32,000 nucleotides of DNA from Pseudodesulfovibrio piezophilus C1TLV30 (GCF_000341895.1 NC_020409.1:840001-872000); one strand, 5' to 3'. Shown: positions 1-32,000, numbered from the stretch's first letter. Notes: generated by a model from the letters alone, not told the origin. Numbers and translations: made by a program.

Positions 1-1355
1 AAAACAGCTGCGGCCAACATTCCGGCCCCGGCAGAGGCAAACCAGCCATTATCCGGCACAGGGCTTGAGTCGGAAGCTGTGTCTTCTGTGAAAGCATGCC
101 GAAACAACCCGAGATAATAATAAATAGCCAGAGCTGAATTCAACACAAGCACTATGACCAACCAGTTATATCCGTGTCCCCAAGCCGAGGTGATGAGGAA
201 GAATTTCCCCATGAAGCCCATTGTTGGAGGCAGCCCGACAAGAGCAAAAGCTCCGGCTGCAAGTGAAAAAGCCAGTACCGGTGCCTTCTTATAAAGCCCA
301 TTAAGATCGTGAAGTTTGAGATTGCGACCATCCACAGCCACTCGACTGATGATCCAGAAGACCAACAGATTCATGACCAGATAAGCCAATGCATAGAAAG
401 CAGCCGCAGCCAATCCTTCAGGTGTGCCACTGACCAAACCAACCATGATATACCCAGCATGAGCAACTGAAGAAAATCCAAGAAGACGTTTCAAATCAGT
501 CTGGACCAATGCCGAAAGGTTGCCGAATGTCATGGAGCAAGCTCCCAAGACAGCGAGAAGCGTTGTCACTTCCAGACCGGGCTTCAAGAATGTTGCCATG
601 CGAACGAGCACCACGATGGCCCCCATCTTGGGCATGGTCGCCACAAAAGCAGCCGTCTCGTTACTCGCTCCCTGGTAAACATCAGGACACCAGAAGTGGA
701 AGGGAAACAGAGCCAGTTTGAAGAACATACCGCCTAGGAAAAGGCACAGGCCGGCAACAGCCATCGGGTTGTCAGCAAAATGCCAGTTCTTCCCTGCGAG
801 TTCAGCAATATACGTCGTGTGCTGACTGGCCATGATGTAGGACAATCCATACAGAGCTAATGCCGTGGCGACAGCCCCGAAAAGGATGTACTTGACCCCC
901 GCTTCCGCTGCGCCCTTGGATTTGGCTCTAAGCGGAATAATCGCGTACATTGAATAAGAAGCCAGCTCCAATGCCAGGTAAATTGTGATCAACTCGACGC
1001 AGGAAGCCAAAAGCATCAGGCCGAACGTTGAAAAACCAAGCAGCATGTAATAATCCGTTCTCTTCTCATCACTGATCGTCTTCTTACGCGATGCATTGAG
1101 AACGACTACGTAGAACCCAAAAGCTATGACTATCTTGAAGAATTGGGACATCATATCGACTTTGTAAACATCCCAGAACAGATACCCCTGTGAACCATAA
1201 GCGACAATTGAAACGAAAAAGCCGAGTCCCGCCCCAAAAGGAAGCCATTTTTCAACATCAGGTTTCCACTCCCTTGTGCCGCAGCTCTGAATCATCAGTG
1301 CAACGACAAGGAGAAGAAAATAGAGTTCCGGGACAATGAGTGTAATGTGAGACAC
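1..1355 (-). CDS. nuoN: NADH-quinone oxidoreductase subunit N (antiporter-like, ND2 type). The 3' end lies beyond the left window edge.
   Basis: Absent from the ORF track because it is truncated. The minus-strand frame is open from 1355 down to 1. GTG at 1355-1353 is preceded by AAGGGGG, which overlaps the nuoM stop. Hand translation reads VSHITLIVPELYFLLLVVALMI...MFFKLALFPFHFWCPDVYQGASNETAAFVATMPKMG...LKRLLGFSSVAHAGYIMVG, typical of NuoN. Confidence 0.85.
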   Translation of the reverse strand, partial: MSHITLIVPELYFLLLVVALMIQSCGTREWKPDVEKWLPFGAGLGFFVSIVAYGSQGYLFWDVYKVDMMSQFFKIVIAFGFYVVVLNASRKKTISDEKRTDYYMLLGFSTFGLMLLASCVELITIYLALELASYSMYAIIPLRAKSKGAAEAGVKYILFGAVATALALYGLSYIMASQHTTYIAELAGKNWHFADNPMAVAGLCLFLGGMFFKLALFPFHFWCPDVYQGASNETAAFVATMPKMGAIVVLVRMATFLKPGLEVTTLLAVLGACSMTFGNLSALVQTDLKRLLGFSSVAHAGYIMVGLVSGTPEGLAAAAFYALAYLVMNLLVFWIISRVAVDGRNLKLHDLNGLYKKAPVLAFSLAAGAFALVGLPPTMGFMGKFFLITSAWGHGYNWLVIVLVLNSALAIYYYLGLFRHAFTEDTASDSSPVPDNGWFASAGAGMLAAAV

Positions 1356-1368
1356 GTTCCTGGCCCCC

Positions 1369-2901
1369 TTATTTCTTGTCCGCCAAGACACTCAGGATGT
1401 CATTGGCGGCAGTTTGCATGGGTTGTTCGGCTTCAAGATGAGCCACTTTACGCTTATCGAAATCGTTCAACAGCTTATTGATGGATGGATCAACGATATT
1501 AAAAAACGGAGTGGGAGCCAGCCCTATCCAGAAAACAAAGACCGCTGGAAGAGCCAGATAGACCCACTCACGAGCATTGAGATCTCTCCATTTGCTGGCA
1601 GTAGTAGGCTTTCCCCAAGCCATTTTGAGAGACACGCGGAACATATAGGCCGCAGCAAGCAATGCACCGGGCACACACAGGAATCCGATCCATGTATTCT
1701 CCTGGAATGCCCCCACAAAAACCAGAATTTCACCCACAAACCCATTGGTTCCCGGGAATCCCAGAGAGGAGAGGGCCATCAGTCCCCAGAAGAACATGAA
1801 AGCAGGCATGTATTTGCCCAAGCCCATATTGTCTGAAATCTCACGACTGTGGCTTCGTTCATACACAGCACCTATCATCATGAAGAGTGCACCCGTGACG
1901 ATACCATGGTTGAGCATCTGGAAAAGCGCTCCCTCCACGCCTCGCATGTTGAAGAGGAAAATGCCAAGGGTTACGAACCCCATATGCCCTACCGAAGAGT
2001 ATGCAATCAACTTTTTAATATCGGACTGGCCCAAAGCAATAGCTCCGCCGTAAATGATGGAAACCAGTGAAATGGCAATCATCATCGGAGCGAAGTAGGC
2101 ACTAGCCGCAGGTGTGAGCGGAAGACAGAAACGAAGGAAACCATAGGTTCCCATCTTGAGCAACACGGCTGCCAGAATGACGGACCCTGCGGACGGAGCC
2201 TGAACATGCGCCGCTGGAAGCCATGTATGGAACGGGAACATGGGAACCTTGATGGCAAAGGCGAGGGCCATGGCAAGAAATGCCCAGAATTGAAATCTGA
2301 AGCTGAAGTTCATCTGCATCAGATCTGGAATGGCAAAGGTGCCCCCGGTTATTCTGAAAGCGACTATCGCCGCCAGCAGCAGAGTTGAACCTGCCAACGT
2401 GTACAGAAAGAACTTGAGTGACGCATATTTGCGATCATCCCCCCCCCAAACCGCGATGAGCAGATACATGGGGATAAGCATGGCTTCCCAGAACACATAA
2501 AACAGGACCAGATCAAGGGAGCAGAAAACACCCAGTACCGAAGAGGTCATGAATAACAGGCAGAAGTGAAACTCTTTGACCCGTTTCCCTATGTAGGTCC
2601 ACGAACACATGACGCATAACGGCAGGATCGCGATCGTCAATAAAACCATAAGTAAGCTGATACCATCCACGCCGAGGTAATACTGCAGTCCCCATTGATG
2701 GACCCAATCTATTTGCTCGACAAACTGGAATTCAGCGTTAAGTTGAAAGTTCATAAGAGGGATGGCTAGCAGCAGCTCAAGGATTGACACCGCAAAAGTG
2801 TACATCCTCACCACCTGCGGAGCCCGCAGGAAGAAAAGGCCACACGCCGCCACCATGGGGAATGCTATCAATACTGTAAGTACCGGATATCCGAAGTCCA
2901 A
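1369..2901 (-). CDS. nuoM: NADH-quinone oxidoreductase subunit M
   Basis: Lies within ORF 1369..3114. Classic NuoM motifs are present: FYVFWEAMLIPMYLLIAVWGGDDRKYASLKFFLYTLAGS and FAIKVPMFPFHTWLPAAHVQAPSAGSVILAAVLLKMGTYG. The start was trimmed to TTG at 2901 (in frame), which has AAGGAGAG 7 nt upstream and sits just after the upstream gene's stop at 2927. The track's 71-aa N-terminal extension overlaps that upstream gene and is not membrane-like. Confidence 0.88.
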   Translation of the reverse strand: MDFGYPVLTVLIAFPMVAACGLFFLRAPQVVRMYTFAVSILELLLAIPLMNFQLNAEFQFVEQIDWVHQWGLQYYLGVDGISLLMVLLTIAILPLCVMCSWTYIGKRVKEFHFCLLFMTSSVLGVFCSLDLVLFYVFWEAMLIPMYLLIAVWGGDDRKYASLKFFLYTLAGSTLLLAAIVAFRITGGTFAIPDLMQMNFSFRFQFWAFLAMALAFAIKVPMFPFHTWLPAAHVQAPSAGSVILAAVLLKMGTYGFLRFCLPLTPAASAYFAPMMIAISLVSIIYGGAIALGQSDIKKLIAYSSVGHMGFVTLGIFLFNMRGVEGALFQMLNHGIVTGALFMMIGAVYERSHSREISDNMGLGKYMPAFMFFWGLMALSSLGFPGTNGFVGEILVFVGAFQENTWIGFLCVPGALLAAAYMFRVSLKMAWGKPTTASKWRDLNAREWVYLALPAVFVFWIGLAPTPFFNIVDPSINKLLNDFDKRKVAHLEAEQPMQTAANDILSVLADKK

Positions 2902-2926
2902 AACAGCTCTCCTTAGATTGTCCGGC

Positions 2927-4720
2927 TTAGCCGAAGTACCAGACCAGGGCGAAGATGCCCAAACCAAGAACGGCGGCAAACGCGAGGTAATCCTGCAGAT
3001 TGGCGGTCTGGGCCTTGGCCCCCACCTTTCCGAGATCCCTGACGGCGTAGGCGCTTCCATCCACCACTGTATCAATGCCCTTCTTGTCGAAGACACTTGT
3101 TCCGGCTCCGGCACTGATCAAAGCTCGCAGACCAACAGTCCGATAGACTTCGGTCCAGAGATCATCAACCTTGGAAATTGGCCAGCATACAGCTTTCATG
3201 GTGACATTGCCGATGAGACGGTAAAACCAGTCAAAGTCCAGATTGAGAAACGCATGCGGTGTAATTATCTTCCGTGTCAGGTAGAATGCCAGACCAGAGA
3301 AACCGAGCAACAAGCTGGAATTAATGACCTTGTCGATATGCCACGGCTCAAAGTGATGCTCCACGGCGTATGGCAGGTAGTGATACAGCATTTCAGGGTA
3401 CACCCCTTGCGCAATGCAAAGAAGACCACAAATTCCCATGCCTATGTACATATTGAACGGCAACGGTTTAACCTCGCCGACATATTCCTTCTTGCCACCC
3501 CAGAATGCAAAGTACGGAAGTTTGATCCCTACAGAGATAAATGTTCCAACTGCGGCGACTTCCATGCCAAGCGCCAGGAGTGTATGGTGCGCTTCAGCAG
3601 CTCCGGCAATAGTCATTGTCTTGGAAATGAAGCCGTTAAACAAAGGCATTCCCGAAATGGACAATGCCGCCACCATATACCAAACCATAACCCAGGGCAG
3701 CTTATAGGCCAATCCCCCCAACTCGTTGAGTTTAACCGTACCGACTGCATAAAGGATAGCACCGGTGCCCATGAAGAGCAGCCCTTTATAGAGGATATGG
3801 GCATATGCGTGTGCCACGGCACCATTGAGCGTCATGGCTGTACCTATACCAATACCCGCGACCATGTATCCGACCTGCGAAACGATATGGTAGGACAGAA
3901 TACGCCGGGCATTATTTTCAATGCAGGCGTAGAGTACACCGAAAACCGCCATACAGGTACCGGCTACGGCAAGGATTTCCCATCCGGCAAAACCCCGAGC
4001 CAGCACATACACAGCAGTTTTAGTTGTGAAAGCACACATGTAAACGGCACCTGCTATCGATGCGCGAGGATATGCGTCAGGCAACCAGGCATGCAGGGGC
4101 ACGACAGCAGCATTAACGCAGAATCCGAGAAGGATCAGCCAATCATACAAATGCGCACTTTGCGGGTCTGCCCCCACAAAGGCAAAAGAACCGGTGGCCT
4201 TGTATTTCAATAGCAATCCGGCCAACAGGAAAAGACCGCCGACTGTGTGATACACAAAGTAGCGGAATCCAGCTCCGACGGACTCTTTGGTTCGAGCCTG
4301 CCAGATAAGGAATGTTGAGCCAATACTCATCAATTCCCAAAACAGAAAAACTGTCAGCAGATCTCCTCCAAAGACGCAACCAAAACCACCTGCCACATAG
4401 AGAGAGCCACACACATAGTGCCCTTTATCCTCTACGTGCATGCCGTAAATAGCCCCGACACAAGCGATGACGGCAAAGACCTGACCAAAAACGATGGACA
4501 GTTTATCAACTCGTCCAAGCACAAGCGCCTGGTCAAGGTAATGTAATGTTCCGTACATGCCAGGCTCAACGGCCATAATGCTGGCCAAGGCAATCAATGG
4601 CGCACAGAGCGCCAATGAGCCTCGAAAAGCTTTATTCAGCCAAAGATCCTTCGGAATGAGGGGAACGAGCGCCGCTAAGACAAGGAAAGCCATGGAGGGA
4701 TGGATGAAACTAGTCTCCAT
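2927..4720 (-). CDS. nuoL: NuoL-like / MrpD-like antiporter-type subunit (597 aa) with a C-terminal lateral-helix-like extension
   Basis: ATG at 4720 follows a strong AAGGAGG site. Proton_antipo_M-type motifs are present: LFWELMSIGSTFLIW, VPLHAWLPDAYPRASIAGAVYMCAFTTKTAVY and HAYAHILYKGLLFMGTGAI. The C-terminal ~90 aa (FDWFYRLIG...GIDTVVDGSAYAVRDLGKVGAKAQTANLQDYLAFAAVLGLGIFALVWYFG) resembles the NuoL amphipathic HL helix plus its terminal TM anchor. Assignment as the L-equivalent rests on motif inspection by eye only. Confidence 0.75.
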   Translation of the reverse strand: METSFIHPSMAFLVLAALVPLIPKDLWLNKAFRGSLALCAPLIALASIMAVEPGMYGTLHYLDQALVLGRVDKLSIVFGQVFAVIACVGAIYGMHVEDKGHYVCGSLYVAGGFGCVFGGDLLTVFLFWELMSIGSTFLIWQARTKESVGAGFRYFVYHTVGGLFLLAGLLLKYKATGSFAFVGADPQSAHLYDWLILLGFCVNAAVVPLHAWLPDAYPRASIAGAVYMCAFTTKTAVYVLARGFAGWEILAVAGTCMAVFGVLYACIENNARRILSYHIVSQVGYMVAGIGIGTAMTLNGAVAHAYAHILYKGLLFMGTGAILYAVGTVKLNELGGLAYKLPWVMVWYMVAALSISGMPLFNGFISKTMTIAGAAEAHHTLLALGMEVAAVGTFISVGIKLPYFAFWGGKKEYVGEVKPLPFNMYIGMGICGLLCIAQGVYPEMLYHYLPYAVEHHFEPWHIDKVINSSLLLGFSGLAFYLTRKIITPHAFLNLDFDWFYRLIGNVTMKAVCWPISKVDDLWTEVYRTVGLRALISAGAGTSVFDKKGIDTVVDGSAYAVRDLGKVGAKAQTANLQDYLAFAAVLGLGIFALVWYFG

Positions 4721-4970
4721 AATAGTCCTCCTTGCGCTTGATAAACGGCTGGACGATTTTTTTCATGATAATGACCATCCCCAATCCGACAAAGAGTCCG
4801 AACCCGGCAAAGAATCCGGGATATCTGTCGAGGCCGAAGTGCGGATGATGCGAGACGAATGGGACATTAAGAACCAGCAGCACAATGAGTACTACGAAGA
4901 AGATGATCTTCCACGTCCTTGCGTTGTCTCTCCATTTGGCGAGAAGCTCGCCTAACCCTTGTTGACTCAT
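4710..4970 (-). CDS. Small (86 aa) predicted two-TM membrane protein embedded in the nuo operon; no family recognised
   Basis: ATG at 4970 with AGGGGG 6 nt upstream. It starts 9 nt after the stop of the 515-aa gene, and its stop overlaps the start of the 597-aa gene by 11 nt. There are two hydrophobic segments, WKIIFFVVLIVLLVLNVPFV and FFAGFGLFVGLGMVIIM, a His-rich loop SHHPHFG, and a charged tail KRKEDYYGD. Confidence 0.6.
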   Translation of the reverse strand: MSQQGLGELLAKWRDNARTWKIIFFVVLIVLLVLNVPFVSHHPHFGLDRYPGFFAGFGLFVGLGMVIIMKKIVQPFIKRKEDYYGD

Positions 4971-4979
4971 ATCTACCCC

Positions 4980-6527
4980 CTAGAACTTGCCCAGAATGTT
5001 GACGAAGTTCAGGAATGTCTGCGGATACAGACCCAGGAACACCGAGATGGTTGCCGTAATGCACAGCGGAATGACCATGGTTTTGGATGCTTCGCCGTAC
5101 TGCTCGATATTGGCCTCAGGAGCCGCTGGCTTGAAGAAGGCACGGTACAGGATAGGGACAAAATACCCTGCGTTGAGCGCCGTACTGAGAAGAAGCAGAA
5201 GCAGAATCGGCCACTGGCCGGAATCCAGGGTACCGTTAATCAAATACCATTTGGAAACAAACCCGCACACGGGCGGCATACCGATCATGGATAATGAAGC
5301 GATCCCGAATGCACCGAATGTCCAAGGCATCCTGCGCCCCAAGCCGTCCATCAAACTGATTTTCTTGAGGTGAGTCGCCACATATATGGCACCCGCACCC
5401 ATGAAGAGCGTTATTTTGGAAAAAGCGTGGTGAGCAATATGCATCACGCCTCCCTGTATTGCCGTATCCGCCAGCATTGTCACACCGACGACGATATATG
5501 AGAGTTGTGCCACTGTTGAGTAGGCCAACCGAGCTTTAATATCGTCCTTGGTCAAGGCGATGAATGAGGCGACGACGAGGGTAAATCCCGCGATATACGC
5601 TGTCCCGTGGGCAATACTCAGATCCCCTAGAAGCGACCCCGGCGCACCGATATAGACCTGGCTCATGGTTAACAGTCCAGCTGTCTTTGTTCCGAACACA
5701 GACAGCACAATTCTACAGACGCAATAGACACCGGCTTTGACAACTGCCACTGCATGCAGCAAGGCCGAAACAGGTGTCGGTGCAACCATGGCAGAAGGCA
5801 GCCAGTTGTGAAACGGCATAAGAGCGGCTTTACCTACACCAAAGATGAACAGCCAATATGTCAGTGCGACCAACCTCGGATGCTCGGCCACAACCTGCGG
5901 GGAGAACATCCCATTAACGATATCTGCCAGGTGGAAATCAAGATTTCCGACCAGCACATAAGTCAAAACCATTGCAGGAAGCAGGAAGAGCTTGGACGTT
6001 CCCATCAGGTAAACGATATACTTGCGGGCACCGACCTTGGCCTCTTCATCTTCGTGATGATACACAAGAGGGTAGGTGAACACGGTAATGATCTCGTAAA
6101 AGAGATAGAGCGTGAACACATTGGCCGCGAGAGCCACCCCGACAGCACCAAAGATAGCGACGGCAAAACAGATGTAATACCGTGTCTGCGCGTGCTCATC
6201 GAGACCGCGCATATAGCCGATATTATAGCTGGTCACAAAGAACCAGAGGAACGGTGCAATCAACCCGAAGACCATTGAGAGGCCGTCGGCGGAAAAGGCG
6301 ATGGTCAAACCGGGAAGGATCGTCGTCACATGGCAATACCAGACCTCGCCTTTCAAGATGGCAGGGGCCATGGACAACATACAGACAAACGTGAGCGCGG
6401 CAGCAATGAAACTGACAGCCTCCCGTTTGTTTTCATCTTTTCTCATTAGCCAGACAAAGAGCGGTGCGATCAGTGTAATCACCACCGGCAGCAGAATCCG
6501 GGCACTTTCGATTGTAACCCCATTCAT
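4980..6527 (-). CDS. Additional MrpD/NuoN-type antiporter-like subunit (515 aa)
   Basis: ATG at 6527 lies 5 nt after the nuoK stop, with a GAAGGAA RBS. Motifs: LYLFYEIITVFTYPLV (TM5 Glu), GVGKAALMPFHNWLPSAMVAPTPVSALLHAVAVVKAG (TM7 Lys, TM8 His/Lys) and HHAFSKITLFMGAGAIY (TM12 Lys). There is no C-terminal lateral-helix extension. Confidence 0.8.
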   Translation of the reverse strand: MNGVTIESARILLPVVITLIAPLFVWLMRKDENKREAVSFIAAALTFVCMLSMAPAILKGEVWYCHVTTILPGLTIAFSADGLSMVFGLIAPFLWFFVTSYNIGYMRGLDEHAQTRYYICFAVAIFGAVGVALAANVFTLYLFYEIITVFTYPLVYHHEDEEAKVGARKYIVYLMGTSKLFLLPAMVLTYVLVGNLDFHLADIVNGMFSPQVVAEHPRLVALTYWLFIFGVGKAALMPFHNWLPSAMVAPTPVSALLHAVAVVKAGVYCVCRIVLSVFGTKTAGLLTMSQVYIGAPGSLLGDLSIAHGTAYIAGFTLVVASFIALTKDDIKARLAYSTVAQLSYIVVGVTMLADTAIQGGVMHIAHHAFSKITLFMGAGAIYVATHLKKISLMDGLGRRMPWTFGAFGIASLSMIGMPPVCGFVSKWYLINGTLDSGQWPILLLLLLSTALNAGYFVPILYRAFFKPAAPEANIEQYGEASKTMVIPLCITATISVFLGLYPQTFLNFVNILGKF

Positions 6528-6532
6528 AACAG

Positions 6533-6841
6533 CTATTCCTTCAAGGTAGTGATGTCACTGGTGCGGGCGGAACCGAACCGCCTGGCGACAACAACAACGA
6601 TTGCCAGCACGATGGTCGCTTCTGCTGCGGCAAGCCCCATGACAAAAAGGGTACCGAGTTGGCCGAGGACCGCATTGAATTCCGTGAGTTGAGCGGCCGC
6701 CACCATGGACAATCCCGCACCATTGAGCATAAGCTCCACACAGATCAACATACCGACAAGGCTTCTCCGCTGAGTCAGACCAAACAGGCCTGCGCACAAC
6801 AAAATCAACGCAACGATTTGATATAGTGTCAGGGCACTCAT
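6533..6841 (-). CDS. nuoK: NADH-quinone oxidoreductase subunit K
   Basis: Lies within ORF 6533..6868. The start was trimmed to ATG at 6841, which forms an ATGA overlap with the nuoJ stop. The ~100-aa 3-TM protein reads MSALTLYQIVALILLCAGLFGLTQRRSLVGMLICVELMLNGAGL...AAAEATIVLAIVV, typical of NuoK/ND4L. Confidence 0.85.
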   Translation of the reverse strand: MSALTLYQIVALILLCAGLFGLTQRRSLVGMLICVELMLNGAGLSMVAAAQLTEFNAVLGQLGTLFVMGLAAAEATIVLAIVVVVARRFGSARTSDITTLKE

Positions 6842-7353
6842 CTCTTCTCCCCTCCTCTCTTTTCCCAAGTCAACAAGACGGCACCAGACATGGCGACCAT
6901 AAGAATGACCGAGATAAGTTCAAAGGGCAGAAAATACGACCCAAGAAGCTCACCGCCCAATTGCTTAATAGTGACCTCTGTTGGGACCGCAAGAGACTGG
7001 ACCGGCCTGGTCATGATCAGCCAGCCGAGAACCCCGGCCGGAGCAAGAGTGGCCGCAAGCCCGAACACATACGTTTTCATAGGGGCCTTTCCGGATTCAT
7101 CTCCACCTCGTTCGGCCCGCGTCAGCATGACTGCGAAGAAGATGAGGACAGAAACGGCTCCCACATAAATCAGGAGTTGCATGAAGGCCATAAACGGAGT
7201 TGCCAGAAGCATATACATGCCGGCTACACCGATCAGTGTGGTGATTAGCCCTACCAGGGCACGGACCAGACTGGAACTTGAGACCGCAACGATTGAGCCT
7301 CCCAAAATGACCAGCGTGTAGATACAAAATGCGACTTTTGCCATTATTTCCAT
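6838..7353 (-). CDS. nuoJ: NADH-quinone oxidoreductase subunit J
   Basis: ATG at 7353 sits one nucleotide after the nuoI stop and is preceded by GGAGG. The product has a hydrophobic ND6-like profile (FMQLLIYVGAVSVLIFFAVMLT). Its position between nuoI and nuoK agrees. Confidence 0.82.
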   Translation of the reverse strand: MEIMAKVAFCIYTLVILGGSIVAVSSSSLVRALVGLITTLIGVAGMYMLLATPFMAFMQLLIYVGAVSVLIFFAVMLTRAERGGDESGKAPMKTYVFGLAATLAPAGVLGWLIMTRPVQSLAVPTEVTIKQLGGELLGSYFLPFELISVILMVAMSGAVLLTWEKRGGEKR

Positions 7354-7354
7354 G

Positions 7355-7942
7355 TTATGCCTCCTTCCCCGATACGGCGGATTGAGCCGTACCTTTGGGA
7401 GCCGGAGCAGACAACTCCGTGGCCTGCTTTTTCAAGCGGGCGATAAGATCTATATGCATCTCCTCCCGGCTTGTTGCCACCCAGTATATATTGTTGGAGA
7501 ACTTCAACGACTTGGCCGGGCAGTTTTCGATGCAGGTCCCGCACAAGCTGCACAAAGTATAGTCATAGGTGAATTTGGCCGGATTCTTCGGCGCTTTGGG
7601 TTTGACGACTTTTTCACCAGCTTCTTCAGCCCGTGCCCATTCCGCTTCCTGTTCAGGTGTCGGTTTGGGAGCCTTTTGCTTGACAACTTTCAGACATTTA
7701 CTCGGGCAGTTGGTCACACACATCATGCACGAAATGCACTTGGGCATGGCCGGATCCTTAGGCTTGCCTATAAGCTCAATGTGCCCACCGTATGTTGACA
7801 GGTTCTCGTCGTCGATGACTTCACGCGGATAATGGACTGTGACCAATGGCTTGCAAAAATACTTGCCTGTGATCTTCAATCCCACCAGCAGAGACCAACA
7901 ATCGAGAATTGGCTGTATGACGTTTTTCTTGAATGTACTCAT
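7355..7942 (-). CDS. nuoI: NADH-quinone oxidoreductase subunit I (2x[4Fe-4S] ferredoxin-type) with an internal low-complexity insertion
   Basis: Lies within ORF 7355..8014, trimmed to ATG at 7942 (MSTFKKNVIQ...), 11 nt after the nuoH stop. Two CxxCxxCxxxCP motifs are present, CISCMMCVTNCP and CSLCGTCIENCP. The HYPRE-type N-terminal segment is typical of NuoI. Confidence 0.85.
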   Translation of the reverse strand: MSTFKKNVIQPILDCWSLLVGLKITGKYFCKPLVTVHYPREVIDDENLSTYGGHIELIGKPKDPAMPKCISCMMCVTNCPSKCLKVVKQKAPKPTPEQEAEWARAEEAGEKVVKPKAPKNPAKFTYDYTLCSLCGTCIENCPAKSLKFSNNIYWVATSREEMHIDLIARLKKQATELSAPAPKGTAQSAVSGKEA

Positions 7943-7953
7943 AATGTGACACC

Positions 7954-8928
7954 CTACAACTTGATCAGCAACGCTGTAGCCAACAGATTTGCTGTAGCCA
8001 GCGGCAGAAGCCATTTCCAGTTGATGTTCAAAAGTTGGTCAAACCGAACCCGAGGGTAGGTCCAACGAACCCAGATCATGAAGGAAAGCAGAGCATATGT
8101 TTTGAGAAGCATCCACCACCATCCGTCAATACCGGGGATGGGACCATGAAAACCTCCCAAAAAGAGCACCGCACACACGGAGCTGATCACGACCATATAT
8201 CCGTACTCCGCCATGAAGAAGAGACCAAATCCCATGGACGAATATTCGGTATGAAAACCCGCAGTCAACTCGGACTCGGCCTCCGCCAGGTCAAAGGGAG
8301 CACGATTCGTTTCACCAAACATCGCCACAATGAAGATAATAAAAGCAAGAGGCTGTTTCCATATAAACCAGTTACCGATATGTCCGCTCTGCTGCGCTGT
8401 GATCTCGGACAGGTCCAGAGTCCCCGTCATGAATGAGATGGTCAAAACCACCAACAAAAGCGGAATTTCGTAGGCTACGGTCTGAGCTACTGCACGAGCC
8501 GCACCAAGCACACCCCACTTATTGTTTGAAGCCCAACCAGCCAGAATCACAGCTAATCCGTTGAAACTGGAAAATGCCAATATCAACAACAGACCAAGAT
8601 TCACCTTCATTCCAATGACCGAGGGACCATAGGGGATAGGCATAAAGAGGAGCAGAACCGGAATCATGGACAGAATCGGTGCCATCCAGAAAAGGATTGC
8701 ATCGGAATTATCCGGGGTCAGGAGCTGCTTCCCCATAAGCTTCAAGCCATCAATAAGAGGCTGAAGAATTCCATGGGGACCGACTTCAAAAGGACCGGGG
8801 CGGCGCTGGATATGTCCTGCGAATTTGCGTTCACAATAAACCAGCACCAGTGCATTGAGACCTAACCATACCATGGCCCCAATGGCACCTATGACCAAAG
8901 GTATCAAATGTTGTAAGAATGCGTTCAT
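7954..8928 (-). CDS. nuoH: NADH-quinone oxidoreductase subunit H
   Basis: 324-aa ORF. ERKFAGHIQRRPGPFEVGPHGILQPLIDGLKL and GETNRAPFDLAEAESELTAGFHTEYS are ND1/NuoH signatures. Confidence 0.9.
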   Translation of the reverse strand: MNAFLQHLIPLVIGAIGAMVWLGLNALVLVYCERKFAGHIQRRPGPFEVGPHGILQPLIDGLKLMGKQLLTPDNSDAILFWMAPILSMIPVLLLFMPIPYGPSVIGMKVNLGLLLILAFSSFNGLAVILAGWASNNKWGVLGAARAVAQTVAYEIPLLLVVLTISFMTGTLDLSEITAQQSGHIGNWFIWKQPLAFIIFIVAMFGETNRAPFDLAEAESELTAGFHTEYSSMGFGLFFMAEYGYMVVISSVCAVLFLGGFHGPIPGIDGWWWMLLKTYALLSFMIWVRWTYPRVRFDQLLNINWKWLLPLATANLLATALLIKL

Positions 8929-8937
8929 AGATCCACC

Positions 8938-10110
8938 CTACCTGTCGATTTCCGGGATAATCAGGTCAAGGCTGCCCAAAATGGCGACTGCATCAGCCAA
9001 GATGGTGCCTGTTGCCGCCTCGGCAAAAGCATGCATGTTGGAGAACCCCGGAGCGCGCAATTTGACGCGATAGGGAATCTTGCTTCCATCAGAGGCCACA
9101 TAGACACCGATCTTTCCACGACCACCTTCAACTGTGCAATAAGCTTCCCCTGCCGGTGGTTTCATGGAAGGCTTGGGAGCCTTGTCCATGATGTGTTTTC
9201 CTTCAGCCCCATCAAGTTGTTCCAATGCCTGCTCAATAATGCGCAGAGATTGTTCCATTTCCGCGACTCGGACATGATACCGGCCAGCCGAACACGCCGA
9301 CTGCTGTGTCGGGATATCAAAATCAAACCGATCATAAATGGAATACGGTTCGTCCTTGCGAACATCCGAACACACCCCTGCACCACGGAGGACAGGGCCG
9401 CTACAGCCGTAACGTTGGCACATATCCTTATCAATAATACCGACCCCTTCGATGCGTCGTCTGAGAATGAGATTCTCGGTGACAAGATCGTGATACATCG
9501 GCAACCGTTCCCGAAAATGCGGAATGAATGCCTTCATCAATTCAAGACATTTGTCATCGAAATCCATCTGCACGCCGCCAACCCGAAAGTTTGAATACGT
9601 CAAGCGGGAAGCCGATGGTCGTTGCAGGATATCAAGAATCATCTCACGATCATCAAACGCATACATAATCGGTGTAAACGCACCGAGATCGAGAATATAC
9701 GCCCCCCACCAGAGCAAATGTGAAGTAAGGCGGTTGAATTCGGTCATAATCACGCGCAGATATTCTGCGCGTTCCGGCACTTCAATGCCCATCAATTTTT
9801 CCACTGCGCCGACATAAGCCCAGTTCCATGCCATGGGGTGCCCATAATCGACACGGCCCATATTGGGGATAAAGCCTCCCCAGGTTTGTGTTTCGCCCAT
9901 TTTTTCATGCATGCGGTGCAGGTAACCCAGTACGGGTTCGGCGCGGACAATGTATTCGCCGTCAACCTCAATCACGATCCTCAGCACGCCGTGTGTCGAC
10001 GGGTGCTGCGGACCCATATTAATGATCAGGGTTCCGTCCTGCTTTCCGGCCTCGAACTTGCGGGTGTAGAAATCACCCGCCATCTGTTCCATATTTTGGT
10101 AAGCCGACAT
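8938..10110 (-). CDS. nuoD: NADH-quinone oxidoreductase subunit D (49-kDa type)
   Basis: 390-aa ORF. It has NMGPQHPSTHGVLR near the N-terminus and ends LDLIIPEIDR. There are no NiFe-binding CxxC pairs, so it is Nuo-type rather than a hydrogenase large subunit. Confidence 0.9.
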   Translation of the reverse strand: MSAYQNMEQMAGDFYTRKFEAGKQDGTLIINMGPQHPSTHGVLRIVIEVDGEYIVRAEPVLGYLHRMHEKMGETQTWGGFIPNMGRVDYGHPMAWNWAYVGAVEKLMGIEVPERAEYLRVIMTEFNRLTSHLLWWGAYILDLGAFTPIMYAFDDREMILDILQRPSASRLTYSNFRVGGVQMDFDDKCLELMKAFIPHFRERLPMYHDLVTENLILRRRIEGVGIIDKDMCQRYGCSGPVLRGAGVCSDVRKDEPYSIYDRFDFDIPTQQSACSAGRYHVRVAEMEQSLRIIEQALEQLDGAEGKHIMDKAPKPSMKPPAGEAYCTVEGGRGKIGVYVASDGSKIPYRVKLRAPGFSNMHAFAEAATGTILADAVAILGSLDLIIPEIDR

Positions 10111-10151
10111 AAACTTTTAGTCCGGTTTATATACCGACCGGTGGCCCCGGC

Positions 10152-10679
10152 CTACGCATCAGAGGCGTCCTCGGCCTCTGCTTCCGCAAACAATTCTTCA
10201 ATTTCCCTGGTACACGAGATAATCTCGCCAAGGTTCAGGAGATCCTTGATGGATTGACGCACCTTCGCAGTCTTGACGAGTGGATGAACATCCACAGCCT
10301 CGGCAGGCATCAACAACGGCACGAGATTCGGATTGCCTTCGAAGTGAATTCCGTGAAAGTCACGGACTTCCCGCTCGTGCCATTCTGCCCCCTGAAAAAC
10401 CCCTGCTATGGAAGGCAGCGAGGGAGTCGCTCCGGAGACCAGCACACGCAATGTCACCCGCTCGTCAACGGTCCATCGGTTGAAGTGATAGAGCACTAAA
10501 AAGCCCTCTTCAAAGTCCAATGCCAGGACATCTTCGAGGGCATACTCGGCCTCATACAGTTTCTGCGCTGCCTTGAGGATTTGATTCGGAGCAAGAAAAA
10601 TCGACCAGACATGTCCTGTCGTTTCCCTATCCTGCATTGACACACATTGTGTCGGGATATCTGCAAGTACTTGTAACAT
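10152..10679 (-). CDS. nuoC: NADH-quinone oxidoreductase subunit C (30-kDa type)
   Basis: 175-aa ORF with the motif FQGAEWHEREVRDFHGIHFEGNPN. It has an acidic C-terminal tail and lies between nuoB and nuoD. Confidence 0.85.
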   Translation of the reverse strand: MLQVLADIPTQCVSMQDRETTGHVWSIFLAPNQILKAAQKLYEAEYALEDVLALDFEEGFLVLYHFNRWTVDERVTLRVLVSGATPSLPSIAGVFQGAEWHEREVRDFHGIHFEGNPNLVPLLMPAEAVDVHPLVKTAKVRQSIKDLLNLGEIISCTREIEELFAEAEAEDASDA

Positions 10680-10682
10680 GAC

Positions 10683-11228
10683 TTACCCCTCCACCTTGGC
10701 AGCCACAGGCCACCAACGCTTTCCGGTAATCAGCCGCTGCAATTGGAAGAATCCCTCCAGAAGTCCTTCCGGTCTCGGCGGACAGCCCGGGACATACACG
10801 TCAACAGGAATGAGTGTATCCACTCCCTCAATCACGTTATAATTGTCCTTTATTTTGAACGGGCCACCAGAAATGGCACAGTTCCCCATTGCAATAACCC
10901 ACTTGGGACCAGGCATCTGCTCATATAAGCGGACAACCGCCGGTGCCATCTTCTTGGTGACAGTTCCGGCAACGATCATCACATCTGATTGACGCGGCGA
11001 TGGCCGAAAGACTTCGGCCCCGAAACGCGCCATATCAAAACGGGCCATCCCTGTTGCCATCATTTCGATGGCACAGCACGCCAGGCCGAAGGTCATGGGC
11101 CATAGGGACATGGAGCGGCAGACATCAAAAATATCCTGCGCCAGCTGAACATTGACGATAGGCGGGTCCAGGCGGTGATGCCCGGCCGTCAAATAATCAT
11201 TGGGAACTACTGAATCCTGCGCGGCCAT
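10683..11228 (-). CDS. nuoB: NADH-quinone oxidoreductase subunit B (PSST, N2 cluster)
   Basis: Lies within ORF 10683..11249. The start was trimmed to ATG at 11228, which has AAGGGG 7 nt upstream. Cluster N2 ligand motifs are present: [22 protein letters not shown] and VPGCPPRPE. It overlaps the nuoA 3' end by 22 nt. Confidence 0.9.
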
Positions 11229-11584
11229 GTAAACACCCCTTTCGCCCAAAAATAGACGACGGAAAGAATAAGGAATGACAGAAAGATGAAAACCTTTACA
11301 AAGGGAATCCAGCCCGCAGCGTCAGTATACGCCGTGGAAACGGGAAACAGATAAAGGACATCCACGTCAAAGGCGAGGAAGATCAGGGCATATACATAAT
11401 ACGATACCCCCCATCGTGCCCATGAGCTGCCGTAAGGGACCATACCGCATTCATACGGCATTCCAATGTCCCCTCCCCGAGCTTTCGGGGCAAACAGCGC
11501 GGCCAAAATCAACGGCCCGCAGGCAAAAAGAAGCCCAGCGAGCAAAAAAAGAATCATTGCAAAGTGCAGCCAGCTAAAAACCAT
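11207..11584 (-). CDS. nuoA: NADH-quinone oxidoreductase subunit A
   Basis: Lies within ORF 11207..11590, whose first codon is TTG. ATG at 11584 has AAGGA 7 nt upstream. The 3-TM ND3-like protein carries PYECGM and [13 protein letters not shown]. Confidence 0.85.
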
Positions 11585-11749
11585 ACCCAAGTCCTTTGGC
11601 AGTAATTTTGCTACGCCCTCATAGGTAAAACTTACTCCTAGAGGTTACTGCCCCTCATGCCTTTTTAAAAGGACCAAGTCAAGTACATCGCTCTTTTTTT
11701 CTCTAATGTCCGACCTTCTAAGTCTGCTTTTTCATTCACTCTGCTTTGC

Positions 11750-11769
11750 GTCTAGAGTAAGTCTAGAGT
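11750..11769. promoter_or_regulatory. Tandem direct repeat GTCTAGAGT-aa-GTCTAGAGT (11-bp phasing) upstream of nuoA; candidate regulator binding site
   Basis: Exact 9-bp repeat at 11750-11758 and 11761-11769, each containing the palindrome TCTAGA. It lies about 165-185 nt upstream of the nuoA start, in the 320-bp intergenic region. Confidence 0.25.
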
Positions 11770-11841
11770 CTTGCAACCCCCGAAAACCCTACACTCCCGA
11801 GCTACGCCATCCATGTACTTAATTTCACACAACCCACCAAT

Positions 11842-11870
11842 AAAAAAAGCGCCCCGTATACACGAGGCAC
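11842..11870 (-). terminator. Rho-independent terminator of the REC-PAS-GGDEF gene
   Basis: The minus strand reads GUGCCUCG-UGUAUA-CGGGGCGC followed by UUUUUUU. The two G-U wobble pairs form only in the minus-strand RNA. It lies 36 nt downstream of the stop at 11906. Confidence 0.65.
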
Positions 11871-11905
11871 TTTAAAATGGTGACAATCCGGTTATGATTT
11901 AATGG

Positions 11906-13243
11906 CTATTTCGGGACGCCACAATCCTTGAAAGTGCCAAATCTGACACCACCGCGTTTTTTAGCCCCATACATGGCTGCATCTGCCCGGCTGATCAAGG
12001 TAACGCAATCCTTGCCATCATCCGGATAATAGCTGATCCCGACGGTCGCACCGACCTTGATGGATTCTCCCTGAATGATAAATGGCGAATCCATCACCTC
12101 AAGAAGATTGCCGGAGACGAATACTGCGGACTCAGGATCTTCCAGGTTAGTCAGAAGAACTCCGAACTCATCGCCCCCCAAACGCGCAAGTGTGTCGGTT
12201 TCACGGGTTCTGCGCATCAATCGCTCGGCCACCATACGTAACAGTTCATCCCCTGTTTGATGTCCATAGGTGTCGTTGACCCGTTTAAAATCGTTGAGAT
12301 CGACAAAGAGAACAGCGACCTTGGTTCCGTACCGTTTTGCATGAGCCAGGGCGTGTTCCGCTCTGTCAAAAAAGAGATGACGATTGGGCACCCCCGTCAG
12401 ACTGTCGACTGTGGCAAGGTGCTTCAATTCCATTTCATTCAACTTACGCTTAGTGACGTCTTCCAAAACACCTTCGATGAACTCCGTCTCTTTTCCTTCC
12501 AGGGTAACCAGCCGGGAACTTTCGGAGCACCAAATAATTTCACCATCTTTTTTTCTGGCGCGAAATTCAAAATTGGAAACAAAGCCATCCCTTTTGAGAA
12601 CCTTGATATATTCTTCGCGTTCATCAGCATCAATCATGAGATGTTGCCGCATGGCTTCGACACCAACCATTTCATCCGCAGAGTCGTATCCGAATAATCG
12701 GACCATCGCCGGATTCACCTCGGAAAGCACGCCTGTGACCGTAGCCTGAAAAATACCTTCTACAGCACGCTCAAAGATTGATCTGTATTTTTCCTCGGCA
12801 ACCCCTAAGGCGTGTTCTGACTTTCTGCGTTGATCAATCTCCCGTTCAAGTAACATTTTCTGCTCATTGAGCTGAAGAAAAACCTGAACTTTGCTTTTGA
12901 GGGTCTCGACATCAACTGGTCGAAATAGATAATCAACAGCTCCGGTTTCATATCCCTGCCTGACATTGTCCTCATCCTGAAAAATGGCTGTGATGAAAAT
13001 GATCGGGACATGCCTCCCCTTATCAAATTCCTTGATCTTCAAGGCGGTCTCATAACCGTTCATGCCCGGCATCTGGATATCCAGTAAAATCAGGGCAAAA
13101 TTGGTATGTCTCACCAACTCTATCGCTTCGATCCCGCTCTTTGCCTGGACAATATCGCACCCTTCCTGAGCCAGCATATGGTTCAGCAGGGCAAGATTGG
13201 TCTGCGAGTCATCAACTATGAGAACCTTTTGCATCTGTGTCAT
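11906..13243 (-). CDS. Response regulator with REC, PAS and GGDEF (diguanylate cyclase) domains
   Basis: REC domain: VLIVDDSQTNL...ILLDIQMPGMNGYE...PIIFITA. A coiled-coil linker and PAS domain follow (KYRSIFERAVEGIFQ). GGDEF domain: DSLTGVPNRHLF...RLGGDEFGVLL. The track start at 13246 is GTG, and I prefer the adjacent ATG at 13243. Confidence 0.85.
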   Translation of the reverse strand: MTQMQKVLIVDDSQTNLALLNHMLAQEGCDIVQAKSGIEAIELVRHTNFALILLDIQMPGMNGYETALKIKEFDKGRHVPIIFITAIFQDEDNVRQGYETGAVDYLFRPVDVETLKSKVQVFLQLNEQKMLLEREIDQRRKSEHALGVAEEKYRSIFERAVEGIFQATVTGVLSEVNPAMVRLFGYDSADEMVGVEAMRQHLMIDADEREEYIKVLKRDGFVSNFEFRARKKDGEIIWCSESSRLVTLEGKETEFIEGVLEDVTKRKLNEMELKHLATVDSLTGVPNRHLFFDRAEHALAHAKRYGTKVAVLFVDLNDFKRVNDTYGHQTGDELLRMVAERLMRRTRETDTLARLGGDEFGVLLTNLEDPESAVFVSGNLLEVMDSPFIIQGESIKVGATVGISYYPDDGKDCVTLISRADAAMYGAKKRGGVRFGTFKDCGVPK

Positions 13244-13260
13244 CACGCCACCTCATCACC

Positions 13261-13959
13261 CTAAGCCGTTGGGACATGTATTGGTTCGAGCCTCACGCCA
13301 CCATCTTCGTGAGGTGTCGCTTTCAACACGAAATCAAATCGATCAAGGGCCATGCACAATTCAAAATCCCTCTCCGGAGCAAACTCCTTGCTGGGATCGA
13401 AAAACTTTTCAGCACTATCCACACCTTCCAGAAACGTTTTCAGCGTTTCGAAACTGTTCGGATACCCTTCCAATTCATTTTTCAAATACATAGCACACAT
13501 CATATCTTCCTGCGCTCTCATCACCCCGCCGGAGCCCATGGCAACCAGGGTTACAACATCCGGTTTTCTCGCTTTGATATATTCCACCAGCGCTGAAGCA
13601 TTGACAAAAGCGCCAGTAAGAACTTCATCGGCATCAGCAACACCCACTAATCCCTGTGTCCCGGCACTGGTGGTATGAATCATTGTCCTGCCGGTAAAAT
13701 CAACATGCTCGATTTCAGCAGGAGAATTACCATAATCGAACCCTTCTATGCGAACACAATCCCTTTCTCCGACGAGAATACCGTTTGTCTCTGCTGCCAG
13801 ATTTCTTGCAAGCTCGACATCACCAACGGCAAGGTAATCCGTAGCACCATTTTCCACGGCATAACAGGCCAGAGAAAAAGCCCTGAAGACATCAATGATG
13901 ACCACCAACCCTTTTGCCCGGCGAACTCCCCCAAAACACTCAACAACATTGACAACCAT
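13261..13959 (-). CDS. 2-phosphosulfolactate phosphatase (ComB) family protein
   Basis: 232 aa. Motifs match the ComB-family pattern from memory: VVIIDVFRAFS, GERDCVRIEGFDYGNSPAE, TTSAGTQ and AQEDMMCAMYL. The physiological substrate in bacteria is unknown. Confidence 0.7.
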   Translation of the reverse strand: MVVNVVECFGGVRRAKGLVVIIDVFRAFSLACYAVENGATDYLAVGDVELARNLAAETNGILVGERDCVRIEGFDYGNSPAEIEHVDFTGRTMIHTTSAGTQGLVGVADADEVLTGAFVNASALVEYIKARKPDVVTLVAMGSGGVMRAQEDMMCAMYLKNELEGYPNSFETLKTFLEGVDSAEKFFDPSKEFAPERDFELCMALDRFDFVLKATPHEDGGVRLEPIHVPTA

Positions 13960-14119
13960 TTATATAACCTACGTAGATAAAATTTATAGTCTACGTCTCA
14001 CGCTCCCGGTGCGACGTCAACCGTTTGCAGCCTTTTCCTTTCACCATTCACAACCAGTTGTATTGGTATAAATACATCTTTTCAATCATTCCGAGTACAG
14101 AATCATTCTTCACAGTATA

Positions 14120-14148
14120 TTGACAAAACGAAACATTTTTGCAAATTC
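14120..14148 (+). promoter_or_regulatory. Candidate sigma70-type promoter for the UDP-glucuronate decarboxylase gene
   Basis: TTGACA lies at 14120-14125, followed after a 16-17 bp spacer by a weak -10 (CAAATT/AAATTC) with an upstream TG. This would place the transcription start at or next to the ATG at 14155. No Shine-Dalgarno sequence is visible. Confidence 0.3.
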
Positions 14149-14154
14149 ACCATC

Positions 14155-15105
14155 ATGAAGAAAAAACGTGTTCTCGTCACTGGTGGTTCGGGTTTCCTCG
14201 GTTCCCACATCTGCGAACGCCTTCTCTCCATGGGCAGGGAAGTCATATGCGTTGACAATTTTTTTACAGGCAGAAAGGAGAATATTCTCCACCTCATGGG
14301 CAATCCTTATTTTGAGATAATCCGACATGATGTAACTTTTCCGCTCTACATTGAAGTGGATGAAATCTACAACCTTGCATGCCCGGCATCTCCAGTACAC
14401 TACCAATACGATCCGGTACAGACCACCAAGACCAGCGTTCACGGAGCCATCAATATGCTTGGCCTGGCAAAACGCATCAAGGCCAAAATTTTTCAGGCTT
14501 CGACAAGTGAAGTTTATGGCGACCCTGAAATACACCCTCAAACCGAAGACTATTGGGGCAACGTCAACCCTATAGGGGTCCGCTCCTGCTACGATGAAGG
14601 CAAACGTTGTGCTGAAACCCTCTTCTTCGATTATAATCGACAACACAATCTACGAATCAAAGTGGGCCGCATCTTTAATACCTACGGTCCCAGAATGGCT
14701 ATGGACGACGGTCGTGTGATTTCAAACTTCGTAGTCCAGGCTCTGCGCGGACAGGATATTACCATCTATGGCAAAGGAGAACAGACTCGCAGCTTTTGCT
14801 ATGTCGATGATCTTGTCGATGGCATCATTGGATTCATGGAGAAAACCCCGGACACTTTCACGGGGCCGATGAACCTCGGTAATCCTGGTGAATTCACGAT
14901 TCTCGAACTGGCACAAACCATCACTAACATGGTTGGAAGCCAATCCAGAATCATCCACAAAGATCTTCCAGCTGACGATCCCATGCAACGCAAACCAGAC
15001 ATTTCGTTGGCTCAAAAAAACATACACTGGAATCCGCAGATCACACTTCGAGAAGGACTCACTAAAACCATTGAATATTTCGACACCTATTTGAAAAACC
15101 TTTAG
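14155..15105 (+). CDS. uxs: UDP-glucuronate decarboxylase (UDP-xylose synthase-type SDR)
   Basis: 316 aa. Motifs [51 protein letters not shown] and YDEGKRCAE are characteristic of the UXS/ArnA-decarboxylase clade of extended SDRs. Confidence 0.88.
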
Positions 15106-15115
15106 ACATAAAAAA

Positions 15116-15136
15116 GCCGTTTCAGAAAGAAACGGC
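15116..15136. repeat. Left copy of the 21-bp target-site duplication (terminator hairpin GCCGTTTC-AGAAA-GAAACGGC)
   Basis: Identical to 16714-16734. It is preceded by an A-tract at 15110-15115. Confidence 0.75.
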
Positions 15137-16713
15137 TTCAGATCGCTGACAAACCCCACTTTTTTTTGAAAGTGGGGTTTTCTCATGCTTCGATTTTTTA
15201 TCACGTCGCCAAAAGGTTGTTTTGTTGGGTTGTTGTCGTGAAAGAACCACCTGAAAGGGCTCTTAAGCGGAAATGACGTAAAAATGATGACAATATTGCA
15301 TGCAAAATGCCTGTTGGAACCAGCATCATAGCCATTTTCTTCATATTCTGGCAGGCGGAGGAAAGCAGACTTTGCTCTTGCACTTTAGACAAGCCTCGGA
15401 AGCGGGCATAGCGATGCCCATGCAATTCTTTCGCATCGGCAAAGCTGCGTTCAACGGTCTCTTTTCGCCGGACGTAAACCCGCTTTCCATACTCGCTGAG
15501 GCGGTGCTGATCGATCAAGTCTTTATGGTTCTGCCAAACATGCCGACTGATTGTCTTTTTGTGAGTTCTGCTCGTCGTACATTCTCCAAGTCGTCGACAG
15601 GATTGACACTGTTCTGGCGAAGAAGCGTACTGTCGATACCCTTCTCGGTTCGTTGTCACATAGTGAAGTTTTTGACCTTCTGGGCAGATATAACAATCGG
15701 TTTCAGGCTGGTATTGGTACAGTCGTTTGGGGAGCATTCCTTTGCGACGAGGTGGCCGACGATAGCCAATGACGCCATAAATATCTTTTTCTATCAGCGC
15801 CTTGCATATATGTGGTGTGAAATATCCGGCATCAAGTCCTACGTTTTTCACTGAAAAATCGAACCGATCAATCTGCCTTTCTAGCCTTTCCAGATACGGC
15901 ACGCTATCGTGCAAGGCCGCCGAGGTCACATGGCTGTCGGTGATAATGTTGCAGCGGCTGTCTACCGTGCGATGATCCAGATAAAAGAAGCCTTTGGGCT
16001 TACCTTCTCGGACCATATAACCGCTTTCAGGGTCGGTCGTACTTTGCTTGATCTGCTTTTCTTCAGGCTCGACAGATCGTACTTTTAGCGGCTTTTTGCC
16101 ATGCTCACGTCGATCTTCCTCCACGGCTTCATCGAGTTCGCCGAGGTAGGATTTTGTGCTTTTACTGACCTGCTTTTCCTTGTATTTATTCTTGTTCGCA
16201 TTGGCCTTGAGATGAGTTGAGTCGGTGTAAAGCGTATGCCCACCAACAAGATTCTTGTGCATGGCCTGAACTACGATCCCATCAAAAATGTCTTGGGCAA
16301 CGCTGGTTCCATTAAACCTGCGCCGCCTGTTCTGGCTGAGGGTCGAGGCATTGGGAATCTTGTCCTGCAAGCCAAATCCGAGGAACCATCGATAAGCCAT
16401 GTTGACCTCGATCTCTCTCACGAGTTGTCGCTCGCTACGGATTCCGAACAGGTAGCCAATAAACAGCATTTTGAAGAGCACTACCGGGTCAATGGCTGGT
16501 CGTCCATTGTCTTCGCAGTACAGCTCCTTGGTGCGTTTGCGGATGAAGGAAAAGTCTATGACTTTGGCAATTTTTCGAAGAAGATGGTTTTGTGGGACCA
16601 GGTCATTGATCGAAACAAACTCCATCTTTACTTGTTGGTCTTTAGGCGTTTTCAGCATAAAAACAGTATAAGAAAACCCTCGCCAAAAGGCGAGGGTTTG
16701 TCAGCAGTCTGAA
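15137..16713 (-). mobile_element. IS1182-family insertion sequence (~1.58 kb)
   Basis: Imperfect terminal inverted repeats: TTCAGATCGCTGACAAACCC (15137-15156) versus the reverse complement of GGGTTTGTCAGCAGTCTGAA (16694-16713), matching 18 of 20. There is one transposase ORF, subterminal hairpins at both ends, and a flanking 21-bp direct duplication. Confidence 0.78.
15201..16658 (-). CDS. IS1182-family DDE transposase
   Basis: 485 aa. The InsH-N-type N-terminus reads LVPQNHLLRKIAKVIDFSFIR...GRPAIDPVVLFKMLFIGYLFGIRSERQLVREIEVNMAYRWFLGF...LSQNRRRRF. The C-terminus reads FADAKELHGHRYARFRGLSKVQEQSLLSSACQNMKKMA. Confidence 0.85.
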   Translation of the reverse strand: MLKTPKDQQVKMEFVSINDLVPQNHLLRKIAKVIDFSFIRKRTKELYCEDNGRPAIDPVVLFKMLFIGYLFGIRSERQLVREIEVNMAYRWFLGFGLQDKIPNASTLSQNRRRRFNGTSVAQDIFDGIVVQAMHKNLVGGHTLYTDSTHLKANANKNKYKEKQVSKSTKSYLGELDEAVEEDRREHGKKPLKVRSVEPEEKQIKQSTTDPESGYMVREGKPKGFFYLDHRTVDSRCNIITDSHVTSAALHDSVPYLERLERQIDRFDFSVKNVGLDAGYFTPHICKALIEKDIYGVIGYRRPPRRKGMLPKRLYQYQPETDCYICPEGQKLHYVTTNREGYRQYASSPEQCQSCRRLGECTTSRTHKKTISRHVWQNHKDLIDQHRLSEYGKRVYVRRKETVERSFADAKELHGHRYARFRGLSKVQEQSLLSSACQNMKKMAMMLVPTGILHAILSSFLRHFRLRALSGGSFTTTTQQNNLLAT

Positions 16714-16734
16714 GCCGTTTCAGAAAGAAACGGC
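16714..16734. repeat. Right copy of the 21-bp target-site duplication (terminator hairpin)
   Basis: Identical to 15116-15136. It is followed by a T-tract at 16735-16740. Confidence 0.75.
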
Positions 16735-16756
16735 TTTTTTATGCGTCTTCGTCTTC

Positions 16757-17749
16757 TCAAAAAGCGAGCACCGTGCGGTATCGCTCTCTGTATTCCCTCA
16801 ATGAAAACATCTCCACAGCCTTTTGCCGCCCCGCTTCTGCCAAACGCGCTCGCAGAACTTTGTCATTGGCCAACATCATGACGTATTTTTCCCAGTCCCC
16901 GGTCTCCCGAACAAGAAATCCGTTCACACCATGTTCCACCATTTCACTATGAACACCAATATCCGAAGCGACAACAGCAACACCACTGGCCATGTACTTC
17001 AATATATTCAAGGTACACCCTCCCTCGCCGAAGTCATCATTGACCACGGGAAGCAGACCGATATCCATGGCCTGGAGTTTCATGGGTTCATTCTCCTGCG
17101 ACCATGCAGCCCAAAAGGAATACTCACGCCCTGGGCCTATATATTGTTTACGGGAAACAATTGAAAACTGAATCTGACCTGCATGCATTTCAAGCTGTGC
17201 CAAAGTGCTTTTGAACGCAGAAAGATCCCCCACAGTCTCTACCCAGCCGACTAATGTGACGCCTCCCCTCTTGCCTCCGGTTCCCGGACAGTAAAGGTTT
17301 GAGTCAATAGCCGTGGGAACAGTATGGACTCTTTCGCATAGTCCTGACATTTCTTTTGCAAGTCTGGAATTATCGGCAACACCGATATCCGCCTGTTGAC
17401 AAAGGCGTTCGAAGCGACGTTGCCTTTTTGCCAGCTTCCGGGCTGCGCCCAACCTATTGAGACTCTCTCCAGGCATTGCCCAGACTGCTTCCGAACAATC
17501 GAAAACCAGGACTTCACATAACCGACGAATACCTCCCAACTCAAAAGCGGAGACCAACTCTCGATGAATAACAATCACGTCTGCGTGGGGTAGTCGGCTA
17601 AAAAAAGAATACCGGCGAATCGGATTCTTGGGAATTTCCTTATAAAACATATCAGCAGCATCCCCAAATTCATGTGCTATCAAGGGCAGCACACGAAATT
17701 GCGCATGGGAATTCTGCATCCCCTGAGGGATGAGAAACATAATTTTCAT
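16757..17749 (-). CDS. Glycosyltransferase, GT-B fold (GT1/GT4-like)
   Basis: 330 aa. The C-terminal domain GEGGCTLNILKYMASGVAVVASDIGVHSEMVEHGVNGFLV resembles the GT4 EX7E region. The gene directly abuts the upstream glycosyltransferase stop. Confidence 0.72.
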   Translation of the reverse strand: MKIMFLIPQGMQNSHAQFRVLPLIAHEFGDAADMFYKEIPKNPIRRYSFFSRLPHADVIVIHRELVSAFELGGIRRLCEVLVFDCSEAVWAMPGESLNRLGAARKLAKRQRRFERLCQQADIGVADNSRLAKEMSGLCERVHTVPTAIDSNLYCPGTGGKRGGVTLVGWVETVGDLSAFKSTLAQLEMHAGQIQFSIVSRKQYIGPGREYSFWAAWSQENEPMKLQAMDIGLLPVVNDDFGEGGCTLNILKYMASGVAVVASDIGVHSEMVEHGVNGFLVRETGDWEKYVMMLANDKVLRARLAEAGRQKAVEMFSLREYRERYRTVLAF

Positions 17750-18883
17750 TTATTTATTTGAAATCGTATTTTCGATCATTTTTATATATGGTTCAAGACC
17801 TATTTCAATATCCGTAGGCCATTCAAAAGGCGTTGGGCGGTCTTCGACTGACATCCGTTCAAGAAGCTCTGTCATGGCTGAAACATCTGCAGGATCGGGG
17901 AAAATCCACTTTTTGGGCAGAAAATATGCACTCCCGTTAAGGGCACTTGACGCAACCCGGCATCCGCAGGCCAACGCTTCAAGCACTGCATTAGAACAGG
18001 CATCGTAAAAGCTCGCCAAAATAAAAATATCTATCCGCCGATAAAAACACTGCATATCATCGACTCGCCCAAGAAAACGAACCCTGTGCTCCACGCCAAG
18101 CTCCCGTGCAAGGCGGAGATATTTATCAGGTTTCCGCCCTCCGGCCACATGCAAAACGTGGTTTTCCGGCAATCCTGCCAAAACATGCAGGAGTGGCGCG
18201 ATACCTTTGAGGGCAAAATTGGTTGCGGCAGTGCCGATCACCACATTGTCAGTCGAAATATCCAATTCAGCACGAAGTGACGTCCGCTCTTCTTCTGAAG
18301 GATGGGAAAACCGACTCAAGTCCGGCCTGTTGTATATGACGTCTATGGAATCAGGGGCGCGATAAGGATGAGCCTCGACGATCAGATCCCGTACAAAATG
18401 TGAAACAGTCACAATCCGCGGTGTGCGATGCATGCGCTGTGCGTCAAGCCAGTGAATGAGCCAGTTGACAGGTGATAGCCGACGCCGAAACATTTTAAAC
18501 CAACGGGGGAATCCCGCAGGCCAAGCCTGCTGTGAAAGACGCCAGAAAACAGAGATAGGCCCCCCGCCGATACGCAAAATATCCTGGTTGATCGTATTCG
18601 CCATACCAAAAACCAAATCATATTTTTTTTTGCGCACACAACGGTCGGCCATGAGGGCAAACCAGAGAACCTTGAAAAGTCGCAAACCGCCAAAACGGCC
18701 GACAACGACAGGAGTCACTCCCGCAGGTGGTTCCGTCTCCACGCGGCCGCAGATGAAATCCACCTCGTGCCCACGAGCTGCCAAGGCTTCAGAAAGCCTC
18801 CACGCAAAGGATTCTGCGCCGCCATATTTACTGAAGCGGGGCATGGTCACAGCCAAACGCCTTTTTTTATCAAATGTCGCCAT
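17750..18883 (-). CDS. Glycosyltransferase family 4-like (RfaG-type)
   Basis: The N-terminus LAVTMPRFSKYGGAESFAWRLSEALAARGHEV and the C-terminus LASFYDACSNAVLEALACGCRVASS fit GT4. The start was chosen as ATG 18883, which has AAGG 7 nt upstream. The track ORF extends to 18946. Confidence 0.72.
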   Translation of the reverse strand: MATFDKKRRLAVTMPRFSKYGGAESFAWRLSEALAARGHEVDFICGRVETEPPAGVTPVVVGRFGGLRLFKVLWFALMADRCVRKKKYDLVFGMANTINQDILRIGGGPISVFWRLSQQAWPAGFPRWFKMFRRRLSPVNWLIHWLDAQRMHRTPRIVTVSHFVRDLIVEAHPYRAPDSIDVIYNRPDLSRFSHPSEEERTSLRAELDISTDNVVIGTAATNFALKGIAPLLHVLAGLPENHVLHVAGGRKPDKYLRLARELGVEHRVRFLGRVDDMQCFYRRIDIFILASFYDACSNAVLEALACGCRVASSALNGSAYFLPKKWIFPDPADVSAMTELLERMSVEDRPTPFEWPTDIEIGLEPYIKMIENTISNK

Positions 18884-18989
18884 AGGCATACCTTGTGAAC
18901 GATATTGACGACTTTGACAAGGCGGAGTTCTTGCACGGAAAAACAAAGAGCGTTATGAGTCCGGAAGTTTCATACCATCAAGGAGTCCC

Positions 18990-19574
18990 ATGTTTTTTCT
19001 GACCCCATCATTTGATCTACACCTGTTCGTACTCATCAACCAACACCTTCGTTGCGGCCTCTTTGATGGCATCATGCCCATTCTGTCGTCCATGACAGTC
19101 CTCATAATAATTCTGGCAATTATCTTGGCATTCCTGGCAGTGTGGGGAGGGAAAAAGAATGTTCTTCTCTTCCTCATTTTGATTGCGGCAGTGGGGGTAT
19201 CAGATTTCTCGACCAATCTGGTCAAAAAACAGGTAAACCGTGTCCGGCCGTACAATTCCATAGCCGAGACACACTATCGGGAAGATGGAGAATGGCGTCA
19301 ACGCGCGCCTGAATTCAGCCGCACCAAGATAACAGGAAGATCATATCCTTCCGCTCATGCGGCAAACACCATGTGCCTGGCACTTCTGACCATTGTTTTC
19401 TGGCCTGCCGTGAAAAAATGGCCTTTGCTTCTCCCGGCAGCTGTGGGCTATTCACGAATATATCTCGGCAAACATTACCCGACAGATATATTGGCCGGAT
19501 GGCTGATGGGTGCCATTGTGGCAGTCTCAGTCTGGTTGATCTGGCGAGCTCTGAGCCAGAGAGTCCGGCTTTGA
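18990..19574 (+). CDS. PAP2-family membrane phosphatase (undecaprenyl-diphosphate or lipid phosphate phosphatase type)
   Basis: All three PAP2 motifs are present: KKQVNRVRP, SYPSAHAANT and SRIYLGKHYPTDILAG. The RBS is AAGGAG. The product is a multi-TM protein. Confidence 0.82.
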   Translation: MFFLTPSFDLHLFVLINQHLRCGLFDGIMPILSSMTVLIIILAIILAFLAVWGGKKNVLLFLILIAAVGVSDFSTNLVKKQVNRVRPYNSIAETHYREDGEWRQRAPEFSRTKITGRSYPSAHAANTMCLALLTIVFWPAVKKWPLLLPAAVGYSRIYLGKHYPTDILAGWLMGAIVAVSVWLIWRALSQRVRL

Positions 19575-19579
19575 AAGAG

Positions 19580-20308
19580 CTAGGCATCCTTTTCGGAAGA
19601 GACAAGTCCTGCTGCCGTTGCTTCTTTTTTATAGCTCCGAAAAATTGCCATTCCAAGCCAGATTGAGGCAAGAAAGAGCATCACTGCCATGCCCAGCGAC
19701 AACGCCACGCCAAGAGTTGACTCTTCTTTCATCCCTGCACCAAAAAGAGCGAAAATAAAATTTTGCGGAATATAGCCCAAAGTTGAACCGAGAATAAAGG
19801 GTATCAATGGAATTGAACTTATTCCAGCAGCAAGATTGGTCAAGACATTGCTCCCGAGAGGAAAAAAGCGAATGGCAAGGGCTGTCCTGAATGGCTTATG
19901 ACGGAGAAATCCATCAAGTCGACTGATACGGGGACCAAGCTTTCTTGCAACAAGATCCCGCCCTCCCCATCGTGCATAGCACGAGGCCAAGGCGCATCCA
20001 AGTCCGGAGCCGATGGTAGACAGGATCGTCCCACCAACAATGCCGAAAGCAAAACCACCGAGAAATCCAACCAATTGACGCGGAAGGCCCGCAGCCGACA
20101 GAACCGCCCCGACAACAATAAAAATCAGAAAAGCCAACGGACCATGGCCAATTATATGATCATTAAACCACTCCGTATTCTTGAGCATATCCCCAAGCCC
20201 GAAAGAACGGCCCAGATAAACGATTAATCCCAGTCCGGCCACCATGACCAGCCCTTTGACAACGGCTTTGACACCGCCTCTCTTTTCACTGCTTATTGTT
20301 TTCGTCAT
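19580..20308 (-). CDS. TVP38/TMEM64-family (DedA superfamily, VTT domain) membrane protein
   Basis: Motifs GLPRQLVGFLGGFAFGIVGGTILSTIGSGLGCALASCYARWGGRDLV and AIRFFPLGSNVLTNLAAGIS...LGYIPQNFIFALFG. The start was set at ATG 20308 (MTKTISSEKRGG), but no clear SD is present and the start is uncertain. The track ORF extends to 20440. Confidence 0.68.
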   Translation of the reverse strand: MTKTISSEKRGGVKAVVKGLVMVAGLGLIVYLGRSFGLGDMLKNTEWFNDHIIGHGPLAFLIFIVVGAVLSAAGLPRQLVGFLGGFAFGIVGGTILSTIGSGLGCALASCYARWGGRDLVARKLGPRISRLDGFLRHKPFRTALAIRFFPLGSNVLTNLAAGISSIPLIPFILGSTLGYIPQNFIFALFGAGMKEESTLGVALSLGMAVMLFLASIWLGMAIFRSYKKEATAAGLVSSEKDA

Positions 20309-20555
20309 ATTTCTGTTGCTGCATCCGAGAGTAGAGATAAAGAAGACAGGCCTGCCCGAGAAAAAAAAGGGGGTCACTCTGGACCACTGCATACACAAGT
20401 CCCGAGCCGCACGAAACAAACAGCACAAACATCGTCGCACGCGAAAAAGAATGTACTGTCTTTCGCTTCATGCGCACAAGGCACAATCGCACGAAAAAGG
20501 CCCCCTGCAAAACGGTCGCGAGGGCCAGAAGCCACCAATAGGCAGGCAATTGCAT
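20286..20555 (-). CDS. Small membrane protein resembling the lipid-A-biosynthesis N-terminal (LAB_N) domain
   Basis: 89 aa. The pattern WWLLALATVLQGAFFVRL...DPLFFLGQACLLYLYSRM matches my recollection of the LAB_N family, which is commonly found next to ArnC/GtrB-like GT2 genes. The gene starts 4 nt after the GT2 stop. Confidence 0.55.
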   Translation of the reverse strand: MQLPAYWWLLALATVLQGAFFVRLCLVRMKRKTVHSFSRATMFVLFVSCGSGLVYAVVQSDPLFFLGQACLLYLYSRMQQQKYDENNKQ

Positions 20556-20558
20556 GAG

Positions 20559-21281
20559 TTACTTTTCTTCTTTCACGCTATAGCCGATATGTCGCTTGAT
20601 AAGCCAACCGACGCCTATAAGATCATAAATACCAGCCATGGCGCGATCAAGGGTTCCGTATTTCGACACCCCTGCTCCACGCTCGCGATGGTTGACCTTG
20701 ACTTCCTTGATCCTCGCACCCTGCATCTTCATGAGAATGGGAAAATATCTATGCATATTCTTGAATCGAGGCAACTTCAAAAGCATATCCCTGCGCATTA
20801 TTTTGAGCGAACACCCAGTATCTTTGACACCATCATCCACGATGGCATCCCGGATGGCATTGGCTATACGAGAAGAAATACGCTTAATGAAAGTATCCTT
20901 CCGTTTGACCCGCCACCCAATGACCATCTCACAGCCATCACCAAAAAGAGCCAGCATATTTGGTATATCCGCCGGATCATTTTGCAGATCGGCATCCATT
21001 GTCACGACGATGTCACTTTCCGCGGCATCGAAACCGGCGCAAAAAGCGGCTGACTGTCCACAGTTCTCTGCAAAAGCCACATAACGAATTTCATCATGCT
21101 GATCTGCAAGAGAACGAATTATGGACAAACTGTCGTCCGTACTACAGTCGTCCACGAAGACGGCTTCCCACTGCCTGCCTGTGATATCCACGGCCTGTTT
21201 CAATTCATTGAACAACGCTTTGATGTTGTCCTGCTCATTGAAGACCGGCAGTACCACTGAGAATTTGTCGTTGTTTTTCAT
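20559..21281 (-). CDS. Polyprenyl-phosphate glycosyltransferase, GT2 (ArnC/GtrB/DPM1-like)
   Basis: 240 aa. Motifs FSVVLPVFNEQDNI, VFVDDCSTDDS, VTMDADLQNDPADIP, KRKDTFIKRISS and DTGCSLKIMRRD fit this family. The product is soluble-type and short, without C-terminal TM helices. Confidence 0.85.
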   Translation of the reverse strand: MKNNDKFSVVLPVFNEQDNIKALFNELKQAVDITGRQWEAVFVDDCSTDDSLSIIRSLADQHDEIRYVAFAENCGQSAAFCAGFDAAESDIVVTMDADLQNDPADIPNMLALFGDGCEMVIGWRVKRKDTFIKRISSRIANAIRDAIVDDGVKDTGCSLKIMRRDMLLKLPRFKNMHRYFPILMKMQGARIKEVKVNHRERGAGVSKYGTLDRAMAGIYDLIGVGWLIKRHIGYSVKEEK

Positions 21282-21393
21282 ATGCGAGATGAATTACGGA
21301 ATTTGAAGGAAGTTGTAAACAGTCAGACTCCCAATCTGGGAAATGAATGCAAAATACTCTCCTGATTTTTTTTAAACTATTTTTAAAAAGCAA

Positions 21394-21422
21394 TTGACAA
21401 AAGCTGGGGCACCCCATAGAAA
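21394..21422 (+). promoter_or_regulatory. Promoter of tRNA-fMet copy 1
   Basis: TTGACA (21394-21399), a 17-bp spacer, then TAGAAA (21417-21422). It lies 14 nt upstream of the mature tRNA 5' end. The same architecture is repeated before copy 2. Confidence 0.5.
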
Positions 21423-21436
21423 CAGCTCTCACGTGT

Positions 21437-21512
21437 CGCGGGGTGGAGCAGTTGGTAGCTCGTCGGGCTCATAACCCGAAGGCCAGAGGTTCAAGTCCTC
21501 TCCCCGCTACCA
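21437..21512 (+). tRNA. Initiator tRNA-fMet (anticodon CAT), copy 1
   Basis: The sequence CGCGGGGTGGAGCAGTTGGTAGCTCGTCGGGCTCATAACCCGAAGGCCAGAGGTTCAAGTCCTCTCCCCGCTACCA is near-identical in layout to E. coli tRNA-fMet. It has a 1:72 mismatch, three G:C pairs closing the anticodon stem, anticodon CAT at 21470-21472, and an encoded CCA. Confidence 0.92.
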
Positions 21513-21524
21513 CTAGAAAATCAA

Positions 21525-21558
21525 CCGGTTGCATCGAATGATGTCGCCGGTTTTTTTT
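21525..21558 (+). terminator. Intrinsic terminator after tRNA-fMet copy 1
   Basis: Imperfect hairpin CCGGTTGCATC-GAAT-GATGTCGCCGG followed by T8 (21551-21558). Confidence 0.6.
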
Positions 21559-21669
21559 GTGTGCATTCTCTGATCCTCAATAACTGATCATGAAAGAAGA
21601 GAACCTTCACTCCTCCTTTTCATTGATCATAAATAACTCTCACATTTTTTTTAATTTCACTACTTTTGA

Positions 21670-21698
21670 TTGACAAAATCAAATTCACCCCATAGAAA
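21670..21698 (+). promoter_or_regulatory. Promoter of tRNA-fMet copy 2
   Basis: TTGACA (21670-21675), a 17-bp spacer, then TAGAAA (21693-21698). The downstream 24 nt are identical to copy 1. Confidence 0.5.
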
Positions 21699-21712
21699 CA
21701 GCTCTCACGTGT

Positions 21713-21788
<76 letters not shown>

Positions 21789-21799
21789 CTAGAAAATCA

Positions 21800-21833
21800 G
21801 CCGATTACATCAAACGATGTAATCGGCTTTTTT
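21800..21833 (+). terminator. Intrinsic terminator after tRNA-fMet copy 2
   Basis: Perfect 12-bp stem GCCGATTACATC-AAAC-GATGTAATCGGC followed by TTTTTT. In the opposite direction it may also weakly terminate the convergent sensor kinase gene. Confidence 0.8.
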
Positions 21834-21893
21834 ATTTTTCTCTTCACAAGTGAGAGAGATATTCATGACACTGCTGTTTGCTCTGCCCGTGAC

Positions 21894-24422
21894 TTAATTT
21901 AAGAGGGCGACAAATATCCCTTTCAATTCATCCGGCTCCATGGGTTTGGTCAGATAATCATCCATACCGGCCTCAAGAAATTTTTCCCTGTCCCCGGTCA
22001 TGGCGTATGCTGTCAGTGCCACGATAGGAATATCAGCTTTATCCAACCCGACATCACCTCCTCGAATGGCTCTGGCGGTCTCCAGGCCATCAAGAACCGG
22101 CATCTGAATATCAAGCACAACCATATCAAAATCAGATTTGGAGAGAGCTTCCAATGCAAGCTCTCCATTGGTAACCAATGTAACGGTACATCCCATCTTT
22201 TCCATCTGCCATTTAGCGGACAAACCACTGACCCGATCATCATCCGCCAAAAGCACAGCATGCGCCAAAGTCAAATCCGCGCCTTCAGCCTCCACCATTT
22301 TGACCTTTTCACGTGAGACAGATGCAGCCTGATCAGTTTCAAAAGGTATGGAAAGGTATGTGGTCGTCCCCTCACCCACTTCACTTTCCAGAGAGATGGT
22401 TCCTCCCATCAGCGAGACAAGCCCCTTCACTATTGACAGCCCCAGCCCGGCACCCTGAAAATTACGTTGGTAACTTCCCTCGACCTGAGTAAACGGTTCG
22501 AAAAGAACACCAACCATCTCGTCGGGAATGCCGATTCCTGTATCTTCGATTGAGAACAGCAAACAGGTTTTATCCGCAGGGCACCGAGGGAGCAACCGTG
22601 CATCCAATTTAATTGTACCATTTTCCGTGAATTTAATAGAATTACCCACTATATTACTGAGCAATTGCTGAAGTCGCGTTGAGTCGCCCAAGAGTACGGC
22701 TGGAATATCCGAATCAAGATTTAGAGAAAATTCCACGCCCTGTTGCTTTGCCACAGGCTGAAAAAGATGTGCCAGCCCGACCATGACATCCTTGAAATCA
22801 AAAGGTTCCTTCACGACCTGAATCTTGCCGACCTCAACTTTTGACAGATCAAGGATATCGGATAAAAGCCGATTTAGCCTGGTGCTGGAGTTAAGGGCGA
22901 TATCCACATATTCCAACTGTTTTTCAGTCGGCTCCGATGATCGCAAAAGGTGGAGCATCCCCACAAGCCCATTTAATGGAGTTCGAATTTCATGGCTCAT
23001 ATTGGCCAAGAAAATAGACTTGGCATGGCTGGCTGTTTCCGCCTGCTCCTTTGCCTGAACCAGGTGATCCTCCATAACTTTTCGCTTTGATATATCCCGG
23101 CTGATCGCTATGATATAGGAATCATGATCAATGGTCGTCCCTCCGACACTGACTTCAACATCAAATGCGGTCCCGTCCTTACGTCTATGTTGGGTTTCAA
23201 ATGTGGTGTGCACCTTGGAAAAATCCTTGAAGATATGACGAGTATCCCCTTCTGTCATCACGGCTTCCCATTCCCAAGTATACATACCAAGAACCTCATG
23301 CAGCTCATAGCCAAGCATCTGAGCAAAGGCCTTGTTCGCATCAATAATGCAATGTTCCTGATTGATAATGACGATACCGTCAGTGGCAGTATCCATCAAG
23401 GCTCTCCGTCTGGCTGCCTCCCGACGAAATTCCTCCATCACTCTCTTGCGTTCCGTAATATCTCGGGCGATGCCACCTAACCCCAGAAAAACACCTTGAT
23501 CGTCATAGTGGAACGAACAGGACCACATGACAACTCGATAACTTTGGTTCTTCATATTGACCAAACGATTTTCCAATTTGGCCTGACGGACATTCCTTTC
23601 AATGCACTCTTCAAACCATTCCCGAGTTTTTCGTCGATCTTCACGAAGAACAAAATCAAAAACAGAGCGCCCCACACTTTCTCCTGGCGAACACCCAAGA
23701 ACCATGGCTGCCATATGATTAACAAAGGAAAATCGGGCTTGCCTATCCACGTTCACGATAAGATCTTCCGAGCTTTCCACCAGCCCTCGGTATTGTTGTT
23801 CGCTTTCGCGAAAGAGAGTATCCAGTTCGGCCTGCCCCTCCTGACTATTTAACAACAAACCAACCACAAATATGCCACAAAAAATGGCAACCCCATAAGG
23901 CAAGGCGATGGCCTGTGTCAGGAGCCACCCAGTCTTGAAATCCTGAACAAAAAGGAATCCCGGCACAATGAGCACAGAGGCAAAAAAAGCGAAATAAAAC
24001 GCCCTCGGCAAACTGGAAAAAGGTCGGAAAAAGAGATTGATCACAACACCGGCAAATGCCGCAAGAGCAACACCGACCACTCCAGCCAAAACCCCGCCGC
24101 CACCAAGGTACACTCGGAAGCCGCCCGCAAGCATTCCACTGATCAAAGCGGACACAGGTCCACCAAAGGCACCGCTCAGCGCAATAACCGCATTCCTTTG
24201 ATCGACGATCACCCCTTCGTAGACCGGAATTTTTTCATACATGCAGCCGATGGCAAAGAACCCGAACACAATCCCCATTACAATCTGTCGCCCGGACGAG
24301 GGCCAGGCAGAGAACTGCTCATGAATGAATCTATACAAAACGACAAGCGCGATAAAAAGCGCGAGATTATTGAAGAGAGAAAAAAAAAGATCCACGCCTT
24401 GAATCATAAGCCCGACCTTCAT
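21894..24422 (-). CDS. Hybrid sensor histidine kinase (5TM LytS/YhcK-type membrane domain, 2 PAS, HisKA, HATPase_c, REC)
   Basis: The start was trimmed to ATG 24422, which has AGGA 6 nt upstream. The membrane domain carries DQRNAVIALSGAFGGPVSALISG. PAS regions follow. The H-box reads FLANMSHEIRTPLNG. The ATPase motifs are GNSIKFT, DTGIGIP and GAGLGLSIV. The C-terminal REC reads LLADDD...VLDIQMPVLDG...ALTA...KP. Confidence 0.85.
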   Translation of the reverse strand: MKVGLMIQGVDLFFSLFNNLALFIALVVLYRFIHEQFSAWPSSGRQIVMGIVFGFFAIGCMYEKIPVYEGVIVDQRNAVIALSGAFGGPVSALISGMLAGGFRVYLGGGGVLAGVVGVALAAFAGVVINLFFRPFSSLPRAFYFAFFASVLIVPGFLFVQDFKTGWLLTQAIALPYGVAIFCGIFVVGLLLNSQEGQAELDTLFRESEQQYRGLVESSEDLIVNVDRQARFSFVNHMAAMVLGCSPGESVGRSVFDFVLREDRRKTREWFEECIERNVRQAKLENRLVNMKNQSYRVVMWSCSFHYDDQGVFLGLGGIARDITERKRVMEEFRREAARRRALMDTATDGIVIINQEHCIIDANKAFAQMLGYELHEVLGMYTWEWEAVMTEGDTRHIFKDFSKVHTTFETQHRRKDGTAFDVEVSVGGTTIDHDSYIIAISRDISKRKVMEDHLVQAKEQAETASHAKSIFLANMSHEIRTPLNGLVGMLHLLRSSEPTEKQLEYVDIALNSSTRLNRLLSDILDLSKVEVGKIQVVKEPFDFKDVMVGLAHLFQPVAKQQGVEFSLNLDSDIPAVLLGDSTRLQQLLSNIVGNSIKFTENGTIKLDARLLPRCPADKTCLLFSIEDTGIGIPDEMVGVLFEPFTQVEGSYQRNFQGAGLGLSIVKGLVSLMGGTISLESEVGEGTTTYLSIPFETDQAASVSREKVKMVEAEGADLTLAHAVLLADDDRVSGLSAKWQMEKMGCTVTLVTNGELALEALSKSDFDMVVLDIQMPVLDGLETARAIRGGDVGLDKADIPIVALTAYAMTGDREKFLEAGMDDYLTKPMEPDELKGIFVALLN

Positions 24423-24645
24423 GTATAATCCTGCAACCGAACACGAAGTCCATCTCCGGCATTGAGGAACGACATTGTCATAAAGCGGACTCCAAAGAGA
24501 GCAACAAATCCGCCAAGACGTACGATGAACAATTCTGATCCTAGTCGAGTCATATTGACCGGACAATTATATCTCTCTGGGCCTCCTCGAATAATACTCT
24601 GAGAATTAAAAAGGAGTAAACTGACAGCCCCTTGGAATAACCGAT

Positions 24646-24682
24646 AAAAAAAAGCTCCGGCACACCTTGCGGATGCCGGAGC
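24646..24682 (-). terminator. Rho-independent terminator of the thi operon
   Basis: The minus strand reads GCUCCGGCA-(11-nt loop)-UGCCGGAGC followed by U8. It lies 25 nt downstream of the thiC stop. Confidence 0.7.
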
Positions 24683-24706
24683 AATACAAAGACCAAATGG
24701 ACAATA

Positions 24707-26011
24707 CTAATCGTCGAGTTGGATATCCTTGCCTTCCAGAACACGATTCATGTTACGCACTGCGCACATTTTTCCACACATGGTACAGGAATCTTCATGC
24801 TCCGGCTTGGAGGACTCACGGTATTCACGCGGTTTGACCGGGTCCATGGCGAGATTGAACATTTCTTCCCAATCCAGTGCTGCACGAGCCTTGGACATGG
24901 AGTCATCCCAATCCCTCGCCCCAGGGTATCCCTTGGCAACGTCTGCAGCATGGGCAGCGATACGTGTTGCGATAATCCCCTCTTTCATATCGTCAAGCGT
25001 GGGCAGGCGCAGGTGCTCTGCCGGGGTGACATAGCACAGAAAATCAGCACCGGACATGGCAGCGATTGCGCCACCGATTGCAGCGGTAATATGATCGTAA
25101 CCGGGCGCAACATCTGTCACTAACGGGCCGAGGACATAAAATGGCGCACCATGGCACAAACGTTTTTCCATCATCATGTTCCCCGCAATCTCATTCATGG
25201 CCATATGACCCGGACCTTCGATCATAACCTGAACATTGCGCTCCCAAGCACGCTTGGTCAACTCACCCAGCGTAATCAACTCTTCAACCTGACAGGCGTC
25301 AGTCGCATCGTGCAGACAACCAGGACGACATCCATCACCAAGACTCAGTGTGACATCATACTCTTCACAAATATCAAGCAGACGGTCATAATGCTCATAA
25401 AAAGGGTTCTCGGCCTGATTGATTTCCATCCAGGTAAACAGAAGTGAGCCACCACGGGAAACGATATTGGTCAGACGCCCGCCCTGTTTGACCTTGTCGG
25501 CAGTATGCCGGTTCAGCCCGCAGTGAATGGTCAAGAAGTCCACACCGTCCTGAACGTGCTTTCTGACAACGTCGAAAAACTCGTCAACAGTGATATCCTG
25601 AAGATTCTTGTCATAAAACCCAACTGCATCATAAATAGGAACCGTGCCAATCATAGCCGGAGAGATTTCCACCAGACGTTGCCGGAATTCCTGGGTCTTT
25701 CCAAAGCAGCTCAAGTCCATGATAGCCTCAGCCTTGAGATCTAAAGCAGCGCGCACTTTGTCCATTTCAGGTTCGATATCGCAACAATCCTTGGAGATAC
25801 CAAGATTAACATTGAGCTTGGTACGCATTCCCTCGCCAACACCTTCAGCATCAAGACTAGTATGGTTCTTGTTTGCCGGGATAATGACGGTTCCTTTGGC
25901 CATGCGTTCCATCAAGTCTTCCACACGCATATTTTCCTTACGGGCCACGGTCTCCATCTGGGGTGTGACAATGCCTTTGCGAGCGGCATCCATTTGAGTC
26001 GTATATTCCAT
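24707..26011 (-). CDS. thiC: Phosphomethylpyrimidine synthase
   Basis: Lies within ORF 24707..26302. The start was trimmed to ATG 26011, preceded by AAGGAGAAAAGA and located 10 nt after the thiE stop. ThiC motifs: [21 protein letters not shown], the GDGCRPG region, and the C-terminal CTMCGKMCA Fe-S motif. Confidence 0.9.
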
Positions 26012-26021
26012 TCTTTTCTCC

Positions 26022-26672
26022 TTAAGCATGCTGCATCTTTTGACGCAGTGCATTGATTGTCCCGCCGATATCCTCAGACCCGACGATTTCAGTGACAATG
26101 GCAACGCAGCGAGCGCCGCGCCTGACCACTTCAGCCACGTTGTGTTCCTTAATGCCGCCGATAGCGACAAACGGAATGTCGACATTGCCGACAACATATT
26201 CCAGATACTCAAAACCGACGGGGTCAACCACGTCATCTTTGGTGAATGTCTTGAAGATCGGCCCCACACCGATATAATCGGCTCCACACCGTACGGCTTC
26301 ACGAGCCTCTTCCGGTGAATGTGTTGACAAGCCTATGGCCATCTTCTCGCCGACAATGTTTCTGACTGCCTGAACAGGAAAATCCTCCTGTCCTATATGA
26401 ACGCCATCCGCCTCCACCATCAAAGCGAGGTCAATATCGTCATTAACGATAAATGCGGCCCCCGCATCGCGTGTCATCTGGCGAATTGCAAGACATTCCT
26501 GATATTTTTCACCACTTTTTTTCTCTTTTTCCCGATACTGAATCAAGGAGACACCACTTTCCAACATCGCCTTGACCACATCAAGATTCGAACGGTCCAG
26601 AGAAAACTTTTCCGCTGTCAAACAATAGAGATCAGTATCCAGAATCGTGTGCCGTGAGAATTCCCGACCCAT
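26022..26672 (-). CDS. thiE: Thiamine-phosphate synthase
   Basis: Motifs [44 protein letters not shown] and FVAIGGI. ATG at 26672 overlaps the thiF TGA, and GGAGG lies 6 nt upstream. Confidence 0.9.
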
Positions 26673-27301
26673 CACTTGCCTCCTTCGACTATGAACTTTT
26701 CAAGATAATGATTGAGAACTACGTCTGCCTGTTTGGCTGCGGCAATGGCGACTTTCGGTGAGAGGGGGGGATTTTCCATGGAGCACTCTGTCTGCATGTC
26801 ACCTATCATGTAGAAGTTTTCCCGCACTTTTCGTGTCACAAGAGCGTCGGTATTTCCCGTTCCCCCGATGCCGGAGGCCGTCACCACAAGCTTGTCGGTC
26901 GGCAGGTATGCCTCTACCAGAGCCTTCTTGAACATGGGGTCATCAAGTGCCTCGATGACAACATCACAGTCCATGAATGCGGATTCCATATTATCCGGGG
27001 CCAGAGTCAGAGTCCTTACATCAAGATCGAGATCCGGATTGACTGCCAGCATATTCTTGGAAAGAGCCATCACTTTGAGCTGTCCTATCTGGTCGATACC
27101 ATAGGCCTGCCGATTCAGGTTGGATTCATCCACGCGATCAAAATCGATAAGAACAAACCGCTTGAATCCACTCCGGACAAGATGCATGGCACAATTGGAC
27201 CCGAGTCCGCCCACTCCGGCTATGCCGATTGTACGGACTTGGAGAAAACGTAAACGATCTTCTCCCAGGTACAACGCTATACCCTGCTCTGTCCTGTTCA
27301 T
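26672..27301 (-). CDS. thiF: ThiS adenylyltransferase (short ThiF/E1-like)
   Basis: 209 aa with the Rossmann motif IGIAGVGGLGSNCAMHLVRSG and DFDRVDESNLNRQ. It forms an ATGA overlap with the thiH stop and sits inside the thi operon. Confidence 0.85.
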   Translation of the reverse strand: MNRTEQGIALYLGEDRLRFLQVRTIGIAGVGGLGSNCAMHLVRSGFKRFVLIDFDRVDESNLNRQAYGIDQIGQLKVMALSKNMLAVNPDLDLDVRTLTLAPDNMESAFMDCDVVIEALDDPMFKKALVEAYLPTDKLVVTASGIGGTGNTDALVTRKVRENFYMIGDMQTECSMENPPLSPKVAIAAAKQADVVLNHYLEKFIVEGGK

Positions 27302-28428
27302 GCCGCGCCTCCTGAAACATTCCTGTCAAAGGGTTCCCAATCTTTAAAAACCGGCTGATATCCATGACTCTTGAGCATGGCACACATCTGCTCGACAGAA
27401 CGGTCGTCACTAATGTCGAACTGACCGACCTTGTCACAATCCTGAGTATGTCCTCCCACGGCAGTAGAAACTCCGGCAGACATCTTGGTCACGCCAAGAG
27501 GCAGAAGGTTTTCCCTGAAATCCGGGCTTTCGCGGGTAGAAATAGTAATACCGAGGCGAGGAAGAAAGAGACGCATGGCAAGCATCAATTGGACCATTTC
27601 CCGATCAGAGACGAGAGTTGTAGGCTGGAACTCACCTGCATGAGGGCGCATACGCGGCAATGAAACCGATATATCCACATCCGGATAATTATCCATGAGA
27701 TACGCTGCATGCATCCCTGTCTGCAATGCATCTTTTCTCCAATCTCCCAGACCGAGAAGCGCACCGATATTCACCACACGCATCCCCGCCTGGCACCCCC
27801 GCTCCGGAGCATCAAGGCGGAATCGAAAATCCTTCTTAGGCCCACGAGGATGTAAAGTATCGTACAAATCCTCGTCGTATGTCTCCTGAAAAAGGGTCAA
27901 TCCATCCACACCGACTTCGACAAGCCTTGTGTATTCTTCCAGTGTCATGGCATAAATCTCGATAGACACCGAAGGGAAGTGGTTTCGTAAAAGTGTAACA
28001 CACTCCTCAAGATACTCGGGAGAAGCCTTGACCCGAGATTCACCCGTTAAAATCAGAAGGTGCCGAAGGCCCGTCGCGGCAATGGCCTTGGCCTCCACCT
28101 CCAACTGCTCAGCGGTCAGTTGACTCCTGGGAATCACGTTTTTGGCATTGAAACCACAATAGACGCAATGATTGGAACAATAATTGGATAGATACAACGG
28201 AGTGAAGAGCTGAATAGTCCGTCCGAAGTTCTGCGCAGTCAGGGTATTCGCCTTACGAGCCATGTCCTCAATAAACGGTGCTGCGGTCGGGCTCATCAGA
28301 GCCAGGAAGTCACCTGGAGTACAATGTTTTTTTGCAATAGCTCGGAGCACATCAGCTTCAGTTACAGCTGCAAATTGTTCTTCCAGAGAAGCTTCTTCCA
28401 ATTCCCTGCATAGAGGATAATAACTCAT
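27298..28428 (-). CDS. thiH: 2-iminoacetate synthase (radical SAM tyrosine lyase)
   Basis: Radical SAM motif CSNHCVYCGF, with thiG upstream. The start was chosen as ATG 28428, which has GAGGAG 7 nt upstream. The track ORF begins 18 nt further upstream, at 28446. Confidence 0.88.
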   Translation of the reverse strand: MSYYPLCRELEEASLEEQFAAVTEADVLRAIAKKHCTPGDFLALMSPTAAPFIEDMARKANTLTAQNFGRTIQLFTPLYLSNYCSNHCVYCGFNAKNVIPRSQLTAEQLEVEAKAIAATGLRHLLILTGESRVKASPEYLEECVTLLRNHFPSVSIEIYAMTLEEYTRLVEVGVDGLTLFQETYDEDLYDTLHPRGPKKDFRFRLDAPERGCQAGMRVVNIGALLGLGDWRKDALQTGMHAAYLMDNYPDVDISVSLPRMRPHAGEFQPTTLVSDREMVQLMLAMRLFLPRLGITISTRESPDFRENLLPLGVTKMSAGVSTAVGGHTQDCDKVGQFDISDDRSVEQMCAMLKSHGYQPVFKDWEPFDRNVSGGAA

Positions 28429-28432
28429 GGCA

Positions 28433-29209
28433 TTACTCCTCACCAAGGAAACCGGTCAACGGAGAGGAAGCAATCGCCTCTCTTTGCCGCGCTCCCGGTC
28501 CAGAAAGATATGCTTCACGTCCAGCCGTCACAGCACGCCCAAAAGCACGGGCCATCATGACAGGATCACTGGCTGTGGCAATCGCAGTATTGACAAGACA
28601 GGCATCAGCACCCATTTCCATGGCTTCGCACGCTTCGGAAGGTCGCCCGATGCCTGCATCCACAACAATCGGCACATTGATCTCATCTATAAGGATGCGA
28701 ACCATTTCCTTGGTCTTGAGACCACGATTGCTTCCAATAGGTGCACCAAGCGGCATAACCGCGGCAGCACCGGCATCAACAAGTGAACGCGCCACATACA
28801 GGTCGGCATTGACATAAGGCAGCACTATAAAACCTTCCTTGGCGAGGATTTCAGTGGCTTTGGCTGTCTCATATCCATCAGGCAACAAATACTTGTTGTC
28901 CGAGATGACCTCGATCTTAATCCAGTCTCCACATCCCATGGCACGAGCCAGTCGGGCTATACGAACGGCTTCTTCAGCTGTCCTTGCACCGGAAGTATTC
29001 GGAAGCAGTTGCATGTGCTCAGGAATACAGCTCATGACATTAGCGGTTTGAGATTCCATATCCACACGCCGCAGCGCCACGGTAATGACTTGGGCGCCGG
29101 AAGCGTCGCATACGGATGGAATAATGAAGTCATCCGCGTATTTTCCTGTGCCGATAAACAAGCGGCTTTTGAATTCAAGGCCGCCGATTTTAAAGATGTC
29201 TTCGCTCAT
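28433..29209 (-). CDS. thiG: Thiazole synthase
   Basis: 258 aa. Motifs [34 protein letters not shown] and IVDAGIG. Confidence 0.9.
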
Positions 29210-29220
29210 GCTTGCTTCTC

Positions 29221-29421
29221 CTAGCCTCCACCGACAAAGCGGAGGACTTCAAGGTGATCACCGTTGTTGAGTTCGACTGAATCGAATTCAACAGACGGAA
29301 TGATCTGCCCGTTCAACTCAATGACCACCGTGTCGGAGTCAATTCCATTGAGCTCCAGAAGATCCAGAAGACTCGCGGAGCCCGCTACTTCGACATTCTT
29401 GCCATTCATCACGATATCCAT
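29221..29421 (-). CDS. thiS: Sulfur carrier protein ThiS
   Basis: 66 aa ending in VGGG. The track start at 29427 is TTG. ATG at 29421 has AAGGAG 6 nt upstream. Confidence 0.85.
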
Positions 29422-29459
29422 GACCAACTCCTTGCCACGAAACGGACCGTGGCTTCACC

Positions 29460-29490
29460 CAAAAAAAAACGCTTGCCAAGAGGGGCAAGC
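29460..29490 (-). terminator. Intrinsic terminator forming the expression platform of the TPP riboswitch
   Basis: The minus strand reads CGCUUGCC-CCUCUU-GGCAAGCG followed by U9. It sits between the aptamer and the thiS RBS. Confidence 0.7.
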
Positions 29491-29521
29491 GTGCAATTAT
29501 TCCATAACAGAAAGTATGCAG

Positions 29522-29602
29522 CTTCCCTACGGCGGTATTATCCGCATCAGGTTCAAAGGGTCAGGCGCATTGCCATCTCAGCCCGCATCGGGCACCCCTA
29601 GC
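29522..29602 (-). ncRNA. TPP (THI-box) riboswitch aptamer
   Basis: The minus strand reads GCUAGGGGUGCCCGAUGCGGGCUGAGAUGGCAAUGCGCCUGACCCUUUGAACCUGAUGCGGAUAAUACCGCCGUAGGGAAGC. It contains the conserved GGGGUGC, CUGAGA, ACCC, GAACCUGAUC-like, GGAUAAUACC and GUAGGGA elements. Confidence 0.9.
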
Positions 29603-29609
29603 TCAGTGA

Positions 29610-29638
29610 ACCCTATGTCAAACTATTCTCCATGTAAA
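29610..29638 (-). promoter_or_regulatory. Candidate promoter of the thi operon
   Basis: On the minus strand, TTTACA (29638-29633), a 17-bp spacer, then TAGGGT (29615-29610). This would start transcription a few nucleotides before the riboswitch P1 region. Confidence 0.3.
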
Positions 29639-29836
29639 GCACTGTCACTGCACTTTCCCCTTGAAAAATCGCTTTGCAATCAATTGCCCCTGACAACAAT
29701 ATGTAATGATAAACAAAAGACAGCAGAGAGTACCAAGAAATATCTTTTTTCCATCTTACGTCACTTATAACCTAAAGTTTCTGAAAAAGTCAGACGATAA
29801 TAGTTCCGTGACTGAATTATAACGGGGGAAATATTC

Positions 29837-30277
29837 ATGTTCTCGAGCATATTCCAGGCCACCGGATTCAAGCGAGCTCTCACTCTCTGCCAAGAAGGAA
29901 AGCATGCTGAAGCGGAAGCGCTCATGAAAAGTCTCCAGGACGAATTTCTCGCAGTGTGCGAGGAAAACGAGGCACTGAAACTCCAACTCTCCGAAGTGGC
30001 AAATGTCCTTGATCTGGCGGACAAGGTACAGTTTGATGGTCAGAAGTACTGGCTCAATGATGATGGAGAAAGAAAAGGACCTTTCTGTCAGGTATGTTAC
30101 GATCGAGACGGCCTTCTGGTCCACTTACAGGAACGCGACAATCACTGGGAGTGCCAAAGCTGCAACAGCCTTTACATTCTCCCGCGGGAAGATTCATCTC
30201 CACCCAAGAAGAAATCTGAAGCCCGGTCAACAGTAAAAAAGACTATCCCGCTCTTTCTTGAACGAGAGTTGGGGTAA
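29837..30277 (+). CDS. Hypothetical protein: N-terminal coiled coil plus C-terminal CxxC...CxxC zinc ribbon
   Basis: 146 aa with a GGGGGA RBS. The heptad-like segment reads AEALMKSLQDEFLAVCEENEALKLQLSEVANVLDLA. The cysteine pairs are FCQVCYD and WECQSCN. The tail is basic (PPKKKSEARSTVKK). No family was recognised. Confidence 0.55.
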   Translation: MFSSIFQATGFKRALTLCQEGKHAEAEALMKSLQDEFLAVCEENEALKLQLSEVANVLDLADKVQFDGQKYWLNDDGERKGPFCQVCYDRDGLLVHLQERDNHWECQSCNSLYILPREDSSPPKKKSEARSTVKKTIPLFLERELG

Positions 30278-30285
30278 TCATTATT

Positions 30286-30330
30286 AAGACAATAAAAAAC
30301 GCAGCATATTGCTGCGTTTCTTATTGTCTT
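30286..30330. terminator. Bidirectional terminator between convergent genes
   Basis: Long palindrome AAGACAATAAAAAACGCAGC-ATATT-GCTGCGTTTCTTATTGTCTT. The inner GC stem is flanked by an A-tract and a T-tract, so a U-run follows the hairpin on both strands and is better on the minus strand. Confidence 0.7.
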
Positions 30331-30348
30331 ATCCTCACCGGTGAAGCC

Positions 30349-31686
30349 TTAGAGAAACTTGGTGCCGAGCAAAGTGGTTTTCCGTACCCACTTTTCAAGC
30401 ATTTTTTCATCGCTGAACTGGACAACTCCATATGCAAGGTCATCAGTATCCATGCCGGGAAGATAAATAAACACGGCTAGATTCTTGGTGGCTCTTCTGT
30501 GTTCTTTCCATAAAGTCGTCGCAAAATCCGTCAAGCCGGCAGAACTTGGCAGCGTCGAGGAGGAAAGGAAGACCTTGAGCGTAATCCAGGATTCCCCATA
30601 TCGTCGAGCCTCAGATTTTTCAAGCAAACGATACTGATAGCCATGTATAGTTTTATCAGCTATCGGATCAGGACGCTTGGCTCCCGAAAAGCGAGTCCGG
30701 TCTATCACCATACTTTTTCTCGTCGCGGCAACCGATTCCCCGGCTACAGCTTTTCGAGTCTCTACTTTAGCTGATGATCCGCGAGGACTGCCCTCGTGAC
30801 GATTGGATTCCGATCCGCTCTCCAAAAGACTTTGCAATGCATAGCCCATGGCTCTTTTTTCCATACGAAGAGGTTCATTTTCTGCAAAAACAGCGTACCA
30901 ACCGTTTTTTAAAAAATCCACGCGAACCCTTTCGCCAGGCTGCACAGTCCGAACATAGCGGGCCCCAGTCGTTCTCTGCTCACGAATATTTACTTTACGT
31001 TGAACAGTCACGACCTTGCCCCATATGCCCGATGGTGTTTCATCTGGTTGCGAGATACCCTTTTCCTCTTTGCTGGAAACTGTCTTCTCTATTTCTCTCG
31101 GGGGAGTCACTTTGACACGAGTCCGATTCTCGGATTTGGCAGGGCCAGGAGTTGTCACTCCTGTACTCCCAGCAGGTTCCATATATTCACTACTTGCATA
31201 GCCTATGCCGTTCATTTGAGAACGAATCGTCGCATCCGGGGCAAAAACCATTACCCACTCGTCATCGGGAAAATCAATTTTCACGGTTTCGCCGATATCA
31301 AGAAGCGTCACCTTCGCCCCCCGAGTAGATGGTTGAGAACGAACATTGAGCTTTTGCGTGGTTTTCATCAGTGTTCCCCACGCCTTCGGCTCGACCCGAG
31401 TCTGCTCCGTCTTCAAGAACTTGACATTGGAGTATCCTACAGCCGCATCTTCACTGGCGTTGCTTTCGCCAGGTTCAAAAACTGCAACCCAGCCATCTTT
31501 CAGGAAGGCGACACGCACCATCTGTCCAGGATATAAACTGCCAACCCATTCAGCCTTTGCCGAACGGGATTTCCGAAGGTTGAGAGGACGATCTGGAAAA
31601 CGAATTTCACCAAAAGCCAGAGCCGAAGAAACAGTCAGCAATGCAACACTCAAAGTCAGTATCGTCACAATATAATATTTTCGCAT
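30349..31686 (-). CDS. Secreted protein with three SH3b-like repeats and an uncharacterised C-terminal domain
   Basis: Signal peptide MRKYYIVTILTLSVALLTVSSALA. Three internally similar ~60-aa modules are present: LNLRKSRS...VRVAFLKDGWVAVF...VGY, LNVRSQPS...VKIDFPDDEWVMVF...IGY and VNIREQRT...VRVDFLKNGWYAVF...MGY. The C-terminal ~120 aa matches no recognised family. Confidence 0.65.
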   Translation of the reverse strand: MRKYYIVTILTLSVALLTVSSALAFGEIRFPDRPLNLRKSRSAKAEWVGSLYPGQMVRVAFLKDGWVAVFEPGESNASEDAAVGYSNVKFLKTEQTRVEPKAWGTLMKTTQKLNVRSQPSTRGAKVTLLDIGETVKIDFPDDEWVMVFAPDATIRSQMNGIGYASSEYMEPAGSTGVTTPGPAKSENRTRVKVTPPREIEKTVSSKEEKGISQPDETPSGIWGKVVTVQRKVNIREQRTTGARYVRTVQPGERVRVDFLKNGWYAVFAENEPLRMEKRAMGYALQSLLESGSESNRHEGSPRGSSAKVETRKAVAGESVAATRKSMVIDRTRFSGAKRPDPIADKTIHGYQYRLLEKSEARRYGESWITLKVFLSSSTLPSSAGLTDFATTLWKEHRRATKNLAVFIYLPGMDTDDLAYGVVQFSDEKMLEKWVRKTTLLGTKFL

Positions 31687-31699
31687 AGGGAGTCAGCCT

Positions 31700-32000
31700 C
31701 TAGAGCATGGAGTTGAGTTCACGAATAACACGATCGGTAATGTCCATAGAATTATCAACATACCCAATAACCTCCGGGTCTGTGAGGATCATGGTAAATC
31801 CGCCTTCCTGAGCAATGGCTTGCAGTAATGAATCTGCCCTATGCATGATAAACCGAATGAGGTGACGCTCTTCAGCCTGAATGTCCGTATTGCTCATCTC
31901 CACTATCTGTTCATATGAACGGGCAGACAACCGGAGTGACTGTTCAAGAGATTGTTGCTCTGCCACAGACAAAGTATCACTTTCCAGTTTTTTCTTGAGC
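31700..32000 (-). CDS. skp: OmpH/Skp-family periplasmic chaperone. The 5' end lies beyond the right window edge.
   Basis: The frame stays open to the window edge (…KKKLESDTLSVAEQQSLEQ…). The C-terminal pattern LLQAIAQEGGFTMILTDPEVIGYVDNSMDITDRVIRELN matches the Skp/OmpH C-terminus (va.e.g..lvl......vy.....DiTd.vi..ln). Confidence 0.6.
   Translation of the reverse strand, partial: LKKKLESDTLSVAEQQSLEQSLRLSARSYEQIVEMSNTDIQAEERHLIRFIMHRADSLLQAIAQEGGFTMILTDPEVIGYVDNSMDITDRVIRELNSML

What the first reader, a model, noticed from the sequence alone, without database searches (positions are those of the whole stretch)
2927..6527. Complex I-like operon encodes four antiporter-like subunits plus a small 2-TM protein instead of the canonical NuoL-M-N trio
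Canonical operons place a single nuoL between nuoK (6533-6841) and nuoM (1369-2901). Here three tightly coupled genes occupy that position.

- A 515-aa MrpD/NuoN-type subunit. It has a TM5 Glu (LFYEIITVF), a TM7 Lys (GVGKAALMPFHNWLP), a TM8 His/Lys (LLHAVAVVKAG) and a TM12 Lys (HHAFSKITLFMGAG). It has no C-terminal extension.
- An 86-aa 2-TM protein.
- A 597-aa subunit whose last ~90 residues (…GIDTVVDGSAYAVRDLGKVGAKAQTANLQDYLAFAAVLGLGIFALVWYFG) look like the NuoL lateral amphipathic helix plus its anchor TM.

Neither large protein shows the NuoL-type GWEGVG TM5 signature, and both look Mrp-like.

By eye alignment, the 597-aa protein has Asn (CVNAAVVPLHAWLP, about residue 203). NuoM and NuoN of the same operon have the conserved TM7 Lys at this position (AIKVPMFPFHTWLP and FFKLALFPFHFW).

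The gene spacing of 5 nt, 9 nt and an 11-nt overlap argues for co-translation and stoichiometric assembly.

If all are incorporated, the membrane arm would hold four pump modules. That implies a higher ion/electron ratio, or a mixed H+/Na+ specificity. Complex I variants with a duplicated NuoM and an elongated NuoL helix have been reported in other phyla. This arrangement differs from those: the extra module sits on the K-proximal side in gene order, is Mrp-like, and comes with a dedicated small subunit.
Basis: partly seen in the sequence, partly recalled or inferred. Interest (0 to 1): 0.75.

Follow-up and report, generated by a model that had tools for sequence, protein, structure and literature searches.

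The report
Complex I with four pump subunits
A sulfate-reducing bacterium's complex I-like operon replaces the usual NuoL gene with a three-gene cassette (two antiporter-like pumps plus a tiny membrane protein); this is real, but the two-pumps-for-NuoL layout was already described as "green complex I", and the same cassette also occurs in stand-alone Mrp cation/proton antiporters.

Summary
On the minus strand the window carries nuoABCDHIJK, D1 (515 aa), S (86 aa), D2 (597 aa), then nuoMN, with no nuoEFG. Gene spacings and motifs are as described. The TM7 Lys-to-Asn change in D2 is genuine: all 32 complex-I-linked D2 orthologs examined have Asn.

The novelty claim does not hold. Two MrpD-like subunits replacing NuoL is the published "green complex I" of rhizobia. 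A Rhizobium plasmid carries the same nuoK-D1-small ORF-D2-nuoM-nuoN block, including a homolog of S.

What I add:
- S is a conserved 2-TM family (1476 representative clusters) with no Pfam, NCBIfam or PDB match.
- D1-S-D2 is a cassette. It also ends stand-alone mrpEFG-MbhDE-MnhB-MrpC-D-D1-S-D2 antiporter operons in Rhodobacteraceae, Gammaproteobacteria, Nitrospirota, Planctomycetota and Methanocellales.
- D1 has a NuoL/MrpA-class core but no lateral helix. D2 has an MrpD-class core and carries the helix and anchor.
- D2's helix tail is about 23 residues longer in four-pump complex I operons than in most three-pump Mrp operons. This supports a membrane-arm order N-M-D1-D2.

Verdict: a new member of a known kind, of moderate interest. 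There is still no structure or biochemistry.

The parts
11207..11590 (-). nuoA (start codon uncertain)
   Evidence: ORF. PF00507 is recorded for the matching gene on L001, a contig that carries the identical D1 protein.
10683..11249 (-). nuoB (start uncertain; JGI aa)
   Evidence: PF01058.
10152..10679 (-). nuoC
   Evidence: PF00329.
8938..10110 (-). nuoD. It is followed directly by nuoH, so no nuoEFG lies between them.
   Evidence: PF00346. No N-module genes were found among the large ORFs of the rest of the window.
7954..8928 (-). nuoH
   Evidence: PF00146.
7355..8014 (-). nuoI (2x[4Fe-4S] ferredoxin-like; start probably downstream, JGI aa)
   Evidence: Fer4 families.
6838..7353 (-). nuoJ
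   Evidence: PF00499.
6533..6841 (-). nuoK
   Evidence: PF00420 at 68.8 bits; NF004320 at 69.3 bits, above its cutoff of 57.
4980..6527 (-). D1: a 515-aa antiporter-like subunit with a NuoL/MrpA-class core (it has the PF00662 N-terminal motif) and no lateral helix. Residues: E145, K233, H258/K264, K371, K426.
   Evidence: Best PDB relatives are MrpA, MbhH, NuoL, NdhF and ND5. The D1 family is monophyletic in 94/100 bootstraps.
4710..4970 (-). S: an 86-aa conserved 2-TM subunit with motifs HHPHFG...PGF...IKRxEDYYGD. Its last 11 nt overlap the start of D2.
   Evidence: 1476 representative clusters match it. AlphaFold2 predicts a hairpin. No PDB, Pfam or NCBIfam match.
2927..4720 (-). D2: a 597-aa antiporter-like subunit with an MrpD-class core plus a NuoL/MrpA-like C-terminal TM15, lateral helix and TM16. 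Asn203 replaces the TM7 Lys.
   Evidence: The D2 family is monophyletic in 100/100 bootstraps.
1369..2901 (-). nuoM (canonical; E139, K218, K249, E391; exact start codon uncertain)
   Evidence: TIGR01972 at 572 bits; residues.
1..1355 (-). nuoN, running off the left edge of the window (start near 1355; C-terminal end cut off)
   Evidence: An open frame with no stops, matching the NuoN called on L001; residues E110, K193, K223, K364.

Best explanation
The window comes from a Pseudodesulfovibrio species. The closest D2 relatives are Pseudodesulfovibrio proteins at 85-89% identity.

It encodes a 13-gene complex I-like enzyme, NuoABCDHIJK-D1-S-D2-NuoMN, without the NADH-oxidising NuoEFG module. 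NuoL is replaced by a three-gene cassette.

Proposed roles (all inferred):
- D2 does NuoL's architectural job. It sits at the distal end of the membrane arm and carries the lateral amphipathic helix and the TM16 anchor that clamp the row of pump subunits.
- D1 is an additional complete pump subunit between D2 and NuoM.
- S is a 2-TM accessory subunit that goes with the D1/D2 pair.
- The arm order is therefore (H/A/J/K)-N-M-D1-D2, with four antiporter-like modules. That allows up to about 5 ions per 2 electrons instead of 4.

The cassette is not specific to complex I. The same D1-S-D2 unit terminates stand-alone group-3-like Mrp antiporter operons. It therefore looks like a portable distal pump module that was joined to a NUO11-type enzyme.

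The electron donor is not encoded here. Reduced ferredoxin or another low-potential donor passing electrons to menaquinone is the usual proposal for Desulfovibrio Nuo. From standard potentials, that reaction is the one that can pay for a fifth ion.

Shown here: gene content, orthology, residue conservation, tail length and predicted folds. Inferred: co-assembly, subunit order, stoichiometry and donor.
For: - Complete cores. D1 and D2 both score on PF00361 and carry conserved Glu/Lys/His residues. D1 orthologs in nuo operons keep E, K, H, K, K, K in 32 of 32 sequences.
- Fixed synteny. nuoK-D1-S-D2-nuoM-nuoN recurs in about 32 loci from Desulfovibrionaceae, Ca. Adiutrix, Telmatospirillum and Rhodospirillales, and on a Rhizobium lentis plasmid. 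The Rhizobium 84-aa ORF is homologous to S.
- Coupling. The three genes have tight spacing or overlap and their own ribosome-binding sites.
- D2 has the NuoL/MrpA architecture according to AlphaFold2 and Foldseek.
- Tail length, measured from the D.DW.YR motif to the C-terminus:
  - 74 residues in E. coli NuoL (two neighbours to span).
  - 79-82 residues in 35 Mrp-type D2 proteins whose operons have three pump genes.
  - 102-104 residues in all 33 complex-I-type D2 proteins whose operons have four pump genes.
  - An extra 23 residues as helix is about 35 Å, roughly one subunit width.
- Published reviews state that lateral-helix length tracks the number of antiporter-like subunits (PMC8165549). 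A 26-aa insertion is reported where one more subunit is added (PMC9040806).
- The same cassette sits in mrpE-F-G-MbhD/E-MnhB-MrpC-D-D1-S-D2 operons.
- Nuo-type and Mrp-type D1 proteins form one clade (94/100 bootstraps), as do the D2 proteins (100/100).
- nuoEFG was not found in the window. Ferredoxin is the donor suggested for Desulfovibrio Nuo (PMC4287179).
Against: - No direct evidence of co-assembly exists. There is no structure and no proteomics.
- The helix 'ruler' has exceptions. Nitrospirota Mrp-type loci show only three pump genes in the cluster but have tails of 112 residues. The tail of the Nitrospinota locus is cut off by the contig end.
- The net TM15-to-TM16 linker of D2 is only about 11 residues longer than in E. 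coli NuoL. This is because D2 is shorter before the motif (my count).
- The helix region of the model has low confidence (pLDDT 41-72).
- D2 lacks the TM7 Lys that is conserved in the canonical NuoL, NuoM and NuoN sequences compared here. D2 may therefore not pump in the standard way.
- Deep branches of the tree are unresolved. The direction of cassette transfer between Mrp and Nuo is unknown.
Confidence: 0.68

Rival explanations
1. D1-S-D2 keeps an Mrp-like cation/proton exchange function inside the complex. The enzyme would then couple redox-driven H+ pumping to Na+/H+ antiport or to Na+ export, as proposed for MBH and MBS, rather than simply adding a fifth proton.
For: - The cassette is shared with bona fide Mrp operons.
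- D2's closest solved relatives by sequence are MrpD and MbsH'.
- The invariant TM7 Asn in complex-I-type D2 proteins points to altered ion handling.
Against: - The Mrp subunits MrpE, F, G and B and the MbhD/E-type proteins are present in the stand-alone operons but absent here.
- The Mrp-type D2 proteins mostly keep Lys at TM7 (37 of 44). Asn is therefore not an Mrp hallmark.
- The antiporter-like subunits themselves are described in the literature as proton paths (PMC8165549).
Confidence: 0.12
2. All four large subunits assemble, but in a different order. D1 (with S) would sit distal to D2 or to one side, outside the span of the lateral helix, with S acting as the tether.
For: - S is encoded between D1 and D2 and has no counterpart in canonical complex I.
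- The net TM15-to-TM16 linker is only about 11 residues longer than in E. coli NuoL.
Against: - Within the D2 family, the tail is 23 residues longer exactly where the operon has one more pump gene downstream of the helix (33 complex-I-type against 35 Mrp-type loci). That lengthening would be unnecessary if D1 lay beyond D2.
- S is also present in three-pump Mrp operons with short tails.
Confidence: 0.1
3. Only three pump modules are functional. D1 or D2 would be a structural or degenerate paralog, or D1 and D2 together would amount to a 'split NuoL'.
For: - D1 has the NuoL/MrpA-class core but no helix, while D2 has the helix on an MrpD-class core. The NuoL features are thus divided between two genes.
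- D2 lacks the TM7 Lys.
Against: - Both proteins have full-length cores matching about 290 positions of PF00361, each with TM5 Glu, TM8 Lys, and TM11 and TM12 Lys conserved in every ortholog.
- Each has its own NCBIfam equivalog model.
- Conservation spans several phyla and one archaeal order.
Confidence: 0.07

Closest known systems
'Green complex I' of Rhizobium and Sinorhizobium (Degli Esposti & Martinez-Romero 2016, FEMS Microbiol Ecol fiw084; known here through PMC9040806 and PMC7415380)
   Same: - Two MrpD-like subunits replace NuoL.
- The block nuoK-D1-small ORF-D2-nuoM-nuoN is identical in content and order on the Rhizobium lentis plasmid.
- D1 is about 50% identical, D2 about 44% and S 29%.
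- D2 has the same tail length (104 against 103 residues) and TM7 Asn.
   Different: - The rhizobial operon is rearranged (J-K-D1-S-D2-M-N-A-B-C-D-E-F...) and includes nuoE and nuoF, so it has an NADH module.
- The window has the canonical A-to-K order and no nuoEFG.
- The host here is an anaerobic sulfate reducer, presumably with menaquinone.
Stand-alone group-3-like Mrp antiporter operons (mrpEFG-MbhD/E-MnhB-MrpC-D-D1-S-D2)
   Same: They contain the orthologous D1-S-D2 cassette in the same order. The families are monophyletic across both contexts.
   Different: - They have no Nuo redox or quinone module.
- They have three pump genes in most loci.
- The D2 tail is 79-82 residues.
- TM7 is Lys in 37 of 44 sequences.
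Nitrospira '2M' complex I and Ca. Manganitrophus Complex_I_3 (Chadwick et al. 2018; PMC9040806)
   Same: They have extra antiporter-like subunits in the membrane arm, accompanied by a lateral-helix extension of about 26 aa. Complex_I_3 uses two MrpD-like subunits related to the green-type ones.
   Different: - The 2M enzyme duplicates NuoM and keeps a true NuoL.
- Complex_I_3 has five pump subunits.
- I did not examine those loci myself.
MbsH/MbsH' pair of the archaeal MBS complex (PDB 6U8Y; PMC8165549)
   Same: - It has two adjacent antiporter-like subunits, and the second (MbsH', 618 aa) carries the lateral helix plus TM15-16.
- D2 scores best on MbsH' and D1 on MbsH.
- MbsH also departs from Lys at the TM7 position (E219).
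   Different: - The redox module differs (sulfane sulfur reductase).
- A sodium module is present.
- No S homolog was found in any PDB entry.
- Identity is only about 22%.
Canonical NuoL / MrpA
   Same: D2 shares the overall fold: core plus TM15, lateral helix and TM16, with TM-score about 0.7. D1 shares the core class and the PF00662 N-terminal motif.
   Different: In NuoL and MrpA, one polypeptide holds both the L-class core and the helix. Here they lie on two different proteins. TM5 reads FYEI or FWEL rather than GWEGVG.

Membership tests
Green-type complex I (two MrpD-like subunits in place of NuoL) | Two antiporter-like genes that are not NuoL, encoded between nuoK and nuoM | tested here: met
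   In the tree, 0/100 bootstraps joined EcNuoL to the D1 family as an exclusive clade, and D2 is its own family at 100/100.
Green-type complex I (two MrpD-like subunits in place of NuoL) | Orthology of D1 and D2 to the rhizobial pair | tested here: met
   D1 is about 50% identical over 98% of its length to Rhizobium and Sinorhizobium plasmid loci. The block is the same in L002. The D1 family has 94/100 and the D2 family 100/100 bootstrap support. Whether the complex-I-type members form a single subclade is unresolved (58/100 and 38/100).
Green-type complex I (two MrpD-like subunits in place of NuoL) | [quoted passage not shown] | tested here: not met
   The window has A-B-C-D-H-I-J-K-D1-S-D2-M-N. 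The rhizobial locus has J-K-D1-S-D2-M-N-A-B-C-D-E-F.
Green-type complex I (two MrpD-like subunits in place of NuoL) | Exact published definition of the family, including presence or absence of the N-module | not testable with these tools
   The defining paper (fiw084) is not held. The rhizobial locus has nuoE and nuoF; the window has none.
11-subunit (NUO11) complex I-like enzyme | nuoA, B, C, D, H, I, J, K, M and N present, with nuoEFG absent from the operon | tested here: met
11-subunit (NUO11) complex I-like enzyme | A single canonical NuoL | tested here: not met
   D1 scores 210 bits on the NuoL model NF005141 and D2 scores 132 bits, against a cutoff of 556 bits. Degli Esposti 2015 uses the label 'NUO11+M' for such Desulfovibrio operons (PMC4758237).
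Mrp (CPA3) cation/proton antiporter | MrpE, MrpF, MrpG and MrpB (MnhB) subunits encoded with the antiporter-like subunits | tested here: not met
   They are absent from the window operon. They are present in the stand-alone relatives L060, L037 and L036.
NuoL / MrpA-type distal subunit (applied to D2) | A 14-TM core followed by TM15, a lateral amphipathic helix and a TM16 anchor | tested here: met
   AlphaFold2 secondary structure. Foldseek TM-score of 0.71-0.72 to MrpA and NuoL. The NuoL HMM aligns through residue 590.
NuoL / MrpA-type distal subunit (applied to D2) | Conserved TM5 Glu / TM7 Lys pair | tested here: not met
   TM7 is Asn203, and Asn in 32/32 complex-I-type orthologs.

The most novel reading that the evidence does not exclude
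D1-S-D2 may be a self-contained, portable 'distal pump cassette'. It would have been plugged into both Mrp antiporters and complex I-like enzymes in bacteria and archaea.

In this reading:
- The so-far unnamed 2-TM protein S is an obligate third subunit.
- The NuoL functions are divided between an L-class core without a helix (D1) and a D-class core with the helix (D2).
- The invariant TM7 Lys-to-Asn change in the long-helix D2 subtype marks a distinct coupling mechanism at the end of extended pump arrays.

None of the papers I could read mentions S or the Mrp link. The original 2016 paper could not be checked.
Probability: 0.4. Interest if true: 0.55.

Novelty: new member of a known kind. Interest (0 to 1): 0.38.

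Why it matters
The number of pump modules sets the ion-per-electron ratio, and so the energy yield, of the main entry point to the respiratory chain.

A four-pump, ferredoxin-type complex I in sulfate reducers would change energy-budget models for these organisms.

The D1-S-D2 cassette gives a natural experiment on how lateral-helix length, the TM5/TM7 ion pair and accessory subunits scale with the number of pumps.

The finding does not open a new category. Its value lies in a well-defined target for structure determination, namely the Desulfovibrionaceae Nuo enzyme, and in an unannotated conserved small subunit that gene callers miss.

Tried and rejected
- **Ordinary NuoL.** Rejected for both proteins. 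NCBIfam NuoL scores are far below cutoff. In the tree, 0/100 bootstraps joined EcNuoL to the D1 family as an exclusive clade, and D2 forms its own family.
- **S as a spurious ORF.** The JGI annotation called the opposite strand. Rejected because of 80 homologs, invariant residues, cross-phylum synteny and a ribosome-binding site.
- **Asn203 as an alignment artefact.** Rejected on three independent alignments.
- **C-terminal 137 aa of D2 against the PDB.** A phmmer search found nothing, so I used MAFFT alignment to E. coli NuoL and AlphaFold2 instead.
- **S profile against the PDB.** Only chance-level hits, E of 0.6 or worse.
- **A strict 'helix length equals subunit count' rule.** Only partly upheld. 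Nitrospirota Mrp-type loci are exceptions.
- **Deep phylogeny.** Whether D2 is sister to MrpA/NuoL, or D1 to HyfB, is unresolved (12/100 and 29/100 bootstraps).
- **Literature not held.** Degli Esposti & Martinez-Romero 2016, Chadwick 2018 and Torres-Bacete 2011 could not be read.
- **Phrase search.** A search for 'four/fourth/extra/additional antiporter-like subunit' returned nothing.
- **Multimer modelling.** Not available with these tools.

Full report
**1. What is in the window**

The minus strand between about 11590 and the left edge carries one operon: nuoA, B, C, D, H, I, J, K, then three ORFs, then nuoM and nuoN. The last of these runs off the window.

- The three ORFs are D1 (4980-6527, 515 aa), S (4710-4970, 86 aa) and D2 (2927-4720, 597 aa).
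- Each gene has a Shine-Dalgarno-like sequence. The one for D2 (AAGGAGG) lies inside the end of S.
- nuoD is followed directly by nuoH. None of the other large ORFs examined in the window is a NuoE, F or G.
- An identical D1 protein is encoded on a JGI metagenome contig with the same gene order.
- The nearest named relatives of D2 and S are Pseudodesulfovibrio proteins at 85-89% identity. The source is therefore a Pseudodesulfovibrio species.

**2. Checking the observation**

- D1 and D2 both match PF00361. Each passes the cutoff of its own NCBIfam equivalog: NF006236 at 739 bits and NF009310 at 701 bits. They are far below the cutoffs of the NuoL, NuoM and NuoN models.
- I aligned 193 sequences including E. 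coli NuoL, M and N.
  - D1 has E145, K233, H258/K264, K371 and K426.
  - D2 has E129, N203, K234, K312 and K367.
- The Asn-for-Lys change at TM7 of D2 also appears in the HMMER alignments to MrpD and MbsH'. It is present in all 32 complex-I-linked D2 orthologs, so it is a real and conserved feature.
The TM12 Lys of D1 is K426.
- AlphaFold2 on D2 (pLDDT 79, pTM 0.78) gives TM15 at 462-482, a 58-residue helix at 496-553 followed by a shorter one, and TM16 at 574-596. Foldseek returns MrpA, NuoL and NdhF with TM-scores around 0.7.
- S is a genuine gene.
  - It has 80 homologs down to 34% identity, with invariant His, Pro, Arg, Glu, Asp and Tyr residues.
  - A profile of it matches 1476 cluster representatives in a library of 1.84 billion.
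  - AlphaFold2 predicts a two-helix hairpin.
  - It has no Pfam, NCBIfam or PDB relative. One public annotation missed it.

**3. It is a known arrangement**

- A paper on Ca. [quoted passage not shown] It cites Degli Esposti & Martinez-Romero 2016 (PMC9040806). A rhizobial review repeats this (PMC7415380).
- I tested the link directly. D1 finds about 50%-identical loci on Rhizobium, Sinorhizobium and Ensifer plasmids.
- The annotated Rhizobium lentis locus reads nuoJ, nuoK, 'MrpD family' (487 aa), hypothetical (84 aa), 'Na+/H+ antiporter subunit D' (591 aa), nuoM, nuoN, nuoA-D, nuoE, nuoF. The 84-aa ORF aligns end to end with S.
- Degli Esposti 2015 had already labelled a Desulfovibrio africanus operon 'NUO11+M' (PMC4758237).
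What differs from the rhizobial case is the canonical gene order and the absence of the NADH module.

**4. What the cassette is**

- A scan of one genome per species with the S alignment returned 80 loci. Classifying all ORFs against the window's proteins gave two contexts.
  - About 32 loci have nuoABCDHIJK-D1-S-D2-MN. They come from Desulfovibrionaceae, Ca. Adiutrix, an unclassified deltaproteobacterium, Telmatospirillum and Rhodospirillales.
  - About 47 loci have no nuo genes. They come from Rhodobacteraceae, Gammaproteobacteria, Planctomycetota, Nitrospirota, Nitrospinota and Methanocellales archaea.
- In the second group, Pfam shows mrpE, mrpF, mrpG, MbhD/MbhE-type, MnhB and MrpC, followed by one or two further antiporter-like genes and then D1-S-D2. 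This fits the irregular 'group 3' Mrp clusters of the Mrp review (PMC5703873).
- In a neighbour-joining tree I included E. coli NuoL/M/N and HyfB/D/F and a canonical Bacillaceae MrpA and MrpD.
  - All D1 proteins form one clade (94/100 bootstraps).
  - All D2 proteins form another (100/100).
  - Deeper nodes are unresolved.
- HMM and PDB score rankings place the two cores in different classes.
  - D1 falls in the MrpA/NuoL/ND5/NdhF class and has the PF00662 N-terminal motif.
  - D2 falls nearer MrpD and MbsH'.
- The L-class core and the lateral helix, which share one polypeptide in NuoL and MrpA, are therefore on separate proteins here. The solved MBS complex has a comparable pair, MbsH plus a helix-bearing MbsH' (PMC8165549).

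**5. Does the arm hold four pumps?**

No experiment exists, so I looked for a sequence signature.

- Published reviews state that lateral-helix length tracks the number of antiporter-like subunits it ties together (PMC8165549). One extra subunit is reported to come with a 26-aa insertion (PMC9040806).
- I measured the tail from the conserved D.DW.YR motif, where the predicted helix starts, to the C-terminus.

| Protein set | Pump genes in operon | Tail (residues) |
|---|---|---|
| E. coli NuoL | 3 | 74 |
| 35 Mrp-type D2 | 3 | 79-82 |
| 33 complex-I-type D2 | 4 | 102-104 |
| 2 Methanocellales D2 | 4 | 108 and 156 |

- The 23 extra residues correspond to about 35 Å of helix, roughly one subunit width. 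This favours the order N-M-D1-D2 with D2 distal, and argues against D1 lying beyond D2.
- Caveats:
  - Nitrospirota Mrp-type loci have only three pump genes in the cluster but tails of 112 residues. The Nitrospinota locus is cut off by its contig end.
  - D2 is shorter than E. coli NuoL before the motif, so the net TM15-to-TM16 linker is only about 11 residues longer.
  - The helix region of the model has low confidence.
- TM7 Asn occurs in all complex-I-type D2 proteins and in the long-tailed Nitrospirota, Nitrospinota and Methanocellales proteins plus one other. The short-tailed Mrp-type proteins keep Lys. I have no tested explanation for this link.

**6. Most likely mechanism**

[quoted passage not shown] It takes electrons from a low-potential donor; ferredoxin is the usual proposal for Desulfovibrio Nuo (PMC4287179), and the donor of 11-subunit enzymes is still open (PMC11238625). 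It reduces menaquinone and drives four antiporter-like modules plus the proximal path.
- From standard potentials (my own knowledge):
  - Ferredoxin at about -420 to -500 mV passing electrons to menaquinone at -74 mV yields about 67-82 kJ per electron pair. That can pay for about 4-5.5 ions at 150 mV.
  - NADH to menaquinone yields about 47 kJ, which cannot.
  - A five-ion machine is therefore plausible here only with a low-potential donor, or when running in reverse.
- Na+ involvement is possible but untested. The Mrp subunits usually linked to the Na+ path are absent from this operon.

**7. Verdict**

The architecture is a member of an already described kind.

The points that may be new are:
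- The conserved small subunit S.
- The cassette shared with Mrp antiporters.
- The division of NuoL features between D1 and D2.
- The invariant Asn at TM7 of D2.

Noticed in passing
window 15107-16743 (transposase ORF 15201-16658, minus strand): An insertion sequence of about 1.6 kb with a DUF772/DDE_Tnp_1_6 transposase sits between the epimerase and glycosyltransferase genes. It is flanked by a perfect 25-nt direct repeat, AAGCCGTTTCAGAAAGAAACGGCTT, which is itself a hairpin. The metagenome contig L001, which carries the identical D1 protein, has these two genes adjacent with no insertion. The element therefore appears to have inserted into, and duplicated, a terminator-like palindrome.
   Followed up: partly
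L001 11573-11836; window 4710-4970: The JGI gene call on the contig that carries the identical D1 protein missed the conserved small gene S. It annotated an 87-aa ORF on the opposite strand instead, and started D2 nine codons late (588 aa). S-type genes are probably under-annotated in metagenomes.
   Followed up: yes
L037 and L038 (Methanocellales MAGs), 835-10125: These archaeal Mrp-type operons have four antiporter-like genes (D, D, D1, D2) plus S. The D2 tail is unusually long: 108 residues in L038 and 156 in L037, against about 80 in the bacterial three-pump versions.
   Followed up: partly
L036, L039-L042 (Nitrospirota / Nitrospinota MAGs): Mrp-type operons with only three antiporter-like genes in the cluster nevertheless have TM7 Asn in D2, and the Nitrospirota ones have a long D2 tail (112 residues; the Nitrospinota D2 in L039 is cut off by the contig end). 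This breaks the simple rule linking tail length to subunit count. L039 also has an extra 1-kb gap between D1 and S.
   Followed up: partly
window 21437-21512 and 21713-21788 (+): Two tRNA-Met (CAT) genes lie 276 nt apart and have identical Rfam scores. They are probably a tandem duplicate.
   Followed up: partly
window 24707-29609 (-): A thiamine biosynthesis cluster (thiC, a ThiF-family gene, a radical-SAM/BATS ThiH-like gene, thiG) has a TPP riboswitch at 29507-29609 upstream of it.
   Followed up: no
window 11906-13246 (-): A response-regulator-PAS-GGDEF protein is encoded immediately upstream of nuoA on the same strand, separated by about 300 nt. The same neighbour is present on L001. A regulatory link to the nuo operon was not examined.
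   Followed up: no
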